Translations under genes and position numbers: made by a program
Source of the DNA: Acidobacteriota bacterium
Lineage (GTDB): Bacteria; Acidobacteriota; UBA890; WLXD01
Reading direction: 5' to 3'
Assembly (NCBI GenBank): GCA_965248695.1
Contig: CBDFKD010000002.1
Coordinates: forward strand, 5,184,001-5,248,000
DNA: 64,000 nucleotides
The notes under the pieces: generated by a model
The model's database searches: none
Told to the model about the DNA's origin: nothing
The model's input: the letters and a program-made list of their open reading frames with translations, nothing else
Shown: positions 1-64,000 of the stretch, one piece after another
Numbering within the stretch: the stretch's first letter is position 1
Layout of the letters: each line of letters opens with the position of its first letter

Positions 1-1266
1 GCCCTGACCGGTGATTCGATCATCAGTCGACCGTTGTCGGCCTACGTCGAGCCCGAATTCACGGCGATGGTCGAAGCCATACGCGCCGCTGACCTGGCGT
101 TTACCAACCTGGAGATCGCGCTCCAGACGGTCGACAAGCTGACGCCGATGGTTTCGGATCGGGAAAGCTACATGTTCGCCGACCCGATCATCGCCCAGGA
201 GCTCGCATGGGCCGGCTTCGATGCTGTCAGCCGGGCAAACAACCATGCGCTCGACTACGGCTGGGACGGAATGCGCGCTACCAGCCGTGCTTTGGACGCC
301 GCCGGGGTGGCGCACGCCGGGGTGGGGGAGAACCTCGCACTCGCCGACGAGGCCACCTACGTGCAGACGGCGAACGGCCGTGTGGCGTTGATCTCGACCG
401 CGTCGAGCTTCGATACCTTCCATCCGGCGCGGCCCCAGCGCCCCGATATTCGAGCCACCCCGGGACTCAACCCGATCCGCTACCAGCGCACGACCACGCT
501 GCCAGCGGACGAGTTCGCGGCCCTCAAGCAGATTGTACGTAGCCTCGGTCAGGGGGTTGACGAGGCGAGCGCAGAGCTTGTTTTCGCCGGGGAGACGTTC
601 GCCCTCGGCGACGAAGCCGGTGTGAGAACCACCGCCGACCCGACTGATCTTCAACGTATCCTCTCGAGCGTAGATGCCGCTCGGCGCCAGTCCGACTGGG
701 TGGTCGTCGCTACCCACACGCACGAGAGCGCCGGACGGCGGGAGCTACCGGCTGATTTTCTGGTGCAGTACGCGCGCGCCGCGATCGACGCTGGGGCGGA
801 CGTGTTCGTGGGCACCGGACCGCATGTGCTGCGCGGCATCGAGATCTACAAGGGGCGCCCTATCTTCTACAGCCTGGGCAACTTCTTCTTCGAGAACGAG
901 ACGGTGCGATACCGCCCGTCGGCTGAGTATCGCGATGTGGATCTGCCGGCTGACAGCCGCACGGTCGACTACTACGACTACCGTCAGCAGACTCAGGCGG
1001 GATATTTCACCCTCGACGCCTGGTTCTGGGAATCGGTCGTGGCGATGCCGAGATTCGAAGCCGGTGCGTTGAAGGAGATCCGCCTCCTACCAGTGACGCT
1101 GGGTTACGACACGCCCCGTTCGCGTCGCGGCCGACCGATGCTCGCCGGGCCCGAGCTGGCTCGGAAGATCATCGATGATCTGGCGCGGCTGTCCGCGCCT
1201 TACGGCACCGCGGTTCGATTCGAGGATGCTGTAGGTGTGATCACGCCGCCCGTGACCGGGTGGTGA
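1..1266 (+). CDS. CapA-family (poly-gamma-glutamate synthesis/metallophosphoesterase-like) protein, 5' end off window
   Basis: Motifs TGD, FTNLE, SRANNHALDYG, HTHE, GTGPHVLRGIEIY, FYSLGNF; frame is open from base 1. Confidence 0.85.
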   Translation, partial: ALTGDSIISRPLSAYVEPEFTAMVEAIRAADLAFTNLEIALQTVDKLTPMVSDRESYMFADPIIAQELAWAGFDAVSRANNHALDYGWDGMRATSRALDAAGVAHAGVGENLALADEATYVQTANGRVALISTASSFDTFHPARPQRPDIRATPGLNPIRYQRTTTLPADEFAALKQIVRSLGQGVDEASAELVFAGETFALGDEAGVRTTADPTDLQRILSSVDAARRQSDWVVVATHTHESAGRRELPADFLVQYARAAIDAGADVFVGTGPHVLRGIEIYKGRPIFYSLGNFFFENETVRYRPSAEYRDVDLPADSRTVDYYDYRQQTQAGYFTLDAWFWESVVAMPRFEAGALKEIRLLPVTLGYDTPRSRRGRPMLAGPELARKIIDDLARLSAPYGTAVRFEDAVGVITPPVTGW

Positions 1267-2255
1267 TGCGCCGGGGCCTCATCCGAGCTCTACCTTGGCT
1301 CGCCGTCGGCATCCTGGTTTGCGCCGCCTGTACGGAACCGGAGACAGTAACGGGCGATCGACGGCTGCAGATCGCCGTCATTCCGAAGGGCTCCACGCAT
1401 CAGTTCTGGAAGAGCATTCACGCCGGCGCCATCAAGGGCGGATTCGAGGCCGACGTGGACGTGCTCTGGCAGGGCCCGGTGCGCGAGGATGACCGCCAAA
1501 TGCAGATCCAGGTGGTGCAGAACTTCATCAGCCGCGCGGTCGACGCCGTTGTTCTGGCGCCGCTCGATTCCCGTAGCCTGGTGGGACCGGTCGAAGCGGC
1601 GGTCGGCCGCGACATCCCGGTGGTCATCATCGACTCGGGATTGGATTCGACCGCCCAGTCAGCGTTCATCGCCACCAACAACTACGAGGGTGGACGCCTT
1701 TGCGGCCTGCGGTTGGCCGAGGTGCTCGGCGGTAGCGGCAAGGTGTTGCTGTTGCGCTTCATGGAGGGTCACGCGAGCACCACGGCTCGGGAAGAGGGCT
1801 TCCTCGACGCCATTGGCGAGTTCCCCGAGATCGAGGTCGTCAGCGACAACCAGCGCGCCGGCGCGACGCTTGAAACGGCCCTGCAGGCCTCGCAGAATCT
1901 GCTCAACAGATTTCCGGAAGTCGACGGGGTCTTCGCCGCCAACGAGACCTCCACACAGGGCATGTTGCGCGCCCTGCAGACTTCTGGCCGGGCCGGGATC
2001 ACGCGTCTCGTCGGCTTCGACGCCAACGCGACGTTGATCGCCGCGCTCGAGGCCGGAACCATCCAAGGGCTGGCGGTGCAGGATCCGTTCGCGATGGGAT
2101 ACCTCGGTGTCAAGACCGCCGCCGCCGCCGCTCGCGGCAACGAGCACGAGGTGTACGTCGAAACCCGCTTGATGATGATTACCGCCGACAACATGGCCGA
2201 GCCGGCAGCGCGCGAGCTGTTGTCGCCGGATCTGGAAACCTGGCTCGACGAGTGA
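1266..2255 (+). CDS. Sugar ABC transporter substrate-binding lipoprotein (RbsB-like)
   Basis: Lipobox-like signal (VCAAC), IAVIPKG..H.FW, IPVVIIDSG, LVGFD, VQDPFAMGY. Confidence 0.9.
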   Translation: MRRGLIRALPWLAVGILVCAACTEPETVTGDRRLQIAVIPKGSTHQFWKSIHAGAIKGGFEADVDVLWQGPVREDDRQMQIQVVQNFISRAVDAVVLAPLDSRSLVGPVEAAVGRDIPVVIIDSGLDSTAQSAFIATNNYEGGRLCGLRLAEVLGGSGKVLLLRFMEGHASTTAREEGFLDAIGEFPEIEVVSDNQRAGATLETALQASQNLLNRFPEVDGVFAANETSTQGMLRALQTSGRAGITRLVGFDANATLIAALEAGTIQGLAVQDPFAMGYLGVKTAAAAARGNEHEVYVETRLMMITADNMAEPAARELLSPDLETWLDE

Positions 2256-2294
2256 TCCGGGACACGGGCCGCGAGTCAGCGTCTCGGCCTCACA

Positions 2295-3836
2295 GTGCCT
2301 GAGCCCCTTCTGGAGGTTGACGGCATCGAGAAGGCCTTCGGGCCCGTGCGCGCCTTGCGGGGCGTCTCCGTGCGCCTGGAGCGGGGACAGGTCCTCGGGC
2401 TGATTGGCGAGAACGGCGCCGGTAAGAGCACGCTGATGAATGTCCTTACCGGCGTAGCTCAACCGGACCGAGGCAGCATGCGTCTGGCCGGGGAACGCTA
2501 CGCGCCCACGTCGCCGTTGGAAGGGATGCGGGCGGGTATCGCCGCGATCCATCAGGAGCTGAGCCTGGCGCCCCACCTGAGCGTCGAGGCGAACATCACC
2601 CTTGGGCGGGAGCTGTCCCAGATCGGGATGCTGCGCTCGCAGCGAGCCCGCGTACGCGAGGTCCTGGCGTTGCTCCAGCACGGAGACATCGACCCGGGCG
2701 TCTCAGTAGGTGAGCTCAGCCTGGCTCGACAGCAGATCGTCGAGATCGCCCGCGCCCTGTTCGCCGACGCCCGCATCGTGGTCATGGACGAGCCCACGAG
2801 CGCGCTTTCGTCGGCCGATACCGACACCTTGTTTCAGGTGGTGGACCGACTCCGGCGACGCGGCGTCGCGTGCATTTTCGTGAGGCACTTCCTGGAGGAG
2901 GTGCGCCGTATCTGTGATCGGTTCACGATGCTGCGCGACGGGCAGACGGTCGCCAGCGGCGCGCTCGAGCAGACCACAGACGACGAGCTCATTTGCCATA
3001 TGGTGGGTCGGGAGGTCGGCGAGCTCTACCCGCAATCGCAACGCCGGCTCGGGGAGGTGCTTCTGCGGGTCAGCGATCTATCAGGCTGCGATGGGAAGCC
3101 TTCTGGGGCGGACATTACGATCCGCCGCGGCGAGATTCTGGGCCTCGCCGGGCTCGTCGGTGCCGGGCGAAGCGAAACGTTGCGCTCGCTGTTCGGCCTG
3201 CATCGAGCAGTGACCGGACATCTCGTGGTCAACGGCGGATCCGGGCTGCAAGTTCGCGAGCTGACGCCGGCGCATGCCCTGGATCAGGGCGTCGATCTAC
3301 TCAGCGAGGATCGGCAACTCGAGGGGCTGGCGCTGGGGATGTCGATCTCCGCCAACGTCACGCTCTCGGCACTAGGGCGGTATCGCAAATGGGGACTATT
3401 GGATCGGCGCCGCGAAGATGACGGCGCCGCTGGCTGGGCGCGACGGCTCGGAATCAAGATGCACGACACGGCTTCGCCAGCGGCAACGTTGTCGGGCGGC
3501 AATCAACAGCGAGTGTGTCTCGCGCGCCTCCTGCATCGCGACGCGGATGTGTTGTTGATGGACGAGCCGACCAGAGGCATCGACATCGGCACCAAAGCCC
3601 GTATCTACCGCCTGATGCACGAGCTCGCCGACTCCGGGAAGGGACTCCTGATGACCAGCTCCTACTTGCCCGAGCTGTTCGGAGTCTGTGACACGCTGGC
3701 GGTCGTTCACCGGGGAGCGATCTCGGCCCCGCGACCTGTCGGCGGATGGACAATGGAAGAGGTGATGCGTCTCGCTACCTCTGGCGCACCAGACGCTGGC
3801 CTACAGGTGCGTACCGCAGGATCGGAGCCGGCTTGA
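2295..3836 (+). CDS. Sugar ABC transporter ATP-binding protein (RbsA-like, two NBDs)
   Basis: Walker A GENGAGKST, MDEPT twice, LSGGNQQ. Confidence 0.93.
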   Translation: MPEPLLEVDGIEKAFGPVRALRGVSVRLERGQVLGLIGENGAGKSTLMNVLTGVAQPDRGSMRLAGERYAPTSPLEGMRAGIAAIHQELSLAPHLSVEANITLGRELSQIGMLRSQRARVREVLALLQHGDIDPGVSVGELSLARQQIVEIARALFADARIVVMDEPTSALSSADTDTLFQVVDRLRRRGVACIFVRHFLEEVRRICDRFTMLRDGQTVASGALEQTTDDELICHMVGREVGELYPQSQRRLGEVLLRVSDLSGCDGKPSGADITIRRGEILGLAGLVGAGRSETLRSLFGLHRAVTGHLVVNGGSGLQVRELTPAHALDQGVDLLSEDRQLEGLALGMSISANVTLSALGRYRKWGLLDRRREDDGAAGWARRLGIKMHDTASPAATLSGGNQQRVCLARLLHRDADVLLMDEPTRGIDIGTKARIYRLMHELADSGKGLLMTSSYLPELFGVCDTLAVVHRGAISAPRPVGGWTMEEVMRLATSGAPDAGLQVRTAGSEPA

Positions 3837-4804
3837 TGGAGACTCCGAAGGTCCGCATCGCAGCACTCGGTCCCTTCATAGGTCTTGCGGCCGTGGTGAT
3901 CTTCTTCGCGGCGATAACCCCGCCGGCGTTCCAGTCGCTGTACAACCTCAAGACGATCCTTACGCAGAGCGTCATCGTCGGCATCGCCGCTCTGGGCATG
4001 ACATTCGTCATCGTCTCCAGGGGCATCGACCTGAGCGTAGGCTCGCAGATCGCGCTGGGGACTGTCGTCACCGGGCTGGTGGTGAATTCGGCCGGGCAGG
4101 GATTCGTCGGCCCCCTGCTTGGTGCCGCTGCCGGAGTGGCGGCGTGCGTTGCGGTGGGCGCCCTGAGCGGCGTCCTCATCACGCGGTTCAACGTCATTCC
4201 GTTCATCGTCACGCTCGGGATGATGCAGATCGCGCGCGGCGTCGCCAAATGGCTTGCCCGCGAAGGGACGCTGGCGATCCCGGACAACTGGCTCAACGAT
4301 CTGATGCTGGTCGATCCACGCCCGACGTGGTTGATGTTCGCGCCCGGCGTGTGGATCGCGGTGGCGCTCCTGGCTGCTTCGACGGTCATCCTGATGCACA
4401 CTGCGTTCGGGCGTTATGTGTTCGCCATCGGCTCCAGCGAGCGCACCGCCCGGCTATGCGGCGTGCGGGTCGAACGGATGAAAGTCGGAATCTACGCGCT
4501 GAGCGGCTTCTTCACCGGCGTTGCGGCGGTGATGCAGTGTGCCTACCTCACGGTGGGTGACCCGACATCCGCGGCCGGCTTGGAGCTCGACATCATCGCC
4601 GCAGTCGTGATCGGCGGCGGATCGCTAGGGGGTGGCGAGGGCAGCGCTGTGGGCTCGGTCGCCGGGGCATTGATCATGGCGGTCCTGCGCAACGGCAGCA
4701 ACATGCTCGGAGTGCCGCACTACGTGCAGGAGATCATGATCGGCGCGTTCATGCTCGCCCAAAGCAACGGACATGCAAATGTCACGCAAACCTATTTTTT
4801 GTAG
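3836..4804 (+). pseudogene. Sugar ABC permease (RbsC-like) interrupted at its 3' end by the prophage; last ~18 codons are phage-derived
   Basis: GIDLSVGS, PFIVTLG and ELDIIAAVVIGG motifs; homology breaks after QEIMIGA at 4747; native tail found at 55865-55960. Confidence 0.85.
4735..4747 (+). repeat. attL core (CATGATCGGCGCG; 7-bp overlap CGGCGCG)
   Basis: Matches 55858-55870 with one mismatch; joining the two sites restores the permease reading frame. Confidence 0.9.
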
Positions 4805-4877
4805 CAACTTACAGGCGACCCTCTTGTGGGGCTAATTCTGTTCTTTCCGGTCTATTTCGGGGTGTTTCCCGGGTTTC

Positions 4878-4896
4878 CTGGTACAAAAGTGGTATC
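4878..4896 (+). promoter_or_regulatory. Putative integrase arm-type site (left)
   Basis: CTGGTACAAAAGTGGTATC matches 55782-55800 at 17/19 positions. Confidence 0.6.
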
Positions 4897-4987
4897 GGGG
4901 TGCCGGCGCTCGCGCAGCACAGGAGGGTAGCGTGCGGGGCGAGGCGATGTGGCGGCTCGAAGAACTGCTGAGGCTCGGGAGAGCGGC

Positions 4988-5992
4988 ATGAGGCACTTCC
5001 GGCTGATCTGTGCCGACGTGCTGGAGGGCCTCGCCCGGTTACCCGACGAATCGGTCCACTGCGTGATAACGAGTCCGCCGTATTGGAGGCTGCGCGACTA
5101 CGGTACCGACGGCCAGCTCGGGCTGGAGGCCACGCCCGAAGAGTACGTGGAGACCATGACGGGCGTGTTCCGCGAGGTGCGCCGTGTGCTGCGCTCTGAC
5201 GGCACGCTGTGGCTGAACATGGGCGACTGCTACGCGAGCGGCGGGTACGGGGCACGAGATCCCGAGAGGTGGCCGGAGCAGAGCCGAAACAACCATATGC
5301 GGCACGCCAGGGCACCAAGCGGCGGCCTCAAGCCCAAGGATCTCGTCGGCATACCTTGGCGGGTCGCCTTAGCGCTACAGGCGGATGGCTGGTGGCTGCG
5401 AAGCGACATCATCTGGGCCAAGTCGCCACCGATGCCGGAATCGGTCAAGGACCGCCCCACGAAAGCGCACGAGTACGTCTTCCTGCTGTCGAAGTCCGCT
5501 CGCTACTGCTACGACGCAGATGCGGTTCGAACGCCCTATCGCCCTGCGACGCGGAGCGATTTGGTTGATGGCAGGTGGCGAAAATCCAACATCTCTGGGT
5601 GGGCAAATTCGCCGAACTTTCACGGGGCCAATCCGACTAGTAGGCCGCAGCGCCCTTGTCACCGCGGCGGCAAAGTCAAGCAAGGTGCGAACCTGCGCTC
5701 GGTCTGGACCATCTCGAATAGCGGCAAAGATGCGTTTCCCGAAGCGCACTTCGCAACCTTCCCGACCAAGCTCGTGGAGCCGTGTGTGCTGGCCGGCTGC
5801 CCCGAAGGCGGTGTCGTGCTTGACCCCTTCTGCGGCTCAGGCACCACGGGCGTCGTCGCACTCCGCGCAGACCGGCGCTTCGTGGGTATCGAGCTCAATG
5901 AGCAGTACGTGGAGATGGCGCGCCGCAGGATCGGAGATGACGCGCCGCTGCTGAACCGCGAGGACCCGATGCTCCTGGATCTAGCGGCATGA
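4988..5992 (+). CDS. DNA N4-cytosine/N6-adenine methyltransferase (beta class)
   Basis: Catalytic ITSPPYW motif precedes SAM-binding VLDPFCGSGTTG; HFATFP. Confidence 0.92.
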   Translation: MRHFRLICADVLEGLARLPDESVHCVITSPPYWRLRDYGTDGQLGLEATPEEYVETMTGVFREVRRVLRSDGTLWLNMGDCYASGGYGARDPERWPEQSRNNHMRHARAPSGGLKPKDLVGIPWRVALALQADGWWLRSDIIWAKSPPMPESVKDRPTKAHEYVFLLSKSARYCYDADAVRTPYRPATRSDLVDGRWRKSNISGWANSPNFHGANPTSRPQRPCHRGGKVKQGANLRSVWTISNSGKDAFPEAHFATFPTKLVEPCVLAGCPEGGVVLDPFCGSGTTGVVALRADRRFVGIELNEQYVEMARRRIGDDAPLLNREDPMLLDLAA

Positions 5993-6312
5993 TCAGCTTC
6001 GAGTCCCCCGCGATCCCCGACGTTGAAGGCGTGGACATCGCCCCGGAGCGCGCACTTGCCGCTGCGGTGATCCGTCGGGCGATTGTCGACCTGGGCATGG
6101 TGGCAACGTGGCGTGATCGAACCGAGCGGCCCGCTTGCACGTGCAAGAGGCTACGGGAGATCGGCCCCGAATCAGACCTGGTTGCGTGGTTGTCGCACCC
6201 GGAGGAGTTGCGCCCCTGCTCGCTGGGCTGGTGGTGTCAGTACATCGGTGCTGACCCGGTGGCGCTCACCGAACAACTGCGTCATCGAGGGCTCTTGGAG
6301 GCAGCGGCATGA
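5989..6312 (+). CDS. Phage hypothetical protein
   Basis: ATGA-coupled to neighbouring genes on both sides. Confidence 0.6.
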   Translation: MISFESPAIPDVEGVDIAPERALAAAVIRRAIVDLGMVATWRDRTERPACTCKRLREIGPESDLVAWLSHPEELRPCSLGWWCQYIGADPVALTEQLRHRGLLEAAA

Positions 6313-7556
6313 CTCCAACGCCCCGCCGGATCGAGGATCTGCAGCCGGCGCCCTACAACCCGCGCACTATCGATGCCCCCTCGCTGGAGGCGCTGAAGGC
6401 ATCGCTGGGTACCTTCGGCGACCTCTCAGGTATCACCTTCAACGAGCGCACCGGGCACCTCGTTACGGGCCACCAGCGCGTGCGTGTGCTACGCGAACAG
6501 CACGGCGAGTCAGCGCGCATCCGTCACGCCGGCAAGGAAGCGTACCTACACGTGGGCTCCGAGCGGTTCCGGTTGCGCGTCGTGAACTGGGACGAGGAGA
6601 CGGAGCGCGCCGCGAACATCGCCGCCAACTCGCCCCTGCTCGCAGGCATCTTCACGGACGATCTACCCGACCTGGTGGCGCTGGCCCAAGAGGAGTTGCC
6701 GGAGCTGACCGATGCGCTCCGATTCGATGATCTGCTGGAAACGCTCGACATGGGACCGGAGCCCATCGAACTGCAAGATGACGAGGTGCCAGAGCCACCA
6801 GCCAACCCGGTGACCAAGCCCGGGGACGTATGGACACTGGGGGATCACCGGCTTATCTGTGGCGACGCGCAGGATCCTGGTGTCGTCGCCGCGCTGCTCG
6901 GCGATCATGTCCCGTTGCTCATGATCACCGATCCGCCCTACGGCGTGGAGTACGAGCCGGAATGGCGCGAACGTGATTTGGGAGAAAAACATGCGGGCCG
7001 GCGGTCCGGGATTGTACGCAACGACGATTGCGCCGACTGGCGAGAGGCGTTCACCCACTTTACCGGCGATGTCGCCTACGTATGGCACGCATCCTTGTTC
7101 GGTGCGGTCGTGCTCGAAGGGTTAGCGGCGGCGCGGTTGGGGCCTCGTGCCCAGATCATATGGGCCAAGCCGCAGGGCGTGATCTCACGTGGTCACTATC
7201 AATGGGCTCATGAGCCGGCCTGGTACGCGGTGCGCCGCGGCCGGAGCGCGCGCTGGAGCGGAGACCGGTGCCAAAGCACGCTCTGGCGCATCTCCAACCA
7301 GCTACGAGCCTCCGAAGGCAAGACGGACCACTCGACGCAAAAGCCGCTTGAGTGCATGGGCCGTCCGATGCGCAACCACGGCAAGGTCGGCGATGGGGTC
7401 TATGACCCGTTCGTGGGCTCGGGTACCACGCTCATCGCCGCCGAGCAGCTGGAGCGCCGCTGTTTCGCCATCGAGATCGACCCCGGCTACTGCGACGTAA
7501 CCGTCGAGCGCTGGGAAAACCTGACCGGCTCCAAGGCCAACCGGTGCACCCCGTGA
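6309..7556 (+). CDS. ParB-like N-terminal domain fused to DNA methyltransferase
   Basis: PAPYNPR and GHQRV (ParB-N); TDPPY, HSTQKP, YDPFVGSGTT. Confidence 0.9.
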   Translation: MTPTPRRIEDLQPAPYNPRTIDAPSLEALKASLGTFGDLSGITFNERTGHLVTGHQRVRVLREQHGESARIRHAGKEAYLHVGSERFRLRVVNWDEETERAANIAANSPLLAGIFTDDLPDLVALAQEELPELTDALRFDDLLETLDMGPEPIELQDDEVPEPPANPVTKPGDVWTLGDHRLICGDAQDPGVVAALLGDHVPLLMITDPPYGVEYEPEWRERDLGEKHAGRRSGIVRNDDCADWREAFTHFTGDVAYVWHASLFGAVVLEGLAAARLGPRAQIIWAKPQGVISRGHYQWAHEPAWYAVRRGRSARWSGDRCQSTLWRISNQLRASEGKTDHSTQKPLECMGRPMRNHGKVGDGVYDPFVGSGTTLIAAEQLERRCFAIEIDPGYCDVTVERWENLTGSKANRCTP

Positions 7557-7575
7557 TCATCCCAGGCACACACCC

Positions 7576-8133
7576 ATGAACAACCGCTGCACGGCGATTA
7601 CCACGAGCACCGGAAAACGCTGCAAACGCAAGGCGTTACCCGGATCGGATCGGTGTGCCATCCCCTCGCATGCCGAAGATGTTGTCCAGGAATGTCCAGG
7701 AGCCAACGTGCGCGCGCGCGCGAGGGATTGGGAATCGGTCTACTTCAAAGCGTTAGAGCGTGGACACACCAAGGAGTCTGCTGCCGGTGTCGCTGGCGTC
7801 AGCGCGGCAACGCCCTACAAGCGCGTGCAGCGGGGAGACACGGCGTTCGCCGAGCAGGAGGACATTCACTACAACCGGGGCTTGGGGATGCTCATGGAGG
7901 TGGCGCGGCGACGCATCCTGGATCCCAAGCGCCCTGGAGATCTCGTGCTCAAGCATCTGCTATCGGTTCGTGGCGTCAGCGAGCGCGTGCAAGTGACGGG
8001 TGCCGACGATGGCCCGGTCATCACCAGGATCGAGCGGGTCATCGTGTATCCCGAGAATCGGAATGACGATGCAGACGCTGACCCTAAGGCTGATGCAGCC
8101 GCCGGCCCCGAGGCTCAGGACGATGCGGCATGA
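7576..8133 (+). CDS. Probable terminase small subunit
   Basis: Directly upstream of terL; HTH-like segment; C-terminal QVTGADDGPV motif typical of TerS. Confidence 0.7.
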   Translation: MNNRCTAITTSTGKRCKRKALPGSDRCAIPSHAEDVVQECPGANVRARARDWESVYFKALERGHTKESAAGVAGVSAATPYKRVQRGDTAFAEQEDIHYNRGLGMLMEVARRRILDPKRPGDLVLKHLLSVRGVSERVQVTGADDGPVITRIERVIVYPENRNDDADADPKADAAAGPEAQDDAA

Positions 8134-9355
8134 CGGGCAGCATGAAGGCACGCTTCAGATCGACACGCCGCACGGGTTTGAGCCGCTGCTCAAGGAGCGC
8201 GCACGGTACCGGGGTGCGTACGGTGGGCGAGGATCAGGCAAGTCATGGTTTTTCGCCTCGCTGCTGGTGCAACGATGCCTAGAGGATCCCAACACCCGAG
8301 CCCTGTGCGTGCGCGAGGTGCAACGGTCGCTGGATCAGTCCGTGAAGCGGCTGCTAGAGGACACCATCGGAAGGCTCGGGGTGTCAGAGCACTTCCGCAT
8401 CCTCAACACGCATATCGAGACCGGCGCCAACGGCCGGATCATCTTTCACGGGATGCAGAACCATACGGCCGAGTCGATCAAGTCGCTGGAGGGGTATGGG
8501 ATCGCGTGGGTGGAGGAGGCGCAGTCGCTATCAGCCAAGTCGCTAGAGCTGTTGCGCCCGACGGTGCGCGCCACCGGCTCGGAGCTGTGGTTTTCGTGGA
8601 ACCCCAACAGTCCCACCGACCCGGTGGATGCGCTGCTCCGCGGCACCAATGCACCGCCCGGCGCGGTGGTGGTGGAGGCCAACTACGCGGACAACCCCTG
8701 GTTCCCAGACGTGTTGGCCCAGGAGATGCAGTGGGACCGGGCGCGCGACCCGGACAAGTACGCCCACGTCTGGCTGGGGGAGTACGTGGGCCGGTCAGAA
8801 GCGCGAGTGTTCGACAACTGGAGCGTCGAGCAGTTCGCCGATCCGCCCGAAGGCACAGCGTTGTACTTCGGAGCCGACTGGGGTTTCTCAGTCGACCCGA
8901 CGGTGCTGGTGCGCTGCTGGATCGATGGGCGGAAGTTGTACGTGGATCGGGAGGCGTACCAAGTGGGCTGCGAGATCGACCGCACGGCGGAGCTATTCGA
9001 CTCCATCGACAACGGCCAGGCACGCGCCTGGCCGATCATCGCCGATTCCGCTCGTCCGGAGACGATCGCGTATCTGCAGCGACACGGGTACCCGCGCATC
9101 GCCAAAGCGCGCAAGGGGCCGGGAAGCGTGGAAGAAGGTATCGAGTTTCTGCGCAGCTACGACATCGTCGTGCATCCCCGCTGCCACCACATGATCCAGG
9201 AGTTGACGTTGTACAGCTACAAGACGGATCGGCGCACGGGACAAGTGATCCCGGTGCTACAGGACACCCACAACCACGTCATCGACGCGCTGCGCTACGC
9301 GGTGGAGCGGGTGCGGAGAGTCGCGGTGAGGCAGCGACAGGTGGCCTGGGGGTGA
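8123..9355 (+). CDS. terL: Terminase large subunit, PBSX family (start approximate)
   Basis: YGGRGSGKS, AWVEEAQ, FSWNP, GADWGFSVDP, NHVIDALRYA. Confidence 0.95.
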   Translation: MRHDGQHEGTLQIDTPHGFEPLLKERARYRGAYGGRGSGKSWFFASLLVQRCLEDPNTRALCVREVQRSLDQSVKRLLEDTIGRLGVSEHFRILNTHIETGANGRIIFHGMQNHTAESIKSLEGYGIAWVEEAQSLSAKSLELLRPTVRATGSELWFSWNPNSPTDPVDALLRGTNAPPGAVVVEANYADNPWFPDVLAQEMQWDRARDPDKYAHVWLGEYVGRSEARVFDNWSVEQFADPPEGTALYFGADWGFSVDPTVLVRCWIDGRKLYVDREAYQVGCEIDRTAELFDSIDNGQARAWPIIADSARPETIAYLQRHGYPRIAKARKGPGSVEEGIEFLRSYDIVVHPRCHHMIQELTLYSYKTDRRTGQVIPVLQDTHNHVIDALRYAVERVRRVAVRQRQVAWG

Positions 9356-9706
9356 GGAGACGTGAGGAGACGCGCGCGCAGCAGCGAACCGATCTGCATT
9401 CGGTCGTTTCGTTGGTGCGCACGCCACCCCGAACCGGGGCGGCTCCCCGGAGCGATTTCATACAAGCACTCCAACGACCCTTGCATACCTTCCGAAGGGC
9501 AGCGTGGAGCCAACGTGCGGGTGGGACCGTGCAGGGCCACGACTGTCGCAGTAGGGACCGGGGGCGGATTGTTGTCTTCGACCCGAAGCCAGCCATACGG
9601 GGGCGTCCGCAAAAGCCACCTCCCCCACTAAGGACCAGGGGGAGTTGTCGGGTGTGCAAGTAGTAGTTAGAGGAACATATATCAGTAGATCTCGTCCGCT
9701 AGGTCC

Positions 9707-9718
9707 GGGGGGGGGGGG
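9707..9718 (+). repeat. G12 homopolymer tract upstream of the portal gene
   Basis: Twelve consecutive G, about 45 nt before the portal start codon. Confidence 0.9.
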
Positions 9719-9761
9719 AAAGGCCCCCGGTATGCGCGAGAGCTGAAAAAGGGGTGGGACG

Positions 9762-11177
9762 ATGCCAGTAGATACCGCTTCCGATACGTATGAGGCGTTC
9801 GTCACCAAGTGGCAGCGGGTGCGTCATTGCTACGAAGGCTCTGACGCAGTCAAGGAGCAGGGGGCTGGATACCTGCCCCCGCTAGCGAGCCACGGACGCG
9901 AGCCAGCCAAGTACGAGGCTTACAAGCAACGAGCGCTGTTTTACAACGCCACCGGACGCACGGTGGATGGTTTGGCGGGACTGATCTTTCAGAAAGAGCC
10001 AACGCTTCTGCTGCCCGCAAGCATCCAGGATCACGATAGGGACGTGACGCTAGGGGGCGAGTCGGCCGAGACGTTCGCACTCCAAGCTACCCGCGAGGTG
10101 CTGCTGACGGGTCGCTACGGAATCCTGGTGGAGATGGGCTCCGAACAGGTAGCGGGTAAGCGACCCTACTGGTGTGGGTATCGGGCCGAGGACATCGTGT
10201 CGTGGCGCACGCAGCGTCTGGGTGGCGATGAGATCACTACACGGGTGGTGCTCAGAGAGGTAGCGCGGGAGCCCGATGAGCGAGACGAGTTCGTCACGCG
10301 GCAAATCGATCAGTACCGGGTGCTGCGGCTACGAGACGGGGCATATACGCAAACGGTGTATCGGAAAGCCTCGAAATCCTCCTCCAAGTACGAACCATGG
10401 ACACCGCCGGGGCAGCAGGAGCCGGAAGTGGTGGCGATACGGCGCGGCGAGGCGCTGCCGTTCATTCCCTTCGTGTTCGTGTCTCCAAACTCCACGTCGG
10501 CTCGGGTGGACAAGCCCCCCCTGCTGGACCTGGTGGATGTGAACCTGTCGCACTACCGGACGATGGCGGACCTAGAGCACGGGCGACACTTCACGGCACT
10601 GCCTACCCCGTGGGTAGCCGGGATCAAGGACGAGGAGTCAGGGCGGTTGGAGATCGGCTCGGGCACAGCGTGGATGCTGGAGCCCACCGGTAAGGCGGGG
10701 ATGCTGGAGTTCACCGGCCAGGGGTTAGGGGCGTTGGACAAGGCATCGGAGGAAAAGCGCCTCATGATGGCGACGCTGGGTGCGCGGTTGTTGGAAGAGC
10801 AGCCGCGAGCGGCGGAGACCGCCACGGCGGTAGGGATGCGTCACGCTGGGGCCCACGCCACGCTGCGAACGGTGGCGCAGGCGATCGAGAGTGCCCTGGG
10901 TCAGGCGTGGCGGTATCACGCCTGGTGGATGGGTACGGAAGCCAAGCCAAGCGACGTGGAGGTTGCCTACGAGCTGAACAAGGACTTCGTGGCGGTGCCG
11001 ATGAGGGCCGACATGTTGCGCTCCTTGGTGTTGGCGTTGCAGGCGGACGCGGTGTCGTTTGAGACCTTCTGGGCGGCGATGCAGAAGGGCGAGCTGGCGC
11101 GGCCGGGGGTGAGTGCGGAGGAGGAACAAGCGGAGATCGGGCGTCAGGGACCGGCGCTCGTGGGAGAGGTGGCGTGA
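9762..11177 (+). CDS. Portal protein (DUF4055-like)
   Basis: Position after terL; Y..Y..RA.FYNAT.RT and PPLLDL..NL.HYR..AD motifs. Confidence 0.85.
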   Translation: MPVDTASDTYEAFVTKWQRVRHCYEGSDAVKEQGAGYLPPLASHGREPAKYEAYKQRALFYNATGRTVDGLAGLIFQKEPTLLLPASIQDHDRDVTLGGESAETFALQATREVLLTGRYGILVEMGSEQVAGKRPYWCGYRAEDIVSWRTQRLGGDEITTRVVLREVAREPDERDEFVTRQIDQYRVLRLRDGAYTQTVYRKASKSSSKYEPWTPPGQQEPEVVAIRRGEALPFIPFVFVSPNSTSARVDKPPLLDLVDVNLSHYRTMADLEHGRHFTALPTPWVAGIKDEESGRLEIGSGTAWMLEPTGKAGMLEFTGQGLGALDKASEEKRLMMATLGARLLEEQPRAAETATAVGMRHAGAHATLRTVAQAIESALGQAWRYHAWWMGTEAKPSDVEVAYELNKDFVAVPMRADMLRSLVLALQADAVSFETFWAAMQKGELARPGVSAEEEQAEIGRQGPALVGEVA

Positions 11178-11476
11178 GCAGGGTTCTAAGAGTTGACGGG
11201 ATATCGGTAGCCGTTGAGGAGGTGCCTCGTATCCATATAACCGAGGAGGCTCACGGCGAGTTTATTAGCCAGCCGACGCCGCACATTCGGCTAGCAGAGG
11301 ACTTGCCGGACGGTGAATGGAAGCACTATGTGCTGCTGCATGAGTGGGTGCATGCGGTGTTATTCGTGCGGGGGCTGAGCTCGGTTCTCGAAGAGCATCA
11401 AGAACTCGAAGAGTTGGTATGCAACGCCATTGCATCCGAGATGGTCAAGGGGGGGTTATTTCCCGATGCCACGTAG
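11174..11476 (+). CDS. Small HExxH zinc-metallopeptidase-like protein
   Basis: LLHEWVHAVL followed by a downstream EE. Confidence 0.6.
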   Translation: MSRVLRVDGISVAVEEVPRIHITEEAHGEFISQPTPHIRLAEDLPDGEWKHYVLLHEWVHAVLFVRGLSSVLEEHQELEELVCNAIASEMVKGGLFPDAT

Positions 11477-11744
11477 AGAGCCTGCGTATCGGGAGCTTCA
11501 TGCGGCCGCCGACAGGATCGAGCCGCGCCTGGAGCGGGCGTTCGTACGGGCCATGGAGCGCTTGCGGGATCAGGTGTCGATCAACGAGCTAGCGCTAGCG
11601 CTGTCGGCCGGCGATGCGAAGGGGGCGCTGCGGCGGGTGCCGGTGGGTGAGGTTCGGGAGGCGTTGGAGGGAGTGGGAGACAGCGTGCAGGAGGCGTTCA
11701 TGCGCGGTGGAAGACTCGGGGCGAAGCGAATCAATGAGCTCTAG
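11466..11744 (+). CDS. Head-associated protein (possibly the N-terminal half of a split minor head protein)
   Basis: Helical ORF between portal and gpF-like gene. Confidence 0.5.
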   Translation: MPRREPAYRELHAAADRIEPRLERAFVRAMERLRDQVSINELALALSAGDAKGALRRVPVGEVREALEGVGDSVQEAFMRGGRLGAKRINEL

Positions 11745-12060
11745 GATGGAGCGGGCGTTCGTACGGGCCATGGAGCGCTTGCGGGAGGGTCTGTACGACG
11801 AGGCTGGTGCCGAGAGCTTGATGGCGCCTGTTCTGGTGGAGTGGCACGACTCGTACGGCTGTTCTGCCAGTTGGCAGCCATTGGATATGATCGAGCCTGC
11901 GGCTCTCGTGTACCGGTCTGTAGGGTGGTTGGTACACGAAGACGATCAGTGTCTCGTGGTTGTGCCCCACCTGACGGACCAGACTGAGGGAGTTGCCCGC
12001 CAGGGGTGCGGCGACATGACGATTCCACGCTGCGCGGTGCTACGCGCGTCCAACGCCTAA
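11734..12060 (+). CDS. Hypothetical protein; N-terminus duplicated from the upstream gene
   Basis: VLVEWHDS...SVGWLV motif; 40-bp copy of 11530-11569 at 11747-11786. Confidence 0.55.
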   Translation: MSSRMERAFVRAMERLREGLYDEAGAESLMAPVLVEWHDSYGCSASWQPLDMIEPAALVYRSVGWLVHEDDQCLVVVPHLTDQTEGVARQGCGDMTIPRCAVLRASNA

Positions 12061-12074
12061 CGAGCCGGTAAGCG

Positions 12075-12656
12075 ATGGCCACGACCAGCACTTCCTTCCG
12101 GTTCGACGCCACGCTCCCGGCAGCACAGCGCGCCGCTGCCCGCCATGCGGCACGGCTCGTCAAGGGAGTCTCAGAGGAGACCCGTCGGGGTATTCGTGCA
12201 GCCATCGTGCGCGCCATCCGCGAGGGGCAGCCTCCGTTCGAGGCGGCACGCGCGATCCAACCGATGATCGGACTGAACGCGCAACAGGTCCAAGCGGCGC
12301 TGAATTACCGCGCCGAGCTGATCGACCAGGGGCTGACGCTGCAGTTTGTCGACCGCAAGGTGGACCGCTACGTGCAGAAGAAGCTTCGGGAGCGAGCCCG
12401 AACGATCGCCCGCACCGAGATCATGAACGCGCTCAATGCGGGGCAGGAAGAATCCTGGCGTCAGGCGCAGCGGGCGGGGCTGTTGCCCAAGGGGCAGAAG
12501 AAAGTATGGATCGTCACGCCGGATGATCGGCTCTGCCCGATTTGTGAGCCGATGCGTGACGCCGTGGCGGAGGTTGGTAAGCCGTTTCCGATTCCGGGGC
12601 CACCGGCGCATCCTCGGTGCCGGTGCGCGGTGGGGATCGCTACAGACGGCCGCTAG
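12075..12656 (+). CDS. Phage minor head/morphogenesis protein (Mu gpF/SPP1 gp7-like)
   Basis: RARTIARTE, CPIC, PPAHPRCRC. Confidence 0.85.
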   Translation: MATTSTSFRFDATLPAAQRAAARHAARLVKGVSEETRRGIRAAIVRAIREGQPPFEAARAIQPMIGLNAQQVQAALNYRAELIDQGLTLQFVDRKVDRYVQKKLRERARTIARTEIMNALNAGQEESWRQAQRAGLLPKGQKKVWIVTPDDRLCPICEPMRDAVAEVGKPFPIPGPPAHPRCRCAVGIATDGR

Positions 12657-12904
12657 AGCACGTTAATCGCGTGTAGCACGCAGTCTCCCCTGATACCACC
12701 AGATCGGGGAGGAGAAACGATCTTCGCCACAGCAGCAATCTCCATAGCGAAGACATAGCTATAGAAGAACAAAGTTAGTCACTTTTGCGCAAGGGGGGTG
12801 TTGACACCGCAACCAGGATCGTCGTATTGATTCAAGGAGACGGATTCAGACGCAACGGACCGTAGCCGGGGGGCCACGGTCGGTCGCGCTGACAGGGTGG
12901 GAGC

Positions 12905-13666
12905 ATGCAAGTCGTCGTTGAAGATCTGGGTGCCGTTGCCGAAGCACTTCGCGACGAGTACGTGGAGCGTGACGGTAAGTACGTACTGAAGCTCGAAGGC
13001 GATGTGCCGGGGATGGTGGTGGCCTCGGAGCTGGAGGAGCAGAAGAAGGCCACGGCGCATTTCCGGGATAGCAACGTTGGTCTGAACAGCAAGATCGGTG
13101 ATTTGACCACGAGGCTCGATGAGATCTCCGGTCTTGAGGACAAGTACACGAGCGCCGTCACGGAGCTTGAGACGTTGAAGAAGACGGCGCCCAAGAAGGA
13201 CGCGGAGATGCAAGCGATCCAGGCGCAGCTAGAGTCATTGGCAAAAAAGCTCGATGAGTCCAATGCGCGCGAGGTGGCGGCACGGCAGCAAGCGGCACGG
13301 AAGGATCTTGAGTCGCAGCTGCGAACCGTGGGATCCAAGCTCGGAGTACGTGACGAGGCGTGGGAAGACTTTTTGTCTCGTGGAACAGCGGTCTTCCAGC
13401 TGACCGAAGAGGACGGCAAGGTCGTTGCCAAGCGTGGCGAGGAGCCGTTGTTTTCCGAAATCAACCCGGCGCTGCCGCTCACGATGCAAGAGTGGGGCGA
13501 GAGGCTACAGCGACAAGCGGCGCATCTGTTCAAGGAATCCACCGGAGGTGGAGCACGCCCGAGCGATACGAGCGGTTCCACAACGGGCATGGCACGTATG
13601 GTTTCGGAAGATCAGTTCGGGGGGAGCTTGGAGGACATTGCGGCCGGCAAGGCCGTAGTACAGTAG
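12905..13666 (+). CDS. Capsid scaffolding protein
   Basis: Acidic coiled-coil protein upstream of the capsid gene; HLFK..TGGGA tail. Confidence 0.75.
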   Translation: MQVVVEDLGAVAEALRDEYVERDGKYVLKLEGDVPGMVVASELEEQKKATAHFRDSNVGLNSKIGDLTTRLDEISGLEDKYTSAVTELETLKKTAPKKDAEMQAIQAQLESLAKKLDESNAREVAARQQAARKDLESQLRTVGSKLGVRDEAWEDFLSRGTAVFQLTEEDGKVVAKRGEEPLFSEINPALPLTMQEWGERLQRQAAHLFKESTGGGARPSDTSGSTTGMARMVSEDQFGGSLEDIAAGKAVVQ

Positions 13667-13677
13667 AGGACAGCAGT

Positions 13678-13966
13678 ACCGAGCGTGACGTAGCACGCCA
13701 TTAGGCTACGGCGGCTAACAGGGTCTCTTTAGATCCAGGGGGCCGCGCCCCGGTGGGGACGAATCGGAAGTAACCGAGCGTGACGCGGTGCGGTACGAAG
13801 CCGCGGCGGCTGGTGGATCTTGAAGGATCCAAGGGCCGTGCCCCGGTGGGGACGAATTCGGTAGTACTAAGACATATTCTGAGAGCGTGACGTGGCACGC
13901 CATTAGGTCACGGCGGCTAACAGGGTCTCTTCAGATCCAGGGGGCCGCGCCCCGGTGGGGACGAAT
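13678..13966 (+). ncRNA. Three tandem copies of an ~85-nt structured RNA motif in the capsid leader
   Basis: Copies at 13681-13764, 13776-13857 and 13883-13966; conserved GAGCGTGACG, CGGCGGCT, GATCC and GGCCGYGCCCCGGTGGGGACGAAT; stems show compensatory and G-U changes. Confidence 0.75.
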
Positions 13967-13999
13967 CCGCAACTTCTTTTGTGGAGGAGTGCCCCGACA

Positions 14000-15115
14000 G
14001 TGGCCAATACCAACACCACCACGCATATCGTTGACCGTCTGTTGGCACAGGGTCTGTTGGCTCTGCGCGAGATGGTGGTCATGCCGCGGTTCGTCAACCG
14101 CGCCTACGAAAACGTTCCGGGCGATCAGTACTCGACGATCGATGTACCGATCCCCTCGGCGATCGCCGCAACCGCGGTAACGCCTTCCAACACGCCGCCC
14201 GACGATGCCGGGATCGCGCCGACGAAGGTGTCGCTCGTACTGGATCAGTGGTACGAGGCGCCGTTTTTCCTCAACGACAAGGAAATGCTGGAGGTGCAGT
14301 CGGGAACGATCCCGATGCAAGCCTCCGAGGCGATCAAGGCGCTGGCGAACAACATCGACAACGCCATCCTTGCCAAGTACAAGGACATCTACGGGTACGC
14401 CGGCACGGCGGGCACCACGCCGTTTACGAGCGACCTGTCGGCGTTCGTGAACGCCCGCAAGGTGCTCAACGAACAGCTCGCGCCACTGGATCCACGCTTT
14501 TGCGTGATCGATCCGGATGCAGAGGCGAACGCGCTGAACCTGCGCGCCTTCCAGGACGCCAGTTACCGGGGTGACCGTCAGGGTATCTTGCGTGGTGAGA
14601 TCGGCGAGAAGCTCGGCTCCATGTGGGCGATGGACCAGAACGTTCCAACGCATACCACGGGCGGCGGCTCAGGCTGGCTGGTGAACCAGTCGGACCATGT
14701 GGTGGGCAACGGAACCGTGACGATCGATACCGGCTCGGGCGATCCCGCCGAGGGCGACATCTTCACGGTGGCCGGTGACACGCAGACCTACGTCGTGGAG
14801 GCCTACGGGAGCAACGTCATCACCTACGCACCGGCGTCGAAGGTTGCCTGGGCCGACGATGCGGCGCTGACGTTCAAGGGCAGCCACACGGTGAACCTGG
14901 CGTTTCACCGTGACGCCTTCGCGTTGGCCATGCGGCCGTTCCAGGGAGCCGACCCGATGGGAGTCGGGACGTTCCGCGCGGCGGTCGACCCGGTATCGGG
15001 CTTGGCGCTGCGACTGGAAGTGTCGCGTCAGCACAAGAGGACTCGCTTCTCCTACGACTCCCTCTACGGTGTGCAGACGGTTCGCCCGGAGCTGGCGGTG
15101 CGCGTCGCAGGCTAA
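14000..15115 (+). CDS. Major capsid protein (P22 coat-like)
   Basis: GTG start with GGAGGA RBS; ALAN.ID, NLAFHRDAFALAMRP, YDSLYGV..VRPELAVRV. Confidence 0.88.
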   Translation: MANTNTTTHIVDRLLAQGLLALREMVVMPRFVNRAYENVPGDQYSTIDVPIPSAIAATAVTPSNTPPDDAGIAPTKVSLVLDQWYEAPFFLNDKEMLEVQSGTIPMQASEAIKALANNIDNAILAKYKDIYGYAGTAGTTPFTSDLSAFVNARKVLNEQLAPLDPRFCVIDPDAEANALNLRAFQDASYRGDRQGILRGEIGEKLGSMWAMDQNVPTHTTGGGSGWLVNQSDHVVGNGTVTIDTGSGDPAEGDIFTVAGDTQTYVVEAYGSNVITYAPASKVAWADDAALTFKGSHTVNLAFHRDAFALAMRPFQGADPMGVGTFRAAVDPVSGLALRLEVSRQHKRTRFSYDSLYGVQTVRPELAVRVAG

Positions 15116-15137
15116 TCGGCTGGGTCCACAATGATGA

Positions 15138-15174
15138 GGCTCGGTCGCGCTGGCTGCGTGCTCGCGACCGAGCC
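15138..15174 (+). other. Strong hairpin after the capsid gene (no U tail)
   Basis: GGCTCGGTCGCG / CGCGACCGAGCC 12-bp stem. Confidence 0.55.
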
Positions 15175-15197
15175 CACACCCCCTAGGTGACAAAGCG

Positions 15198-15371
15198 ATG
15201 GCTGCAATACCGACTCAGAAAGTCCGTCGCAAAAGCGATGGGGCGGAGTGCGTGATCAATCGAGAAGAGTTCAACGAACACGACTACGAGGAGATAGCCA
15301 AGCCGAAGGCTAGAGGCGGTGGCAAGCCGAAGTCCAAGGCGCAGCCTACGAAAAGGCGCAAGGGGAACTGA
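15198..15371 (+). CDS. Small basic hypothetical protein
   Basis: ATG-started 57-codon ORF whose stop overlaps the next start. Confidence 0.55.
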   Translation: MAAIPTQKVRRKSDGAECVINREEFNEHDYEEIAKPKARGGGKPKSKAQPTKRRKGN

Positions 15372-15910
15372 TGGCGACCTCGGTACTGAATGCGACCGTC
15401 GGCGGGGCTTGGAGCAACACCTACGCCACGCTGGGGGAGGCCGAGCAGTACCACGAGGACCGGGTCGCGTCCGGTACGGCGTGGACAGCCACGAGCACCG
15501 AGGAGGATGCCAAGACCAAGGCGCTGTTGATGGCGACGCTGCTGCTGGACCGAGCCTTTGAGTGGAGCGGGCACGCGGTGGATCGGAACCAGGCGCTGCA
15601 ATGGCCCCGCACGGGGATGCTCAAGCCGACCGGGTTTGAGCACGTCGCCTCCACCGAGATCCCGGTGCAGATCAAGAACGCGCAGGCGGAATACGCCCGG
15701 CAACTGCTGGCCGATCTCGGCCGCACGGATGATTCCGATATCGAGACCAAAGGCATCACCAGGATCAAGGCAGGGCCGGTGGAGTTGGAGTTCAAAGACT
15801 CCGTGTTTGCCAAGGCGGTGCCGGACCTGGTGGTGCTGCTGCTCCCGGAGCACTGGTACTACGCGGTACGGGGCCGTGCCTCCGGTACGCGACAGCTGGT
15901 GAGGGCGTAG
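15371..15910 (+). CDS. Head-tail adaptor (DnaT-like annotated family)
   Basis: NTYATL.EA..Y, QALQWPR, IP..IK.AQAE.A. Confidence 0.75.
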   Translation: MATSVLNATVGGAWSNTYATLGEAEQYHEDRVASGTAWTATSTEEDAKTKALLMATLLLDRAFEWSGHAVDRNQALQWPRTGMLKPTGFEHVASTEIPVQIKNAQAEYARQLLADLGRTDDSDIETKGITRIKAGPVELEFKDSVFAKAVPDLVVLLLPEHWYYAVRGRASGTRQLVRA

Positions 15911-15914
15911 CGAT

Positions 15915-16271
15915 ATGGGCTTGGAGAGTCTCGTTGCCTCCGGTGTGGCGCTGGCCAACAGCCTCACGAGCGACCTGCAGCACGACGTGGTCCACGAAGC
16001 GTATGAAGGCCCCAATGACCAGGGGGCACCGACGTATGGCTCAGCGGTACAGCGGCCAGCGCTCGTGGAGCACAGGCAGCGACAGGTGCGCGGCGACGAG
16101 GGCAACGTGGTGATGGCGCGGGCCAAGGTGAGCTTTCTGCACCCGGTGCGGATCGGTCCGTTGGATCGGATCACGCTACCGGACGGCACGACGGGGCCGA
16201 TCCTGGATATCGAGGGGATGGTGAATGGCTCCACCGGGGCACCCTACATGCTCGAGGTGTGGCTGGGATGA
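15915..16271 (+). CDS. Probable head-closure protein
   Basis: Position and size; DRITLPDG motif. Confidence 0.6.
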   Translation: MGLESLVASGVALANSLTSDLQHDVVHEAYEGPNDQGAPTYGSAVQRPALVEHRQRQVRGDEGNVVMARAKVSFLHPVRIGPLDRITLPDGTTGPILDIEGMVNGSTGAPYMLEVWLG

Positions 16272-16639
16272 GCGTACGGATCGAGGGGTTGTCTGAGCTG
16301 AGGCGCAAGCTGGGGGCCGTAACGGCTCGCATGCCGAGCAAGATCGAGGCGGCGTTGCACCGGGAGGCTCAAAAGATCGCCACCAAGAGCCGTCGGCGAA
16401 CCCCGGTGGATACCGGCGCACTACGTGCCAGCCACAACGTGGAGGCGCCCAGGCGGTCGGGTCGGGATGTATCGGTGCGGATCGGTGTTGGGGGGCCGGC
16501 GGTGAGCTACGCACACCGCGTACACGAGGACCTAGAGGCGCGCCACACGGTGGGCGAGGCGAAGTTTCTGGAGAACTCCGTGACCGAGGCGATTCCAGGG
16601 ATGGCGGCGCGGATCGGCAAGGGGTTGTTGGAGCGCTGA
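16268..16639 (+). CDS. HK97 gp10-like neck protein
   Basis: TPVDTGALRAS, YA..VHE, AKFLE. Confidence 0.85.
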   Translation: MSVRIEGLSELRRKLGAVTARMPSKIEAALHREAQKIATKSRRRTPVDTGALRASHNVEAPRRSGRDVSVRIGVGGPAVSYAHRVHEDLEARHTVGEAKFLENSVTEAIPGMAARIGKGLLER

Positions 16640-17031
16640 TGGCCTTTCTGCAGGAGGTGAAGAGCTACTTGGTCACCGAGAGCATCACGGATCCGATCTA
16701 TAGGGGAACGATGCCGGCGACGCCGGATACGGCGGTGGCGCTGTACCAGTACCCCGGGGAGGCGCCGTCGCGGGGGTTCGGGGTCACCGGCGGGGTGGCC
16801 TACGAGCGGCCGCGGCTGCAAGTCGTGGTGCGCGGTGCACCGCACGACCACGACACGCCGCTGGCCACCGCCACGAGTATCCGTGACGCGCTGGTGAAGG
16901 TTCAGGGCACCGAGCTGTCCGGAACGCTGTACCACTGGATCAGCCCTCTACAAGACCCGGGACTGTTCAAGCGCGACGAAAAAGAGCGCGTCTTGATCGT
17001 CTTTAACTGCCGCACGGAGAAGCACCGATGA
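16639..17031 (+). CDS. Tail terminator/minor capsid-like protein
   Basis: ERPRLQVVVRG motif; position before the tail tube genes. Confidence 0.7.
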   Translation: MAFLQEVKSYLVTESITDPIYRGTMPATPDTAVALYQYPGEAPSRGFGVTGGVAYERPRLQVVVRGAPHDHDTPLATATSIRDALVKVQGTELSGTLYHWISPLQDPGLFKRDEKERVLIVFNCRTEKHR

Positions 17032-17216
17032 CCGAAGCGGGGCCTGAAACAGATGCTCACAGCAGTCGGCTCGTGGATGCTCGCGGCAACGCGATCCCCA
17101 CTCATTTAGATGATGGATCGTGCCCGCAATGCGGGGCCTCGGAGGACAGGCAGCAGAAAGCCTTCGGAGGTACGAGCTGGTGTTTGAAGTGCGGGCATAA
17201 CTACAGGAGCGACTGA
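17028..17216 (+). CDS. Small zinc-ribbon protein
   Basis: CPQC and CLKC pairs; ATGA-coupled. Confidence 0.55.
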   Translation: MTEAGPETDAHSSRLVDARGNAIPTHLDDGSCPQCGASEDRQQKAFGGTSWCLKCGHNYRSD

Positions 17217-17220
17217 TCTC

Positions 17221-17487
17221 ATGGCTACCCAAAAGCTGCGCGTGACGAACCGTCGCGGCGCCATCACGTATCCCATCGATCCGAAGGCCGTGCAGGCGAT
17301 CGCTAAGGCGGGTGGGCTATCGCGCATGGGCGCCAAACAGCGCGCCGGGATCGAGCTTAGGACCGTCGAGGCTGGGGGCGACTGCTCCGATATGCCCAAG
17401 AAGCTGCAACAGGTTCAGATCCAGTCCGGCAACGTCGAGATCGTCACGCCGCGCTTCAAGGCGAAGTCTCAACGGGGAGGTAAGTAA
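17221..17487 (+). CDS. Hypothetical protein
   Basis: ORF coupled to the downstream gene (TAATG). Confidence 0.55.
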   Translation: MATQKLRVTNRRGAITYPIDPKAVQAIAKAGGLSRMGAKQRAGIELRTVEAGGDCSDMPKKLQQVQIQSGNVEIVTPRFKAKSQRGGK

Positions 17488-18224
17488 TGGCACGCCACGG
17501 TCCCGCCGATGTGTTCCTTACGGTGGATGGCTACGACCTGACGGCCGCGAGTCCACAGCAGCTATCCGAAACGGTCACCGTCCCCACCGTGCGTACCGAT
17601 GGGCTGGGAGATGGGTGGCAAAAGCACACGCCCATCGGTGTGCGCCAAGTGGAGCTGAGCATTGAGGGAGCGTTCTTTGATACCGGAGCCAACAACAGCC
17701 ACGCGGCGCTAGGGGGCTCGGTGCCGAGCTCGGTGCAGGCGGTACCGCGCCTGCTCGTGTACGGCCCCTCCAGGGGCGTGGGGGATGCGTGCGTGGGTCT
17801 GTCGGGTCTGTATCAGCAGAGTTACCAGGTAATGATGTCGCAAGGCGATCTACACCGAGCCAACGCCACATACCTGGTGACCGGGCAGCGCGACGAGTGT
17901 GTGCTTTTGCAGCCGCTGGAAGCCAAAACGGCCGACTGGAATACCGAGAGCCAGACGCTGGACAACGGTGCCAGTTCGGCCAACGGCGCTGTGGGGTACC
18001 TCGTCGTGAACGCCGCTGCGGGCATCACGGGCTTGTCGGTCAAGATCCGCGACTCGGCCGATAACACAGTGTTCGCAGATCTCATTACGTTCACCAACAA
18101 CGTCTCGGCTCCGTTCGCCGAACGCCTCGGTGCAACCGGCACGGTGGATCGCTACATCGCCGTGAGTGGCGCGCTGACGGGTACCGGCTCGATCACCTCA
18201 CTGATCGCAATGTCTCGTTTGTAA
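17487..18224 (+). CDS. Tail tube-like protein with C-terminal extension
   Basis: Beta-rich; shares GD.W..HTP.G.R.V with 18267-18689. Confidence 0.6.
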   Translation: MARHGPADVFLTVDGYDLTAASPQQLSETVTVPTVRTDGLGDGWQKHTPIGVRQVELSIEGAFFDTGANNSHAALGGSVPSSVQAVPRLLVYGPSRGVGDACVGLSGLYQQSYQVMMSQGDLHRANATYLVTGQRDECVLLQPLEAKTADWNTESQTLDNGASSANGAVGYLVVNAAAGITGLSVKIRDSADNTVFADLITFTNNVSAPFAERLGATGTVDRYIAVSGALTGTGSITSLIAMSRL

Positions 18225-18266
18225 TCGACAACAACGGCCCGCAATGCGGGCGGGAGAAAGACAACG

Positions 18267-18689
18267 ATGCCTGGAAAGTACGGCTCCTCATCGGTATCGG
18301 TGACCATCGAGGATGCTCCCGGTGGGACGGCCCGCGACATCTCCAACTACTTGCTCGAAGGGGTCGATCCACAGATCGAGGCGGCGTTTGTGGAGACCAC
18401 CACCTACGGGGATGCCTGGGGAGAGCACACGCCCACGGGCATGAGGATGGTGAACCAGCTCACCTTCAATCTGATCTGGGACACGAGCACGAACGGCCCG
18501 CACGACATCTTCAAGGATGTCGATGATGGTCCCCAGGATGACGGCCGCGAGGTTGTCATTACGGCCGGTGACGGTAAGACCCTCACGGGCGATGTGCGGG
18601 TGGTGAGCTTCCAGGTGGTGATGAGTGCCGAGGACATCCACAAGGCGGTCGTGGTGCTGCAGCCGACCGGCGCGTGGACCTGGGCGTAA
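18267..18689 (+). CDS. Major tail tube protein
   Basis: ETTTYGD motif and C-terminal QPTGAWTW; immediately before the chaperone and tape measure genes. Confidence 0.7.
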   Translation: MPGKYGSSSVSVTIEDAPGGTARDISNYLLEGVDPQIEAAFVETTTYGDAWGEHTPTGMRMVNQLTFNLIWDTSTNGPHDIFKDVDDGPQDDGREVVITAGDGKTLTGDVRVVSFQVVMSAEDIHKAVVVLQPTGAWTWA

Positions 18690-18718
18690 GAGCAGCCAAA
18701 GACAAAGGAGAAACGTAG

Positions 18719-19126
18719 ATGTTGGTGACAGGAGAGCCCGTACAGCGGGAGATTCCACACGAGCCGGGGCAGCACTTTCTACTCAACCGGCTCTCGTGGA
18801 AGCAGCTGCGCAAAGCGCGCAGCCTGCAGGAGGATTATTCCCGCGAGTCCGCTAAGGCTTGGGGAGCGGAGTTCCTTGAGGTGCTTTCGAAGGGTGGCGA
18901 CAGAGCCGAGGGGGAGATTCGCAAGGTGCTCCAAGAGCAGCGCTATCAGGCGGCCAACTACGACACGGGCTATCTGATCGACATGGGCGTGGCGGCCTGG
19001 TCCTACGATGCCTCCTGCGACTCCGAGAACAAGGCGGCGCTGGATGAGCGCACCACACAGTGGGCCGCTCAGGAAATCATCGATCTGACCATGCCTCCGT
19101 CAGAGGCTCAGGAGGGGGAAGCCTAG
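18719..19126 (+). CDS. Tail assembly chaperone (gpG-like)
   Basis: Position; ends just after the slippery sequence GGGGGAA. Confidence 0.7.
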   Translation: MLVTGEPVQREIPHEPGQHFLLNRLSWKQLRKARSLQEDYSRESAKAWGAEFLEVLSKGGDRAEGEIRKVLQEQRYQAANYDTGYLIDMGVAAWSYDASCDSENKAALDERTTQWAAQEIIDLTMPPSEAQEGEA

Positions 19127-19491
19127 TCCGGCTGTATCGCCACTTCGAGGGTATTGGTGATGAGCCGGTGCCCGAGGCGTGGTTCATCAGTCGGCTATGT
19201 GAGGAGTTTGGATGCACGCCACTGCAGGTGGTGGAGGATCTCGAAAACGACCCGGAGCGCTGGATGCTGCGCATCCTGCCGCTGCGGGCTTTGGCGCGCG
19301 CGTACCAAAGCTACAAGGCGGCTCAATCCAAGAAAGAACTTGGCAAGGCCATCCATCAAGACCCGTGGGTGCGGCGGGTCGTCGAGATCGACTTTGCCGA
19401 GAAGCGACGGCAGATAGAAGCCAACAAGCAAGGCGGCGACGAGGATGATTCCGATCGGGGTGCTCGAGGCGATCCTGCGGCTGCGGGATGA
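19114..19491 (+). CDS. gpT-like portion reached by -1 frameshift at GGGGGAA (19114-19120)
   Basis: Open -1 frame to 19491 with LCEEFGCTP motif and no own RBS/ATG. Confidence 0.7.
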   Translation, partial: GGSLVRLYRHFEGIGDEPVPEAWFISRLCEEFGCTPLQVVEDLENDPERWMLRILPLRALARAYQSYKAAQSKKELGKAIHQDPWVRRVVEIDFAEKRRQIEANKQGGDEDDSDRGARGDPAAAG

Positions 19492-22400
19492 GATGAGCCC
19501 GAAGCTGCAGGTCGCCGGCGAGCAGCTGCAGCAGACGGGCCGGTCCATGACCAGAGTCGGTGCCGGGCTGACGGCGGGGCTGACGTTGCCCATCGCTGGG
19601 GTTGGCATCGCGGCGATTAAGGCGGCGACCGACTTCAACAAGGGAATGGCCAACGTCGCCACGCTGATCCCCGGCAACACCGAGCGTGTCAAGGAGCTGA
19701 AGCGCTCGGTGCAGGACATGGCTGTAGCCACCGGCAAGAGCACGACCGACATCTCAGAAGGTCTGTATCAGGTCGTTTCCGCCTTCGGCGATACCGCCGA
19801 CACGGCGAAGATTCTCCAGACGAACGTCGAAGCCGCAGCAGCTGGCTTGGCCACCACGAGCGAGGCAATTGCGCTTACATCGGCCGTCACCAAAGCCTAC
19901 GGGGACACAAGCGCGGAGGCCGTACAGGCTGCTGCCGACATGGCGTTCGTGACCGTCAAGCTTGGCCAAACATCGTTTCCTGAGCTGGCTGCGTCTATCG
20001 GCAAGGTCGCGATCGGCGCCGCCGGCTTGAAGATCAGCCAGCAAGAACTGAACGCCGTGTTTGCCACGATGACAGGCGTAACCGGCGGCGCTGCGGAGGT
20101 GGCCACGCAGTTCCGCGGCGCGATGACCGGCCTGAAGAAACCGAGCGACGACATGATCGTCGCGCTCGACGAGATCGGTTTCTCAACAGAGGTGTACGGC
20201 GCTCGAGCAGGAGAGGCCGCAGTCGAGAGTCTCGGCTTTCAAGGCACGCTGGCAGCTCTAACGGAGGCCTCGGGCGGCAACGCAGCCGCGATGGCGAAGC
20301 TGTTCGGGTCAACCGAGAGCTGGGACTTCATCGCCGGCCTCGCAGGCTCGCAGGCCGAGACGTTCGGCAGCAAGTTGGGCGAGTTGGCCGAGTTCTCTGG
20401 TGCGGCAACCGAAGCGCTCAACGAGCAACAACGCGGCGTCAACGAGGCCGGCTTCCATTGGGAGGTGCTGAAGCAGAAGGTGGTCGTGGCTGCGCAGAAG
20501 TTCGGAGACGAGCTCTTGCCGATCGTGATGCGCGTCGGGGAGAGTTTGCGACCGTTGTTGGACATGGTGCTCCGGGGCGCGGAATGGTTCGGCAAGCTGC
20601 CGGTGCCGGTGCAGACGGCAGGGGTGATGTTAGCGGGGCTGGCGGCGGCGGCGGGGCCGGTGCTGATCGTGCTCGGAACGATGGCCTCCTCGATTGGAAC
20701 GCTACTGCCGCTGCTTACAGGAGCAGGTTTGGCGGGAGCGGCAAGCAGCGTCATTGCTGTCCTTACTGGCCCGGTGGGGTGGGTTCTGGCGATCGGCGCC
20801 GTGGTCAGTGCCCTCGGTTTTCTCGTGCTCAAGGTACAGGAATCGAATCGGATTCTCGAAGAACACAAGCGTCGGGCCGAAGAGATTTCGGAGGCGGCGC
20901 GCGACTACGAACGCGAGGCGCAGCTGCTTGCCGGCACCTTTCGCGGTGCTCTGAGTCAGGGGCTGGATGCGGCGCGTCAGGCGACCGATGAATATCTCGA
21001 CTCGCTGGAACTTGGCGCCGAAGGTGTCGTGGAGCTTTCCAGTGGCCTGCGGCTGCTGCTGAACGACAACAAGCTAACGAGAGAGCAGTTCAATGAGCTG
21101 TCCGGTGCGCTCGCCGAGTACCGGCAGCGGTCCAAGGATGCTGCTTTACAGCTACCAATTTTGAGTGCGGAACAGGATCGAGCTAGGGAGGCGGCAAGGC
21201 TTCTCGCAGAGGCGCTGGAGGGCTTCACGCTTGCCGAAGATGTTGCCAAGGATATCGACAAGCTGCGCCTAGCGGTCGAGTCCGCTGAAGCGCCGACCGT
21301 GCAGTTGGAGGCCGCTTGGAAGGACCTGGTAGCAAAGATGCAAGAGGCCGGATTGGAGATACCGGTCTCCATGAGCGCCATCGCCGACAGCCTCAATATC
21401 GTCGAGCGGAGCTTCGAGCGCGCCCGCGAGGAACAGGAAAAGCGATGGGACACAGCCAACCTCAAAGCGCTGAATGATGGATTCGACCAGCTCCAAACCG
21501 AGCTGCTTGAAGCCGAAAAAGCTGCGCTCCAAGCCGGGGAAGCGCTGAAGAATTTTGTTATCCAGCCGCCGGACCCGAGCACCATCCCACAAATCGATGC
21601 TGTCACCCTGGCGGCCGAGAGGCTCGGGCTTAAGGCGGTCAACGTCGAGGAGCTGAATAAGAGCTTTGCTGACCTGCAAGCCGTCGTTGCAGCTGGGGGC
21701 TTCGCCCCATCGGATCTGAAGCGCATCTACGACGATCTGTACCGGACGTTCCAACAGCTGGGGCCATTGACCGACGAGCAGGCCGCTGCATTTGAACGGC
21801 TCCGCGGGCAGATCGAGCAACAACCAAACCTGTCGTTTTTCGGCAAGATCGGCGATTCGCTCAAGTCCGTCTTTGGCAAGCTGGCAGAGCTGGGCTCGGT
21901 GTTCACCAACGCACTCGGGACGCTGTTCACGGATGGCTTAAGCGGCGCTCTAGGAGCTCTCCAAACCGGCCTGTCGCAGCTGCTGTCCAAGGCGTTCAAC
22001 AGCGTCATTCCGGGGTTGGGTACCTTGGCGGCACCGCTGATCTCGGCGATCGAGAACCTGCTCTCCGGCATGTTCGGCAAGGCCCACGCGGCCGATCACG
22101 TAGCCGAGCAGTTTGGCATCGCCCTGTCCGACGGGCTCGCCAAGGCCATCGACGACCTCGCCGCCAGTCAGTTCCAAGGCAACTTCGATGCGGCTTTCCG
22201 CTCGATGATGGCGCAGGCGATCCAAGAGGCTTCGATCACCACAGAGGCGGAGCTATCCAAGTGGGTCACGCTGACCCATCAGATCCTCTCGTCTGTGGAC
22301 GAGGGGTTCATGAGCCTGCAGCAGGCCGTCGAGTCGATGTCGGACTCCTGGTTGGCTCTGGTGCCCGCGATGGAGGCGACGGGAGCGTCGGCGATGGGCC

Positions 22401-24301
22401 TGCAGGCGCAGATATCGGATCTGATATCTCGGGGCGTTGACCTGGACACGCTCGCCACACAGCTGCAGCCTGTGATCTCGGCGATGTTCGATTCCGGCAT
22501 CTCCGGAGCGCAAGAGCTCGTGGACTGGCTCAACACCATGGGTGTGGAGATCGACGGCGTTGCCACGAGCGCCGAGGCCGCCGTCGCCGCCATCGAGGCC
22601 GCGTTCGGTGCCGGTGACTTCAGCGCCATGAGTACCGCGATCCGCGACGCGATCGCGGCGGGTGTTGATCTGTCGAGTCTACAAGGGCTGCTGACGGACG
22701 TGATGGCCCAGTACAAGGACCTGGTACTGGGAGCCTCCCAGGAAGTTGTCGCCGGGGTGGAGGCGCTGTTTGCCACCGTACGGCGAGAAGTCGAGGTGCT
22801 GGCCGAGGACGGCTCTACCCAGACCATCGAGCAGCTGCGGCTCACCAAGCGGGAGGCGGAGTTTGCCGCCTCGGCCCTGCTGGTCACCTTCGAGCAGATG
22901 CGTGCCGCTGGCGTGCCGCTCACAGAGATCTTCGAGGCCATGGGAGATCAGATCACCCAGTTGGCTGACAACTTCAAAGGCGCACTGCCCCCGGTGCTCG
23001 CCGAGGTGGACGCGCTGTTTTCGGCCATGCAGGGGAGCGCCGCCAAGGCGATCGAGAAGGTTGACGCCATCGGCGGCTCTATCGGCGCGCTGGGGGAAAT
23101 GGGCCTGCTGAGCGCCGGGCAGCTGGATTTCTTTGGCGACAAGATCGACCGCGCCTACGCCAAGCTCATCGAAGGCGGTGCGGGCTCGGAGCAAGCGATG
23201 GCGCTGCTTGGGCCGCAGCTGCGGCAGCTGATTGACCTGTCCGAGCAATACGGTTTCAAGATCGACCGCAACACCCGGGCGCTGATCGATCAGGCTGATG
23301 CGTCGGGTCTGCTTCCGCCAGCGATCGAGCCGGTCGAGGATATCTTCGGCGACATCCGCTCGGTGATCATCCTGTTGGCTGAGTCGCTCGGTGTGCAGGT
23401 ACCGGCAGCGATCAAGCAGGCAGCAGATGCGGCGCAAGAGGCTGAGAACCGGATCAAGAGCCCCTTCAAGCGCGCCTTCATGGAGATGGCCGCGGATGCC
23501 GGCTGGGCAGCGCGAGAGACGCGCGGGGTATGGAGACAGCTGTCGCCGGATCTGCGGCGCGTGTTCGAGGAGGGTGGTGAAGTTGGCCGCGCCCAGTTCA
23601 AACAAATCGCCATGGCCGCCGGGCTGAGCGCGGCACAGGTGCGGCAGCTGTGGGGCTCGGACATGCGCACCGTCGAAGACATCTTCGGCCACGCCGGAAC
23701 GACCGGCGAGGAGGAAAACGTCAAGGTGGGCGAGGCGGCCGAGCGCGAGGCGAAGCGGTCGGCGCGCGAGATGCGCATCGCATTCATCGACCGGGTCATC
23801 CCGGCGCTGCGCCGCATCGGACAGGTCGGTGAGATTGAGGCGAAGCGGCTGGGGGACGCGTTCGTGGGGGCGGCAAAGGACTCTGCGGCCGAGTGGGAAG
23901 CGACGCAGCGAGCCACCGTCGGTAACTCTTCGATTCTGGATATCTCACGACGCGGCATCGAAGCGGCCGAGGTGCTCGGTGGTAGTCAGGTCGAAGCGGC
24001 CATGCGTGCCGCGCACACCTGGAGCCTCGCCTCGGACACGATTGCCCGGTCGATGAACCGTACGGAATCAGCGGTTTCCGCGATTCCCTCGTCGGTGTCC
24101 GTGTCGGTGGGCACGGGGCCAAGGGATTCGATTCCCGCACCGGTCGCGGCTGCATCGGCCCCCGCACCATCCAGGCGCCCCGACGAGACGTTATTGCGCG
24201 AACTGCTCCATGAGCTCCGTGCGCTCCGGCAGGACCAGCGCACCTACTTGCCGGACGCGCTGCGCACCGCTGCCCGGCACGGGAAGCAGACGAGCAGCTG
24301 A
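19445..24301 (+). CDS. Tail tape measure protein (TP901 family)
   Basis: 1618 aa, Ala/Gly-rich and helical; LT.GLTLPI.G.G.AA.K...DF and TVKLGQTSF.ELA motifs. Confidence 0.95.
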   Translation: MIPIGVLEAILRLRDEMSPKLQVAGEQLQQTGRSMTRVGAGLTAGLTLPIAGVGIAAIKAATDFNKGMANVATLIPGNTERVKELKRSVQDMAVATGKSTTDISEGLYQVVSAFGDTADTAKILQTNVEAAAAGLATTSEAIALTSAVTKAYGDTSAEAVQAAADMAFVTVKLGQTSFPELAASIGKVAIGAAGLKISQQELNAVFATMTGVTGGAAEVATQFRGAMTGLKKPSDDMIVALDEIGFSTEVYGARAGEAAVESLGFQGTLAALTEASGGNAAAMAKLFGSTESWDFIAGLAGSQAETFGSKLGELAEFSGAATEALNEQQRGVNEAGFHWEVLKQKVVVAAQKFGDELLPIVMRVGESLRPLLDMVLRGAEWFGKLPVPVQTAGVMLAGLAAAAGPVLIVLGTMASSIGTLLPLLTGAGLAGAASSVIAVLTGPVGWVLAIGAVVSALGFLVLKVQESNRILEEHKRRAEEISEAARDYEREAQLLAGTFRGALSQGLDAARQATDEYLDSLELGAEGVVELSSGLRLLLNDNKLTREQFNELSGALAEYRQRSKDAALQLPILSAEQDRAREAARLLAEALEGFTLAEDVAKDIDKLRLAVESAEAPTVQLEAAWKDLVAKMQEAGLEIPVSMSAIADSLNIVERSFERAREEQEKRWDTANLKALNDGFDQLQTELLEAEKAALQAGEALKNFVIQPPDPSTIPQIDAVTLAAERLGLKAVNVEELNKSFADLQAVVAAGGFAPSDLKRIYDDLYRTFQQLGPLTDEQAAAFERLRGQIEQQPNLSFFGKIGDSLKSVFGKLAELGSVFTNALGTLFTDGLSGALGALQTGLSQLLSKAFNSVIPGLGTLAAPLISAIENLLSGMFGKAHAADHVAEQFGIALSDGLAKAIDDLAASQFQGNFDAAFRSMMAQAIQEASITTEAELSKWVTLTHQILSSVDEGFMSLQQAVESMSDSWLALVPAMEATGASAMGLQAQISDLISRGVDLDTLATQLQPVISAMFDSGISGAQELVDWLNTMGVEIDGVATSAEAAVAAIEAAFGAGDFSAMSTAIRDAIAAGVDLSSLQGLLTDVMAQYKDLVLGASQEVVAGVEALFATVRREVEVLAEDGSTQTIEQLRLTKREAEFAASALLVTFEQMRAAGVPLTEIFEAMGDQITQLADNFKGALPPVLAEVDALFSAMQGSAAKAIEKVDAIGGSIGALGEMGLLSAGQLDFFGDKIDRAYAKLIEGGAGSEQAMALLGPQLRQLIDLSEQYGFKIDRNTRALIDQADASGLLPPAIEPVEDIFGDIRSVIILLAESLGVQVPAAIKQAADAAQEAENRIKSPFKRAFMEMAADAGWAARETRGVWRQLSPDLRRVFEEGGEVGRAQFKQIAMAAGLSAAQVRQLWGSDMRTVEDIFGHAGTTGEEENVKVGEAAEREAKRSAREMRIAFIDRVIPALRRIGQVGEIEAKRLGDAFVGAAKDSAAEWEATQRATVGNSSILDISRRGIEAAEVLGGSQVEAAMRAAHTWSLASDTIARSMNRTESAVSAIPSSVSVSVGTGPRDSIPAPVAAASAPAPSRRPDETLLRELLHELRALRQDQRTYLPDALRTAARHGKQTSS

Positions 24302-25848
24302 TGGCGGAGGTGGCGATGGAGTTTTACCTGTCAGGATCCTGGAGGGACGTGAGCGTCGACGTGCTCGCTGCCCACCCGATCAGCTGGCAGCGCGGCATTC
24401 CCGGCTCCGGGCCGCAAGATCTGATCGGGCAGCCGGGTCGCATGAACTGGGTGATGAACAACGGCAACAACTCCGGCGGTGTTGCCGGCTACTACTCACC
24501 CGGGCACGCCAGCGTGCGGACCGGGTTCAAGCACGGTATGCGTGTACGGCTGACGATCGATGCAGGCAACGACTCCGCCGGCAACAACGTCAGCCGCACC
24601 GTGTTCGCCGGCAAGCTCAAGGAGGCCAACCCGATACCGGGCGCCTACACGGTGCACGAAACACACTGCATCGCCTGTGACTGGCTGGAGGACCTGGCGG
24701 ATCTGAAGGACGTGCGCCTGAGCCTACGGGAAAACGTTCGCTCCGATCAGTTAATCGATGACCTCGTGGCGCTAGTGGCCATGGCGCCGACCAGCAAGAG
24801 CCTCGATGTGGGCATCGACACCTACACGTTCGCCTTTGACGATCTCGGGGACAAAGATCCCAGCCCGATGTCGCTGGCGCACGCCATCTGCATGAGCGAA
24901 CGGGGCTACCTGTATGTGCGGGGTAACACGACCGATGGCGAGACGCTGCGGTTCGAAAACCGTCACGCGCGCGCCACCAAGAGCCTGGATTTGACGCTCA
25001 CCGCCTCGCAGGTGCGCGACATCCGCGTGCCTTCGGCCATGGATCGGATCTACAACCACGTCGAAGCGACGGCCCACCCGCGCAACAAGGGCAGCACCAT
25101 CATCGTGCTCGTGAGCCTGGATGAAGAGATCGAACTCCGATCTGGACAGACCGTTGAACTGTTCGTCGCCTACACCGATCCGAACAACAAGGACGCCCGT
25201 ATAGGTGGCGCCAACATGGTCGCACCGGTATCGGGTACTGATTACACGGCCCGTGACGCCGCCAACGGTGGGGGGAGTCTCATCACCTCCCAGTTTGACC
25301 TATCCGACACGGAGTTTCAGGGCTCCGGGTGCAATATCGTGGCCACCAATAACGCCGACAAAACAGGCTACCTGCGAGGCCCCGGCACCAGCCCAGGCAT
25401 GCAGATACGGGGCAAGCCGCTGTATCGGTACTCGCCCGTATCGCAGCGCGGCAAAGGCTCCACCGACAGCATCACCGACTACGGAGAGCGGTGGTTGCGC
25501 ATCGACATGCCCTACCAGGACAACGTTCTGGTGGCGCAAGACGTAGCGAACTTCACCGCCAACGTCTATGACGGGATCCTCAACACGCCGACCGAAGTGT
25601 CACCAATGACCGAGAGGCCTGCTCTGTTGGTGTCCTGTCTGCCGGTGGATATTGGCTCGCGCATCAAGGTGACCGAGGCGCAGTCCGGGGTGGATGGCGC
25701 GGAGGTGTTCATCAACGGCGTCCGCGGTCGGGTGCTCAACAAGACGGTGAGCTTGGAGTGGATTGTGGCCCCGGCTGATACGACCGCCGTGTTCATTCTG
25801 GATGATCCGGTGGCCGGGATCCTGGACGCCAACGCACTGGGGTACTGA
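24301..25848 (+). CDS. Tail tip/hub protein
   Basis: Follows the tape measure gene; beta-rich; C-terminal FILDD...GILD...LGY. Confidence 0.7.
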   Translation: MAEVAMEFYLSGSWRDVSVDVLAAHPISWQRGIPGSGPQDLIGQPGRMNWVMNNGNNSGGVAGYYSPGHASVRTGFKHGMRVRLTIDAGNDSAGNNVSRTVFAGKLKEANPIPGAYTVHETHCIACDWLEDLADLKDVRLSLRENVRSDQLIDDLVALVAMAPTSKSLDVGIDTYTFAFDDLGDKDPSPMSLAHAICMSERGYLYVRGNTTDGETLRFENRHARATKSLDLTLTASQVRDIRVPSAMDRIYNHVEATAHPRNKGSTIIVLVSLDEEIELRSGQTVELFVAYTDPNNKDARIGGANMVAPVSGTDYTARDAANGGGSLITSQFDLSDTEFQGSGCNIVATNNADKTGYLRGPGTSPGMQIRGKPLYRYSPVSQRGKGSTDSITDYGERWLRIDMPYQDNVLVAQDVANFTANVYDGILNTPTEVSPMTERPALLVSCLPVDIGSRIKVTEAQSGVDGAEVFINGVRGRVLNKTVSLEWIVAPADTTAVFILDDPVAGILDANALGY

Positions 25849-26243
25849 TGATGCACCGCTACATACTGGGCATTCGGGACCAGCACTTGGTCGTTGACGA
25901 GACCAGGTTGCTTGCCAAGCTCGACCAACAGGTCGCCAAGTCACAGCGTCTGGGAGCGCGCATCCAGGTGCACCCGGAGGGCGAGGAGATTGTGGCGTAC
26001 TGCAACCACGGCCGCTGGGTGGCGGACTGCCCGTGCGGCGGGGGCGTGGCGGTGGAGCCGGAGTTTGACAAGGCAGCCTGCTTCGGGTGCGGGGCGGTGT
26101 ACTCGTCAGTCCGGTTCCCTCGGCACCGTGACCAGATCGAGCGACAGCTGCTGAAGCGTCCCCGGATGGACAACCGCAACTGGGAGCCGGGCGAGACGGT
26201 ACGGCAGCTGCGTCGGGACAACCGCAGCCGGGGGATCAGGTAG
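25848..26243 (+). CDS. Cys-rich hypothetical tail-region protein
   Basis: NHGRWVADCPC..C.GC, RNW.PGET. Confidence 0.65.
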   Translation: MMHRYILGIRDQHLVVDETRLLAKLDQQVAKSQRLGARIQVHPEGEEIVAYCNHGRWVADCPCGGGVAVEPEFDKAACFGCGAVYSSVRFPRHRDQIERQLLKRPRMDNRNWEPGETVRQLRRDNRSRGIR

Positions 26244-27491
26244 ATGGCCTGGACGACTCCCAAGACATTCGTGGCCGGTGCCGTGCTGACGGCGGCGGAG
26301 CTGAACACGCATATGCGTGACAACCTGAACCATCTGTTCGACAGCATCGACGATGTCGGCACGCTCTTCAACATCGCCTCCAAGACGGCTGCCTACACCG
26401 CCACCACCGCCGACACGGTACTGCTGTGCGATGCCTCCTCGGGTGCCTTCACTCTCACGCTGCCGGCAGCCTCGGGCAACGCTGGGCTGTACTACCTGAT
26501 CAAGAAGATCGACTCCTCCGCCAACGCCATCACCATCGATGCCAACGGCTCAGAGACCATCGATGGGGCCACGACCTACGTGTCGGAGATGGAGGATCAA
26601 GCGGTACTGATCGTTTGCGATGGCTCCAACTGGGAGACGCTATCGCACACCGCCAACAGTCTGCTGAACGTGGTCTCCAAGACCAGCGCCTATACGGCCT
26701 CGGCCACCGTAGACCAGGTGATCTTGTGCGATGCTTCTTCGGCAGCTTTCACCCTCACGCTGCCAGCCGCTTCGAGCAACGCCGGGGTGTACCTGTACAT
26801 CAAAAAGATCGACTCCTCCGCCAACGCGGTGACGATCGATGGCAATGCCTCAGAGACCATCGATGGGGCCACCACGTTCGTGGTGAACTACGAGGATCAG
26901 GCCGTTGTCCTCGCGTGCGACGGGACCAACTGGGAGACGCTAGCGCGGACCAGCACGCCGGTCTCCGCAATGGCCTTGATCGCCGCGGCGACGCCAGCCA
27001 GCGGAACGATCTCGATGAGCTCCCTCACCACCACCGACTACGACGCGCTGTGGCTGGTGGTTACGGGTCTGGAGTCCGATACCGATCAGGATGAAGTAGA
27101 GATGCAGCTCAATGCCACCACCGCGGGCTACCACTATGCGGACGAGATCGTCAGCGAGACGACCATCGAGCAATCCTTCGGCGCCGGCAACGCCGGCTCG
27201 ATCAAGCTGCTGTCCAATAGCGTCGGGGCCCGGAGGCTGGGCAATGCCGCCGATGAGGGGGCGTTCTTTTCGGTCTGGATCGACAACGACCACCACGCCA
27301 ACGAGTTTCTGGTGTTTTACCAAGGCTCCTATGTGGACGCTGACGGCAGGCTCTGGTCCTCGCTCGGCGGCAGCGGCTGGGTGGATCTGGGCACCGCCAC
27401 CTCGATCACGCAGATTGACATCAAGGCCACCACGGGCAACCTGGATGCAGGCACAGCACGTTTGTACGGGCTCCGAAAGGCGGCGGCATGA
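26244..27491 (+). CDS. Tail fibre/receptor-binding protein with two tandem ~90-aa repeats
   Basis: MAWTTP.T..AG.VLTAA..N..RDN N-terminus; repeats at ~26378-26642 and ~26675-26942. Confidence 0.75.
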   Translation: MAWTTPKTFVAGAVLTAAELNTHMRDNLNHLFDSIDDVGTLFNIASKTAAYTATTADTVLLCDASSGAFTLTLPAASGNAGLYYLIKKIDSSANAITIDANGSETIDGATTYVSEMEDQAVLIVCDGSNWETLSHTANSLLNVVSKTSAYTASATVDQVILCDASSAAFTLTLPAASSNAGVYLYIKKIDSSANAVTIDGNASETIDGATTFVVNYEDQAVVLACDGTNWETLARTSTPVSAMALIAAATPASGTISMSSLTTTDYDALWLVVTGLESDTDQDEVEMQLNATTAGYHYADEIVSETTIEQSFGAGNAGSIKLLSNSVGARRLGNAADEGAFFSVWIDNDHHANEFLVFYQGSYVDADGRLWSSLGGSGWVDLGTATSITQIDIKATTGNLDAGTARLYGLRKAAA

Positions 27492-27916
27492 ACTACAAGC
27501 TCCTGGTGCGGGATGAGGACGGAGAGATCCTGGCCTCAAGGCGCGCACCGAAACAGCCGGATGGCTCCTATGAAGGGCAGCCCCTGGACTACGTCGCGCC
27601 CAACGATCCGAAGGCCGTGCGCTACGGCATCGACGAGGTTGTGGCCACGGACGTGTGGACGGGCTCCGGCGCCCTGCGCTCCGGCTACTCGGTGGTTGTG
27701 ATCGACTCCGCAGTGCACCCGAAGATGACAGCGCACAAGGTGCTGGAGGGGCAGCTGGTGGACAAGAGTGCCTCGGAGCGGGAGGCTTCGGAGCGGGCCT
27801 CCAAGCCGGCCGAGGAGCGCCGGCGCGAGGATGCGCTCGCGTGGCTGGCAGAAAACCCCGATGCGTTGGTGCCCGCCTCACGAGTGTTGCAGTTGATGGG
27901 GCAGGCGGATGCATGA
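27488..27916 (+). CDS. Hypothetical protein (possible fibre chaperone)
   Basis: ATGA-coupled to the fibre gene. Confidence 0.55.
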   Translation: MNYKLLVRDEDGEILASRRAPKQPDGSYEGQPLDYVAPNDPKAVRYGIDEVVATDVWTGSGALRSGYSVVVIDSAVHPKMTAHKVLEGQLVDKSASEREASERASKPAEERRREDALAWLAENPDALVPASRVLQLMGQADA

Positions 27917-28130
27917 GGGGGTCGCGCAGCTGGACTACGAGGCTCTGGAGCGGCTGTATTGGCAGCTACCGGAGCCGATGCGGAGCCAGTTTCAGCAGCA
28001 ACCGTGCATCCAGAAGGTACGGTGCCCACAGTGCCAGAGTCGACTGCTTGATCTACGAGGTAGCATCGCGCACATTAAGTGCAGGTGCGGCAAGGTCCAC
28101 AAGCTGGGCCGGCTGAGCCTGACAATCTAA
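27909..28130 (+). CDS. Com-family zinc-finger regulator
   Basis: VRCPQCQSRLL...IKCRCGKV pattern resembles Mu Com. Confidence 0.7.
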   Translation: MHEGVAQLDYEALERLYWQLPEPMRSQFQQQPCIQKVRCPQCQSRLLDLRGSIAHIKCRCGKVHKLGRLSLTI

Positions 28131-28174
28131 GAGCCCCGAGAGGGCCTAAAACCTAACCGAGACCCGAGAGGTCC
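28131..28174 (+). promoter_or_regulatory. Twin RNA hairpins GA-GNCC-CGAGA-GGNC-C
   Basis: 28131-28146 and 28159-28174, with a compensatory C-G to A-T change. Confidence 0.65.
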
Positions 28175-28198
28175 AGGCGTATTCGCCTGGGCCTTTTT
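28169..28198 (+). terminator. Intrinsic terminator upstream of the lysis cluster
   Basis: AGGTCCAGGCG-TATT-CGCCTGGGCCT then TTTT. Confidence 0.8.
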
Positions 28199-28214
28199 GT
28201 ATGCAGAGACTCCG

Positions 28215-29249
28215 ATGACGAGCAACATGAATCGCCGGCAGCTGCTCAAGAGGGGCGGCGCCAGCAGCGCGCTGCTGGGCGTGGGCGACCTTTCCCCGCT
28301 GCTGGCCCCACGCATACTCGTGGGTCCCTTCGTACAGGAACTGCTCACGTACCGGCGCGCCACCCAGCTGCGACTCGTGCGTCAGGCCCAAGAGCTCGGT
28401 CTGGATGCCCTCGGCTTTTGCCTGTGGCCCATCGTGCCGGGGGGCGTGGAGATAATCCGCTACCCGGTGCCGTATGCCGGCTACGACCTGTCCCGGCCCA
28501 CGGTGCCGTACCAGCGACGCCTGCACGAGACCGTGAGTGCCTCGGTGGCGGCCGGCATCCGGCCCTACGTCTACGGGCCGATGTTCCCGGACCTACGCCG
28601 TTACCACCCGATGTTCGAGCGCATGAGGTTCGGTGGCCGCGGCATCCGTGCGGCGGACTGGGCCACTTGGAGCCCGCTGGCGCACGATGCCTGGAGCCAT
28701 TTCCTGTTGCGCATCCACGCCGAGTACGGCGACGCGGTGGCCTACGTGGACGGTGTGGAGCCATTCACGCGCTACCTGCCGCCGCCCCCGAACCACTTCA
28801 CGGCTCAGATGAGGCAGGCGCTCCCGGGCATCCTGTCGGCGGGCATCCACGAGCGTCACTTTAACCCCGGCGACTCCGACATCCCGCATGCCCGCGTCGT
28901 GGCTTCCGACGGCTGGGGCCGCAGCACGCGGCGCTGGCACTGGGGCCGCCCGACAACAGGGACGGGTCCCGTCCGCCGGCCCTTGGCGGCGCTGCCCCCG
29001 GGTAAGGCATCCGACCAGCGAACCGCTGAGGGCCAGGTGGCCTCCTACTTTCGTGGCGCTGCCGATACGGCCCAGGCGCAGGGCGCCGAGGCGTTCCTGG
29101 TGCTGCACACCCCTGGCTGGGTGGTGTCCTCGGAAAAGGAGGCCAAGGCGCAGGCCAACGACCCGGACCACTACCAGGGTCACCCGGCGGTGGCGAGTCT
29201 GCATGCACCGCCCTTCGGGGCCATCTATCAACAGCTGGCGGCGGCATGA
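28215..29249 (+). CDS. Hypothetical protein with Tat-like N-terminus
   Basis: MNRRQLLK motif; long ORF coupled to the next gene. Confidence 0.6.
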   Translation: MTSNMNRRQLLKRGGASSALLGVGDLSPLLAPRILVGPFVQELLTYRRATQLRLVRQAQELGLDALGFCLWPIVPGGVEIIRYPVPYAGYDLSRPTVPYQRRLHETVSASVAAGIRPYVYGPMFPDLRRYHPMFERMRFGGRGIRAADWATWSPLAHDAWSHFLLRIHAEYGDAVAYVDGVEPFTRYLPPPPNHFTAQMRQALPGILSAGIHERHFNPGDSDIPHARVVASDGWGRSTRRWHWGRPTTGTGPVRRPLAALPPGKASDQRTAEGQVASYFRGAADTAQAQGAEAFLVLHTPGWVVSSEKEAKAQANDPDHYQGHPAVASLHAPPFGAIYQQLAAA

Positions 29250-29554
29250 GCGAGGAGCGGCTAGCGCGCATCGAGACGGCCGTGGCGCGCACGGAAGCCA
29301 ACGTGGCTGCCCTCAAAGGGGATGTCGAAACGCTCAATGAACGGCTGTGGAGGGGCAACGGCGGCAAGAGCCTCATGGTTCGCATAGAGCTGCTTGAGCA
29401 AACCCAGGTGACCACGGAGCACATCGAGCAGTTAGAAGCAGATCGAGAGAAACGAGAGGCAGCTCGCCGCTGGCACATCCGACACCTATGGGCCGCCATC
29501 GGAGCCGTGGTGGCCACCATCGTAGCCGGCTGGATCTTCGGAGGAGGGAGTTGA
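29246..29554 (+). CDS. Coiled-coil protein with C-terminal TM segment (holin/XhlA-like)
   Basis: EERLARIE heptads and a hydrophobic tail. Confidence 0.6.
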   Translation: MSEERLARIETAVARTEANVAALKGDVETLNERLWRGNGGKSLMVRIELLEQTQVTTEHIEQLEADREKREAARRWHIRHLWAAIGAVVATIVAGWIFGGGS

Positions 29555-29757
29555 TGAGCAAATTTTCGTTGTCTCAACGTGTAATGAAGCATCTGGGCCC
29601 GTGGCAGCGCGCGCAGTCGCTCGCAGTGCGGATCGCTAAGGCGGTGGTGCTGGTGTGCCTAGCGTTCGGCGTGGTGTTCGCCGGGTTTTTCGGCAAGGTG
29701 CTGATCGTCGTCGTGCTGCTCGGCTGGGCGGCGCTGGCGGTGCTGGTGGGGCTATGA
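29554..29757 (+). CDS. Small two-TM membrane protein
   Basis: Two hydrophobic stretches; TGATG-coupled. Confidence 0.5.
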   Translation: MSKFSLSQRVMKHLGPWQRAQSLAVRIAKAVVLVCLAFGVVFAGFFGKVLIVVVLLGWAALAVLVGL

Positions 29758-29788
29758 GACTCGCCGGCCTGCTCGCCTGGGGGCTGCC

Positions 29789-30145
29789 ATGAGCGACGAC
29801 AAGCGCCTGATTGCCGTGTTGGGAGGGCTAACAGGCGTCGGTGTCCTGCTGCTACTGCTGGGGCTGGCCTCCGAGGTCCGCACGGCGACCGGTGTCTCAC
29901 CCACGAATCTGGGGCTCGTGCTACAGGCATTCGGCAAACGCCTTCTGGCCGTGACGCTTGGCCTGGGGGTGCACCAGGTGATCGACCGCGCCTTCCTGCC
30001 GTTCCTGCGCATTGAGCAGGCCTTTCGCCGGGAGGGCAAGTTCTCCACCGATGCCATGAGCAATGAGGAGCGCATGGTGTGGGTCGCCGGTTGGTTCTTG
30101 ACCTTGGCGGTCATCGTCCTCGCCTTCGCCTCGGCGGCGAGCTAA
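29789..30145 (+). CDS. Putative holin (three TM segments)
   Basis: Three hydrophobic segments directly upstream of the endolysin. Confidence 0.6.
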   Translation: MSDDKRLIAVLGGLTGVGVLLLLLGLASEVRTATGVSPTNLGLVLQAFGKRLLAVTLGLGVHQVIDRAFLPFLRIEQAFRREGKFSTDAMSNEERMVWVAGWFLTLAVIVLAFASAAS

Positions 30146-30663
30146 TGGCCGGCGCGATCCAGGTCACAGCCGCGCTGTTGGCGGTGTTCTATGGCGAGCT
30201 CGCCGGCGCGGGGTTGCCACTCGATCCGTTCGAGTCGCGGTTTCGGGCGCAGATCCAAGTGGAGTCGGCTTGGCGGCCCGAGGCGCGCTCCAAGTACGCC
30301 GCCGGACTCGCACAGTTCACCCCTGCCACGTGGAGCGACATCGCGCCGTACACCGAGCCCTCGTGCGCTGGCGCCCCCGAGACTGACCCGGCCTGCTCGA
30401 TCCGCTCGCAGATCGTGTACATGCGCCGACTATTGATCCGATACAGCGACTCGGCGACCCCGGAGGACCAGTGGGCGTTTGCCTCGGCTGCCTACAACGG
30501 CGGTCCTGGATGGATCAGCCGCGAGAAGGCGCGGTGTGCGGCGGCTCCAGACTGCGAGCCGCGCCGCTGGTGGGGCCACGTCGAGCTGCACTGTTTACGC
30601 GCCGCGTGGGCGTGCCGTGAAAACCGCGCCTACCCGCGCAAAATCGTCGCGCGGCTGCCGTAG
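30145..30663 (+). CDS. Endolysin, SLT-type lytic transglycosylase
   Basis: QIQVESAW, AAGLAQF.PATW, AAYNGGPG; hydrophobic N-terminus. Confidence 0.9.
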   Translation: MAGAIQVTAALLAVFYGELAGAGLPLDPFESRFRAQIQVESAWRPEARSKYAAGLAQFTPATWSDIAPYTEPSCAGAPETDPACSIRSQIVYMRRLLIRYSDSATPEDQWAFASAAYNGGPGWISREKARCAAAPDCEPRRWWGHVELHCLRAAWACRENRAYPRKIVARLP

Positions 30664-30670
30664 CGAAAGC

Positions 30671-31360
30671 ATGAGACTCCGCACTGCCATTCTCCTCATC
30701 GCCCTCGCCACCCTCGTGGGCTTCGGTGCCGGATGGTGGCACTTCGCACCCTCGCTGCTGTCGCCTGAGGGGCTGGTCGGGCTGGCCTCGGGGCTGCTGG
30801 ATCAGCAGCGCCGCGAGTCGCTGGCCCAGTACGAGGCGATGCAGGCGACCCACGCGGCCGAGATCGCCGCCTATGAAGCCGACCTCTCCGCTACAGAACG
30901 AGCGCTCGGCCAGCTGGGTCTCCGACTCGCCGAGCGCGATGCAGAGGCGGTCGAGGCGGAGCAGGCCCTTGGCCGCACTCTCCAGCTGGCGGCACAGCGC
31001 GAGGCGCAGCTGCGCGATGAGATCTTGGCGGCCGTCCCCGGGCTCGAGGTGCCCCTGGAGGAGCTACAGGCACAGCACCGCGGCGTGGTGAAGGGGTTCG
31101 AGCTACGGGTCAAGGCGCTGCAGCAGAGCGTCGAGACTCGTGACCAGCTGATCGTGAACCTGCGACAGCAGCTGGGTACCACTCGCCAGCTATACGAGAC
31201 AACGCAAGCGCGGCTCGACCTGGCGGAGGCGCGGCGCAAGAGCCTCGAAGGACGGCGCGTGCGGCTAGCTCCAGCGCTGCTGATCGGCGGGATACGCGAC
31301 CTGAGCGGCACAGACGGCTGGAGGGCTGGCGTCGCCGTCGGGATTGCGATCACCTGGTAG
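30671..31360 (+). CDS. Spanin-like protein (N-terminal TM, coiled coil, C-terminal beta strand ending in Trp)
   Basis: Last gene of the lysis cluster; heptad repeats; ends GVAVGIAITW. Confidence 0.6.
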   Translation: MRLRTAILLIALATLVGFGAGWWHFAPSLLSPEGLVGLASGLLDQQRRESLAQYEAMQATHAAEIAAYEADLSATERALGQLGLRLAERDAEAVEAEQALGRTLQLAAQREAQLRDEILAAVPGLEVPLEELQAQHRGVVKGFELRVKALQQSVETRDQLIVNLRQQLGTTRQLYETTQARLDLAEARRKSLEGRRVRLAPALLIGGIRDLSGTDGWRAGVAVGIAITW

Positions 31361-31412
31361 GAACCTCGAAGCTGCGCCTGACCAATCCGGTGCCGAGACG
31401 GTGAGGATGCAG

Positions 31413-32111
31413 CTAGCTGGAGTTGAACCGAACCTCTAGCTCCTTGACAACATCCAGCAGGGTTGCTGTCGACGCCGGTAACAATACGTAGTACAGCGGC
31501 TCTCCGTCTCCAGCACCGGCCCGCGGTTCGATAACAAAAACCTTTTCGGCGAGAGTTGCCGCAAATGACGTGACGCTGTCTTTGGCCTCGTAGGTCACGC
31601 GGTACCCGATGCGCAACGGGAGCAAATGGTGTTCGTCAGCGTAGGGGCTCACGGTTGCCGGTTCGAGGGTCTGCTCGACGAACTCCTGGAACGCAGAGGA
31701 GAACATCCGTCGAAAGTCGATGTCGAGGGTGCAGATGCAGAAACTGTCCTGTGTCTCTGCGATGGGGACCATCGCGTCAACGTCGCACAGGCCGGACTCG
31801 ACGAAACACTGCATGAGCTGGGCGTGGAACTCGTCCGCGTTTTCCGATGTGCCGAGCACCGTCGAGGAGATCCGCCGGGGCTCTACCCGCGTATGCATGA
31901 TCGGCACCGCCGTGTCTTCGTCCAGCTGGTACGCGCCCCTCTCGAATACCACGGTATCTAGCCCGGCTTCGCCCAGGTTCGGGTTTACGTTGTTGAAACC
32001 GAACTCGGTGATGAGCTTGTTGCCAAGGCCTGCTGACAACACGGCCCCCGCAGGAAGCACGTCCGATCTAAAGATGCGCGTCTGGCTGACGCTCAGTCGT
32101 CGAACCTTCAC
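31413..32111 (-). CDS. Hypothetical protein, third gene of a TA-like operon
   Basis: GTGA-coupled to the HTH gene. Confidence 0.6.
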   Translation of the reverse strand: MKVRRLSVSQTRIFRSDVLPAGAVLSAGLGNKLITEFGFNNVNPNLGEAGLDTVVFERGAYQLDEDTAVPIMHTRVEPRRISSTVLGTSENADEFHAQLMQCFVESGLCDVDAMVPIAETQDSFCICTLDIDFRRMFSSAFQEFVEQTLEPATVSPYADEHHLLPLRIGYRVTYEAKDSVTSFAATLAEKVFVIEPRAGAGDGEPLYYVLLPASTATLLDVVKELEVRFNSS

Positions 32112-32782
32112 GCGACTATCCCCTGCTCAGCTCCGCTGGAGATTCCGGACGCCGGGCGCGCCTGAACCGAGGGGGCAATCGAGTCGTCCATTGTGCTGGC
32201 GTAGTGGGAGATGTCGTCCTGCGGGATGAGACTACTGGCCCCTTGGGATTCCAGCCCGCTCTGGGGCACGCAGCTTGGTGCCAGATGCTGTTGGGTTGGT
32301 GCTCCTGGGGCGGGGTACCACCACATTGCCTTGCTGCCGATCGACGAGCCGGCAGAATGCCATATGCGAAGAAGGTCCGCGATCGTGATGGCAGTAGACG
32401 TATCCTCCTCTACTGCTCGGCCGTGGAACTCTGGATCCTCGTCAAACGAGGCCTGCCACAGGGTGGCAGGGCTGCGATCCTCGATCTCAAACAGCATCTC
32501 ACCAAAGCTCTCGAACCGCACCGACAATCCGATGTCGAAGATCTCGGCCAGCCGCTTAAGCGTCCCGATCCGCCCCGCCGGTTCGTTCGGATCCTCTAGG
32601 CGGGAAATAGCTGACTGGCCGGTTCCGAGGAGTTCGGCAAGTTGCTCCTGAGATAGGCCCCGGTGCTTCCGGAGGATCCGAATCTGTGACGCTACGACAG
32701 AATCGACGAACGAGTCGATGTAGGCATGCCGGTACTCTGGGTCACGAAACTCCTCGCGTAAGTGGTCTATGTCACGGGTCAA
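32108..32782 (-). CDS. XRE-family HTH antitoxin (HigA-like) with a long C-terminal extension
   Basis: QIRILRKHRGLSQEQLAELLGTGQSAISRLE. Confidence 0.8.
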   Translation of the reverse strand: MTRDIDHLREEFRDPEYRHAYIDSFVDSVVASQIRILRKHRGLSQEQLAELLGTGQSAISRLEDPNEPAGRIGTLKRLAEIFDIGLSVRFESFGEMLFEIEDRSPATLWQASFDEDPEFHGRAVEEDTSTAITIADLLRIWHSAGSSIGSKAMWWYPAPGAPTQQHLAPSCVPQSGLESQGASSLIPQDDISHYASTMDDSIAPSVQARPASGISSGAEQGIVA

Positions 32783-33161
32783 AACGCTGCCTCCAATCCG
32801 CGTCGTCGATGATCGCTACTCGTCGCTTATTGGCTTTCGCACAACTGTTCCGGGGGTTCCACTTGCCGCCCACCTCGAACGCGCCCATCAGGAACGTGAA
32901 CTCCGTGGTCTTGTCGATCGGCCCCTTGCACAATATGGGTCGTAGCTGCACTCCTCCGACTTGGATGCGGAGCTTGTAGAGATGCCGGTACTTCCGTGTC
33001 GCGTCTTTGATTGGACCGGCAAGGAGCTCTGTCGAAACCGTCGGACCCTCTTCCCTGAGCAGTTTCGCCTTGTCGTTGAATCTGGCCTGCGCCCGACGCT
33101 GAAGACCATCGCGCCAGGAGGTAATCGTCCCCTGGCCTCTACCATCTACGTACTCATGCAA
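32772..33161 (-). CDS. RelE/HigB/Gp49-like toxin (start uncertain)
   Basis: LYKLRI.VG.VQLRPIL, FTFLMGAFE; lies upstream of the HTH antitoxin. Confidence 0.65.
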   Translation of the reverse strand: MHEYVDGRGQGTITSWRDGLQRRAQARFNDKAKLLREEGPTVSTELLAGPIKDATRKYRHLYKLRIQVGGVQLRPILCKGPIDKTTEFTFLMGAFEVGGKWNPRNSCAKANKRRVAIIDDADWRQRFDP

Positions 33162-33610
33162 GGAGAAGATGGGCGTTGACGGTACCTTATCACGATACTG
33201 TGATGCTGCGAGTTGACGGCGCTTTCGGCGACTCACCTGGCGGGCAGCGATTATCACGGGCCATCCGGCGGGTATCGGGCGCACCCCCCAGTTCCTCCCC
33301 CACCGTAGAAAACACCGTGCGGCCCTTCGAAAAGGCCGCCCGGCGCTTGCGGGCACGTCGAAGCCCCTCAGCTTCGCGCGGCGGGAAAGATAGCACGCGA
33401 GAAGATCGCCGGCACTTCAGCTGCCTGCCAGCAGATGCGGCGCCAGGCATGGCACAGGTGCTCGCGGCCAAAAAGCGGTCTTGATGAGCAACCAAAAGAG
33501 CGGCCGGAGGAGGTATCGTAGCGAACGTACCGTTCCGACCGCTCTTTCGTTCTTCGTGTACCGGGTGGTGGTGGGCTGGTGCCGGCTCCGGGCTTCCTAT
33601 CTACGGGTCA

Positions 33611-33635
33611 CGGGTTCGATCCCCGCCACCTCCAC
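33611..33635 (+). other. Fragment resembling a tmRNA/tRNA 3' end
   Basis: CGGGTTCGATCCCCGCCACCTCCAC; no matching 5' half found. Confidence 0.5.
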
Positions 33636-33719
33636 ACCGTTACCACCACACTAAACCTCCCGCGCACGTAGTCGTCAACGCTGATCGGCCACTCGGGTAC
33701 AAAATAAGGCTGGAGCATT

Positions 33720-33995
33720 TCATTTGCCGGCTTCGGGGGCAACGAAGATCTCCTTCGCATCGTGCGATGACAGCGTGATTTCCCGGTCCTCGTTATCGCC
33801 GATGTAACCAACGTCTGCGAGCGTCACAGTTCTTCCAACATCTTCCGGTGCTACCACGATGCTCAGAGGCAGTTCGGAGGATCTCGGAAACATGTACATT
33901 CGCGTTAGGAAGCCGCGATTCACAGCCTCAGCCAACTCAGCGGCAGCAACGTCTTTCGTGATGCCTTCGATGCTCGCGTATTCAGCTACGTCCAA
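33720..33995 (-). CDS. Hypothetical protein (possibly a fragment)
   Basis: 91-codon ORF with protein-like composition. Confidence 0.45.
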   Translation of the reverse strand: MDVAEYASIEGITKDVAAAELAEAVNRGFLTRMYMFPRSSELPLSIVVAPEDVGRTVTLADVGYIGDNEDREITLSSHDAKEIFVAPEAGK

Positions 33996-34112
33996 ATAGC
34001 GCCCCCCCGTTCGACGGTATACAGTCTCGATCTAAATAGCACCTAGCCCGAGGGTAGAGAGACAATCCGATCAGAGGAAGGTGCTCTCTACCCTCGGGGG
34101 CTTGGATCTGGT

Positions 34113-34238
34113 CGCATCAAGAGCCTCAGCGGCCGGCGGATCAGGTTCGGGCGGCCCGCCGTGCTCATCGGTGCCGTGCGGAGCCCTGGGCGTGGATGGG
34201 AGCCGGGTGTCGCCGTCGGGATCGCGGTTACCTGGTAG
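34113..34238 (+). pseudogene. Diverged second copy of the spanin-like gene 3' end
   Basis: RIKSLSGRRIRFGRPAVLIGAVRSPGRGWEPGVAVGIAVTW* aligns with the end of 30671-31360. Confidence 0.8.
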
Positions 34239-34251
34239 GGAGGCGTGTGAT

Positions 34252-34551
34252 TTACCCCAACACCACTAGAGTATCGATCGTTGTCCCTAGCGCTCTAGCA
34301 ATGCGGGACAGCGCGGCTGTAGAGCCGGGCTTGAGCCCACGTTCGATCTCAGACAGATATCCTGTAGCGATGCCCGTCTTGGCGGTGAGGTCGCGCACTG
34401 TGATGCCGTAGTGGGCGCGGAATGCAACGATTGGGCGTTCACCCTCCATAATGGCAAGTGCCACCTCGTGCGGGATACGGCTCCCATCATCTGCCTCGAG
34501 TGCGGCTAACCGATCCTCAAGTTCTTCCTTGCTGGCAACAAGGGCATCGTG
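34252..34551 (-). pseudogene. 5'-truncated XRE HTH antitoxin
   Basis: EELEDRLAA...IPHEVALAIMEGERPI.AFR...GYLSEIERG; in-frame TAA just upstream and no start codon for the N-terminal part. Confidence 0.65.
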
Positions 34552-34722
34552 AATTTATTGCAATTCATAATTTCTGGATAATTTGCAGTTGCTTCTGCAG
34601 TTCACCTGTACTGAACGAAGACGAAGTGATCGACCAGTACGGCATCGCGCCCGAGCGGGAACACCAGAAAGGCCGCCTGCGGCTGATCAGCTTACGAGAG
34701 GCGTCTGCCTGAGAAGAAAGGT

Positions 34723-34807
34723 GCCATCGTGGCGAAATCGGCAAACGCACCCGGTTTGCGACCGGGCGGCTGTCTAGGCCTTGTGGGTTCGAGTCCCACC
34801 GATGGCA
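34723..34807 (+). tRNA. tRNA with TGC (Ala) anticodon on a Leu-type body
   Basis: Acceptor GCCATCG/CGATGGC, D-arm GCG/CGC, anticodon stem CCCGG/CCGGG with loop TTTGCGA, long variable arm, T-arm GTGGG-TTCGAGT-CCCAC, A73. Confidence 0.9.
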
Positions 34808-34879
34808 CCTAAAGTACCTCCAGCAGCATCGAACCGTAGCCGCCGTGCCGCCACGATGGCGAATGTTACTTGTAACAGT

Positions 34880-35035
34880 ATGGCGCAACGTGACACAGAC
34901 CGTAAGGAACCGTCGAAGCCCGGCCCTGATGCCGAGCGGCTGAAGATCGACGACGATCCCGAGGAAGCCCTACAGCGGCTCCTGAAGAACGCCCCCGCGC
35001 CAGAAGAACCGCGACCGCCCCGTCGACCGCGTTGA
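34880..35035 (+). CDS. Small hypothetical protein
   Basis: 51-codon ATG ORF (RLKIDDDPEEALQRLL). Confidence 0.4.
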   Translation: MAQRDTDRKEPSKPGPDAERLKIDDDPEEALQRLLKNAPAPEEPRPPRRPR

Positions 35036-35305
35036 CTGACAACAGCCGGTATTCAGCGACCGTCGCCACCCTCAGCAGATTTCAACAGGTACATACTCCC
35101 GAATACCTTTGAACAAAATATCGGGTGGCCCTCGTTTCTTCGATAGGCCACCCGAAGAAGTCCCGTAGCTCAGGGACACCCGTCTCACGTGCCCCCTAGG
35201 TTAGCACAAGCGAAGCGCTCCACAGCGCCGGTTTTGAGATAACGAACCAAAGGTGGTCGTCGTGAATGCCGGTCGTGTCGTGAAAGCTGTCGCCGGCCTC
35301 AACAA

Positions 35306-35418
35306 TCACCCCGCTGCACCAGCTGATCGGATTATGTCGACCTTCTTGCTGAACGCGTTTGTTAGGCGAGTAAATCTGCGCATGTTCATGCGCATGGTCA
35401 GGTTCTGCCGCTCGATTC
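35306..35418 (-). pseudogene. Fragment of an IS1-family transposase
   Basis: IERQNLTMRMNMRRFTRLTNAFSKK matches the core of 36749-37585. Confidence 0.8.
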
Positions 35419-35577
35419 GCCGGAGAGCCGATGAGCTAGAAGAACTTCTCATCGAAAGCGTCGATGACCCATCCGACCTCGACCACGAGCGCGTCAAGGC
35501 TCTCGAATACAGCCAAGCCGGTATCAGGCCCCATACCTTCGCCGAAGACTACGCGCGCGACCACAAGCGTATCCATT
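35416..35577 (+). repeat. 162-bp exact direct repeat of 40236-40397
   Basis: Base-for-base identity read from the sequence. Confidence 0.9.
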
Positions 35578-35788
35578 CGGCAACTAATGCAGATCCGAAT
35601 CCGAAAATGAGAGCAAACCGCAACAGCGATCGCGTCGGCTGCGAGAATGCCCCCGGCAAACGGGTGCTGTCCTAATTTGAACTGCTCGAAGTTTATGAGT
35701 GATTTACAACGATTTATATCATGCAGGATGGACTCTCCCTTAACTTACTTTATACTTTCACTTAAATCGTATTGACGGGAGAGAGACT

Positions 35789-36391
35789 ATGGTTCTAGGC
35801 TCTGACAGGTTGTGGGAAACGGCGTTTAGGGGACTCATGGACCCGAAATTGCTTGTCGAAAGGTACCAGTACTTATCCAGGAAGCGACGCGAGATCGAGG
35901 GGAAGATGGCGGCCCTGGCGGAAATGCAGCAAGTCTTAGGGGTGGAATTGGACGACGTAAACGACCAGCGCGCCATGCTTTGGCTTCAGCTCGATCGACA
36001 GGCTCTGCTTGATCGTGACGATATCCGCGAGTATCTCGGTGACGCCACGAAGCCGCCTGGCATCAAGCGCGTGCGTGCCGAACAGGTAGACCGAGACTTG
36101 ATGAGATACCTGGCCAATCAAGATGGTCGGGAATGGCGCGTCCGGGACATCCTCACGCACAAGAACGCCATGCGGCTCGGCCATATGTCTGATAGCGGTG
36201 TTCGGGCGGCGATTAACCGCGCCATCGAGCGCGGCGAACTGGAGAAGACTGGCGGATGGGGGATCGTTCGCGTATCGGACCGAGGTAAGGAGTCTTACGG
36301 TCTTGATGCCGAGGCTGACTTGGAAGAACAAGACATGGACCTGGCCGAGAAAGAGGCCATGGAAAAGGAGAAGGCTAGGCCACCGTTCTGA
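35789..36391 (+). CDS. Hypothetical protein (possible winged-helix C-terminal domain)
   Basis: 200-aa ORF after an AT-rich promoter-like region. Confidence 0.6.
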   Translation: MVLGSDRLWETAFRGLMDPKLLVERYQYLSRKRREIEGKMAALAEMQQVLGVELDDVNDQRAMLWLQLDRQALLDRDDIREYLGDATKPPGIKRVRAEQVDRDLMRYLANQDGREWRVRDILTHKNAMRLGHMSDSGVRAAINRAIERGELEKTGGWGIVRVSDRGKESYGLDAEADLEEQDMDLAEKEAMEKEKARPPF

Positions 36392-36442
36392 ACAAAGAGC
36401 CCGCCGCTGCGGTAACAGCGACGGGCTCCGACAACTTGTGAT

Positions 36443-36517
36443 GGCCTCGTGGACAACAGACGGTCAAGTCGCGGGACTGGAAATCCCGAGATCCCGGTTC
36501 GACACCGGGCGGGGCCT
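36443..36517 (+). tRNA. tRNA with GGA (Ser) anticodon on a Cys-type body
   Basis: Acceptor GGCCTCG/CGGGGCC, anticodon stem CGGGA/TCCCG with loop CTGGAAA, 4-nt variable loop, T-arm CCCGG-TTCGACA-CCGGG, T73. Confidence 0.85.
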
Positions 36518-36748
36518 CACCTTTCTCCCCTGACAGCAAGGAGGGTCAGATGATAGCGCGAGCACCACCGTCAGCGCATCCCTGAACGCCGAAGGGGCCG
36601 GGGTGCGTCTCACGATGCTCCCCGGCCACCTATAAGTCGCCCGGCCCGCTGCACGAACAGCGAACCGGGCTAGATCCAAGACGCGGGCATAGGCCGCATC
36701 GGACCCTCACAGCCATTGTGGTCCTGCCCGCCATCCGGAGCAAGACCG

Positions 36749-37585
36749 ATGGCGAACGTACTGGCCCCCGAGAAGAAGCGCATGATCATCGCCGCCCTGG
36801 TGGAGGGCAACAGCATCCGCAGCATCGAGCGCATGACCGGCTGTCACCGAGACACGATCTGCCGGCTGCTCGTGCGGGTAGGTGAAGGCTGCGAAGCCAT
36901 GATGCGCGAGCGGTTCACCGGTTTGCGCCTTGACGATCTCCAGGTCGATGAAATCTGGACCTACGTCCAGAAGAAGCAGGCCACGGTGATCAGGTCCGGC
37001 AAGCGCGTGAATCCCAAGCATGGTGATCAATGGGTTTTCGTCGCGCTCGATGCCGAAACGAAGTTGGTGCCGCATTGGATCGTCGGCAAGCGCGACGGCT
37101 ACAACTCCTACCAGATGATCTCGGAGCTGGCCCGTAGGATCGACGGGCCGTTCCAACTGACCACGGACGCTTTCGCTGGCTACAAGGCCGCTCTCGGAGT
37201 CGTGGCGGCTCGTGGTATCGACTACGCACAGCAGACCAAGAGCTATACGGCCACGAATCCATCCTTCGGACGTTACTCACCACCAAGGGTCAGCCACTGC
37301 ACAACTCAGGTTGTGGCCGGAGATCCAGATCCGGAGGCGATCTCCACGAGCTACGTCGAGCGTCAGAACCTGACCATGCGGATGAGTATGCGACGGTTCA
37401 CCCGGCTGACGAACGGCTTCTCAAAGTCGCTGCGCAACCTGGAAGCCGCTGTGTCGCTGCACTTCGCCTGGTACAACTTCGTGCGGATTCACGACAGCCT
37501 GCGGAGCACGCCGGCCGTTGTGGCCGAAGTAGTTAGTACCGAGTTGGCGATGGACGACCTGCTGGCCTTCGAGGCGGGCTACTAA
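36749..37585 (+). CDS. IS1-family DDE transposase
   Basis: LVEGNSIRSIERMTG, QVDEIWTYV.KK, TTDAF, YVERQNLTMRM.MRRFTRLTNGFSK, YNFVRIH. Confidence 0.9.
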   Translation: MANVLAPEKKRMIIAALVEGNSIRSIERMTGCHRDTICRLLVRVGEGCEAMMRERFTGLRLDDLQVDEIWTYVQKKQATVIRSGKRVNPKHGDQWVFVALDAETKLVPHWIVGKRDGYNSYQMISELARRIDGPFQLTTDAFAGYKAALGVVAARGIDYAQQTKSYTATNPSFGRYSPPRVSHCTTQVVAGDPDPEAISTSYVERQNLTMRMSMRRFTRLTNGFSKSLRNLEAAVSLHFAWYNFVRIHDSLRSTPAVVAEVVSTELAMDDLLAFEAGY

Positions 37586-37698
37586 TGCTCGGTGATTTCC
37601 ACAGGATATCCACAACGGGTGGCGCTCCTGTTGATGATGACCCCCAACATGTTGTGGTCGTGATGTTGACCACGGGACTTCCCGCAGGCTACAACAAC

Positions 37699-37729
37699 AA
37701 AGACCCGACGGGTTCACCGTCGGGCCTTT
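37699..37729. terminator. Possible bidirectional terminator hairpin
   Basis: AAAGACCCGACGG-GTTCA-CCGTCGGGCCTTT. Confidence 0.5.
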
Positions 37730-37879
37730 GACCAAACCAGTTGTCACCCGGCGTAGGCGCGCCGGGACTTTGATGCTCTGTCGGAGCATAGGCCGCTCTG
37801 ACCTTGAGCGTCAAGTCGCACCCGGTGCGTCTGTCGGGTGGCAACGCAGCGCCCGCATTATGCGGGAGGAGTAACTGCA

Positions 37880-38035
37880 ATGCCAACTACAGGCAAGACT
37901 GCCACCACGTCCGGGATCTACCGGGCCAGCGACTGCGGCTACGAAATCGCCCTCAGCCGAGGGGAACGATTTCCACCGTGTCCGATGCATCGGCGTGCTG
38001 TGACGTGGACTCTGGTGAGGGCGACGAAGCACTAA
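37880..38035 (+). CDS. Small YjzC-like zinc-ribbon protein
   Basis: GGAGGAG RBS; TG...SGIY...C...GERFPPC. Confidence 0.6.
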   Translation: MPTTGKTATTSGIYRASDCGYEIALSRGERFPPCPMHRRAVTWTLVRATKH

Positions 38036-38399
38036 CGTAGCCCGACACCGCATCACTGTTGTAACCGAAGAGGTGCCCCATTACCCAATCGGGGCACCTC
38101 TTCCTCGTCTCCAAGAGAGCTTCTAGGGCGTAGGCGTGACGATATACGCCTAGCGCCCACTGGCCGCGTTCGACCTCCAAGAGGAACCCGCTGATCGGCA
38201 GCGATAGCGAGGACAAGAGAGTCTGTAGCTCGCTGGCGAACGCGGGCAAGTCTTCGCTCGCGATGTTGCGCGCTCCGACCTCGGCAATGGGTTTACCACC
38301 CCAAGCTACCCATTCGGCATACGCCGAAATCCGGCCCGCTTCGTAGTCGGTGATCATTTTTTTGAGATCACTCCGATCCGGCGCGCTGTCGCCCTCCAT
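37953..38399 (-). CDS. Hypothetical protein
   Basis: Protein-like ORF (GKP.A, W..G.LFGY); 3' end overlaps the neighbouring gene. Confidence 0.5.
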   Translation of the reverse strand: MEGDSAPDRSDLKKMITDYEAGRISAYAEWVAWGGKPIAEVGARNIASEDLPAFASELQTLLSSLSLPISGFLLEVERGQWALGVYRHAYALEALLETRKRCPDWVMGHLFGYNSDAVSGYVSASSPSPESTSQHADASDTVEIVPLG

Positions 38400-38499
38400 T
38401 AGGCTAACAGGCACAAACGCTCCTCGAAACGGCCAGCAAAATCCGTACCAAACTGACTTTCAGTGACTTTCATAATGGGACACTACCCATACGAGATCA

Positions 38500-39114
38500 C
38501 TACCCTGGCAGGCGGCCGGGGCTGGCGCGAACGCCGAGCACGGTGTTGGTTTCCGGGTCGATGTCGCATTGGTAGGTGTGGTTCTGCCAAGCACCGAGGC
38601 CATTTTGGAACTGGATCTTGTCGCCGATCAGGGTGAGGGTTCCGGCAGACTGATCCTTCCAGCGGAAGCGGCTGAACTTTGGCTCAAGGAAGCCGTCTGT
38701 CCACTGGTGGCTGTATTGCGCTAGCCGCTCGATGCGGTCTTCGCAGTACACACCTGTAGAGATGTGCCTGTTGCCCCAGCAGTTGAGGTCTTGCCGACAG
38801 GCCGTGTCGCTGACCGAAGGTGCGGAAGACGAGCCTGACCCTGGGTCATCCGTGCTGAGGACGTAGACGCAAAAAGCCAGTCCTAGCAGAAGCATCACCA
38901 CACATCCCATGGCGGTCTTGCTGGCCTGCTTTTTCTCTGCAGCCGCCGTCTCGGCGGTGAGGCTGGGTGCCGAGTCCTCGGGCTCGGGGGCTGCAGTGGC
39001 TGGGGGCGCGGCCGCGGCCGGATCCTCCGTTCCAACCGGGCAACCGCACTGCGGACAGGCTGCCGCCTGGTCGGAAATCTGAGCCTTGCATTCAGGGCAT
39101 TCGATCAGAGCCAA
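38500..39114 (-). CDS. Zinc-ribbon single-pass membrane protein (superinfection-exclusion-like position)
   Basis: ALIECPEC..ISDQAAACPQCG, TM segment, FQNGLGAW...Y.CD. Confidence 0.75.
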   Translation of the reverse strand: MALIECPECKAQISDQAAACPQCGCPVGTEDPAAAAPPATAAPEPEDSAPSLTAETAAAEKKQASKTAMGCVVMLLLGLAFCVYVLSTDDPGSGSSSAPSVSDTACRQDLNCWGNRHISTGVYCEDRIERLAQYSHQWTDGFLEPKFSRFRWKDQSAGTLTLIGDKIQFQNGLGAWQNHTYQCDIDPETNTVLGVRASPGRLPG

Positions 39115-39404
39115 CGTCGGTTTCCCCGTTCAGCGTTCACCGACCCTCGGGTGAGGTCGGCCTGTAGCGTGTAGAGCCTGCCGTAGCAGGCGCTCTCGGT
39201 CCTCCAGCGCGCTCCCCACGCGGCCTTCTCATCTTCTCCTTGTGTTAACAGACATTTGTCTAGTATGGTCTGCCACTTTGGATTAGAGCACACACGTACG
39301 GATACCGCTACCGGAAGCAGCCCCCTCGCCTCCCGGTTCGGAATGCTGGGAGGCATAAAGCATGGAGTGGATTGCGGCCAGTTTCGGATTTCTAGTCGGG
39401 GTCA

Positions 39405-39809
39405 TCATCGGTGTTCGATGGGGCGTAGCTTCGGTGCTGCGCGTGGCTCGGGATCGTCGCCGTATTCGGCTCCGAGTTCCCTAACAATCTTTTCAAGCTC
39501 GTCTACGTCCGCTTCGTATTCTTCTTTGATCTGGAAAAGCAAATCCATCAGGCGGAGGGTTCGTATGCGCGAGCGCGTGAGCCCCGGCAGATGAACCGCC
39601 AAGGCATCAATGAGCCCCTGGCCGCTCGGGTGCGACTTGCCCGTGATCCAGTTACTCAGCGTCGGTTGTGGGACACCTATTAGGCGGGCAGTAGCGCTCT
39701 TGTTCATGCCGCTTTCCTCGATCGAAGCCTCGATCGCCGAGCCCAGGTACCGCCTGAGGTAGATGTGTCCGTGTTTCTTGCGGGGTCGCACGCGATCAAT
39801 ACTTAGCAC
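39405..39809 (-). CDS. cI-like XRE repressor, cassette 1 (start uncertain)
   Basis: ARLIGVPQPTLSNWITGKSHP; divergent from a cro-like gene. Confidence 0.75.
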   Translation of the reverse strand: MLSIDRVRPRKKHGHIYLRRYLGSAIEASIEESGMNKSATARLIGVPQPTLSNWITGKSHPSGQGLIDALAVHLPGLTRSRIRTLRLMDLLFQIKEEYEADVDELEKIVRELGAEYGDDPEPRAAPKLRPIEHR

Positions 39810-39871
39810 TTCCTGCCGACGGGTGCCGGAAAGCTATTGCGCTATCCAGTGAAACAGGTTATCTTTCTTCT

Positions 39872-40105
39872 ATGAGATTCAGCAGAGAAACACTCCGATC
39901 TGCACGGGAAGAGGCGGGAATGTCCCGCGAGGACGCTGCCTTCTTCTTGCGGCAGTCTGGAAACGGTGTGTCGGTACGCACACTGCTTAATTGGGAGAGC
40001 GGTCGGTCGGAACCGCCGGCAGGCCAACTCGTGAATTTGGCGAATTTGTACGGCGTGAACCCAGTTGCATTTTTTTCACCAGATTCAACCAGTAACGCAG
40101 CCTAA
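39872..40105 (+). CDS. Cro-like HTH protein, cassette 1
   Basis: LRSAREEAGMSRE...VSVRTLLNWESGRSEP; TTGCGC-17-TATCTT promoter just upstream. Confidence 0.85.
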   Translation: MRFSRETLRSAREEAGMSREDAAFFLRQSGNGVSVRTLLNWESGRSEPPAGQLVNLANLYGVNPVAFFSPDSTSNAA

Positions 40106-40144
40106 GACGAATACTCATACTCGACGAGGTCGCATAGAAACCCC

Positions 40145-40203
40145 ATGACGCTACCGAACGCAGACACCCACACGCCACTGCGGAATCAGGCGGGTAGCGC
40201 AGT
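40145..40203 (-). promoter_or_regulatory. Putative CII-activated leftward promoter, copy 1
   Basis: ATGACGCTACC-N17-CGCCACTGCG-N15-CGCAGT. Confidence 0.65.
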
Positions 40204-40255
40204 GGGCGAGGCCATCGTCACGCTTCTCATGGAGCTTCGCCGGAGAGCCGATGAG

Positions 40256-41017
40256 CTAGAAGAACTTCTCATCGAAAGCGTCGATGACCCATCCGACCTC
40301 GACCACGAGCGCGTCAAGGCTCTCGAATACAGCCAAGCCGGTATCAGGCCCCATACCTTCGCCGAAGACTACGCGCGCGACCACAAGCGTATCCATTTGC
40401 ACTTTTGGGGGTGCAGAGAAGACGAGGGTCGCGATTTTTGCGTTGTGTACCAGGCGGGGCTTGGTGACGGCGATGAACGTTTTGGGCTGGCCAGCGGATT
40501 CGTCATCGACGAGAGCGTTCAAACGGAAGCGCTCGGGCATCGCGGCGACGACCGAGAGCAATTTGTGCTTGTTCCGGTTGTCCAGTCTTCTCAGAAGGGA
40601 GAGGGGCGCCATCACGGGATCGTCACCTTGGTACGGCTGAACTCGCTCGATCAAGGATCTGGCCTCAGCGGGAAGGCTGGCAATGCGCCGAGCCCCGCGC
40701 GATTCGTATGCCCGTTCGGAGTCGAAGATCGGAAACAGGGTCAGTGTGTCATCAAGATCCGCCCCAGAAAGCTCCCAGGCGATGTAGTCGAGCGAGCACC
40801 GCAGGTTGTGGATGCAATCGCCGATGGTCAGCGCCCACTCACTACTGGGCAAAGCAGGAGGATCTTTGACGCGAGCGACGTAGCGGACTTCGTCGATCTC
40901 AGCCTCAACGACGATTCGATAGAGGTTCGCTTCAAAGAAGGAGTCAGTTTCTCTTTTAAGCGCTTCGAGGTGCTGTCTCGCCCGACGAAGTTTGGCGCGA
41001 CTTCCATCAAGCCCCAA
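40256..41017 (-). CDS. Cargo protein, possible HEPN-like nuclease (start uncertain)
   Basis: AKLRRARQHL, IGDCIHNLRCSLDY, LRRLDNRNKHK. Confidence 0.65.
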   Translation of the reverse strand: MGLDGSRAKLRRARQHLEALKRETDSFFEANLYRIVVEAEIDEVRYVARVKDPPALPSSEWALTIGDCIHNLRCSLDYIAWELSGADLDDTLTLFPIFDSERAYESRGARRIASLPAEARSLIERVQPYQGDDPVMAPLSLLRRLDNRNKHKLLSVVAAMPERFRLNALVDDESAGQPKTFIAVTKPRLVHNAKIATLVFSAPPKVQMDTLVVARVVFGEGMGPDTGLAVFESLDALVVEVGWVIDAFDEKFF

Positions 41018-41079
41018 TTGGCACAGCTCCTCGGGATTGAGGTCGACGACGACGGGGAGGCGGCGTGAGCGGCGTGAGG

Positions 41080-41295
41080 CTAGTCGAACTCGACGCCTTC
41101 CAGAAGCTCGTCGACGGTGCATTCCAGGGCGCGGGCGATCTTCGCGACGTTCTCGATTCCAGGGCTTCTTGTGTTGCCGCTCAGAATCTTGTTCAGCTGG
41201 CTTCGAGCCATCCGCGCCCGATAAGCCGTCTCCTCGATCGAGATTTCCTTCTCCTGGATTACGGCTCGCACACGCTGCCCAAACGTCAAGCTCAT
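41080..41295 (-). CDS. cI-like XRE repressor, cassette 2
   Basis: RSQLNKILSGNTRSPGIENVAKIARALECTVDELL. Confidence 0.8.
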   Translation of the reverse strand: MSLTFGQRVRAVIQEKEISIEETAYRARMARSQLNKILSGNTRSPGIENVAKIARALECTVDELLEGVEFD

Positions 41296-41421
41296 GCGCC
41301 AGACGCTATTCGTGTGAGTTTCCCCCATCAATCTTCGCAAATACTACTTGACGAATCTGCAACTTCTCTTGTATAAATATAGACAGCGCAGATTTGCAAG
41401 GTCATAACCGGAAGCTCGATC

Positions 41422-41631
41422 ATGGATAATCGCATCAAGGAAGAACGCGAAAAGCGGGGCATGACTCAAATGGCCTTGGCTGTCGCCGCTGGGCTCCACC
41501 CAGGACACGTCAGCCGGATCGAAAACGGCTCCGGCTGCGAGCTGAAGACTGCACGCAAACTCGCTGACGCGCTCGAAGTAACCCTCGATGAGCTAGTCGG
41601 GCCGCGACGAAGCTGCCTAGGAGCCCCATGA
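41422..41631 (+). CDS. Cro-like HTH protein, cassette 2
   Basis: NRIKEEREKRGMTQ.ALA...SRIENG; TTGACG-18-TATAAA upstream. Confidence 0.88.
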   Translation: MDNRIKEEREKRGMTQMALAVAAGLHPGHVSRIENGSGCELKTARKLADALEVTLDELVGPRRSCLGAP

Positions 41632-41686
41632 CGCTACCGAGCCCCACCACCCCCACGCCACTGCGGAGTGAGGCGAACGGCGCAGT
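41628..41686 (-). promoter_or_regulatory. Putative CII-activated leftward promoter, copy 2
   Basis: Same blocks and same 17/15-nt spacers as copy 1. Confidence 0.65.
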
Positions 41687-42136
41687 CAACCTCGACATCG
41701 TCAAGGTTTCGCGTGCAGCGCTGTTACGCGTTGGCGTGTACGTGACGCCGAGCTTTGATGACACGTGGTGCCCCCACCTCATTCCGATGGGGCTTGTCGG
41801 AGCGCGGGCGGATAGCCCCCTTTGCTCTCCATCTGGTCTTGTTGATTGTCCAGAAACAACTGAACTCGAAGCAGGGCCTGACGAAGAAGCCAAGGAATCG
41901 ACTCGGACTGGAAGCTCCCCGCACAAGGAATGCGCACTGTCAACAGAAGTTCTTCGTCGTCATCTTCAACGCCTTTGCCGGGAGATACCGGGCCTTCTGG
42001 AGGAGCTTCGCTTCCTGTCGGAAACGCTAGCCGCATGCGGATCTGAACCGTGCCCCCTTCGAGAGGAAAAATCGTGAAGCCGGGTCGATCTGGGTATTGG
42101 TACACGGATTCCTCCGAGTCGTTGGCGAGCGGAGAG

Positions 42137-42360
42137 CTAGTCGAACTCGACGCCTTCAAGAAGCTCGCCGGGATGAACGCCGAGGGTGCGAGCAATCTTC
42201 AGCAGGGTCGACGCTCGCGGATCTATCTGACGCCCCTTTGTGCTGACGACACGCCAGAAGGTTCGGCGGTCGTTAGCGGTGGGCATCGCCTCTGCCACAC
42301 CTGCGTCAGGGTCATCCCGCAGTCATCCACCAGCGCTCTGAGGCGATCTCGAAGCTCCAT
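42137..42360 (-). pseudogene. cI-like XRE repressor, cassette 3, frameshifted
   Basis: MELRDRLRALVDDCGMTLTQV then AEAMPT...PRASTLLKIARTLGVHPGELLEGVEFD in another frame; extra TG near 42296-42300. Confidence 0.75.
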
Positions 42361-42484
42361 CGGCATCAAAGCCTAGGCACCAGTGTGCGATACGTCAACG
42401 GCAGAAAAAGCACTGACGCTCTTGACGGTATTTGGGACACGGACTAATATGACAGTGATGATTAAAACAAGGACACATAAGGTC

Positions 42485-42685
42485 ATGCGATACACGATCC
42501 AGGACGTACTCGACCGGCACGGTGTTAGCCAGCGTGAAATGGCTCGGCGCACCGGGCTCGACTATTCCTACGTGAACCGGCTCGTCAACGGCCGGTTTGT
42601 GCCCCGGGTCGATAAAGCGTTGCGCCTCGCTGCTGCCTTGGAAGTGCAGGTCGAGGATCTGTTCGCACTCGACGAGGCCGCTTAG
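42485..42685 (+). CDS. Cro-like HTH protein, cassette 3
   Basis: GVSQREMARRTGLDYSYVNRLVNG; TTGACG-17-TAATAT at 42422-42450. Confidence 0.88.
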   Translation: MRYTIQDVLDRHGVSQREMARRTGLDYSYVNRLVNGRFVPRVDKALRLAAALEVQVEDLFALDEAA

Positions 42686-42693
42686 GAGGCCCG

Positions 42694-42752
42694 ATGACGC
42701 TACCTGCCGCCGAACCGTGCTCGCCACTGCGCAGTTACCCAGCTGGCGCAGT
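42694..42752 (-). promoter_or_regulatory. Putative CII-activated leftward promoter, copy 3
   Basis: Same blocks and spacers; perfect GCCACTGCG/CGCAGTGGC inverted repeat. Confidence 0.65.
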
Positions 42753-42755
42753 GGC

Positions 42756-42843
42756 ACTCCCGAACGAAAAAAGGGCGCGAGGAGCTGCAACTCCTCACGC
42801 CCAAACCACAACCACACAGGAGGTCATTCCAGTGCACTCCAAC
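42756..42843 (+). repeat. Hairpin plus RBS leader, repeated at 44099-44183
   Basis: First 54 bp identical; A6-GGGCG.GAGGAG-CTGCAA-CTCCTC.CGCCC, then CAGGAGG and a start codon. Confidence 0.85.
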
Positions 42844-42983
42844 TGTAGCACGGCCCGCGTATCTCGGCCCCCGGTGGTGTGCATGGCCTGCGCGCAGTGG
42901 GACGACGATCAGCGCCCCGACGACGATGGTGAGCTCGTCGCCGCCTTCGGCTCCCAGGCCGTGTTTGGAGTGGGGCGGTAGCG

Positions 42984-43628
42984 ATGCGCCGCGTCAGGGG
43001 ATACGAGATCAAGCCAGAAGCCGACCTCCAGGATGCCGATCTCCAGGATGCCGATCTCCAGGATGCCGACCTCTGGGATGCCGACCTCTGGGAAGCCGAT
43101 CTCCGGGGAGCCTGCCTCCGGGATGCCGACCTCTGGGAAGCCGATCTCCGGGGAGCCTGCCTCCGGGATGCCGACCTCCAGGGAGCCGATCTCGGGTTTG
43201 CCGACCTCCAGTGTGCCGACCTCCAGTGTGCCGATCTGCGGGGAGCCGACCTGTCGAAAGCCAACCTCCGGGGTGCCAACCTCCAGGGAGCCAACCTCCA
43301 GGGTGCCGACCTACGGGGAGTCGGCCTCCGGGGTATCAAGCTGTCCGATACAACGATCCTGTCAACGGGCCAGACGTGGCCGGAGTACCTGGCGGACTTG
43401 CCAGCGCTTCTGACCGCCGGCGGCAAGCCTCTAGCAGCGGTGGCTACGGAAGCAGCCTGGAGCTGCCATGACGACAACTGCCCGATGCATGTGGCCTTCG
43501 ACGCCAAGGGTGTCGGCGACGTACCCGAGCCATGGCGGTCCCAGGCGAAGCTGTTTGTCGCCCTGTTCGACGCCGAGCTGATCCCGCTGGAGGCGGTGAG
43601 AGCCACGTCCATGAGCGGAGCGGAGTGA
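42984..43628 (+). CDS. Pentapeptide-repeat protein 1
   Basis: A(D/N)Lxx repeats plus a C-terminal domain TGQTWPEYL...CH..NCPMH. Confidence 0.92.
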   Translation: MRRVRGYEIKPEADLQDADLQDADLQDADLWDADLWEADLRGACLRDADLWEADLRGACLRDADLQGADLGFADLQCADLQCADLRGADLSKANLRGANLQGANLQGADLRGVGLRGIKLSDTTILSTGQTWPEYLADLPALLTAGGKPLAAVATEAAWSCHDDNCPMHVAFDAKGVGDVPEPWRSQAKLFVALFDAELIPLEAVRATSMSGAE

Positions 43629-43634
43629 TAGCCA

Positions 43635-43816
43635 TGCGACAACGGCGTATCGACTGCCTGGCCCGCTGGTGCCAGGAGTACTGCGAGCGCCGGGGGCTGG
43701 ACTATGCCGCCACGCGCCGTGCCTTCGCTAAGCACCAAGGCTGCACGGCTCGGGATCTCAGCGCTGAGGACTACCTGGATTTCTACGTGGATCTGTACAC
43801 CGGGAGGGCGGCATGA
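43635..43816 (+). CDS. Small hypothetical protein
   Basis: ATG ORF coupled to the next gene. Confidence 0.45.
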
Positions 43817-44037
43817 GCGACCGGACCCGGGTCGTTGACACCCGCCACGAAGGCCCCCTGTGCCCGGCATGTTTCAGGGAGCTCCCGGAGACACCGAGCG
43901 AAGCTGTGAGCCGGCTGCTCGAATACTACGCGCGGCTCGATGAGCAGGACCAACTCGCATTCGTAGCGACTCTGATTGGCGACGCCGTGACGCAGCGAAT
44001 GGTTGCGCGCCTTCAGCCGGTCAGCGAGCCGACTTGA
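43813..44037 (+). CDS. Small hypothetical protein
   Basis: ATGA-coupled; CPAC. Confidence 0.45.
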   Translation: MSDRTRVVDTRHEGPLCPACFRELPETPSEAVSRLLEYYARLDEQDQLAFVATLIGDAVTQRMVARLQPVSEPT

Positions 44038-44171
44038 TGAGGACCGGGCACGCAATGACCAAAGAAAGCCGCAACGAGTTCGGGCGCTGGCAGATGAGAC
44101 TCCCGAACGAAAAAAGGGCGCGAGGAGCTGCAACTCCTCACGCCCAAACCACCATACAGGAGGTTGTTCCA

Positions 44172-44483
44172 ATGCACTCCAACGATGTCGAGTGCGCCGT
44201 CGCCCCCAGCCCTGCCGCTGTTCTCACGCCGATCTTATGCGAGACCTGCAACGGCAGCATCGAAGCACCGCGCGATGACACCTCGCCTCTCCAAGCAAAC
44301 GAAGAATGGCTAGAGGAGTGCGGCTGGGACCTGCGCGGCTACTTGGCTTATTGCCCCACGTGCGTGAGCCACTACCCGACCTGCGACCACTGCCACAGGG
44401 GGTACCACCCTCATGAGATGGCGCAGAGGGAGCCGGTTGCACTGTGCTGCGGCTGCGCCGAGAGCGCATCGAGGGCAGCGTAA
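44172..44483 (+). CDS. Cys-rich hypothetical protein
   Basis: AGGAGG RBS; several CxxC pairs. Confidence 0.55.
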   Translation: MHSNDVECAVAPSPAAVLTPILCETCNGSIEAPRDDTSPLQANEEWLEECGWDLRGYLAYCPTCVSHYPTCDHCHRGYHPHEMAQREPVALCCGCAESASRAA

Positions 44484-45046
44484 TGATAGTCAACGAGTGG
44501 GAGATCGAACCGGGCGCCGACCTTCGGTGTGCCGACTTTTCAGAAGCCAGCCTTTGGCTCGCCGATCTCAGGGGAGCCAACCTTCGGGGTGCCAGCCTCG
44601 GGGGAGCCGATCTGTCGGAAGCCGAGCTTCGGGGAGCCTACCTTCGGGATGCCAACCTGTCGGAAGCCGACCTGGCGTATGCCGACCTGTTGGGAGCCTG
44701 CCTCCGAAGAGCCGACCTTCGGAGAGCCAACCTCTGGGATGCCAACCTCCGGGATGCCAACCTCCGTGAAGCCAATCTCCGGGGAGCCTGCCTGTGGGGA
44801 GCCGACCTTCGGGAAGCCGACCTCCAGTGTGCCGACCTCCGGGAAGCCAAGTTCTGGGGAGCCGACCTCCGGGGTGCCAACCTCCAGGGAGCCAGTCTCG
44901 GGGGAGCCAAGCTGTCGGACGAAACGGTCCTGCCAACGGGGCAGACCTGGCCGAAGTACTTGGCGAGTCTGCCAGCACTTCTAACAGCTGGCGGCAAGCC
45001 TCTGCATGAGGTCGCCTTCGCTGAAATCACATCGAGGGCGGCGTGA
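44483..45046 (+). CDS. Pentapeptide-repeat protein 2 (C-terminal domain truncated)
   Basis: Repeats plus TGQTWPKYL...LLTAGGK; similarity to the paralogues ends after LHEVA. Confidence 0.9.
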   Translation: MIVNEWEIEPGADLRCADFSEASLWLADLRGANLRGASLGGADLSEAELRGAYLRDANLSEADLAYADLLGACLRRADLRRANLWDANLRDANLREANLRGACLWGADLREADLQCADLREAKFWGADLRGANLQGASLGGAKLSDETVLPTGQTWPKYLASLPALLTAGGKPLHEVAFAEITSRAA

Positions 45047-45127
45047 AGGGTACCGCGTTTCCCAACCGCGCCGCACGGAGCGGCGTTATCCGTAGTCGGG
45101 GTGGGCTCGATGACGGAGAAGACAACG

Positions 45128-45655
45128 ATGTCCATATCAAGCCAACAGGACTCACCCCGCGACCCGGCAGGTACCTACCCGTGGGATGCGATGCGCGATT
45201 GCATCGGCCCATACACCAACGGCATAGCCCGACATCTCGGGCTATCGGCCTCGCTGGTGCAGAAGTGGCAGCGGCCGGTCGGCGAGCACACCGACACCGG
45301 CGTGCGCAGCCCGCTGGCGAGGTTGGATCTGATCATCGAGGCATCGGTGGCTCTGGGGCAAGAGCGGTACTACGCCACGGCCCCGGCCCGGTACCTGCAC
45401 GAGCAACACCTGACCGAACCGCTGCCACCGTACTCCTCGGGCCACGCGATGACTGCCGATATGACGCAAACGGCAGGCACGTTGGAATCGCTTGGATCGC
45501 TGGCGTTCGTGGACGGCGTGATCGACATACAAGAGTGGCGACAGTGGGCGTCCTGCTGCGAGCGACTCAAGGCGATCCTGCTGCGTTCCGCGTCAACGAT
45601 GAGGGTCAACGCGGCGACGAACTGGCGGCCCGACGAGAGGCAGATGGGGGCATGA
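45128..45655 (+). CDS. Phage regulatory protein, possibly 186 CII-like
   Basis: HTH IARHLGLSASLVQKW, SPLARL..I, C-terminal DGVID..E. Confidence 0.6.
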   Translation: MSISSQQDSPRDPAGTYPWDAMRDCIGPYTNGIARHLGLSASLVQKWQRPVGEHTDTGVRSPLARLDLIIEASVALGQERYYATAPARYLHEQHLTEPLPPYSSGHAMTADMTQTAGTLESLGSLAFVDGVIDIQEWRQWASCCERLKAILLRSASTMRVNAATNWRPDERQMGA

Positions 45656-45710
45656 AGTACACGCCAGATCTGCTCTACAAGTACACCGGCCCTGAGGGTG
45701 AGGCGTAGCG

Positions 45711-45908
45711 ATGGGTAACCCGTGGTGGGTGAACGCTGGGCTGGCCACCTTCGCGGTCTGGTGTCTGGCGGTGTGCATCTACACGGGCCGGGAGATCTTC
45801 CGTACTCGCCGTCGCCGGCCGTTTCGGCTGGGGCAGCTATCGCCCGAGTACATGGAGGCGCTGCGGCGCCACGAGGGGCTGCAGAGCCCGGAGGATCGAG
45901 CAGCATGA
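45711..45908 (+). CDS. Small membrane protein
   Basis: One TM segment followed by a basic patch. Confidence 0.5.
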   Translation: MGNPWWVNAGLATFAVWCLAVCIYTGREIFRTRRRRPFRLGQLSPEYMEALRRHEGLQSPEDRAA

Positions 45909-47026
45909 TGATCACGGCCGACAAAGCCGACCTAGAGCGTGAGCTGCGGCACGTGGGCCAAATCGCGGCCAGGAAGATCCCCGCCCCCGCGGAAGTCGCC
46001 CGGCACGTGTTGCTGTCTACGTCCGGCAATGGCGACGCACTCCAACTGGCGGCAACTGATCTCGAAGTGAGCCTACAGACGCGCTGCGCCGCGCGGGTCT
46101 CGGCACAGGGCACAGCCACGGCCCCCGCCGCGAAGCTCAACGAGGTCGTCAAGTCGCTACCGGACGGTGAGATCGAAATCGAGCTACGCAAAGCGGGCTG
46201 GCTTGAGGTGCGGAGCGGCGATGCCGTCTTTGAGCTGGCGTCGTTTCCGGCGGCCGACTTCCCGGTCATGCCAACCGTCGATTTCGAGGACGCGATCGAG
46301 TTCCCGGCCGATGTATTGGGCGAAATGATTCGCCGCACCCTGTTCGCGGTGACGGACCAAGACGTTCGTTACGCGATGAACGGTGCTCTGTTGGAAATCG
46401 ACGGCGACAAGGTACGCATGGTGGCGACGGACGCGCACCGGCTGGCGATGGTCGAGCGCGACGGCATCGAGTTAGAGGCGCAGACACAGGTCAAGACAAT
46501 CATCCCGAAGAAGGCACTGGCAAAGATCCGGGATCTGAGTGAGCCCGAGGCGACGGTGCTCTTCACACAGGATGATCGGCAGCTGCACTTTCGGGTCGGG
46601 TACAGGGTGCTGTCGGGCCGCCTCATCGAGGGGAACTTTCCAGCCTACGAGAAGGTGATCCCGAAAGCTGACGAGGCGGCCTGTGTGCGGTTTGACAGAA
46701 CAAGCATGCGAGATGCGATTGGCCGCGCGACCCTGCTGTCGCCGCGCAAAGGGCTTTGCGTTCGGTTCGTGTTTGAAAACGGCTCGGCGGTGGTTTCGGC
46801 AGCCGATGGGCAGCTAGGCAAGGCGACGGAAACCGTACCGGTCGAGTATGCGGGCGAGCGGATCCAGGTCGTCTTCAACGGTCGCTACCTGGTGGATTTT
46901 CTTGATGCCACGAAGGCCGACCGGATCGCCCTGTATGTGAAGGACGACACCAGTCCCGGTCTCCTGTTGCCCGAGCCACAAGACGGGTCGCGCTATTGCT
47001 ACACCGCTATGCCGATGAGGCCGTAA
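45905..47026 (+). CDS. dnaN: DNA polymerase III beta sliding clamp (phage-encoded)
   Basis: ATDLEVS, RY.MNG.L, MVATDAHRLA, IIPKK, GRLIEGNFPAYEKVIP, FN.RYL.D, MPMR. Confidence 0.95.
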   Translation: MMITADKADLERELRHVGQIAARKIPAPAEVARHVLLSTSGNGDALQLAATDLEVSLQTRCAARVSAQGTATAPAAKLNEVVKSLPDGEIEIELRKAGWLEVRSGDAVFELASFPAADFPVMPTVDFEDAIEFPADVLGEMIRRTLFAVTDQDVRYAMNGALLEIDGDKVRMVATDAHRLAMVERDGIELEAQTQVKTIIPKKALAKIRDLSEPEATVLFTQDDRQLHFRVGYRVLSGRLIEGNFPAYEKVIPKADEAACVRFDRTSMRDAIGRATLLSPRKGLCVRFVFENGSAVVSAADGQLGKATETVPVEYAGERIQVVFNGRYLVDFLDATKADRIALYVKDDTSPGLLLPEPQDGSRYCYTAMPMRP

Positions 47027-47225
47027 CCGTGTGGAAGCCAAGGATGGAAGTCTACGTGCCGCATGGCTCGGAGGTTTGGTGGGTGGAGGGACGGGGGTTT
47101 CGGCTACCGACTGTGCTTTCCGTTGGAGTTGTCGCCGAGGGGAGAGCCCGGGAGCTTCTAGAACAAGACTTCCCCACATTCGAGATCGTCGCCCGTCGTG
47201 CCTATGACCCGAAAGGGCGCGCGGC

Positions 47226-47660
47226 ATGACGCAAACGTCGCTGTTTTCGACTCCTCCGTACCAGCGCCACTCCGAAGAGTCCAGGGCCGCCGCGAAGGCG
47301 ATCGTGGATTCCCTCAGCAAGCTGCAGGCACGGGTGCTGGCCTACGTCGCCTCCTGCCCGTACGGGGCCACCGATGAAGAGATCCAGCACGCACTCAGGA
47401 TGAACCCCTCCACACAGAGACCTCGGCGTTTGGAGCTGTTCAAGCTCGGGTTGATCGACAAGGCCCCCTATTGCCGCAGGACGCGCGCGGGGCGAAAGGC
47501 CGCTGTCTGGATCGTGTATCCCGCACAAGACCCGTGCACGGCAGCCGTGGCGCCCCCGGGGCCGCTTTGTGGTGTGTGCCACACGGTATTGAGAGGCAAA
47601 CAGCAGTACTTCTGCTCGGATGAGTGCCGGATGGTGTGGCATGGGCGGAGGGCGTCATGA
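47226..47660 (+). CDS. Winged-helix hypothetical protein
   Basis: GATDEEI...L.M..ST.RPRR.EL; C-terminal Cys cluster. Confidence 0.65.
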   Translation: MTQTSLFSTPPYQRHSEESRAAAKAIVDSLSKLQARVLAYVASCPYGATDEEIQHALRMNPSTQRPRRLELFKLGLIDKAPYCRRTRAGRKAAVWIVYPAQDPCTAAVAPPGPLCGVCHTVLRGKQQYFCSDECRMVWHGRRAS

Positions 47661-48505
47661 CACCGGAGCCAGGCATGTATCCGGGTGTTCCGATGCACGA
47701 GTATCACGCTTGGGAGGCGGTCTCCAACAGTCAGCTGTCGCGACTGGCGCGAACGCCGGCGCACCTGCGCGCCTACCTCACCAGTTCGCCGAAGGAGACG
47801 ACGGCGATGGTTCTCGGGCGTGCGGCGCATGCGGCGATCTTGGAGCCGGAGGAGTTCGAGGTCCGCTATCGCCGGATGTCTTGGCCGGACAAGCGCACCA
47901 AGGCGGGCAAGGCGGAGTGGGAGAAGCTGTGCGCCGAAGTGGGCGCGGAGTACGTGCTGCGGCCGGCGGACTATGACGCGTGTCTGGGGATGCGCGAGGC
48001 GGTGCACTGTCTGCGCCGCGCGCACGGGCTCATCAGCGGCAACGGACAGGTGGAGCTGTCGTGCGCTTGGAACGACAAGCGCACCGGCATCCTGTGCAAG
48101 GGGCGCATGGACCGTCACAGCCCAGAGATCGCGGACGGGGCGATCGTGGATCTCAAGACGACAAAGGACGCATCCCGCCGCAGTTTCGAGCGCACGATCT
48201 TCCGATACGGGTATCACCGGCAAGCGGCGCTGTACCTGCGCGGGGCGCAGGCGCTGGGGTTGGCAGCGCGCCACTACGCGATTCTCGCGATGGAGAAAGA
48301 GTCGCCCTACGCAACGGCGGTGTACCGGTTGACGGAGCCGGTTGTGGAGGCGGGCGACCGACAGCTGGATGTGCTGCTGGATCGGTACGCGCAGTGCGTG
48401 CGCCAGGATGCATGGCCGGCGTTCCCGGACAAGGTGATGGATGTGGCGCTGCCGGACTGGGCCTGGGGCGTCATCGACGAGGACATTAAGGAGGCAGTCG
48501 CATGA
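47657..48505 (+). CDS. RecE-like PD-(D/E)XK exonuclease (DUF3799-like)
   Basis: YHA..AVSNS.L, G.AAH..ILEP, CKGRMD, IVDLKTT, YGYH.QAA.Y. Confidence 0.9.
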   Translation: MTPEPGMYPGVPMHEYHAWEAVSNSQLSRLARTPAHLRAYLTSSPKETTAMVLGRAAHAAILEPEEFEVRYRRMSWPDKRTKAGKAEWEKLCAEVGAEYVLRPADYDACLGMREAVHCLRRAHGLISGNGQVELSCAWNDKRTGILCKGRMDRHSPEIADGAIVDLKTTKDASRRSFERTIFRYGYHRQAALYLRGAQALGLAARHYAILAMEKESPYATAVYRLTEPVVEAGDRQLDVLLDRYAQCVRQDAWPAFPDKVMDVALPDWAWGVIDEDIKEAVA

Positions 48506-49569
48506 GCAGCAACGCCGAAGTTATCGAGTCAGCGGACGAGCCGACAACGGCACTTGAGGCTCTGGAGGGCGGCGCTGCGATCGATGCAGTCGATGCTGCG
48601 GCCATCTCCCAGCAGATCGCGACGGCGAAGCGGTACCCGCGTAGCGTCACGAAAGCCCTCACGGATGCACAGACGCTCGCGACGCTGGATGAAGAGACCG
48701 CGGCCTCGTGCTTTTACGCGCTGCCGCGATCGGGCAAGACGATCGAGGGGCCCTCAGCTCGACTTGCCGAGATCATGGCCTACTGCTGGGGCAACCTGCG
48801 CGCCGACTCCGACATCGTCGCCCAGGACCGCACCCACGTCACCGCGATGGGCACGTGCCTGGATCTGGAGAAGAACGTCGCCATCCGTGTACGTGTGAAG
48901 CGGCGCATCACCGACCGCAAGGGGCGCCGGTTCAACGAGGACATGATCGGCGTCACAAGCAATGCGGCGATCTCGATTGCGCTGCGTAACGCCGTGTTCA
49001 AGGTCATCCCGGCCGCCTTCACGCGCCAGATCTTGCATGCTGCGCGCAGGGCCTCGATCGGCCAGGGCGGCACGATGACTCAGAAGCGTCAGGCTGCGCT
49101 TGATTGGTTCGGCAAACTCGGCGTGCGGCCCGAGCAGGTGTTCGAGCTGCTGCAGGTCCGCGGCCTCGATGACATCGGCGAGGACGAGTTGATTACGCTG
49201 CGCGGCCTGCGCACGGCCATCAAGGATGGCGACACAACCGTGGAGCAAGTGTTTACGCCGCCGCGCCACTCTGAGGGCACCGCACAGCTCAACGAAGCGC
49301 TCAAGGGGACCGAAGCGCCCGACGAGAACGACGCGGAGAAGCTGTCGCGCGACGACCCTCGCAACACAGCATCGCACGCCGACAACTTCGCTTCGCTGTG
49401 CGATGCGAACGGGATCGATCTGACGCAAGCCCGGAAGTTCCTCGCTGAGTGGCTGCAGCTACCGTCGGCGCGCAATGTCAAGGCTGAGCACTACGAGAAG
49501 GCCACGCTCGACGAGCGCACGTTCGTGGCGGCGTTCCGTGAGGCGAACGCACAGGGCGAGCTGGTATGA
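48502..49569 (+). CDS. Probable single-strand annealing/recombination partner of the exonuclease
   Basis: QIATAKRYPR, CFYALPR.GK.IEGPS.RLAE; position after the RecE-like gene. Confidence 0.6.
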   Translation: MSSNAEVIESADEPTTALEALEGGAAIDAVDAAAISQQIATAKRYPRSVTKALTDAQTLATLDEETAASCFYALPRSGKTIEGPSARLAEIMAYCWGNLRADSDIVAQDRTHVTAMGTCLDLEKNVAIRVRVKRRITDRKGRRFNEDMIGVTSNAAISIALRNAVFKVIPAAFTRQILHAARRASIGQGGTMTQKRQAALDWFGKLGVRPEQVFELLQVRGLDDIGEDELITLRGLRTAIKDGDTTVEQVFTPPRHSEGTAQLNEALKGTEAPDENDAEKLSRDDPRNTASHADNFASLCDANGIDLTQARKFLAEWLQLPSARNVKAEHYEKATLDERTFVAAFREANAQGELV

Positions 49570-50213
49570 CCGACACGCCGCGCAACTCACCGTATTGCTG
49601 GGTGACCTGGTTGGCTCCACATCTGTCGGGCGATCGTAGCTGCACCTGGGCTCCTTGGTACAAGTCGCACTATCAGTACGACAAGCGTCTCCAAGACGGG
49701 GAGCGTGCGGCCAGGTTGGCGAGTTGGAAGGCCGAGCATGCGGATCTGGTCACCAAGCGATGGGGACAACTGCAGGCGGACGGCTGGACGGTCTACGTAG
49801 AGGACCAGAACTCGATTAAGGTCAGTGGCCGCACGATCACGCTCGCCGGCAAACCTGACCTCGTAGCCGTCCGGGGTGACGAGGCCCGGGTCGAGGACTG
49901 CAAAACCGGGCAGCGACGTGCCGCCGACATCTGGCAGGTGCGCACCTATCAAACGTTCTTGCCACGAACGCATCACGCCATTGGACAGCGCCCGTTGTTC
50001 GGTGCAGTGGTGTACCGGGATGGCGTATTGGAGATCGGCGCGCTCAGCGAACAAGAGCGGCTACGCGTGATCGACCTGGTAGCACAGCTCGGAGGTGCCG
50101 AGCCCACACCCGTGCGGGTGCCGAGCTTCTCAGAGTGTGCCTTCTGCGACGTGGCCTCGTGCCCGGATCGGGTGTCCGAAGAGGTAGCGGTCGCTCAGAC
50201 AGCGGACTTTTAG
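49566..50213 (+). CDS. PD-(D/E)XK (Cas4-like) nuclease
   Basis: GKPDLV..VEDCKTG..QV..Y, C-terminal C..C....C. Confidence 0.8.
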   Translation: MTDTPRNSPYCWVTWLAPHLSGDRSCTWAPWYKSHYQYDKRLQDGERAARLASWKAEHADLVTKRWGQLQADGWTVYVEDQNSIKVSGRTITLAGKPDLVAVRGDEARVEDCKTGQRRAADIWQVRTYQTFLPRTHHAIGQRPLFGAVVYRDGVLEIGALSEQERLRVIDLVAQLGGAEPTPVRVPSFSECAFCDVASCPDRVSEEVAVAQTADF

Positions 50214-50235
50214 CCGACCACCGGAGGAGACAAAG

Positions 50236-50529
50236 ATGACGGTCAACGAGCAGACGAGCAACGCGGTGACGGAGATGCTCAAGGCGGTGGTGCGACAAGA
50301 GCTGCCGAAGGTATCGAGTGCCGTGCATGAGACCGGCAAGGCTGGATCGTTGAGCATCAAGATCGACTTGAAGCCCGACAAGGAGCTGCTCAGCCGGGTG
50401 GGCCTGGTGATCACGCCGAAGTTGGCGCTGCCGGGCATCGGGGGGTTGTTCAGAGGCAAGACCCAGAAAGTGGGTGGCGTGGTGCAGCTGTCGCTGCTGA
50501 GCGCCCTGGGGGACGAGGAGGCGGCGTAA
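50236..50529 (+). CDS. Hypothetical protein
   Basis: GGAGGAG RBS; TGK.GSL.IKI motif. Confidence 0.6.
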   Translation: MTVNEQTSNAVTEMLKAVVRQELPKVSSAVHETGKAGSLSIKIDLKPDKELLSRVGLVITPKLALPGIGGLFRGKTQKVGGVVQLSLLSALGDEEAA

Positions 50530-50531
50530 CG

Positions 50532-51140
50532 GTGCAGGTTGTCCTAGCGATCGATCCCGACCCACAGGGTGGCTCGTGGGTGTTGTGCGACGAGTGCGGC
50601 GAGGTGCGCGCGCATGAGCGCAACTGCCCGATGGGGCACCTGAAACAAGCGATCAACGGTGTCGATGAGACCACGACGCAACAAGTCGTCGTTGAGGACG
50701 TTGTCTCCTACGGAATGCCGGTCGGACGTGAGGTGTTCGACACCGTCAAGAACATCGGCGAGATCCGAGGAGTCTGCCGCCAGCGCTCGGTTCCGTTCGA
50801 TCTGCTGAGCCGTGTGCAGGTCAAGACAGCACTGTGCCGTAGCGCACGCGCCAAGGATGCCAACGTGCGGGCGGCACTGATGGATCTGTACGGCGGCTCT
50901 CGTAAGGAGGCTGTGGGCACCAAGGCATCGCCGGGGCCGCTGTACGGTCTCGTCGCTGACGAGTGGGCCGCACTGGCGCTCGCGCTCGTGTGGCTGTCGC
51001 GCCAAGCGCTGGGACCGTTGGTAGCGGCGGGATGGACCGGAGGGTGGCCGCGTGAAAGGGCACCCACTGGTGCTGTGCCGGGAGGCGGATGGGAAAGCCG
51101 CGGCCAAGCGCGTGCTGTCGGTACGCGAGCAGTCTGTTGA
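50532..51140 (+). CDS. RuvC-like Holliday junction resolvase
   Basis: VLAIDP, VVVE..SYGMPVG.EVFDT, AKDANVRAAL, D.WAALA. Confidence 0.75.
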   Translation: MQVVLAIDPDPQGGSWVLCDECGEVRAHERNCPMGHLKQAINGVDETTTQQVVVEDVVSYGMPVGREVFDTVKNIGEIRGVCRQRSVPFDLLSRVQVKTALCRSARAKDANVRAALMDLYGGSRKEAVGTKASPGPLYGLVADEWAALALALVWLSRQALGPLVAAGWTGGWPRERAPTGAVPGGGWESRGQARAVGTRAVC

Positions 51141-51318
51141 GGTTACCGCCTACGGAGGAGTACCCGCTTGGTACATGCGCGACAACGTGTTCGGCATGGA
51201 CGCGGCACTGCTGACACAGCTGGTGCGCGCCTATGCCGCTCGCGACACCGAGCAGCTAGCGGCGCTCTGGGAGCGGGGGGTGCCGTGGTTGCCGAGCGAG
51301 GTGAGCAATGAGCGGTAG
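51052..51318 (+). CDS. Hypothetical protein
   Basis: GTG ORF with a GGAGG RBS, leading into the replication gene. Confidence 0.45.
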   Translation: MKGHPLVLCREADGKAAAKRVLSVREQSVEVTAYGGVPAWYMRDNVFGMDAALLTQLVRAYAARDTEQLAALWERGVPWLPSEVSNER

Positions 51319-52333
51319 GGGGGTGAAGGCGTTCATGCCGTTCTACGTGAGCGACTACCTCGCGGACACGATGGACCTGACGCTCCAAGAGCACGGTGCG
51401 TACACGCTGTTGCTCTGGAATCTCTGGGCAAAGGACGGAGCGATATCCGCCGATTCAGCGCGGTTGGCCCGCATGCTCGGCGTGTCTATTGAGGAGTGGG
51501 AGTCGTTGTGGCCCGGAATCTCCGGCTACTTCACGGAGATCGATGGCTGCCTGACGCATACCCGGATCACGAAAGAGCTTGAACGAGCCAAGGAGCTACG
51601 CCGGAAGCGTGCGGAGTACGGCAAGAAAGGCGCAGAGTCTCGATGGCAAAAGAACGGCGAAAATGATGGCAAAAGCTATGGCAAAAGCTATGGCAAAAGC
51701 TATGGCAAAAGCTATGGCAAAAGCTATGGCAAAACCATGCATTTGCCAATGGCAAAAACATGCCAACCACCTTCACCTTCACCTTCACCTTCACAACCAG
51801 AACCAGAACCACCAAGTGGTGGTGGTCAGAAACCTCGGTGCTCGAATGCAGGGTCGGGGCGCGACCCGACCGCCGCCACCACCACCGCCACCACCACCGG
51901 CAAGCCACCGCCCGCCGGCCAGGGCGAGCACGACGAGGCGATGCTGGAAGTGCTGGCCGTCTTCAACGATCGCTTCTGCCGCACTGCGACTCCCGGCTCC
52001 GGCACCCGGTACCTGCAAGAGCGCTTTGAGGCCGGCGGCACGGTCCAGGAAGCGCTCGCGGTCATCGAGCACGTTGCCGTCTCGGGCCGGCACGTGGGCT
52101 CGCCGCAGGCCGTGTTCAACGCGGCAACCTGGAACGCGGTGCATCCGCCACCGAAGATCCAAACCGGCAGCGGGCCGGCCGCGCCCAGCGAGACGGACTG
52201 GGAGGCTGAGGCACTCCGGGTCAAGCGCGAGAAGCAGTGGCGTCGGCAGGCCAACGCGGCGCTCGATGCCGGACAGCAGCCCGACTGGGATGCCATCAAG
52301 GCGATCCGCCAAGAGGCCAACAAGCCGCCGTAG
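51308..52333 (+). CDS. Replication initiator (DUF1376/YdaU-like)
   Basis: FMPFYVSDYLADT..L...EHGAY.LLL; G.KGA..RW; internal repeats. Confidence 0.85.
   Translation: MSGRGVKAFMPFYVSDYLADTMDLTLQEHGAYTLLLWNLWAKDGAISADSARLARMLGVSIEEWESLWPGISGYFTEIDGCLTHTRITKELERAKELRRKRAEYGKKGAESRWQKNGENDGKSYGKSYGKSYGKSYGKSYGKTMHLPMAKTCQPPSPSPSPSQPEPEPPSGGGQKPRCSNAGSGRDPTAATTTATTTGKPPPAGQGEHDEAMLEVLAVFNDRFCRTATPGSGTRYLQERFEAGGTVQEALAVIEHVAVSGRHVGSPQAVFNAATWNAVHPPPKIQTGSGPAAPSETDWEAEALRVKREKQWRRQANAALDAGQQPDWDAIKAIRQEANKPP
51666..51736 (+). repeat. Probable origin iterons: ATGGCAAAAGCT x5 plus a partial sixth
   Basis: Perfect 12-bp tandem repeats; extra ATGGCAAAA at 51643 and 51749. Confidence 0.85.
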
Positions 52334-52392
52334 CTAGCCGCCAGACCGCATGCCAACCGCCCCCACGTGACGACCGCCACCGACCGGAAAAC

Positions 52393-53106
52393 ATGATCGA
52401 AACCGCAACCGGAACCACAAGCCCAGCGACGCAGCCAGCCTGTCCGGCGTGCAACGGGGTCGGCTGGGTGGAGACGCCGCAAGATGGTATGGCGCGCTGC
52501 GCCTGCAAGCTGTCGCCGAAGGCCGTGCTAGCCTCCCGCGGCGTGCCGGCGCGGTTCCTGAGCTCGTCGTTTCAGACGTTCCAGCCAGGCGGCGGAAACA
52601 CCGCCGAGGCTCTGGCCGAGTGCCAGCAGTTCGTTGAACGCTTCGAGCCATCGGGGCGGGGCTTGCTGCTGTCCGGGCCGTCCGGCACGGGCAAGACACA
52701 CTTGGCCGCCGCGACCCTCCGAGCGCTGCGATCCGCCCATGGCCTGCGCGGTCGTTTTGTGCGCGCAGCGCGCCTGATCCAAGAGCTCAAGGACGCCATC
52801 GAGGCTGAGGGCGTGCGTGTCGGCGACATGCTGGATCGCGTCGTCGGCGCCGACGTTCTGGTGCTCGATGACCTGGGGGCGATTCGCGAGACGGACTGGG
52901 CCGTGGAGCAGCTGGTGTACGTGCTCACACAGCGCTACGACGAGATGCGCGCGACGATCGTGACCACGAACCTGAATCAGCGAGATCGAGCCCGTCACGT
53001 CGGAGAGCGTGTCGCGGGACGGCTCAGCGAGACGTGCCAGGAGGTCGTGTTCGCAACGCCCGACTATCGAACGCTGGGGCAAGCCTGCGTGAAGGAGGCA
53101 TCGTGA
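52393..53106 (+). CDS. DnaC/IstB-like ATPase (helicase loader)
   Basis: [29 protein letters not shown]. Confidence 0.92.
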
Positions 53107-53330
53107 GCGAACGACCGAGCCTCGATCTCGCCGAGCTACCCGACGGCGAGCTGATCGAGCTGTTGCTGGATGTGAGCCACCGGCGTTTCACGGAATGGGA
53201 GCTGGAGGTCCTGGACTCGATTGCAACGAGGCGGAGACGGCGGCTGCACCCGAACGAGCGGGCGCTGTGCGAAGCGCTCGTTGCGAGGATTCGTGCGGGT
53301 CTGAATCAGACATCACGGAGGGCGTCGTGA
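53103..53330 (+). CDS. Small hypothetical protein
   Basis: GTGA-coupled on both sides. Confidence 0.5.
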
Positions 53331-53845
53331 ACGTCAACGGGTACGAGATCGGGCCGGGTGTGGACCTACGGGGTGCCGATCTCCGGTTTGCCGTCCTCCG
53401 GGGAGCCAACCTCCAGGGAGCCAAGCTTAGGGATGCCGACCTCCAGTGTGCCGATCTGCGGGGAGCCGACCTGTCGGAAGCCAACCTTTGGGGAGCCAAC
53501 CTCCGGGGAGCCAACCTCCAGGGAGCCAACCTCCAGGGTGCCAGCCTCCAGCTCGCCGGCCTGTCGAACAACACAGTTCTGCCAACGGGGCAGACGTGGC
53601 CGGAGTACTTGGCGGATCTGCCCGCGCTTCTGACGGCCGGCGGTAAGCGCCTACACGAGGTCGCCACGCCCGAGGTCTGGAACTGCCACACCTGGGACAA
53701 CTGTCCGATGCACGCGGCGTTCGATGCCAAGGACTTCCATGACATACCCGAGCCGTGGAGACCCAAGGCGGAGCTGTTCGTCACCCTGTTCGACGCCGAG
53801 CTGATCCCGCTGGAGGCGGTGGGGCCGACGAAGAGGGCATCGTGA
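53327..53845 (+). CDS. Pentapeptide-repeat protein 3
   Basis: Fewer repeats; same C-terminal domain as 42984-43628. Confidence 0.9.
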
Positions 53846-54327
53846 GCCGCTACGCAGAAAACACCACGGTCAGCGTCGAGAAGTCCCGAGCCGAGATCGA
53901 GCACACCCTGGTGCGCTACGGAGCCGACCAGTTCTTCTACGGCTGGGAACAGGAACAAGCCGTAATCGGCTTCCGGCTGTGCAATCGGATGATCCGCTTC
54001 GTCCTGCCGATGCCCGCCCTGGACGATGAAGAGTTCTGGCGCACACCGGATCGCCGTCAGCGGCGAAGTGACGACGCGGCGCACCGAGAGTGGGAAAAAG
54101 CCACGCGGCAACGCTGGCGTGCCCTGCTGCTGGTGATCAAGGCGAAGTTGGAGGCGGTGGAGTCCAACATCACCACGATCGAGGAAGAGTTCATGGCCCA
54201 CATCGTGTTGCCGGACGGTCAGACCGTGGGGCAGTTCATGGCCCCGCAGATCGAGACCGCCTACGAGCTGGGGCAGATGCCATCGATGCTGGCGCTGCCA
54301 CAGACGGCGGGAGAGTCGTCGCCATGA
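53842..54327 (+). CDS. Conserved phage hypothetical protein
   Basis: [30 protein letters not shown]. Confidence 0.75.
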
Positions 54328-54530
54328 GCGACTCCACGCACCTGGACGCCACCGCTCCCGAGCCCGGCACCGGCAAGGTGTCGATCGAGCAGCAGCCGGC
54401 GACGCATGCCGCCCGCAAGCGTATCGTCGAGCTGGAGGCTGAGGTGGCCCGCCTACGCCGCGAGCGCGCCGCCGCCATCGACCGCGCCGCGAAGGCTGAA
54501 GCGGCACCCACTAAGAGGCTCGGTAAGTGA
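54324..54530 (+). CDS. Small coiled-coil hypothetical protein
   Basis: RIVELEAEVARLR; ATGA-coupled. Confidence 0.5.
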   Translation: MSDSTHLDATAPEPGTGKVSIEQQPATHAARKRIVELEAEVARLRRERAAAIDRAAKAEAAPTKRLGK

Positions 54531-54552
54531 TCGAGCCGAGAGCGTCCGCCAC

Positions 54553-54975
54553 GTGAGCACCCTGGCACCCAAGCTCTGGACCGTCGACGAGGTTGCCGCA
54601 TGGTTGCGCCGATCTCCAAAGACGATCTACGAATGGGCGGCTTCCGGTATTGTCCCGAGCGTTAAGATCCGGGGCAACCGACTGTTTCGAGAAGACGAGC
54701 TGATGGAGTGGTTCTATGCCCAAACGGCCGTTCGCGCCGCAGGTGAGGAAAACAAAGCTGAAGGGCCAGACGGTGTACGAGGTGGACTGCCGTCAGTGGA
54801 AGGGGGTCATGCAGACGCTAGCGCACCCGCAGCGTCGCAGGTTCGATCACCGGCAGCTGGCCGAAAGCTGGCGCCAGCAGCTCATCGTGGACCACGCCGC
54901 GGGGCGCCGCTCGGAGCCGGGACCGGTGGCGGTGCGGTCCCTCTGCGAGCACTTCCTCCGCTCGATCAAGAGTAA
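54553..54975 (+). CDS. Excisionase-like HTH protein (frame runs on into int)
   Basis: WTVDEVAAWL..S.KTIY.W...G.VP.VKI....LF...L.EW. Confidence 0.8.
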   Translation: MSTLAPKLWTVDEVAAWLRRSPKTIYEWAASGIVPSVKIRGNRLFREDELMEWFYAQTAVRAAGEENKAEGPDGVRGGLPSVEGGHADASAPAASQVRSPAAGRKLAPAAHRGPRRGAPLGAGTGGGAVPLRALPPLDQE

Positions 54976-55831
54976 TCGGTCTCCGAGCACCTACAAAAGT
55001 TACCGCAGTCGCCTGCGGGGATTCCTGGCGTATTTGGACCGCAACGGTATCCGCGACGTTCGAGACGTAAGCCCTGGCACGCTGGAGCTGTACCGTCTTG
55101 AACTCGTGGACCGAGGCCTTCGCTCAGCGGGTATACGGGGGCATCTGATCGCGCTGCGTTCCCTGTACAGCTGGGCCAACCGCATGTGCTTTGTGGACGG
55201 CAACCCGGCGGCGGCGATCGAGATGCCGAACAAACAGAACCGCCGACGCTGTTTCACGGACGGGGAGGTTGAAGTTCTGTTCGCGCATGGCAGACTCGAA
55301 TGGCTGCCGATTTGGCGCTTCCTGCTGGCGACGGGAATGCGCCGGATCGAGATCGCGCGGCTGACGATCACCGATGTGGTCCTCGATACTCCCGCGCCAT
55401 TTGTGCGCGTGCACGGCAAGGGAGACAAGTATCGAGACATCCCGCTGGAATCTAACCAGGTACGACAGTACGCCCGGTGCCTCGTGGATGCGGCAGCATC
55501 GGTTCAGCGAGAGCGAGTCCTACCCGTGGGCCATGTCCGTCTCGGAGCATGGTGGGCCCTTCAGCGGCAGGAAGTCGGACTGCCTGAGGAGCTGACCCTT
55601 CACTGTTTCCGACACACAACGGCGACGTGGCTGGTCAACCGTGTGGGATTACAGCTCACGGAGGTTCAAGAGGTCATGGGGCATGCCAAATTGAGCACGA
55701 CGGCGCGGTACGTACATCGGGATCGGAAGGTGCTCAGAGCGGGCATGTCCGCCCTCGGAGAATTGGTTGCGCAGGCTGTATCTGGTACAAACTTGGTATC
55801 AGCGAATCGGGATAATCCTGTAAGTCGTTGA
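54716..55831 (+). CDS. int: Tyrosine recombinase/integrase
   Basis: TGMRRIEI, GKGDK, HCFRHT, MGH, TTARY; adjacent to attR. Confidence 0.95.
   Translation: MPKRPFAPQVRKTKLKGQTVYEVDCRQWKGVMQTLAHPQRRRFDHRQLAESWRQQLIVDHAAGRRSEPGPVAVRSLCEHFLRSIKSNRSPSTYKSYRSRLRGFLAYLDRNGIRDVRDVSPGTLELYRLELVDRGLRSAGIRGHLIALRSLYSWANRMCFVDGNPAAAIEMPNKQNRRRCFTDGEVEVLFAHGRLEWLPIWRFLLATGMRRIEIARLTITDVVLDTPAPFVRVHGKGDKYRDIPLESNQVRQYARCLVDAAASVQRERVLPVGHVRLGAWWALQRQEVGLPEELTLHCFRHTTATWLVNRVGLQLTEVQEVMGHAKLSTTARYVHRDRKVLRAGMSALGELVAQAVSGTNLVSANRDNPVSR
55782..55800 (+). promoter_or_regulatory. Putative integrase arm-type site (right)
   Basis: CTGGTACAAACTTGGTATC, compare 4878-4896. Confidence 0.6.
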
Positions 55832-55833
55832 TA
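55821..55833 (-). promoter_or_regulatory. IHF-binding consensus
   Basis: Minus strand TATCAACGACTTA fits WATCAANNNNTTR exactly, between the arm site and the core. Confidence 0.65.
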
Positions 55834-55857
55834 TAAAATGAGCTACATAAAGGGAAA

Positions 55858-55870
55858 CATGACCGGCGCG
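55858..55870 (+). repeat. attR core (CATGACCGGCGCG)
   Basis: Matches attL; followed by the displaced permease tail. Confidence 0.9.
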
Positions 55871-55960
55871 ATCATCGTCGGCGCGGTGCTCGTGGACCGA
55901 CAGAAGCACCGTCTCCAGCGGGGTCGGCGCGTCGGGCAGGGGGATCGCGACGCAGCCTAG
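55865..55960 (+). pseudogene. Displaced 3' end of the ABC permease
   Basis: Reads GAIIVGAVLVDRQKHRLQRGRRVGQGDRDAA*, the typical last TM helix of RbsC-type permeases. Confidence 0.88.
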
Positions 55961-56003
55961 CTCGGGAGGGGAGCTCGTTTTCGGCCTGTGTACGGAAGGC
56001 GTC

Positions 56004-56300
56004 CTAGGCTTCCAGAGCGTCCAGTCGCGCCTGGACAGCATCGTGGATGCTGGTCTCCTGAATGTTCACCGTATCCGGATCGGGACGGTCGTCGAAGATC
56101 AACCGAACCATCTGCACGGCGGCGATCGTGGCCTCCACGAGGGCATCCTCGGCGCTCTCTTGAGCTCCCCCGGCCGGCCGTCCCGGCATGCCGCTGGCGA
56201 GCTTGAAGGTCGGAACCCAGCCGTCGTCCTGCTTCTCGGCGGTGGCCACGAAGGGCACCGTACGGTACAGCCCCTCAGTCTGCCGTAGCTGATCGCTCAT
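56004..56300 (-). CDS. Hypothetical protein
   Basis: Protein-like ORF in the host flank. Confidence 0.55.
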   Translation of the reverse strand: MSDQLRQTEGLYRTVPFVATAEKQDDGWVPTFKLASGMPGRPAGGAQESAEDALVEATIAAVQMVRLIFDDRPDPDTVNIQETSIHDAVQARLDALEA

Positions 56301-56379
56301 CCGTCTGACTCCATCGTTCAAGCGTTTCCGCGTGCGTTCGTTGTACCACGAAGCAAATCACAAAGTTGCTCTGGCGTCA

Positions 56380-57687
56380 TCAGGCGCCGATCCCGAGCCG
56401 CATGCCGGCCTCGATAGCGTCACAGAATCGATCGAGCTCCTCGAGCGTGCTGAAGACGTTCGGTGTCACACGGAACCCGGTGTACTCAGGGTGCTCGGTG
56501 ACGTGCGTGACGATGCCGTGCTCGTCGAACAGCCACTGGTTCATGGCCATCAAATTCACCCCGGGGATGTCGAAGTTGGCGATCCCGCATGCCATGCCCG
56601 GTTTTTGGCTCGTATTCCATCGGATGCGATCCTGCCGGCGCAGACGGTCCACCCAGTAGTCGCGCAGATACAGAAGCCTGGCCTCCTTGCGCTCCGAGCC
56701 CAGGCCTTGATGGAACGTAAGCGCGTCGCCGATACCGAGCGCGTTGGCCACCGGCCGCGTGCCGATCTCCTCGAACTTGCGGATATCGCCGTTGAGCTCG
56801 ACCGGCGGTGCCGTCAGCGCCCACAGGTCCTTGATTCGATCGCGCCGGACGTAGAGCAGACCGGTCCCGTGCGGAGCAAACAGCCACTTGTGGAGGCTGG
56901 TGGCGAAATAGTCGCAGCCCAGGTCCGAGATCTTGAAATCGAAGTGGGCCAGGCTGTGGGCGCCGTCGACCACCAGCGGCAGACCGTGAGCGTGCGCCAT
57001 GTCGGCCACTTCGCGGACCGGGAGAATCTGGCCGCTCAGGTTGATCATGTGCGACATGTGGACGACCTTCGTGCGCGGCGTGATGTTGCTTTCGAACAGG
57101 CGCACGATCTCGGCCGGATCCTCTGAGGGAACCGGGATGGAGATCTGCCGCAGCACGATGCCCTCGCGAAGCGCCCTTTGCTGGTAGGTCCAGATCATGC
57201 GGACATAGTCCTGATTCGTCGTCAGCACCTCGTCGCCGGGCGCCAGATCGATGCCGCACTGGCAGATCTGTAGCCCCTCCGACGCGCCGCGGACGATGGC
57301 GACCTCCTCGGCGTCGACGCCCCATTGGCGGGCGAGTCGCTCCCGGACGTTCTCTTCCTGCGGCTCGAGCACCTCCCACATGGTGTAGGTGGGCGTGGTG
57401 TTGGAGTAGTCCAGGTAGCGCTTCATGGCCTCCTGCACCACCTTTGGAGACGGGCTGACCCCGCCGCTCTGCAGGTTGATCAAGCTGTTGTCCGGCGTGA
57501 AGGCACCTCGCACCTCGAACCAGAAGTCCTCGTCGCGCGCCACCTGTGCCGGCGCGCCTGACGTTGATCCAAGCTCGGCGACCACTGCAAGCGCATGGCC
57601 GAGGTTGTTCGGCAGGACCGCGCCCGAGAGGGCCGTTGCCCCAATCGGCAGCGACATTCCACCGAGAAACTGTCGTCGATTCACCAT
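56380..57687 (-). CDS. Class V PLP-dependent aminotransferase (isopenicillin N epimerase-like) with Tat signal
   Basis: NRRQFL, VDGAHS, ATSLHKWLFAPHGTG. Confidence 0.9.
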   Translation of the reverse strand: MVNRRQFLGGMSLPIGATALSGAVLPNNLGHALAVVAELGSTSGAPAQVARDEDFWFEVRGAFTPDNSLINLQSGGVSPSPKVVQEAMKRYLDYSNTTPTYTMWEVLEPQEENVRERLARQWGVDAEEVAIVRGASEGLQICQCGIDLAPGDEVLTTNQDYVRMIWTYQQRALREGIVLRQISIPVPSEDPAEIVRLFESNITPRTKVVHMSHMINLSGQILPVREVADMAHAHGLPLVVDGAHSLAHFDFKISDLGCDYFATSLHKWLFAPHGTGLLYVRRDRIKDLWALTAPPVELNGDIRKFEEIGTRPVANALGIGDALTFHQGLGSERKEARLLYLRDYWVDRLRRQDRIRWNTSQKPGMACGIANFDIPGVNLMAMNQWLFDEHGIVTHVTEHPEYTGFRVTPNVFSTLEELDRFCDAIEAGMRLGIGA

Positions 57688-57814
57688 CGTCGATCCTCCC
57701 ACTGCTGCCCCATCTCGCGCGGCAACGATATGCCCTCGGCGGGAACTTTCTCCAGTGGCGCGCGGTGGTTCCTCAGCTCATGAAGCACCTTGGCAGCACC
57801 GTTGCTCGACGCGG

Positions 57815-60124
57815 CTACCATTGCAACGTGTAGGTCATCTTGGCGGTCAACGATCGATCCTCCAGCCCTGAGAACTCACCTCCGTACGACCGGCTCTGTC
57901 GATAGACGAGGTAGAAGTTGTCTCCCGGACGGTAGAGGTAGCGGAGGCGGGCGAACACCGAGAAATCCTCGTCCGAGCTGCTGTACTGCACCAGCGCATC
58001 GGTCAGCCATCGCTCCGAGAACGACACCTCCGTTCGCAGACGCGCCAGATGGACGTTGAAGGCGCCACCGGGAAGCTCGACGACGTTGAAGGTGTAGCTC
58101 GGCCGCAGGCTGACGTTCTCGCTCAATCGCAGCGTGGCCCGTGGACTCACGCGTGTGAGAAAGCCGTCGAAGAACCCTCCCGACAGTATCGAGAACCCAC
58201 CGCTGAGCTTTCGGCCCGGATACGTCTGGTATCCCACCGACCACTCGATGAACTCGTAGTCATTCGCCGCCACGACAACTCCGGGGCTGATCTCGAACGC
58301 GGCCTCCAGCCGATCGAAGTTGGTTCGCACTCCGGCATGGAACGAGTCGCCCGACTCCATCATGAAGCGAGCAAATACGCCGCTCTGGCGGGCAACTCGC
58401 TTACCGCTATGGTCGACGGTGTGATCGAGATAGGCGTTGAGATCAATTTGCCGGAGCCATTCGGCAGCCGGCCGCGGCTTCCAGTGGCCGGCCACGGTGC
58501 GCTTGACGACATCGGTGCGCGGAATGAAGCCAAGGTCGGTGCGGAACTCGTCGTCGATGCTGACGATCTGCGCTTCTGCCTCCCACAGGTCCGTCTGCCA
58601 GATAGCGCGGAGCTCACCGATCCAGGCGTTGCCGTCGATCTCGTTATCCTGCGACTGCGCCGCGAAGCCGGAGAGATTGAGGTGATCGAACAGCGTGAAG
58701 TTGGCGTCAACGCCGGCCACGCGGTTGAACTCGCCCGACGGGCCTTCCACGCTGGAGAAGTAGGCTCCGACGCTGGAGCGCGCCAGAATATCCTGACGCC
58801 AGCGCAGAGCGGTGTAGGCACGCCCGGGACCGACTGGCGAGTCGCCGGTCTGCACGTGCTGCAATCCGAGGTTGCCGCGGCCCATCTTGCCGGTGAGCTT
58901 GCCGCCGAAGTCGATCGGCAGCGGCGTCCCGTCGGCGGCGAGACCGATCCGCCTGGAAAAGTAGAGGCGGGAGGACGGCGGCAAGCCTAAACGACCCTCG
59001 GTGTTGCCGAATGTGAAGTTGTTGGCAGCCTCGAGAAAGAACTCGCGTTTCTCCGGAAAGAAGAGCGAGAAGCGGGTGAGGTTGACACGCTGCTCATCGA
59101 CTTCGACCTGGGCGAAATCGGTGTTGTAGGTGAACTGCGACGTAAGATTTGAACTCAGCTTGACCTTCAGATCCTCGATTCCCACGGCGGCGGTCCCCTC
59201 CGAGATGGGATCCACCCGCTGGTCGAACGAGTCGAAGCCCCCCGTGACATACGGGCGCAACCGGAAACGCTCCGTGAGTCCGAGGTCCTCGAGCCCGTTG
59301 AGCTGCCCGGCCTGCGAGATTGCAATAAAGGAGTAATCCTGGCTCGAGTTGCTCCAGATGATCTCCTCGTTGGTACGGCGTATCTCGCGCCGAAAATCCA
59401 CCCCCCAAGTGGGATTGCCCTGTGTGTAACGCAGGACCGACCACGGGATGGCCATCTCCGCCTCCCAACCGCTATCGGTGAGTTGCGCCGCCGCCTCCCA
59501 GCGCTCGTCCCAGTCCTGGTTGACCTCACGCTCATTGCGGATCGTTGCATCGCTGCGCGTACCGAGCGCGTTCACGGTGAACAGAAACGCGTTGCGGCGA
59601 TCGTGAAACGTGTCCAGCACCACGCTCACTATGTCGTCTGACCTGGAACCGCCTCTGTCGCGACGGATACCGGGAAGCCGGATCCGCAGGCTGTCCCGTC
59701 GCAGCTGTGTCGCGCGAATGGCCTCGGGCTGGCTGTCGTGGAGCACGAAACCCACGTACAGGTACTCGTCGTCGTAAAGGATGCGGGCTTCGGTAGCCTC
59801 CGAGGGGGTGCCGTTTTTCTGCGGCTCGCGCTGGGCGAAATCGCTGATCATGTCTGCTGCGGCCCAGGCCTCGTCGTCGAGCAAACCGTCGAGAACGATC
59901 GCTGACGGTGCCCTGGTGGCCCGCATCTCCTTGACCGAAGGCATCGCCGCCGTCGGCGAGCCGCCGTTGGCCTGCTCGGTGTTTTCTTGCGGTGCCGAGA
60001 ATGCCGCGGCGGTGGCAACGGGGGCCGGCGCATACAGCAGAACGAGCAGCGCCAGGATGGGGCCACGGCGCGTTCTGCCGCGGCCGCCGGGTCCGACCTG
60101 GCACTGGCTACTCTCAAACCGCAC
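57815..60124 (-). CDS. CBM9-like/DUF5916 outer-membrane protein (start uncertain)
   Basis: LDG.LDD.AW, LDTFHDRRNAF, NTDFAQVEVD...NLTRFSLFFPEKREFFLE, terminal W. Confidence 0.85.
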   Translation of the reverse strand: MRFESSQCQVGPGGRGRTRRGPILALLVLLYAPAPVATAAAFSAPQENTEQANGGSPTAAMPSVKEMRATRAPSAIVLDGLLDDEAWAAADMISDFAQREPQKNGTPSEATEARILYDDEYLYVGFVLHDSQPEAIRATQLRRDSLRIRLPGIRRDRGGSRSDDIVSVVLDTFHDRRNAFLFTVNALGTRSDATIRNEREVNQDWDERWEAAAQLTDSGWEAEMAIPWSVLRYTQGNPTWGVDFRREIRRTNEEIIWSNSSQDYSFIAISQAGQLNGLEDLGLTERFRLRPYVTGGFDSFDQRVDPISEGTAAVGIEDLKVKLSSNLTSQFTYNTDFAQVEVDEQRVNLTRFSLFFPEKREFFLEAANNFTFGNTEGRLGLPPSSRLYFSRRIGLAADGTPLPIDFGGKLTGKMGRGNLGLQHVQTGDSPVGPGRAYTALRWRQDILARSSVGAYFSSVEGPSGEFNRVAGVDANFTLFDHLNLSGFAAQSQDNEIDGNAWIGELRAIWQTDLWEAEAQIVSIDDEFRTDLGFIPRTDVVKRTVAGHWKPRPAAEWLRQIDLNAYLDHTVDHSGKRVARQSGVFARFMMESGDSFHAGVRTNFDRLEAAFEISPGVVVAANDYEFIEWSVGYQTYPGRKLSGGFSILSGGFFDGFLTRVSPRATLRLSENVSLRPSYTFNVVELPGGAFNVHLARLRTEVSFSERWLTDALVQYSSSDEDFSVFARLRYLYRPGDNFYLVYRQSRSYGGEFSGLEDRSLTAKMTYTLQW

Positions 60125-60202
60125 GAGTCGCTCCGTGTTATCACAGCGGGCACGTGATATTAACCGACCCTTACGTACGACGATCCGTCCGGAGGTCACG
60201 AA

Positions 60203-60703
60203 ATGGCAAGAGTCGCAACAGGCATTGTCGCCCTGGTAGTACTGGCATCGGCAGGATGTGCTCCGGCAGCTGAGCCGGCTCCCGCGGCCGCACCCGCCGG
60301 CCCATCGGAGGCGGAGGACGCGGCGGCAATCCGCGAGGTTCGGCTGAGCCAATTCGCGGCGTCGTTCATCGCCAGCGACGCCGATGGGTTCCTGGCGAGC
60401 GTCGCCGCAGACATGGTGATCATGCCGCCAGACGAGCCCGCGGTGAGAGGACACACCGAGATCCGCGCCTGGCTCGATGCGTTCTTCGCCGCCTACACGA
60501 CCGACCTCCACTACACCGGTTCGGAAGTCTCAGTGGTCGGCGATACAGCGTTCGAAGCCTACGCGTTTCGCTGGACGCTGACGCCGCTCGACGGCGGCGA
60601 GCCGATCCGGCAGTCCGGCAAGGGCGTGTACGTGTTTCGCCGGCAGGCAGATGGTGGCTGGAAGGTGGCCCGAGACATCTGGAACTACACTCCGACGGAG
60701 TGA
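60203..60703 (+). CDS. DUF4440/SnoaL-like lipoprotein
   Basis: Lipobox SAGC; GK.V.VFRRQADGGWKVARDIWN. Confidence 0.85.
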   Translation: MARVATGIVALVVLASAGCAPAAEPAPAAAPAGPSEAEDAAAIREVRLSQFAASFIASDADGFLASVAADMVIMPPDEPAVRGHTEIRAWLDAFFAAYTTDLHYTGSEVSVVGDTAFEAYAFRWTLTPLDGGEPIRQSGKGVYVFRRQADGGWKVARDIWNYTPTE

Positions 60704-60752
60704 CCGTGTTGATGGGGCTGGCGGGCAAAGGCGTGCGTATCAAGGAGACGAG

Positions 60753-62873
60753 ATGAAGGACAGAGAGCGAAACCACCGACTCAGGGAACGGCTTCCCGTA
60801 CTGCTGTTGACCGCCATCTCGATGGTCGCCAGCGCCGCGGTCCCGCAGACGGCTGGCGGCATGCAGACGGGGGCGATATCGCTACACGAGTACTATGCTC
60901 TGCGCTCGGTGGGTGGCCCGGCGGTGTCGCCGGACGGCAACTCGGTTGTTTACACGACCACCCGAGCTGTCCAGGCTACAGACACAAAGGCGACGACCCT
61001 CTGGATCGCGGCTGTTGACGGGGCCAGCTCGCGACGACTCACCCACGGCGGTAGCAGTGTTTCGTCGCCTTCGTTCTCGCCCGATGGGCACATGATCTCG
61101 TTCATCTCTAGACGCGATGCGTCGGCCTGGGGCATGGACGACGAGATAGCGACTCGCGGACAGGTCTACGTCATGCCGCTGGGCGGTGGAGAGGCGTTCC
61201 CCGTGAGCGAGGTTCCGGGCGGGGTACGCAGCTACTTCTGGTCGCCGGACGGCAGCCGCCTAGCGGTCGTCTCGATGCCGCCGAAGGTGGGCCCTCAGGG
61301 CAACGACGCCGGCACCTCCAACCCAATCGTGGTCACGCGTCTGAAGCACAAATACGACGGCCTCGGGTACCTCGACGACCGCCGAACAGTCATTTACGAC
61401 GTTCCGGCTACGGAAGCTCTCGCCAGCGTCGGCATGCGTCGGGCTCCCGCGCGGGAGCTCACCGATGCGGCGTACGACAGCAGCAGCCCGGCGTTCTCAC
61501 CCGACGGTCGCTGGATCGCCTTCGTCTCGAATCGGACCGCCGAGCCCGACGACAACATGAACACCGACATCTGGAAGGTAGAGGTGTCGTCGGGTCGCAC
61601 CGAGCGCGTCAGCGAATATGAAGGCGGCGACAGGTCGCCGACGTTCTCGCCCGACGGTGAGTGGCTGGCGTATATCAGTTCCGACCCTGAATGGTCTATG
61701 TATCCGACCCCCAGAGTCATGCTGGTGCCAACCGCGGGAGGCACGCCGCGTGATCTCTCCGGTCATCTGGATCGCCAGGCAGGAGCGCCCGTCTGGGCAC
61801 CGGATTCCCGATCCGTCTATACGACCCTCACGGACCAAGGCCACAGTCCGCTGGTGCGCATCGACCTCGACGGCGAGGTGACGCGCACCGTCGAAGGCAA
61901 CGTGAGGTCGGTGGTACCGACACGAGACGGGCGACTGGTGTTCCGCTATACGCGAAACGACCGACCAGCCGAGGTGTATTCGGCCCCAGCGGGCGACGGG
62001 CCGATCCCGACCGAGGTGCTGGTGAACGTCAGCGCCGCCAACGAAGATCATGTCGCCTCGCTCGATTTCAACGCCAGCGACGGTATCTGGTACGAGAGCG
62101 GCGACGGGACTCCGATCCACGCCTGGCTGCTGAAGCCTCCCGGCTTCGACCCCACGCACCAGTACCCGCTAATCCTGTGGATCCATGGCGGCCCGGTGGG
62201 CCAATTTACCGACGGTTTCAACCTCACGCAGCAGTACCTTGCCGCGCTCGGATACGTCGTCTTGCTGGTCAACCCGCGCGGCAGCTCCGGCTATGGCGAG
62301 GAGTTCAGCCGCGCCATCTTCGCCGATTGGGGCGGACCGGACTACGAGGACGTGATGGCGGGGGTCGATGCTGTCCTCGAGCTCGGCTACGTCGACCCGG
62401 ATCGCATGGGAGTCGGTGGCTACAGCTACGGCGGCATCCTTACCAACTACGTGATCGTCAAGACGGATCGCTTCAAGGGCGCCATCTCCGCAGCCGGCGA
62501 TGCTGACTACTACGGCGCCTTCGGCACCGACGACTGGGGCATCTACTGGATCCACGAGTTCGGCGCGCCGTGGGACAACCTCGATCTGTACCGTCGCGTG
62601 TCGCCGAGCACCTACATCAAGAACGCCGTCACCCCGACGCTGTTCATTCACGGGCGCGAGGACTATCGCGATCCGCTGACCCAGTCCGAGCAGCTGTACC
62701 TGAGCCTGCGTGTGCTCGGTGTGGAAACGGCGCTCATCGTGTATCCCGGACAGAGTCACGGATTTGGCGTGCCGTCGTACGAAGTCGACCGGCTGCGGCG
62801 CTACGGGCTGTGGTTCGACAAGTACGTCAAGGGAGAGGCGGTCGATCCGCTCTATCAGGGGTTTTCGCAATAG
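60753..62873 (+). CDS. S9-family peptidase (acylaminoacyl/dipeptidyl peptidase) with PD40 repeats
   Basis: Repeated FSPDG, IHGGP, NPRGS.GYG, GYSYGG, HG..D.R, QSHG. Confidence 0.93.
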   Translation: MKDRERNHRLRERLPVLLLTAISMVASAAVPQTAGGMQTGAISLHEYYALRSVGGPAVSPDGNSVVYTTTRAVQATDTKATTLWIAAVDGASSRRLTHGGSSVSSPSFSPDGHMISFISRRDASAWGMDDEIATRGQVYVMPLGGGEAFPVSEVPGGVRSYFWSPDGSRLAVVSMPPKVGPQGNDAGTSNPIVVTRLKHKYDGLGYLDDRRTVIYDVPATEALASVGMRRAPARELTDAAYDSSSPAFSPDGRWIAFVSNRTAEPDDNMNTDIWKVEVSSGRTERVSEYEGGDRSPTFSPDGEWLAYISSDPEWSMYPTPRVMLVPTAGGTPRDLSGHLDRQAGAPVWAPDSRSVYTTLTDQGHSPLVRIDLDGEVTRTVEGNVRSVVPTRDGRLVFRYTRNDRPAEVYSAPAGDGPIPTEVLVNVSAANEDHVASLDFNASDGIWYESGDGTPIHAWLLKPPGFDPTHQYPLILWIHGGPVGQFTDGFNLTQQYLAALGYVVLLVNPRGSSGYGEEFSRAIFADWGGPDYEDVMAGVDAVLELGYVDPDRMGVGGYSYGGILTNYVIVKTDRFKGAISAAGDADYYGAFGTDDWGIYWIHEFGAPWDNLDLYRRVSPSTYIKNAVTPTLFIHGREDYRDPLTQSEQLYLSLRVLGVETALIVYPGQSHGFGVPSYEVDRLRRYGLWFDKYVKGEAVDPLYQGFSQ

Positions 62874-63718
62874 CGGTCGAGAAACTCCGAGCGCTGACCA
62901 TCGCGGCTCCACAGGATTGGAAAGAAGCTCTCGTCCATCGTCAGATCATCGGCGCGCTTGTAGCGACCATAGATTGCGCTGACGTTGGTCGGATGAAACT
63001 CGGCCGCCGAGGACATGCAATGGGCGACCAGGGAGCGCCGCGCCCGCTCACTGGGGTTGGCTCCCGATCCGTGCCAGGTTCTTCCATGGTGCAGGACACC
63101 GGAGCCGGCGCGGCACTCGATGCGCACGACCTCAGGCTCGACGCCCGCGGCTACGGCGGCCCTTCGCATGTCGAGATGATGATCCTGCGGCGCGTGGAAC
63201 TGCTGGATCGGCGGCGACAGACCCCAGCGGTGCGAGCCGCGTACGTACTCGATGGTGCCACCCTCGGCAGACGTGTCATCCAGCGTCAGCCAGCAGGTCG
63301 CCATCTCCTGAGGAACGATCCAGCTCTCGTAGCTGTCGTCCTGATGAAGTCCCAGCGAACCGGCTCCCGGCGGCTTCCACAGGACGTTGTCCTGATTGAG
63401 CCGCGCTCCGGGCCATGCCATGAGCTCGGCACAAGCGCGCCCGATGTCCGGGGCCAGGACGATGGACGCCACCACGCGGTCCGATTTCCAGCCATTACAG
63501 ATTTGTCGCGTCAGCTGTTCGGAGTCACGGCCGGCGCGCCAGTTCCATTCGTCGGGCTGGAGGCCGGTCTCGAACTCGCCGCCGAAGAGTGGTGTGAAAC
63601 GATCGGCTGCCGCGCGCACGAGCTCCGGAGGCAGCACGTTCTCGACGACGACGAATCCGTCTTCAAGGAAACGCTCGCGGTGCTCAGAGCCAAGACGTAA
63701 CACCGGCTCGCCGATCAC
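62855..63718 (-). CDS. Phytanoyl-CoA dioxygenase-family protein
   Basis: LHQDDSY, CWLTLDD, GSH.W, TWHGSGAN.S.RARR. Confidence 0.9.
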   Translation of the reverse strand: MIGEPVLRLGSEHRERFLEDGFVVVENVLPPELVRAAADRFTPLFGGEFETGLQPDEWNWRAGRDSEQLTRQICNGWKSDRVVASIVLAPDIGRACAELMAWPGARLNQDNVLWKPPGAGSLGLHQDDSYESWIVPQEMATCWLTLDDTSAEGGTIEYVRGSHRWGLSPPIQQFHAPQDHHLDMRRAAVAAGVEPEVVRIECRAGSGVLHHGRTWHGSGANPSERARRSLVAHCMSSAAEFHPTNVSAIYGRYKRADDLTMDESFFPILWSRDGQRSEFLDRYCENP

Positions 63719-63745
63719 GTCGGACGGAATCTCCCGCTTCAGGCC

Positions 63746-64000
63746 CTATTCTTCGTCGGGCGCGATGTTCCAGATCTCACGGGCGATACGCCATTCACCA
63801 TCAGCGTCACGGCGCACGACCATCAGATACTGGTCGTTGCCGTCGTAGGTGCCACGCGCGTAGCCCCAGTCGCCAGTGACCACCACCTCGTCGTTGTGCA
63901 TCGTGAAGGCGTACGGGCTAACGGGGTCATTGGCGGCTCGCATGTCGGCCGCTCCGTGAATCGCCGGCCCGCCGGCTCCCATGTAGATGACATCGTCGGT
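63746..64000 (-). CDS. DUF4440/SnoaL-like protein, 5' end off window
   Basis: GDWGYARGTY, YLMVVRRDADGEWRIAREIWN. Confidence 0.75.
   Translation of the reverse strand, partial: TDDVIYMGAGGPAIHGAADMRAANDPVSPYAFTMHNDEVVVTGDWGYARGTYDGNDQYLMVVRRDADGEWRIAREIWNIAPDEE

Follow-up and report, generated by a model that had tools for sequence, protein, structure and literature searches.

Several described RNA systems resemble, in one respect or another, the leader that we analyse here. Messenger RNA leaders that alternate between two folds, one of them hiding the ribosome-binding site, are known from translational riboswitch platforms, from the cIII mRNA of phage lambda and from the action of phage Mu Com on mom mRNA, and leaders activated by a protein have phage precedents. 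In guanidine-II (mini-ykkC) RNAs, a short linker joins two small hairpins whose loops are conserved and closed by C-G pairs, and both lie near the ribosome-binding site. CsrA/RsmA sites and decoy RNAs present several GGA loops. In phage P22, autoregulation concerns the scaffold mRNA and not a coat leader. To our knowledge, the control of coat:scaffold output in double-stranded DNA phages is understood mainly for a few model phages.

The window that we analysed, a stretch of 64,000 nucleotides from the genome of an Acidobacteriota bacterium (assembly GCA_965248695.1), contains a prophage in which three direct repeat units on the + strand occupy the intergenic gap between the scaffold and coat genes. 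The upstream gene (12905-13666, +) encodes a coiled-coil head scaffolding protein of 253 aa (phrog_206, E 3.2e-19) that has only weak coiled-coil matches in Pfam. Downstream, the open reading frame 13955-15115 matches PF11651 (P22_CoatProtein). Its true start is GTG 14000, 10 nt behind a Shine-Dalgarno GGAGGAG (13983-13989, +) that can be read directly, which leaves a P22-type major coat protein gene of 371 aa (14000-15115, +; PF11651, E 1.2e-18). This coat protein is 55-67% identical to those of metagenomic phages and 51% identical to the major head protein of Vibrio phage SSP002. The original prediction, which had placed three copies of a structured RNA between scaffold and coat genes, was thus right about the copies and their flanks. 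It also invoked P22 scaffold autoregulation, an analogy that is weak: P22 shares the PF11651 coat fold family and the scaffold-then-coat order, but its scaffold stop overlaps the coat start at position 4804, a layout that we checked and that leaves no leader.

We delimited the units with a covariance model (R1) derived from the three copies and with a rebuilt model made partly from them (R2). They measure 92-93 nt rather than the roughly 85 nt first proposed. Unit 1 spans 13677-13769 (+; 114 bits with R1, 88.6 with R2), unit 2, a diverged copy, spans 13772-13863 (+; 87.3 and 78 bits), and unit 3, which adjoins the ribosome-binding site, spans 13879-13971 (+; 105.2 and 81.8 bits). A repeat finder aligned 13681-13765 with 13883-13967 at 95% over 85 nt and returned two families with three copies each, of 39 nt (100/72/85%) and of 28 nt (89/100/93%). 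Tandem Repeats Finder reported no repeats, probably because copy 2 has diverged. In unitigs from four runs of one sample, the assembly breaks at the repeat, depth is roughly doubled in the piece common to copies 1 and 3, and a single unitig covers 13736-13939, which fits three units; these runs are possibly the assembly's own source, so this support is not independent. The repeats do not behave as coding sequence: the units are spaced by 95 and 107 nt, neither a multiple of three, the stem substitutions are compensatory, and the open reading frames across them (13701-13898, -; 13715-13903, -; 13887-14180, +) have no Pfam match at E<=0.1. We found no sigma-70-like promoter in 12600-15600.

Each unit is predicted to form three adjacent hairpins, with a short closing helix in copies 1 and 2. 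In unit 1 (+), the closing helix comprises P1a (13679-82/13764-67) and P1b (13684-86/13759-61) and surrounds stem A (13689-94/13705-10), stem B with its base (13711-16/13741-46) and apex (13721-26/13731-36), and stem C (13748-51/13755-58). Stem C lies at 13841-13851 in unit 2 and at 13950-53/13957-60 in unit 3. The pairings originally listed are all in the sequence: stem A as CGTAGC/GCTACG, CGCGGT/GCCGCG and CGTGGC/GTCACG, the base and apex of stem B, and stem C as CCCC-GGT-GGGG. Stem A has two fully compensatory positions among the copies, and the alignment places compensatory changes in unit 2. The minimum free energy structure is a four-way junction in copy 1 (-41.5 kcal/mol, z -2.44, 2/200 shuffles as good) and in copy 2 (-44.0 kcal/mol, z -2.37, 6/200). 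Copy 3 alone folds no better than shuffles (z -0.71, 46/200), and the outer part of its CCGA/TCGG plus CGT/ACG closing helix, which does form in copies 1 and 2, is absent. The reverse strand of copy 2 scores z -2.61, so the strand is not fixed by folding energy alone.

Searches with these models show that the window units are triplicated members of a wider RNA family tied to P22-type coat genes. Applied to 100 coat-gene loci, R1 gave 14 matches at E<=10, of which 12 abut the coat start. R1 also detected L087, where a single unit follows a scaffold-like gene and precedes a coat gene with 55% identity to that of the window. With R2, 22 of the 23 best matches (E<0.6), from metagenomic phages, are on the + strand and immediately precede the coat start; relatives score 17-66 bits, against the 78-88.6 bits of the window units from which the model was partly built. 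Across 24 sequences, stem A is paired in 99% of cases, the apex of stem B in 97% and stem C in 100%. The covariation score reaches 0.564, against 0.172 in shuffles (0/500 reach it) and 0.06-0.12 when partners are slid, and an independent MAFFT alignment with RNAalifold recovers stem A, the base of stem B and stem C. The family alignment holds 38 G-U/U-G pairs against 12 A-C/C-A, an excess that identifies the sense strand as the folded one. The window itself carries hairpins A, B and C with covarying stems upstream of a PF11651 gene, in sense. Selection on the sense-strand RNA structure, as first claimed, is therefore borne out, and homologues with covarying stems were found at coat leaders by a model built from the three copies.

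These results bear on the idea that the repeat acts as DNA, as a recombination or packaging site, a protein-binding array or a mobile intergenic element. Tandem direct repeats between conserved genes, and an HNH endonuclease gene inserted beside the element in some relatives, would suit such a role. We consider it highly improbable, since the stems covary with pairing kept and G-U pairs outnumber A-C pairs, since the hairpins are strictly sense (153 against 5 on the reverse strand in leaders when the third loop base is A, G or T) and since neither the rest of the genome nor the phage contigs contain further copies. The own genome has six matches, three in each of two related prophages, and four whole phage contigs have no strong match outside the coat leader. 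In one relative (L014), the HNH gene lies between scaffold and leader, which indicates that the element stays with the coat gene. A G-quadruplex was also dropped, because stems such as CTAC/GTAG covary.

The family was not recognised at the outset, and it matches nothing in the collections that we searched. At gathering thresholds, Rfam 15 finds only two tRNAs in the whole window (at 34723 and 36443), it has no match to 13550-14100 even at E<=10, and over 20 related loci at E<=1 it gives only a sub-threshold tRNA-Sec-like match outside the leader. There is no blastn match of 13600-14050 in 50,697 phage records, nor of the 297 nt in 60 related genomes beyond the own genome, and R2 found none in 150 further genomes of the phylum, with 28 candidates scored per genome. 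An exact 15-mer occurs at 59 loci in IMG/VR, with eight R1 matches at E<=1, of which only L087 is a coat leader. The R1 matches L053, L074, L090, L042, L088 and L080 lie in other contexts and were treated as chance. Searching IMG/VR with the L087 coat protein returned only itself. In the literature, we found no description of the motif. A large comparative IMG/VR screen of candidate structured virus RNAs (Fremin, Bhatt, Kyrpides 2023, PMC10690425), with 10,006 motifs, includes candidates located consistently upstream of genes, five of them before a family of major capsid proteins; in the text passage compared, that family is named PHA00201 and not PF11651. No occurrence of the word "capsid" was counted in PMC5737381.

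Could the element instead be a self-cleaving ribozyme, or a packaged or trans-acting RNA such as a virion-associated RNA or a small RNA? Its multi-stem shape and conserved junction bases are all that speaks for this, and we regard it as very unlikely. No Rfam family, ribozymes included, matches at E<=10 in 13550-14100 or at E<=1 in the 20 loci, the element is always in cis, in sense and a constant distance ahead of the coat start, and minimal versions are just two hairpins of 11-19 nt. Both the ribozyme and the virion RNA had been among the roles originally proposed. A cis-regulatory, probably factor-binding role in coat expression, also proposed then, remains the best reading.

The conserved core of the family is not the whole unit. 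It is the stem C hairpin, in which 4 bp, the last of them a C-G pair, close a GGN triloop. Among 112 distinct coat-gene leaders, at least one core hairpin is present in 80 and at least two in 59. The density per kb in leaders and elsewhere is 4.33 and 0.144 for C-GGT-G, 2.95 and 0.048 for GGG, 1.65 and 0.084 for GGA, and 1.58 and 0.152 for GGC, an enrichment of 10-60 times. The two nearest hairpins are 22 nt apart (quartiles 20-23, range 18-30, n=59), and from the end of the proximal one to the start the median distance is 41.5 nt (interquartile range 37-54), in gene gaps of 12-481 nt. The proximal loops (n=80) are GGT in 43 leaders, GGG in 17, GGC in 11 and GGA in 9. GTG starts are found in 5 of the 32 leaders without hairpins and in 23 of the 80 with them, which is no clear difference. 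The aligned relatives have GGN at the apex of stem B in about 13-14 of 21 cases. In the window, GGN occurs only in stem C, the apex of stem B having the loops CTTT, TGAA and CTTC. With distances of 93 and 109 nt between its GGT hairpins, the locus lacks the pair of C-GGN-G triloop hairpins about 22 nt apart that is usual among relatives. By eye, we also considered whether the stem C loop might pair with the stem A loop or with the 5' flank, and rejected this: no complementary triplet exists in copy 2, and ACC persists in the flank of leaders whose loops are GGA.

This architecture recalls guanidine-II RNAs, whose hairpins also sit just upstream of the ribosome-binding site. It differs from them in that the loops are 3-nt GGN loops, which cannot pair mutually, and not a tetraloop, in the lack of an Rfam match and in the presence of a phage coat gene. 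CsrA/RsmA targets share several loop-GG hairpins about 20 nt apart near the ribosome-binding site, but the third loop base is mostly U here, with GGA in only 9 of the 80 proximal loops. CsrA itself was rejected as a factor, PF02599 being undetected in the own genome (96% complete); 3 of 14 control genomes matched.

Many of these leaders can pair differently. Across 32 arm classes, the loop and 3' arm of the hairpin bind their own ribosome-binding site at -6.93 kcal/mol and those of others at -5.82 kcal/mol, and only 3 of 20,000 class-level permutations gave cognate pairing as good. Helices of at least 7 contiguous bp join 23 of the 81 cognate pairs, compared with 9-10% of the non-cognate ones; only 9 of the 32 arm classes have such a member. 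Arms that differ have spacers to match: GUGUGGCC pairs with GGCCACAC (L111), GGGAUGCU with AGCAUCUC (L143) and GGGUAGCU with AGCUACUC (L216). The minimum free energy structure contains the ribosome-binding-site pairing in 46 of the 81 leaders and lacks it in 35; the local hairpin is present in 20. Of the two pairings, the hairpin is strongly supported; the ribosome-binding-site pairing is supported at the level of arm classes and concerns 23-46 of 81 leaders, depending on the measure. No complementarity was found in the closest structural relatives of the window (L201, identical to L087, and L113; -2.4 and -3.4 kcal/mol), in the marine CUCC-GGU-GGAG group (-2.0 to -2.6 kcal/mol) or in the Vibrio phage group (L171; -1.0 kcal/mol).

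In the window, this alternative pairing is predicted to be the ground state of the leader. The structure (13956-13996, +) would pair UGGGGAC at 13956-62 with GU.CCCCG at 13989-96, through 5 contiguous pairs, or 7 with a bulge, and would enclose a hairpin (13966-72/13979-85) that covers the first GGA of the Shine-Dalgarno. The partition function gives the long-range pair a probability of 0.93-0.95 and stem C of unit 3 one of 0.001. Enforcing stem C of unit 3 leads to a state predicted to lie 3.6-4.8 kcal/mol higher, and opening 13980-14006 is predicted to cost 15-18 kcal/mol. That stem C can pair with the ribosome-binding site was not part of the original prediction and is the main clue to a mechanism.

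Two mutually exclusive conserved pairings, tandem units and a multi-stem junction with invariant bases would also be expected of a riboswitch. Each unit could be an aptamer for a small molecule or ion, the three acting cooperatively, with the ligand locking P1b and stem C and so opening the ribosome-binding site; the predicted alternative helix of the window does use the 3' strand of P1b (13961-62) as well. We find this unlikely. Invariant bases (CG before stem A, CG in its loop, a G linker, CGAA after stem C) hold among close relatives and not family-wide. The closing helix P1 is paired in only 61-67% of cells in the 24-sequence alignment, and conservation therefore does not extend to a closed junction or pocket. 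One group (L177, L027, L097 and L102) has a 4-nt loop in place of the stem A loop, and many leaders consist of just two small hairpins that form no junction. Even at E<=10, Rfam offers no riboswitch match, and a coat gene offers no apparent metabolic logic. The multi-way junction and the invariant junction bases of the original prediction are thus right for the folds of copies 1 and 2 and for close relatives, respectively, and neither extends to the family; its observations as a whole were confirmed and its interpretation partly supported.

The repeats, the family and its covariation, its position and its complementarity to the ribosome-binding site are observed; from them we infer a possible switch, its direction of regulation and a putative factor of a given kind. 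The reading that we favor, tentatively and with a little less than even confidence, is a two-state translational leader in the coat mRNA in which a putative factor holds the GGN hairpins. In the ON form, the 3' arm of stem C would pair with its own 5' arm and leave the ribosome-binding site free. In the OFF form, the loop and 3' arm of stem C would instead be bound to the last part of the Shine-Dalgarno and to the spacer that precedes the start codon, hiding the ribosome-binding site. The factor would recognize and clamp the GGN hairpins and, by holding the ON form, would make coat translation follow its level. Most relatives would offer it two GGN loops about 22 nt apart. The prophage has lost the GGN loop at the apex of stem B and offers three identical stem C hairpins instead, which would allow multivalent, cooperative control. 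As in known two-fold leaders, an upstream hairpin would compete with a helix over the Shine-Dalgarno and start region, and a bound factor would decide. The differences are the lack of any sequence or Rfam relation to them, a core made of a GGN triloop hairpin that usually comes in twos, the triplication of whole units in the window, and a switch that is predicted.

As the factor we consider a protein most likely, either encoded by the phage or common to all hosts. The G+C content of the leaders ranges from 0.29 to 0.82 across phages, which makes one host regulator unlikely. No RNA-binding family was recognized in the 17 open reading frames scanned between 34 and 15910; several matched nothing or lay outside the scan, such as 8130-8282 and those beyond 15910. 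A small basic open reading frame after the coat gene (15198-15371), without a Pfam match, was rejected as the source of the factor, being patchy in relatives with and without hairpins. For a gene whose product is needed in hundreds of copies per virion, a ribosome-binding site closed by default has no obvious benefit.

A leader that works without any factor is an alternative: the hairpins could govern mRNA stability or processing, by protection of the coat part of the late transcript, by an RNase III or RNase E site at which cutting would free the ribosome-binding site, or by blocking Rho loading across the long untranslated gap. Phage leaders that are processed or stabilizing have precedents. 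The coat leader of the window is 333 nt long and highly structured (z -2.89), the predicted OFF form is an extended irregular helix, and an A+U-rich unpaired spacer, read directly from the sequence, lies between units 2 and 3 amid stable structures (13864-13878, +); that it is a processing site is only a guess. We nevertheless think this explanation somewhat improbable. Protection alone leaves unexplained the invariant loop GG, the C-G closure, the 22-nt spacing and the fixed distance to the start, and a factor-free leader leaves the cognate ribosome-binding-site complementarity unexplained. In SSP002, moreover, the first hairpin begins at least about 20 nt downstream of a promoter-like TTGACG-17-TATAAT (read by eye), so it is not at the 5' end as a protective stem would be.

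The same position just downstream of a promoter-like site could be taken to favor an action on transcription, either by nascent hairpins that act on RNA polymerase in the manner of nut or put sites, for read-through of the late operon, or by stem C of unit 3 working as an antiterminator in competition with a weak terminator. Antiterminator RNAs have closely adjacent hairpins, and those of the coat leaders, 0-1 nt apart, are reminiscent of them. A terminator-like site at 13955-13970, followed by AACTTCTTTT, includes the 3' arm of unit 3's stem C. Only 3 of the 5 pairs in the stem of this site are G-C, and the 3 terminator-like sites of the region are not above chance (2.1 +/- 1.6 expected). Most relatives have an A/C-rich tail and no U tract after stem C, and the fixed start distance and the ribosome-binding-site complementarity point to translation, making a transcriptional role improbable.

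The two-state leader held by a factor would have broader implications in its most ambitious form, which we put forward as a rather doubtful proposal: the window units would be the first described member of a widespread class of effector-responsive translational ON-switches for P22-type coat genes, with an assembly protein (e.g., free scaffold) or a small molecule clamping the hairpins. The phages concerned come from soil, sediment and marine samples. If this were true, coat synthesis would be coupled to assembly readiness, and the triple unit of the window could produce a cooperative, near-digital response. A conserved RNA element set at a constant distance ahead of the coat start would add a new point of control to capsid assembly and serve as a compact natural example of competition between a hairpin and a ribosome-binding site. 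Cultured relatives are available in the Vibrio phage SSP002/MAR10 group, for which one record (RZ01) gives Vibrio natriegens as host, and the covariance model can be used in annotation to flag coat-gene leaders in metagenomic phage contigs.

The 333-nt gap between the stop of the head scaffolding gene (12905-13666, + strand; phrog_206, E 3.2e-19) and the start of the P22-type coat gene (GTG at 14000; PF11651, E 1.2e-18) is filled with three direct copies of one unit. The boundaries given by R1, a covariance model built from these copies, are 13677-13769, 13772-13863 and 13879-13971 (+ strand), and the Shine-Dalgarno sequence GGAGGAG (13983-13989) lies ahead of the GTG. A repeat finder gave 95% identity between 13681-13765 and 13883-13967 and placed both unit ends in three-copy repeat families, which together with the model-defined units bears out the original prediction of three tandem structured copies in this gap. 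Judged from its sequence, the repeat region is non-coding, because ORFs overlapping it on either strand have no Pfam match and neither unit spacing (95 and 107 nt) is divisible by three.

Copies 1 and 2 fold into the multi-way junction first described, with folding z-scores of -2.44 and -2.37. Its closing helix joins CCGA/UCGG to CGU/ACG, interrupted by an AA bulge, and within it lie stems A and B, the latter long, and stem C (CCCC-GGU-GGGG in the window copies). Copy 3 has no outer closing helix and alone is not better than shuffles (z -0.71). Stem sequences do change with pairing kept, as had been claimed, since in stem A two pairs have both bases replaced between copies (U-A to C-G, A-U to G-C) and other pairs become G-U. 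The element had not been recognized as a known family, and a search of Rfam 15 agrees: it returned no match in the repeat region at gathering thresholds or at E≤10, nor any in the coat leaders of 20 related loci. The earlier suggestion of a ribozyme or a virion-associated RNA thus gains nothing from Rfam, and since nothing else in the analysis favored it, we regard it as very improbable. The repeat region had no blastn match in 50,697 phage records or 60 related genomes. Full-text literature searches found no description of the motif, which may nevertheless be listed in the tables of a screen for viral structured RNAs (PMC10690425); that report mentions five candidates upstream of a different capsid family.

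Within its own genome, covariance modelling of the element finds six sites only, three in each of two related prophages whose head modules are 98-99% identical (window 8109-19302 and G000:C2:2305868-2317690). A single base, in the loop of stem B of unit 1, distinguishes the two sets of units; the prophages are nearly identical over 12797-15800, with differences concentrated at 15800-17900. More mosaic matches are scattered across the chromosome, with others on contig C1 (128 kb). Host-like genes at 34-3836 (PGA_cap, periplasmic binding protein, ABC transporter) place the left prophage end near 4-5 kb. Two DNA methyltransferase genes (PF01555; 4949-5992 and 6309-7556, +), the second with a ParB-like N-terminal part, lie upstream of the head genes, and a 472-aa ORF (8245-9663, +) just 5' of the portal gene, the expected place of the large terminase, matched neither Pfam nor PHROG at E≤0.001. 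Directly 3' of the coat gene, a 57-aa ORF (15198-15371, +) matches nothing in Pfam or PHROG and has a tail that is very basic and rich in Lys, Arg and Gly; weak tblastn relatives sit behind the coat gene of some related loci, both those with hairpins in the leader and those lacking them. Two tRNA genes (+), at 34723-34807 (58.2 bits, long variable arm) and 36443-36517 (50.2 bits), lie inside the phage-like region or on its border.

The element belongs to an RNA family linked to coat genes. R1 singled out one locus (L087) among 59 having a common 15-mer; there a single unit separates a scaffold-like gene from a coat gene with 55% identity to that of the window. Coat-gene relatives were gathered with a 14-protein alignment (80 loci from IMG/VR, 80 from metagenomes and 23 found before); of these 183 tblastn-matched loci, 163 offered a usable start preceded by 150 nt or more, and they represent 112 distinct upstream regions. 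On 100 coat-gene loci R1 gave 14 matches at E≤10, 12 of them adjoining the coat start, and R2, a model rebuilt from 13 sequences, gave 34 at E≤5, the E-values of both being rough; 22 of the 23 R2 matches with E<0.6 are in sense orientation and lie directly 5' of the coat start. In a 24-sequence alignment, itself fitted to the model, pairing reaches 99% in stem A, 97% in the stem B apex and 100% in stem C, all 28 pairs varying on both sides fall within model helices, and covariation scores 0.564, compared with 0.172 in shuffles (0/500) and 0.06-0.12 for slid partners. Stems A, C and the base of B were recovered independently from 12 sequences by MAFFT and RNAalifold. The G-U pairs exceed the A-C pairs (38 vs 12), indicating that the sense strand is the folded one. 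Pairing in the closing helices is just 61-67%, and the closed four-way junction thus belongs to window copies 1 and 2 and not to the family: the proposed selection on RNA structure stands for stems A, B apex and C, but does not extend to the closure. Among the coat-gene loci searched with R2, none besides that of the window showed more than one full unit, and no second strong copy was found in four whole phage contigs. In L014 an HNH endonuclease gene (1723-2442; PF01844, E 5.3e-10) separates the scaffold-like gene from the coat leader, as it does in L015, which indicates that the element travels with the coat gene; this resembles a homing-type insertion that left the leader attached to it.

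The furthest-conserved part is stem C, a hairpin of four pairs with a C-G closing pair and a GGN triloop. With a fixed 4-bp definition and leaders taken as positions -130 to -1, the 112 leaders hold 4.33 (GGT), 2.95 (GGG), 1.65 (GGA) and 1.58 (GGC) hairpins per kb, compared with 0.144, 0.048, 0.084 and 0.152 elsewhere in those loci on both strands; their reverse strand holds five hairpins. At least one occurs in 80/112 leaders and at least two in 59/112, the two nearest being 22 nt apart (quartiles 20-23, range 18-30). The proximal hairpin ends a median of 41.5 nt from the start codon (interquartile range 37-54) in gene gaps of 12-481 nt, its arms are 75% pyrimidine (5') and 75% purine (3'), and hairpin-bearing leaders span 29-82% G+C. 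The three GGT hairpins of the window are 93 and 109 nt apart, and its stem B apex lacks the GGN loop present there in about 13-14 of 21 aligned relatives. Two related loci (L153 and L022, the latter equal to L020-L023) multiply the core hairpin differently: in place of whole units, their leaders have a row of three to four C-GGA-G hairpins at about -150 to -50. In a cultured relative, Vibrio phage SSP002 (coat 51% identical), reading the scaffold-coat gap (1289-1494 of locus L265) by eye shows a terminator-like hairpin and its T run, followed by a near-consensus, promoter-like TTGACG-17-TATAAT site and then by two C-GGG-G hairpins, placed in the 5' untranslated region; this group may therefore have its own coat promoter.

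The spacer that separates the Shine-Dalgarno sequence from the start codon often contains a repeat of the proximal hairpin's 5' arm; to be precise, it is complementary to loop bases 2-3, to the 3' arm and to the two bases that follow. Loci with different arms have matching spacers: GUGUGGCC with GGCCACAC (L111), GGGAUGCU with AGCAUCUC (L143) and GGGUAGCU with AGCUACUC (L216). Computed on short duplexes, ignoring competing structure, cognate pairs score -6.55 and non-cognate pairs -4.84 kcal/mol (0/5000 permutations, n=79). Collapsing 81 leaders, including the window, into 32 arm classes, which limits shared ancestry, leaves -6.93 vs -5.82 kcal/mol (3/20000 permutations). A contiguous helix of at least 7 bp forms in 23/81 cognate pairs vs 9-10% of non-cognate ones, and minimum free energy folds from the hairpin to position +12 have spacer pairing in 46/81 leaders and the local hairpin in 20/81. 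The pairing is not universal, being absent from L087 (also L201), L113, a marine CUCC-GGU-GGAG group and the Vibrio phage group; the all-pyrimidine 5' arms of these loci and groups could instead pair with the Shine-Dalgarno sequence itself.

In the window, whether folded from unit 3 to +12 or as the whole leader, UGGGGAC (13956-62) is predicted to pair with GU.CCCCG (13989-96), enclosing a hairpin (13966-72/13979-85) that masks the Shine-Dalgarno sequence at its first GGA. The predicted probability is 0.93-0.95 for the long-range pair and 0.001 for unit 3 stem C; enforcing the latter would cost 3.6-4.8 kcal/mol, and freeing 13980-14006 would cost 15-18 kcal/mol. This predicted OFF helix, which hides the ribosome-binding site, also competes with the inner closing helix (P1b) for the two bases that begin the latter's 3' strand, so unit folding and closure of the site would be mutually exclusive. 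A small-molecule riboswitch could also be proposed for such a leader, though we think it improbable. An element acting on transcription appears just as doubtful, as the lone weak terminator-like site (13955-13970) is not above chance, and a stabilizing or processed leader is unlikely, if less so than these two.

We tentatively favor, at a little under an even chance, a cis-acting coat leader with two folds, in which sequence and predicted folding point to stem C gating the ribosome-binding site and to a factor clamping the hairpins. The cis-regulation originally suggested by analogy with P22 is thus retained as a reading, but the analogy is weak: in P22 there is no leader and the scaffold stop overlaps the coat start, whereas here the leader is 333 nt. 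The state of stem C would set whether the site is open. The putative factor is invoked because the GG loop and its closing pair are kept whatever the spacer needs, and because two GGN loops are held at fixed spacing. CsrA was not found in the host genome, nor a candidate near the coat gene; the breadth of hosts speaks for a protein of the phage or for a host component that is universal. Such a factor would recognize and clamp the GGN hairpins, favoring the open form, and the triplication in this prophage would provide three identical clamps, where most relatives have two loops per unit.

Follow-up and report, generated by a model that had tools for sequence, protein, structure and literature searches.

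How a tRNA gene whose body resembles that of a leucine tRNA came to carry an alanine anticodon, and whether such a molecule could be used to misread the genetic code, are questions raised by a short locus in the window, the 64,000-nucleotide stretch of acidobacterial DNA analysed here (part of a genome designated G000). A first-pass annotation had proposed a leucylated tRNA that inserts leucine at alanine codons as a toxic or defence function. Its leucine-type, non-decaying body stands, but it missed the setting: the gene is the cargo of an IS1595-family transposon, and the window holds a deleted remnant of one copy. The features of the locus, in window coordinates, are:

34550..34608, no strand assigned: 59-bp piece corresponding to C2:1584709-1584767 of the intact element copy, just upstream of the transposase start (blastn and reciprocal search)
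34608..34712, plus strand: 3' remnant of an RmrA-like HTH and Peptidase_M78 gene, with stop codon TGA at 34710-34712 (blastn)
34723..34807, plus strand: class II tRNA, leucine-type body, A73, C3:G70, anticodon UGC (cloverleaf reading, ARAGORN, Rfam, identity, covariation, profiles)
34880..35035, plus strand: conserved 51-aa open reading frame with motif KPGP..ERL.I..DPEEAL..LL (comparison within the IS subgroup)
35080..35101, no strand assigned: right terminal inverted repeat TTTCAACAGGTACATACTCCCG (repeat match, and divergence of a contig from another study's run after 35101)

Structure and anticodon of the tRNA

ARAGORN calls an 87-nt tRNA, 'Ala(tgc)', at window positions 34723-34809, and the Rfam tRNA model matches 34723-34807 with 58.2 bits (E 8.7e-11, gathering score 29); both agree with a direct reading and with the perfect cloverleaf and long variable arm described at first pass. 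The acceptor stem (GCCATCG/CGATGGC) has seven of seven Watson-Crick pairs, including C3:G70, and together with the T stem (GTGGG/CCCAC) forms the 7 + 5 bp branch of a perfect 7/5 cloverleaf, a branch found in the aligned homologues as well. The D arm combines a 3-bp stem (GCG/CGC) with an 11-nt loop, the variable arm is 16 nt long, and the anticodon stem (CCCGG/CCGGG) closes the loop TTTGCGA, so that the anticodon TGC (34757-34759) sits beside G37 on a body with C3:G70 and a discriminator A73 (34807), just as had been annotated. A73 also occurs in every homologue whose 3' end was read.

Downstream of A73 come CC and then T, so CCA is not fully encoded, as was noted at the outset; this is unremarkable, because only about 9 of the 59 ARAGORN tRNA calls of G000 encode CCA. 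The proposed extension of the acceptor stem by the leader AGGT (34719-34722) pairing with ACCT (34807-34810) is feasible in the window, but when flanks were read by eye only about 3 of 9 distinct homologues showed the 4-bp pairing, which is not conserved. A sequencing error in the anticodon is excluded by a second, identical copy of the tRNA in G000 (C2:1586595-1586681), by TGC in homologues and by contigs of four runs from three studies, which have no other letter at 34757-34759.

Amino acid identity

Identity with the window tRNA is 74% for a Leu(UAG) tRNA from a genome of the same order and 61-69% for the five Leu tRNAs of G000 itself, against 43-51% for Ser and Tyr tRNAs. Scored with nhmmer against home-made isotype profiles (not tRNAscan-SE) with small training sets (Leu n=12, Ser n=5, Ala n=3, Tyr n=1), it gave 36.2 bits for Leu, 11.7 for Ser, 3.0 for Ala and no match for Tyr, so that isotype and anticodon call disagree in the direction the first-pass annotation had expected. 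Its D arm equals that of the Leu(UAA) tRNA of G000 in length and differs from it at 2 of 18 bases. A73 is the leucine discriminator, a rule that comes from E. coli work, and the tertiary set of leucine tRNAs consists of A14, A15 with U48, and the G18G19 spacing; all of these are present, as are the class II features of bacterial tRNA-Leu (a long variable arm and a 3-bp D stem), and a T precedes the T stem. These rules of LeuRS identity derive from model bacteria and not from the host phylum. The anticodon, UGC, is neither NAG nor YAA and so departs from the leucine pattern.

Of the features of tRNA-Ala, the anticodon is present, whereas the class I body with its short variable loop is absent (the three true Ala tRNAs of G000 are 74-75 nt long), as is G3:U70, a wobble pair reported to be strictly conserved in tRNA-Ala (PMC7609411). 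The 3:70 pair of 20 aligned homologues is C:G in 12, G:C in 6, A:U in one, U:A in one and G:U in none, in line with the earlier remark that this AlaRS determinant is missing. On these grounds we assign the body to the leucine type, and not to Ala, Ser or Tyr. LeuRS and SerRS are described as the synthetases that do not read the anticodon (PMC11028032). One bacterial-type LeuRS and one AlaRS score above cut-off in G000; no dedicated paralogue of either was found in that genome, and neither synthetase is encoded inside the element.

Conservation and selection

Searching 401 genomes of the phylum with the small downstream reading frame, a query blind to the anticodon, returned 5 strong loci outside G000, and all five have a UGC tRNA of about 88 nt directly upstream; homologues that keep UGC, for which the first-pass annotation had suggested a search, are thus at hand. 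Of the 399 stem cells in the alignment of 20 homologues, 97.5% are paired, and compensatory changes on both sides occur in 17 of 20 stem pairs, across genera and phyla, a level of covariation reached by none of 500 shuffles. TTGC at bases 33-36 never changes, although variation is seen at positions 32, 37 and 38 and in the stems. The original argument from intact stems against simple decay is borne out, and the comparison indicates a tRNA gene that is intact and under purifying selection, with an invariant UGC. At least ten UGC/Leu-type tRNAs of other phyla lie in ordinary chromosomal surroundings without a transposon; five loci outside the transposon (L016, L021, L026, L041, L070) have metabolic or membrane gene neighbours, with no shared partner among them. 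Judging from these homologues, many bacteria retain the Leu-type/UGC tRNA, and the gene in G000 is no one-off. Departures from the consensus include the copy in G002, whose acceptor stem leaves two positions unpaired at its top (read by eye) and whose Leu and Ser profile scores are nearly tied (about 20.1-21.3).

It is important to note how these sets were delimited. A pattern search of genome contigs gave 59 matches, 32 of which, with a shared non-tRNA sequence after 'CTTGC' and no ARAGORN call, were set aside; presumably these are tRNA-Leu(UAA) genes interrupted by a group I intron. Four of the set-aside loci were tested with Rfam: none showed an intron at the gathering level, and under a permissive threshold one matched Intron_gpI with 26 bits (E 1.2e-4), where the gathering score is 50. 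Fragments and variants without an ARAGORN call (L037, L047, L051, L062, L063, L069) were left out of counts and alignments, and L019, L036, L049 and L067, with poor acceptor stems, were left out of the homologue alignment. Among viral contigs the tRNA pattern matched only one stretch, decayed and without an ARAGORN call, and a phage origin was rejected on this basis.

An IS1595-family transposon carries the tRNA

The second copy of the tRNA lies in an intact element of about 3.4 kb (G000:C2:1583617-1586971) comprising a transposase gene, an RmrA-like HTH/Zn-peptidase gene, the tRNA and the 51-aa reading frame. The target-site duplication of the IS1595 family is 8 bp. The intact copy has a transposase that matches DDE_Tnp_IS1595 (PF12762, E 2.9e-39) and, at its N terminus, Zn_ribbon_IS1595 (PF12760, E 5.7e-11), and is bounded by 22-nt inverted repeats and an 8-bp target duplication AATAACTT; it thus shows the DDE transposase with zinc ribbon, the inverted repeats and the duplication of that family. 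An empty site exists in the same-genus genome G003, with an overlap of exactly 8 bp between its two flanks; in G200, a pair of copies agrees at 100% identity as far as the final base of the inverted repeat; and a contig from another study, with the element at a different site, diverges from the window exactly after 35101. The tRNA is therefore cargo inside an IS1595-family DDE transposon, and this transposon has recently been active.

Of 22 distinct places, 7 have an IS1595 transposase no more than 2 kb away, and one is present on 14 of 33 metagenome contigs, many of these contigs being short. Elements with related transposases contain a Ser-type tRNA(UGG), enclosed by perfect 26-nt inverted repeats, and also a Leu-type tRNA(UUA); the foreign anticodons seen in IS1595 elements correspond to alanine (UGC), proline (UGG) and the ochre stop (UUA). 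A relative of the transposon in G383 has the small reading frame and no tRNA, and the tRNA is therefore not needed for transposition. Nor does the transposon appear to need the tRNA for its own codons, a possibility rejected because GCA is not enriched in its three genes (4 of 26, 5 of 35 and 0 of 5 alanine codons).

What the window holds is a remnant with an internal deletion, lacking the transposase and most of the RmrA-like gene. The piece at 34550-34608 is identical to the intact copy and marks the left break, with unrelated repeated DNA to its left and loose contig ends at 34550 and 34608; the remainder (34608-35112) matches C2:1586480-1586982 at 99.4% identity by blastn. No transposase was found in this copy by blastn against the genome and the reciprocal search. 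Around it lies a mosaic of broken mobile DNA, and tRNA and tmRNA fragments typical of integration scars occur nearby (33564-33635), with tRNA fragments elsewhere in G000. Without its upstream gene, the window copy may be silent.

Neighbouring genes

In the intact copy the RmrA-like gene is complete and encodes 410 aa with Pfam HTH_3 and Peptidase_M78 domains; PADLOC matches RmrA at E 2.1e-55 over residues 51-383, nearly the whole length of the model, and only the 3' stump survives in the window. The tRNA begins 10 nt behind its stop codon and the small reading frame follows about 70 nt after the tRNA, with no terminator-like site between the three. A promoter and terminator scan of the intact copy, weak for this phylum, showed no sigma-70-like promoter near the tRNA, and the sole promoter-like site lies beyond the right end of the element (one found against 0.8 expected by chance). 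A search of sequencing runs listed no RNA run that contains the stretch. The 51-aa reading frame belongs to this IS subgroup, encodes a charged protein and also occurs without RmrA. Neither it nor the coiled-coil reading frames of related elements have a Pfam match below E 0.01 or a PADLOC match, and of 246 stretches matching the small-ORF pattern in metagenome contigs none passed tblastn.

The gene upstream of the tRNA varies among relatives (RmrA-like, coiled-coil protein, DUF5343 or unannotated), so a fixed toxin-antitoxin pair is not established. RmrA antitoxins are reported to pair with many unrelated toxins (PMC10440598), and an RmrA-like neighbour lends some context, without proof, to the idea of a toxic or defensive tRNA; an equally good reading of the protein is an ImmA-like regulator of the divergent transposase gene.

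Proposed role of the tRNA

We hypothesize, at what we judge to be about an even chance, that this is a leucylated, transposon-borne tRNA that mistranslates alanine as leucine, a payload held under the adjacent regulator; the element may then be a mobile one that misreads the genetic code deliberately. The tRNA would be transcribed, possibly together with the upstream gene, processed by RNase P and given its CCA, whereupon the one LeuRS of the cell, bacterial in type and blind to the anticodon, would attach leucine to it; the tRNA would compete with genuine tRNA-Ala for GCA and GCG, perhaps for all GCN codons, and leucine would be inserted where alanine is encoded. With alanine codons at about 11.6% of all codons in G000, a missense suppressor of this kind would have to be poorly expressed, inefficient or under tight control. 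We consider its likeliest role to be that of a harmful or stress-inducing payload kept under an adjacent regulator: in this element the RmrA-like antitoxin-type protein, in related ones a different small regulator. The tRNA would act as an RNA 'toxin' or as an addiction or stress module, not as a housekeeping tRNA. It is tempting to speculate further that an IS1595-type family spreads code-altering Leu and Ser tRNAs (UGC, UGG, UUA) as regulator-held toxic effectors that, once released by stress or phage, scramble the proteome. This extension is tentative and on balance rather unlikely.

The best-surviving alternative, which we hold to be possible but somewhat doubtful, is that the tRNA functions without decoding, as a structured RNA of the transposon: an RNase P/Z signal that separates or stabilises messages, a protein-binding partner, a charged RNA kept off the ribosome, or a means of titrating LeuRS or modification enzymes. 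The close spacing of upstream gene, tRNA and small reading frame without an intervening terminator-like site would suit such a role, as would the C that replaces U at position 55 of the T loop in a subclade of homologues (4 of the 20 aligned and many in a further set), a base that is atypical of elongator tRNAs. Metagenome contig L131, in which the UGC tRNA stands in tandem with an irregular G-1/GGU tRNA resembling 'tRNA1' of PMC5389517, recalls the polycistrons published there, and the same source describes irregular acidobacterial tRNAs as partly charged yet unused in E. coli translation, with regulatory and toxin-antitoxin-linked roles proposed for them. What speaks against a non-decoding RNA is that covariation maintains the whole canonical tRNA architecture and not one hairpin, that the anticodon is fixed while the adjacent loop bases vary, and that the tRNAs of related elements are only of Leu or Ser type, the anticodon-blind identities, as decoding-based mis-sense would predict.

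That the gene is instead a neutral hitchhiker, a captured leucine tRNA with a mutated anticodon whose window copy is inert debris, is improbable. The broken mobile DNA around the window copy fits this idea, as do the tRNA-less relative in G383, the copy in G007 that keeps only the first 63 nt of the tRNA, and degraded copies at L037, L047, L051 and on viral contig L083; but neutral debris would hardly accumulate compensatory changes in its stems around an unchanging anticodon, or show UGC at every locus retrieved blind to it. Moreover, a change from a UAG-type leucine anticodon to UGC needs two substitutions, and the result has been kept across lineages whose transposases are only 57-70% identical. 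Non-canonical charging, with alanine or some other amino acid, which would supplement GCA/GCG decoding for the element or host, is very improbable: the loop (U32, U33, UGC, A38) does resemble that of the tRNA-Ala(UGC) of G000, and AlaX-like paralogues are present in that genome, but G3:U70 is absent from all homologues, the Ala profile scores poorly, GCA is not enriched in the transposon's genes and there is no extra AlaRS. A role of the gene as DNA, as an integrase landing pad (att site) or insertion-sequence target, brought to mind by the scar-like tRNA and tmRNA fragments near the locus and elsewhere in the genome, is scarcely credible given that the inverted repeats enclose the gene, which travels together with the element, and that selection acts on RNA pairing and not on DNA sequence.

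If, as the leucylated-tRNA reading holds, the molecule is charged with leucine and used, sense-codon mistranslation would be a horizontally mobile trait, with the evidence for its vehicle (inverted repeats, target duplication, empty site) already in hand. It would then be a natural missense suppressor of leucine identity for GCN codons, and possibly the first tRNA to serve an antitoxin-type regulator as its harmful counterpart. Even without decoding, the retention of a canonical, conserved tRNA by a DDE transposon needs explaining. Natural tRNAs that deliberately break the codon table are few, namely tRNAProX of Streptomyces, the yeast CUG tRNAs and the allo-tRNAs, and we know of none of these inside a defined, recently active transposon.

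Comparison with known systems

Phages with recoded stop codons bring their own suppressor tRNAs, which read the stop codons used in the phage genes; these too are mobile-borne and codon-altering, but they act at stop codons, whereas a sense codon and a transposon are involved here. The IS1595 family offers the vehicle: it shares with the present element a DDE transposase with zinc ribbon, inverted repeats, an 8-bp duplication and room for passengers, and Siguier, Gagnevin and Chandler are said to have described in 2009 a family in which some members have passenger genes. To our knowledge no IS1595 member has a tRNA passenger, and our literature search returned no description of one, nor of a Leu-type tRNA with an alanine anticodon in bacteria.

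tRNAProX is served by a dedicated ProRS paralogue, whereas the present tRNA would rely on the host's single LeuRS. The tRNAProX/ProRSx systems of Streptomyces and Kitasatospora resemble it as a natural bacterial tRNA family that combines one identity with foreign anticodons, alanine among them, so as to mistranslate on purpose, but as described (PMC11415595, PMC10404621) they consist of class I tRNAs of proline identity, while leucine identity and a transposon carrier are found here. Anticodon variants of yeast and human Leu tRNAs illustrate the same principle, since LeuRS ignores the anticodon and a changed anticodon therefore puts leucine at other codons (PMC11028032); those, however, are eukaryotic point variants or engineered tRNAs, and not a conserved, mobile bacterial gene family. 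RosmerTA, a toxin-antitoxin and anti-phage system (10.1101/2022.05.11.491447, PMC10440598), has an HTH and ImmA-like Zn-peptidase protein, RmrA, whose models are matched by the gene that adjoins our tRNA, but is described with a protein toxin, RmrT, while only the tRNA and the 51-aa reading frame follow the RmrA-like gene here.

The nearest precedent is offered by the irregular, suppressor-like tRNAs of Acidobacteria, the allo-tRNAs of Mukai et al. 2017 (PMC5389517). Suppression of missense or nonsense codons, or else a regulatory function, was proposed for these RNAs, whose genes occur close to toxin-antitoxin systems and to genes related to transposons. The main text of that paper contains no tRNALeu, LeuRS or UGC, though its Supplementary Figures S5-S6 may show related tRNAs, and carriage inside a defined IS1595 transposon, seen here, is likewise absent from the text. 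In allo-tRNAs the branches are 8/4 or 9/3, the D stem is long and the identity is Ser, Ala or His, whereas the 12-bp branch of the present tRNA is split 7 + 5, and its leucine-type D arm, with a 3-bp stem and an 11-nt loop, differs from the long D stem with tetraloop that allo-tRNAs have in common with tRNA-Sec. What joins the irregular tRNAs of PMC5389517 to the transposon-borne gene is a long variable arm, an anticodon at odds with the body and, probably, the same phylum.

A leucine-type tRNA with an alanine anticodon

The tRNA at window 34723-34807 (+) is a canonical class II tRNA, selectively maintained and carried as mobile cargo, that combines leucine identity features with a conserved alanine anticodon. 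ARAGORN calls it as an 87-nt 'tRNA-Ala(tgc)' at window 34723-34809, and the Rfam tRNA model scores it at 58.2 bits (E 8.7e-11; gathering score 29). All of its stems are Watson-Crick:

Acceptor stem: GCCATCG/CGATGGC, including C3:G70 (direct reading)
D arm: stem GCG/CGC, loop of 11 nt (direct reading)
Anticodon arm: stem CCCGG/CCGGG, loop TTTGCGA, anticodon at 34757-34759, G37
Variable arm: 16 nt
T stem: GTGGG/CCCAC
3' end: A73, then CC, then T

Direct reading, ARAGORN and Rfam bear out all structural claims of the first-pass annotation, and the AlaRS determinant G3:U70 is absent, as had been stated. Two of these claims carry little weight: CCA is not encoded, but it is encoded in only ~9 of 59 ARAGORN tRNA calls in the source genome (G000), and the leader AGGT (34719-34722) is able to pair with ACCT, a four-pair helix present in only ~3 of 9 distinct homologues (both counts by eye).

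The window spans C2:5184001-5248000 of the source genome (5.89 Mb, 65% G+C), whose ordinary tRNA set has three Ala tRNAs (UGC, CGC, GGC; 74-75 nt) and five Leu tRNAs. Our tRNA is 61-69% identical to these Leu tRNAs and 74% identical to a Leu(UAG) tRNA from another genome of its order, versus only 43-51% to Ser and Tyr tRNAs. Home-made profiles, used in place of tRNAscan-SE and built from small sets of ordinary tRNAs (Leu n=12, Ser n=5, Ala n=3, Tyr n=1), scored it best as Leu (36.2 bits), ahead of Ser (11.7) and Ala (3.0), with no match to Tyr. One bacterial-type LeuRS and one AlaRS exceed family cut-offs in this genome, with no dedicated paralogue of either above them.

Conservation of the anticodon

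An identical second copy lies at C2:1586595-1586681 of the source genome, and a genome of the same family but another genus (G007) carries a 99%-identical sequence for nt 1-63, a stretch that includes the anticodon. The sample of sequencing run X4, over window 34706-34785, contains the window form as well as contigs with this truncated 63-nt form and its flanks; there seems to be more than one carrier in it.

An IUPAC pattern describing a Leu-type D arm and UGC anticodon matched 59 stretches among species-representative genomes. We left out 32, which we tentatively take to be intron-split Leu(UAA) genes, and 6 fragments or variants without an ARAGORN call; the other 21, at 20 distinct places, are ARAGORN-called 'Ala(tgc)' tRNAs of 82-90 nt from Acidobacteriota, Planctomycetota, Alphaproteobacteria, Bacteroidota, Chloroflexota, Gemmatimonadota, Desulfobacterota, Myxococcota, Sumerlaeota and Bacillota. 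When 20 UGC tRNAs are aligned, pairing holds in 97.5% of 399 stem cells, falling to 40-48% in slid controls, and 17 of the 20 stem pairs have changed on both sides (reached by 0 of 500 shuffles), which upholds the earlier argument from intact stems against simple decay. None of the aligned tRNAs has G:U at 3:70. Variation is seen at positions 32, 37 and 38 and in the stems, but not at bases 33-36 (TTGC); however, for 15 of the 20 sequences the search pattern itself had prescribed the D arm and the anticodon, and this invariance therefore requires an independent sample.

Such an anticodon-blind sample came from a 51-aa ORF 3' of the tRNA (window 34880-35035, +; motif KPGP..ERL.I..DPEEAL..LL), whose protein is conserved and whose copies differ by synonymous codon changes. 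A profile search with this ORF in 401 genomes of the window's phylum gave strong matches in G000 (two loci), G002, G171, G200 (two loci) and G398. At all five strong loci outside G000 a UGC tRNA of ~88 nt lies directly upstream on the same strand, and at none of the three weak matches. The anticodon loops (TTTGCAA, TTTGCAT, CTTGCAC, TTTGCAC) and the stems differ among these loci, and it is thus the anticodon itself that is conserved; homologues keeping UGC, for which the first-pass annotation proposed a search, do exist. The G200 tRNA and its flanks are identical to a copy in an Acidobacteriota genome. A T32 version of the pattern matched 33 stretches on metagenome contigs, 26 with an ARAGORN-called long UGC tRNA; 14 of the 33 contigs, many of just 1-3 kb, bear an IS1595 transposase homologue (31-67% identity) and 6 the strict small-ORF motif.

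An IS1595-family transposon as vehicle

All-against-all comparison of ORFs around the UGC-tRNA matches yielded one neighbour in common, a protein of 310-340 aa that is encoded less than 2 kb from the tRNA in 7 of 22 distinct places and has Pfam matches to DDE_Tnp_IS1595 (E 2.9e-39 for the G000 copy) and Zn_ribbon_IS1595. In the source genome it belongs to an intact transposon of 3355 bp, flanked on both sides by an 8-bp direct repeat, AATAACTT:

C2:1583617: left inverted repeat, CGGGAGTATGTACCTGTTGAAA
C2:1583737-1584687, minus: transposase
C2:1585352-1586584, plus: HTH_3 + Peptidase_M78 gene, 410 aa
10 nt past the stop codon of the 410-aa gene: start of the UGC tRNA
Between tRNA and right inverted repeat: 51-aa ORF
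C2:1586971: end of the right inverted repeat

An empty site is present in a same-genus genome (G003), where 600-bp left and right flanks adjoin and overlap by exactly 8 bp; two copies of a related element in G200 are 100% identical right up to where the inverted repeat ends and different beyond it; and a 3648-nt contig with the intact form, from another study's run, departs from the window right after 35101, the inverted-repeat end. The transposon therefore moves as a unit, and the tRNA travels with it, recently so. To its right, at G000:C2:1587710-1587860, is a ~150-bp repeat with ~48 copies (75-99% identity) on both contigs that has a MITE-like appearance.

The window copy is a remnant of this transposon. 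Window 34608-35112 is 99.4% identical to the intact copy and takes in the final codons of the peptidase gene, then the tRNA and the small ORF, and lastly the right inverted repeat at 35080-35101. Window 34550-34608 equals the 59 bp directly upstream of the transposase start there, so that 1.7 kb, most of the peptidase gene, has been deleted; the window copy has no transposase, and unrelated repeated DNA lies left of 34550. The region is pieced together from mobile DNA, with window 30-42 kb a patchwork of repeats common to other G000 regions that includes an SLT transglycosylase, XRE-type regulators and another DDE transposase. Window 22067-28040 is 98% identical to C2:1-5976, and many pieces of window 28-48 kb recur at C2:2.74-2.79 Mb, C2:1.39-1.40 Mb and C1:1-16 kb.

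Other tRNA-like sequences were noted in this genome. At window 36443-36518 (+), within a 2.56-kb repeat (window 35932-38489, 99.96% to C1) and adjoining a DDE transposase (36716-37585), is a tRNA-like gene of class I, 76 nt long, whose anticodon is GGA (Ser) and which has U73 and an unusual D loop (Rfam tRNA 50.2 bits; identical copy at G000:C1:1975-2050); none of our isotype profiles fits it (Ala 7.1, Ser 5.9 bits). Another 75-nt 'Ser(gga)' with U73 and a different sequence lies at C2:2238653, and a malformed 'Ser(cga)' at C2:1401818. The 72-nt ARAGORN 'Arg(cct)' at window 33564-33635 (+), for which Rfam detects only tmRNA acceptor and T-arm ends (18.1 bits, E 4.5e-4), is apparently a piece of a tmRNA or tRNA end and may be a scar of integration. 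ARAGORN calls at C2:92021-92109 (3' part common to the true Leu(caa) at 89822), at C2:3177552-3177645 (common to the true Met at 3669783), and two 'SeC' calls with 3' parts in common (C2:4678307-4678404 and C2:5559422-5559519) are probably duplicated tRNA ends from integrated elements.

Related elements and their tRNAs

Transposase homologues occur in 75 of the 401 genomes of the phylum (E <= 1e-30). The four closest places (G002, G200 twice and G171; 63-70% identity in that search) all have a UGC tRNA. Among 17 further neighbourhoods (38-54% identity, +-3.5 kb), 14 have no tRNA, one has an ordinary tRNA-Pro 3 kb off, and in two a class II tRNA is next to the transposase. The first of these, L091 1703-3625 (G266), is a complete 1.9-kb IS1595-like element whose perfect 26-nt inverted repeats enclose the transposase, a tRNA of 88 nt with G73 and a UGG (Pro) anticodon (Ser 26.9 vs Leu 9.5 bits), and a 129-aa ORF; this tRNA also encodes CCA and has C55. 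In the second, an 87-nt tRNA with anticodon UUA (ochre stop; Leu 27.6 vs Ser 17.2 bits) at L088 3204-3290 (G180) lies 262 nt from the 3' end of an IS1595 transposase gene, with a tmRNA-like 3' end ~150 nt further and no clear inverted repeats around the tRNA. The finding is wider than first noted: a transposon family carries anticodon-switched class II tRNAs. A relative in G383 (53% identity) has the small ORF and an inverted repeat without a tRNA, which indicates that the small ORF is a gene of the IS subgroup and the tRNA an added passenger not required for transposition.

Outside the transposon, Leu-type tRNAs with foreign anticodons also stand beside UGC ones, namely CAC (Val) in L026 and GCC (Gly) in L021. 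In L026 (Gemmatimonadales; 2399-2484 and 5280-5365) CAC and UGC sit on nearly identical bodies, and both this pair and that of L021 (Dehalococcoidia; 6659-6747 and 7323-7411) have ordinary neighbour genes. On a metagenome contig (L113 2607-2804) an 82-nt 'Ile(tat)' tRNA is followed after 30 nt by a UGC tRNA.

The gene upstream of the tRNA matches PADLOC RmrA models almost from end to end (E 2.1e-55 in G000, 3.5e-53 in G002), with capP a weaker match. RmrA is described, in the available parts of PMC10440598 and bioRxiv 10.1101/2022.05.11.491447, as the HTH + ImmA-like Zn-peptidase antitoxin of RosmerTA, with many unrelated toxins as partners; in the intact transposon only the tRNA and the small charged ORF, which has no PADLOC or Pfam match, follow the RmrA-like gene, with no recognised protein toxin. 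Elsewhere the upstream gene encodes a coiled-coil protein family (L014, L024, L032, G171), a protein with a weak DUF5343 match under the curated cut-off (G200, E 2.2e-5), or a protein without recognised family (L042, G398). We have not filed the locus as RosmerTA, since the upstream gene can be read equally well as encoding an ImmA-like regulator of the divergent transposase gene.

Possible function

LeuRS, SerRS and AlaRS do not read the anticodon, according to the part of PMC11028032 available to us; the tRNA would be charged by LeuRS and would then put leucine at GCA and GCG. In the related elements, foreign anticodons are found on bodies of Leu and Ser type only, as expected if decoding is the point, because only these keep their amino acid after an anticodon change. 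In 2349 long ORFs of G000, Ala accounts for 11.6% of codons (per 1000 codons: GCA 11.2, GCG 43.9, GCC 49.8, GCT 10.7), and strong expression would thus do great harm; a controlled harmful payload or stress device is more plausible than a housekeeping tRNA.

Several observations count against decoding: irregular acidobacterial tRNAs were charged, yet unused by translation in E. coli (PMC5389517, as far as its text was available); one homologue subclade has C55 in the T loop; the acceptor stem of the G002 tRNA is imperfect; and the window copy may be silent. We regard leucine charging with decoding of GCA/GCG as roughly an even bet. A non-decoding RNA role, to which the E. coli result and the C55 variants lend some weight, is possible though distinctly less probable, and all other readings together are unlikely. 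The first-pass interpretation of Ala-to-Leu mistranslation is in this way partly supported: the Leu-type body and missing G3:U70 stand, and the decoding step is the part in balance.

Comparison with known systems

The nearest precedent is the work on allo-tRNAs and irregular tRNA polycistrons in PMC5389517, which, in the text available, already proposes missense and nonsense suppressor tRNAs tied to toxin-antitoxin systems or transposable elements in Acidobacteria, the same phylum. A metagenome contig (L131 2309-2486) has a UGC tRNA, a short spacer and then a G-1/GGU tRNA resembling the 'tRNA1' published there. The tRNA of the window does not fall under the allo-tRNA definition, having a 7/5 branch and a short D stem, and the available main text of that paper mentions neither leucine identity nor UGC. 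The bacterial case in the accessible part of a 2024 review of mistranslating tRNAs (PMC11415595) is tRNAProX, and a full-text literature search returned neither a bacterial Leu-type tRNA with an Ala anticodon nor a tRNA passenger in IS1595. Natural tRNAs with a mismatch of identity and anticodon are known already; what is new here is the combination of leucine identity, a conserved alanine anticodon and, as vehicle, a defined, recently active DDE transposon.

Follow-up and report, generated by a model that had tools for sequence, protein, structure and literature searches.

A class-I tRNA with cysteine-like acceptor-end marks and a serine GGA anticodon in mobile DNA of a near-complete acidobacterial genome

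A tRNA gene that joins acceptor-end marks of tRNA-Cys to the serine anticodon GGA lies at positions 36443-36517 (plus strand) of the analyzed window, a 64,000-nt stretch of an Acidobacteriota genome, in an island of low G+C content that is rich in prophage and insertion-sequence DNA. This gene, which we refer to as the GGA/U73 tRNA, belongs to a rare kind of mismatched tRNA that was described earlier from soil Acidobacteria, where mobile DNA carries it (Mukai et al. 2017, Nucleic Acids Res 45:2776, PMC5389517), and we judge it quite probable that it is a real member of that kind. Disagreement between identity and anticodon is seldom met in natural tRNAs, and every instance tests the fixity of the genetic code. 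Those of Acidobacteria were hitherto known just from short metagenome and metatranscriptome pieces, whereas the present gene comes from a near-complete genome (5.89 Mb in two contigs, C1 and C2, with 65% G+C), which allows the normal tRNAs, the synthetases searched and a second, independent gene of the same design to be set out alongside it. What the analysis adds to earlier work is a genome-wide list of tRNAs and of members of the synthetase families searched, a second same-design gene on an unrelated body (C2:2238653), the finding that the GGA/U73 body is not a simple copy of tRNA-Cys, and a neighborhood link to IS1 and IS1595 transposases that points to how such tRNA genes spread.

Three tRNA-like genes were called by ARAGORN in the window, one of them a 76-nt tRNA with anticodon GGA at 36443-36518 (plus strand). 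Together, ARAGORN, Rfam, an arm-by-arm parse and folding delimit a class-I (7/5) tRNA that runs from 36443 up to the discriminator U73 at 36517, without an encoded CCA. The match to the Rfam tRNA model RF00005 covered the full model and reached 50.2 bits (E 1.4e-8), the gathering score being 29. Specifically, the acceptor stem (GGCCUCG/CGGGGCC) has 7 bp, comprising G1-C72, G2-C71, C3-G70 and one U5·G68 pair; U8 is present; and the D arm has a GACA/AGUC stem, in which A13 faces A22, and a D loop of 11 nt containing GG. Five pairs form the anticodon stem, which closes the 7-nt loop CUGGAAA with U33 and A37, and the anticodon itself (36479-36481, plus strand), on which the sequence, ARAGORN and the parse agree, reads UCC/UCU. 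The variable loop is AGAU (4 nt), and the T arm is CCCGG-UUCGACA-CCGGG, with a 5-bp stem. All tRNA-wide conserved nucleotides were present, including the full set expected of an elongator cloverleaf (7/5 stems, U8, A14, G18G19, U33, T54-T55-C56 and A58), and the sole unpaired stem position in the parse was A13·A22. Folding yielded a cloverleaf-like four-way junction as the minimum-energy structure (-33.5 kcal/mol, z -1.76). Every feature listed in an earlier, sequence-only reading of this DNA (G1-C72, G2-C71, C3-G70, U73, the 4-nt variable loop and CUGGAAA) was thus borne out by ARAGORN, Rfam and the parse. That reading had also pointed to the missing CCA, which is correct but uninformative, since just 9 of the 59 genes in the ARAGORN output for the genome end in CCA, and to pairing between leader and trailer: GUGA (36438-36441) can pair with UCAC (36517-36520), but the helix requires U36442 to be bulged, has 4 bp and is of a size that easily arises by chance. 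The antisense strand was considered as a tRNA-Gly(UCC) and dropped, the T-loop being missing on that strand and ARAGORN making no call there.

The anticodon loop is one base apart from CUGCAAA, the loop of the native tRNA-Cys, as it would be if an ordinary tRNA-Cys gene had suffered an error of sequencing or assembly. Independently built contigs from four runs of one sample, which may be the source sample of the genome itself, agree with the gene at each tRNA base, with zero differing letters, anticodon included. Moreover, the genome has a second, identical copy (ARAGORN, C1 c[1975,2050]), placed within a duplicated segment (35932-38489) that matches the start of contig C1 at 99.96% identity (C1:3-2561, 2.56 kb; blastn), and the true tRNA-Cys(GCA) gene is found elsewhere (C2:5480852), adjoining cysS, the sole full CysRS match, and is very different in sequence. 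As far as contigs of a single sample can tell, the error reading is refuted, and we give it next to no credence. The sequence-only reading had also named a lone recent mutation as the finding that would overturn it; GGA is not a private mutation of this kind, because it recurs in an unrelated body in the same genome, in all nine metagenome hits and among the published 'tRNA0 (7/5, U73)' species. A native tRNA-Ser(GGA) of 90 nt with a long arm is encoded at C2:1072815, alongside three further long-arm tRNA-Ser genes elsewhere in the genome. Since both this gene and the native tRNA-Cys(GCA) are present, the GGA/U73 tRNA is an extra tRNA and not a replacement.

To what extent the body is that of a tRNA-Cys was evaluated using a covariance model (R2) built from 30 acidobacterial tRNA-Cys genes, among which G1, G2, T73, A13 and A22 are invariant, C3 is present in at least 90%, and the anticodon is GCA in 30 of 30. 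The GGA/U73 tRNA shares U73, G1-C72/G2-C71/C3-G70 and A13·A22 with these genes and has GGA where they have GCA. On R2 the native tRNA-Cys reached 98.2 bits. The GGA/U73 tRNA obtained 47.9 bits and was outscored by seven native tRNAs of other identities (Thr 61.3, Phe 58.9, Gln 57.4, Asp 53.7, Met 52.9, Thr 52.3 and Gly 48.8). Across 57 structurally fixed positions outside the anticodon, its best native counterparts were tRNA-Arg(CCU), with 38 identities, and tRNA-Cys, with 37, while MAFFT identity ranked tRNA-Cys narrowly first of the native tRNAs (58%). The "Cys-type body" of the sequence-only reading therefore stands for the acceptor-end marks and A13·A22 but not for the body as a whole; Cys-likeness is limited to the acceptor-end identity set plus A13·A22, and the gene is no simple tRNA-Cys copy. 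The four native tRNA-Ser genes are 90-97 nt in length, have long arms, end in ...ctccgcc and carry G73, compared with a 4-nt variable loop and U73 in the GGA/U73 tRNA. The loop CUGGAAA is that of the true E. coli tRNA-Ser(GGA).

The combination of end and loop (GGC/U73 plus CUGGAAA) recurs on other tRNA bodies. In the same genome, ARAGORN identified, independently of any search pattern, a 75-nt tRNA at C2:2238653 whose D and T arms are Asp-like and which is identical to the native tRNA-Asp at 42 of the 57 fixed positions; its G1G2C3...U73 end, CUGGAAA loop and 4-nt variable loop are as in the GGA/U73 tRNA. A survey pattern (GGC...CUGGAAA...T-loop...GCC-U) run over 185,579 species with one genome apiece, a set in which the present genome may not have been included, gave 46 hits, four of which were tRNAs by ARAGORN (L016, L019, L046 and L050) and two more of which resemble 3' halves by eye. 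All nine hits of a stricter pattern over metagenome contigs were tRNAs by ARAGORN, as was the one hit among viral contigs, which by eye is identical in sequence to L058. Because these surveys demanded a GGA loop, conservation of GGA inside families is partly built in, and the surveys cannot show that GGA is the sole anticodon; their patterns also left out C33 loops and T stems lacking G52. A pattern that allowed any anticodon with a middle base other than C recovered no further GGA tRNA from 400 other Acidobacteriota genomes, a set that included the unpublished genomes G047 and G072, neither of which gave a match; it did detect a Thr-type tRNA with anticodon UGU, shared by five genomes from a single family, along with two more tRNA-like sequences whose anticodons were read by eye only. 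For the GGA/U73 body itself, BLAST against 60 related genomes found no full-length relative, just a 44-nt partial match in G058, and a metagenome scan for relatives of the body with any anticodon gave 0 hits.

Six of the nine metagenome hits fell into one subfamily (L053, L055, L057, L059, L060 and L061), with L055 and L060 identical over 3,718 nt. In its five distinct sequences, all 100 stem cells were paired, both sides had changed in 7 of 20 pairs and single-side changes numbered 0, while similarity between the loci ended within a few bases of the tRNA borders. The members scored 72.6-74.7 bits on R2, higher than any non-Cys tRNA of this genome (maximum 61.3) and in contrast to the 47.9 bits of the GGA/U73 tRNA, and judged by their sequences they appear clearly Cys-derived. 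Like the GGA/U73 tRNA, they have GGC...U73, CUGGAAA, A13·A22 and a D loop with a GGUC motif, and three of them (L055, L057 and L061) likewise adjoin IS1 or IS1595 transposases; unlike it, they encode CCA and have a 5-nt variable loop of the tRNA-Cys type. A model built from this subfamily (R1) was matched in 61 of 61 genomes searched, G047 and G072 included, and the best 30 hits were all tRNA-Cys(GCA), none of the 30 fetched loci coming from G047 or G072. On R1, the GGA/U73 tRNA scored 52.6 bits and the native tRNA-Asp 51.8. An alignment of all GGA tRNAs by MAFFT mis-registers the anticodon arm, and the counts given here were not taken from it.

The GGA/U73 tRNA is located in a low-G+C stretch from 32 to 43 kb (0.54-0.62, versus 0.65 for the genome) in which, by blastn, the DNA around the tRNA is a mosaic of repeats common to other parts of the genome, and its surroundings include several Xre-type regulators, family-less ORFs and an IS1-family transposase. 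Upstream are genes resembling those for a baseplate protein (26244-27491) and an endolysin (30079-30663). The IS1-family element (36629-37585, plus strand) encodes its transposase from an ATG at 36748 to 37585 (NCBIfam NF033558, E 2.5e-17; Pfam DDE_Tnp_IS1), and its left edge is set at 36629 by the start of homology to a truncated copy at C2:1400778-1401122. This homology begins about 110 nt past the tRNA, and we rejected the notion that the tRNA is cargo inside the element. A 14-bp hairpin without a U tract (36596-36627, found as an inverted repeat) lies between the tRNA and the end of the element, and a further, strong hairpin (36397-36428) is placed 15 nt ahead of the tRNA; the latter was terminator-like only on the minus strand in a terminator scan and gave a weak Rfam 'sar' match (26.5 bits, below threshold). 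A 200-aa ORF on the plus strand (35789-36391) stops 52 nt ahead of the tRNA and is unassigned to a family, with no Pfam, NCBIfam or PHROG match. It was considered as a partner protein and set aside, given the lack of a family match and of any relative beside other irregular tRNAs.

The nearest tRNA-like genes are about 1.6-1.7 kb and about 2.8 kb from the GGA/U73 tRNA, with ORFs between. The closer one (34723-34809, plus strand; ARAGORN; Rfam 58.2 bits) has a Leu-type long-arm body, A73 and the alanine anticodon UGC, lacks G3:U70 and has an identical copy at C2:1586595; a second mismatch of body and anticodon about 1.7 kb away had been claimed in the sequence-only reading, and this gene, located upstream, is it. 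The more distant one is a degenerate tRNA-like piece (33564-33635, plus strand; ARAGORN) with a partial match to Rfam tmRNA (18.1 bits, below threshold), and its 3' part resembles the 3' end of the native tmRNA by eye. A further broken tRNA-like relic occurs at C2:1401818.

Tallying class-I tRNAs of this GGA design gave 14 distinct loci. In nine of them (the GGA/U73 tRNA, C2:2238653, L050, L054, L055, L056, L057, L058 and L061) the fetched flanks contained an IS1 or IS1595 transposase, and in five (L016, L019, L046, L053 and L059) they did not; flank lengths differed among the 14 loci, and some contigs were shorter than 2 kb. Neither control set yielded a case: 0 of 30 loci of native tRNA-Cys (±1.5 kb) and 0 of 40 pattern hits that were not tRNAs had such a transposase, 0 of 70 in all. 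A literature search did not find an IS1/IS1595 link for 7/5 tRNAs. The transposase was 3' of the tRNA in seven of the nine loci, in either orientation, and at L057 a gene for a Panacea-domain antitoxin adjoins the tRNA; family searches of the ORFs neighboring the GGA/U73 tRNA identified no toxin or nuclease gene. With respect to element borders, an inverted-repeat script found none at the ends of the neighboring IS, local alignment of two IS flanks gave just a 16-nt match, which lies inside the element, and the motif CTATAAG is common to two IS edges, with no partner at the opposite ends. The candidate inverted repeats that would enclose both transposase and tRNA at L050 and L058 are poor matches (79-83% over 18-19 nt), and the L050 genome has a single copy of the element. 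We also considered whether the tRNA might supply cysteine at serine codons of the transposase zinc ribbon and found no support for it: where CxxC motifs were seen in the N-termini (L050, L057, L058 and L055), their cysteines are encoded as cysteine; a CxxC motif pair is absent from the first 130 residues of the transposase in this window.

Regarding expression, the 90 nt upstream of the GGA/U73 tRNA showed no -10-like element of the sort seen by eye before many native tRNA genes, and the sole promoter-like site in the scanned region (35729-35756) is upstream of the 200-aa ORF. Among synthetases, PF01406 detected one full CysRS plus weak matches in one other 578-aa frame, and PF00587 detected five class-II matches, the usual number. 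These searches revealed no CysRS or PF00587 paralog in the genome that could be a dedicated synthetase, and the neighboring ORFs had no synthetase domain. SerRS requires a long variable arm, and because this is missing it should not charge the GGA/U73 tRNA; the earlier claim that serylation is improbable thus accords with the 4-nt variable loop. A review places U73 and GCA among the major Cys determinants, with C35 belonging to them, and reports U73 alone to be enough for minihelix charging by CysRS.

Weak charging by CysRS is plausible. The housekeeping CysRS, the only one, would be the most likely charger, if there is any, and charging would be slow because the middle anticodon base is wrong. 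Slow cysteinylation appears likeliest because the U73/GGC end is the strongest Cys mark, the arm needed by SerRS is missing and no extra CysRS or PF00587 enzyme was found. If delivered by EF-Tu, the charged tRNA would be expected to decode UCC/UCU, its loop having U33, A37 and seven bases, and it would compete with the native tRNA-Ser(GGA) at these codons, inserting a little cysteine for serine. UCC and UCU together make up 12.8 per 1000 codons (about 1.3%) in 1,710 long ORFs, and strong expression would probably be costly at that frequency. Weak cysteinylation leading to low-level misreading of serine codons as cysteine is the most likely account of the gene that we can offer, although as a whole chain, decoding included, we hold it tentatively, at somewhat short of an even chance. 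Against it, the anticodon is the wrong one for CysRS, and charging may be negligible. The low score of the body on the tRNA-Cys model, the lack of a clear promoter, the patchy distribution and the published relatives that went uncharged or unused also count against it. The two alternatives given by the sequence-only reading, a misreading tRNA or an uncharged decoy, still seem to be the right ones.

The second of these alternatives forms part of a wider possibility, namely that the gene is transcribed into an RNA that does not decode and, uncharged or oddly charged, serves mobile DNA, either as a decoy or sponge for a toxin or nuclease that acts on the tRNA-Ser(GGA) loop, as a regulator, or as an RNA linked to toxin-antitoxin or IS elements. 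We consider this rather unlikely, but it has precedent in the parts of the work of Mukai et al. that bear on function, where His-like irregular tRNAs are charged yet unused in E. coli translation, others are uncharged, and links to toxin-antitoxin systems and transposable elements are proposed. The transposases at 9 of 14 loci, versus 0 of 30 and 0 of 40 in the controls, are consistent with such a role, as are the Panacea-domain antitoxin gene beside the L057 tRNA and the several Xre-type regulators nearby in the window, and the presence of one loop on unrelated bodies would fit recognition of the loop itself. However, neither a toxin nor a nuclease gene was identified next to the GGA/U73 tRNA, all features for ribosomal use are kept (U33, A37, the 7-nt loop and the T-loop consensus), and the position and strand of the transposase vary among loci, contrary to a fixed mechanistic coupling. 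Alternatively, the gene could be a passenger, silent or in decay, that was acquired as a tRNA copy, has a changed anticodon, was duplicated along with IS and prophage DNA and has no function in the host. The absence of a recognizable promoter, the confinement to this genome among about 60 relatives searched, the mosaic of repeats and IS fragments with its G+C of 0.54-0.62 against 0.65, the broken tRNA-like relics nearby (33564-33635) and elsewhere (C2:1401818), and model scores below those of native tRNAs would all be in line with this. Yet all stems of the GGA/U73 tRNA are intact, whereas the relics have broken pairs, and a second, unrelated gene with the same end and loop, a covarying family and published transcripts of this kind count against a passenger, which we regard as unlikely.

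Charging by another synthetase, ThrRS or GlyRS, would cause serine codons to be misread as threonine or another residue. Three native tRNA-Thr genes also end in U73, and GGA differs from the threonine anticodon GGU solely at position 36, with G35 common to both. Those three tRNAs have C2-G71, however, where the GGA/U73 tRNA has G2-C71, and ThrRS requires U36, just as GlyRS requires C35/C36. Mukai et al. considered ThrRS and GlyRS for irregular tRNAs bearing U73, but an E-loop irregular tRNA (tRNA1) in their study was uncharged by E. coli GlyRS or ThrRS, and on balance we find this route very improbable. The occurrence of the combination on unrelated bodies, the covarying family and the published transcripts argue for selection on the combination as such. 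A more far-reaching reading is that GGC/U73 plus CUGGAAA has been assembled repeatedly on unrelated bodies (Cys-like, Asp-like and that of the GGA/U73 tRNA) as a dedicated mobile device travelling with IS1/IS1595 and phage DNA, used either for controlled recoding of serine to cysteine or as an RNA that transposons or phages exploit, for instance by landing at it or by using it to counter tRNA-directed defense. We view this as speculative and distinctly unlikely; if a recoding device is what it is, it would join the published members with alanine anticodons in swapping near-isosteric residues.

Several described systems resemble the GGA/U73 tRNA in part. The tRNA-ProX/ProRSx pair of Streptomyces and Kitasatospora is, as described in PMC11415595, likewise a case in which the identity of a bacterial tRNA and its anticodon belong to different amino acids, but tRNA-ProX has a dedicated synthetase paralog and an experimentally shown function, whereas the GGA/U73 tRNA is known from its sequence and has no extra synthetase paralog of the ProRSx or CysRS* (selC*/CysRS*) type in PF01406 or PF00587. 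The allo-tRNAs and selC* tRNA-Cys reported by Mukai et al. share with it the mismatch of identity and anticodon, the occurrence in Acidobacteria and the mobile-DNA neighborhood; they differ in having 8/4 or 9/3 branches and long variable arms, where the GGA/U73 tRNA is of the 7/5 type, with a 7-bp acceptor stem, a 5-bp T stem and a 4-nt variable loop.

The closest counterparts come from the irregular-tRNA polycistrons (tRNA0, tRNA1 and tRNA2), probably acidobacterial, that the same study described from forest and peat soil metatranscriptomes. Its supplementary sheet 'polycistronic tRNAs' has 'tRNA0 (7/5, U73)' entries with the anticodons GGA, CGC and UGC, and in the same records 'tRNA2, tRNALeu (7/5)' or allo-tRNAs with nonsense anticodons, as well as His-like or E-loop tRNA1. 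According to that work, the His-like tRNA1 was charged by E. coli HisRS and was unused at a Thr codon, and irregular tRNA genes are found close to toxin-antitoxin systems and, in some cases, close to genes of transposons. The legend of its Figure S7 refers to a tRNA0 tested with HisRS, GlyRS and ThrRS and makes no mention of a CysRS test, and the accessible text of a 2020 review (PMC7609411) has nothing further on tRNA0. As listed in that sheet and compared by eye, the 'tRNA0 (7/5, U73)' entries and the GGA/U73 tRNA have in common the 7/5 cloverleaf, the G1-G2-C3 start, U73, a non-Cys anticodon (GGA included), a D stem of the A13·A22 type, a 4-nt variable loop and a T loop of the UUCGAC type, and both accompany Leu-type or other mismatched tRNAs on DNA linked to toxin-antitoxin systems and transposons. 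In contrast, the bodies of the published entries are close tRNA-Cys copies and the printed GGA members have C33, whereas the GGA/U73 tRNA has U33, an 11-nt D loop and a body that does no better on the tRNA-Cys model than several non-Cys tRNAs. The published tRNA0 also occur in polycistrons with tRNA1 and tRNA2, while the GGA/U73 tRNA stands alone; by eye, the trio in the window (the 33564 piece, the Leu-type UGC tRNA at 34723 and the GGA/U73 tRNA) nevertheless appears to resemble a scattered version of the tRNA0/1/2 set described there. A shared purpose with the Leu-type UGC tRNA, as suggested in the sequence-only reading, would fit the co-occurrence of irregular tRNAs in those records. In the metagenome subfamily, a His-like GGU tRNA comes after that of L053, and a 97-nt UAU tRNA after that of L057.

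Immediately upstream of the low-GC, insertion sequence- and prophage-rich island of the window, genes at 26244-31360 matched baseplate-like and endolysin-like PHROGs, and the tRNA cluster of the window may therefore mark where a prophage, or an element derived from a phage, ends. Also in the window, on the forward strand, was a 72-nt tRNA-like piece (33564-33635) that ARAGORN called as Arg(CCU). Its Rfam match was to the end of tmRNA only, at a sub-threshold 18.1 bits, and its 3′ part resembled, in a comparison by eye, the corresponding end of the native tmRNA gene (contig C2 of the genome, 3148260-3148613); the piece may therefore be an old attachment-site scar. Elsewhere in the genome, three pairs of tRNA calls had identical 3′ parts and different 5′ ends within each pair (C2:4678307 and 5559422, C2:89822 and 92021, and C2:3177552 and 3669783), a trace typical of islands integrating into tRNA genes. 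One pair consisted of two tRNA-Sec and one of two tRNA-Leu(CAA); in the third, the 3′ half of a tRNA-Met recurred in a call typed as 'Cys(ACA)'.

The neighbor of the GGA tRNA in the window was an 87-nt class-II tRNA with an Ala anticodon, UGC (34723-34809, forward strand), that had a Leu-type body and A73 and lacked G3:U70. An identical second copy was located at C2:1586595-1586681, about 2 kb from an IS1595-type transposase (L064:756-1631, in a stretch of C2). The acceptor helix could be extended by 3 bp through the flanks, GGU and ACC. In the window, an Xre-type gene (34252-34464) was on the opposite strand, separated from this tRNA by an AT-rich spacer.

The genome also encoded a second class-I GGA tRNA (C2:2238653-2238727; positions 4001-4075 of locus L062), with an Asp-like body and the GGC/U73 end, placed between the arms of a perfect 12-bp inverted repeat, which were located 7-18 nt upstream in the leader and 8-19 nt downstream in the trailer. 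Approximately 270 nt downstream was an IS1-family transposase on the opposite strand. A further 75-nt tRNA-like gene (C2:1401818-1401892, locus L063), called by ARAGORN as Ser(CGA), combined an Arg/Thr-like body with poor pairing in the anticodon arm, and is probably a relic. A truncated IS1 transposase copy was present about 700 nt away.

Among GGA tRNA loci elsewhere, that of another Acidobacteriota genome (L050) had a clear extended -10-like promoter just 5′ of the tRNA (2575-2610, minus-strand reading), with an inverted copy of this promoter-like stretch downstream. The L050 tRNA looks like its own transcription unit, in contrast to the window copy. In a metagenome contig (L057:1212-2683), a gene with a Panacea (SocA-like) antitoxin domain and a small ORF were followed by a Cys-derived GGA tRNA, with an IS1595 transposase upstream. 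Starting 10 nt after the GGA tRNA was a 97-nt tRNA with anticodon UAU, which looks like a published allo-tRNA(UAU). Finally, another acidobacterial genome carried a GGC...U73 tRNA-like gene (L077; G393:C1:5052571-5052643) with a D arm like that of the window GGA tRNA. Read by eye, its loop gave AGC, and GCA was displaced from the anticodon register by one base. An IS1 transposase fragment was located 25 nt away.
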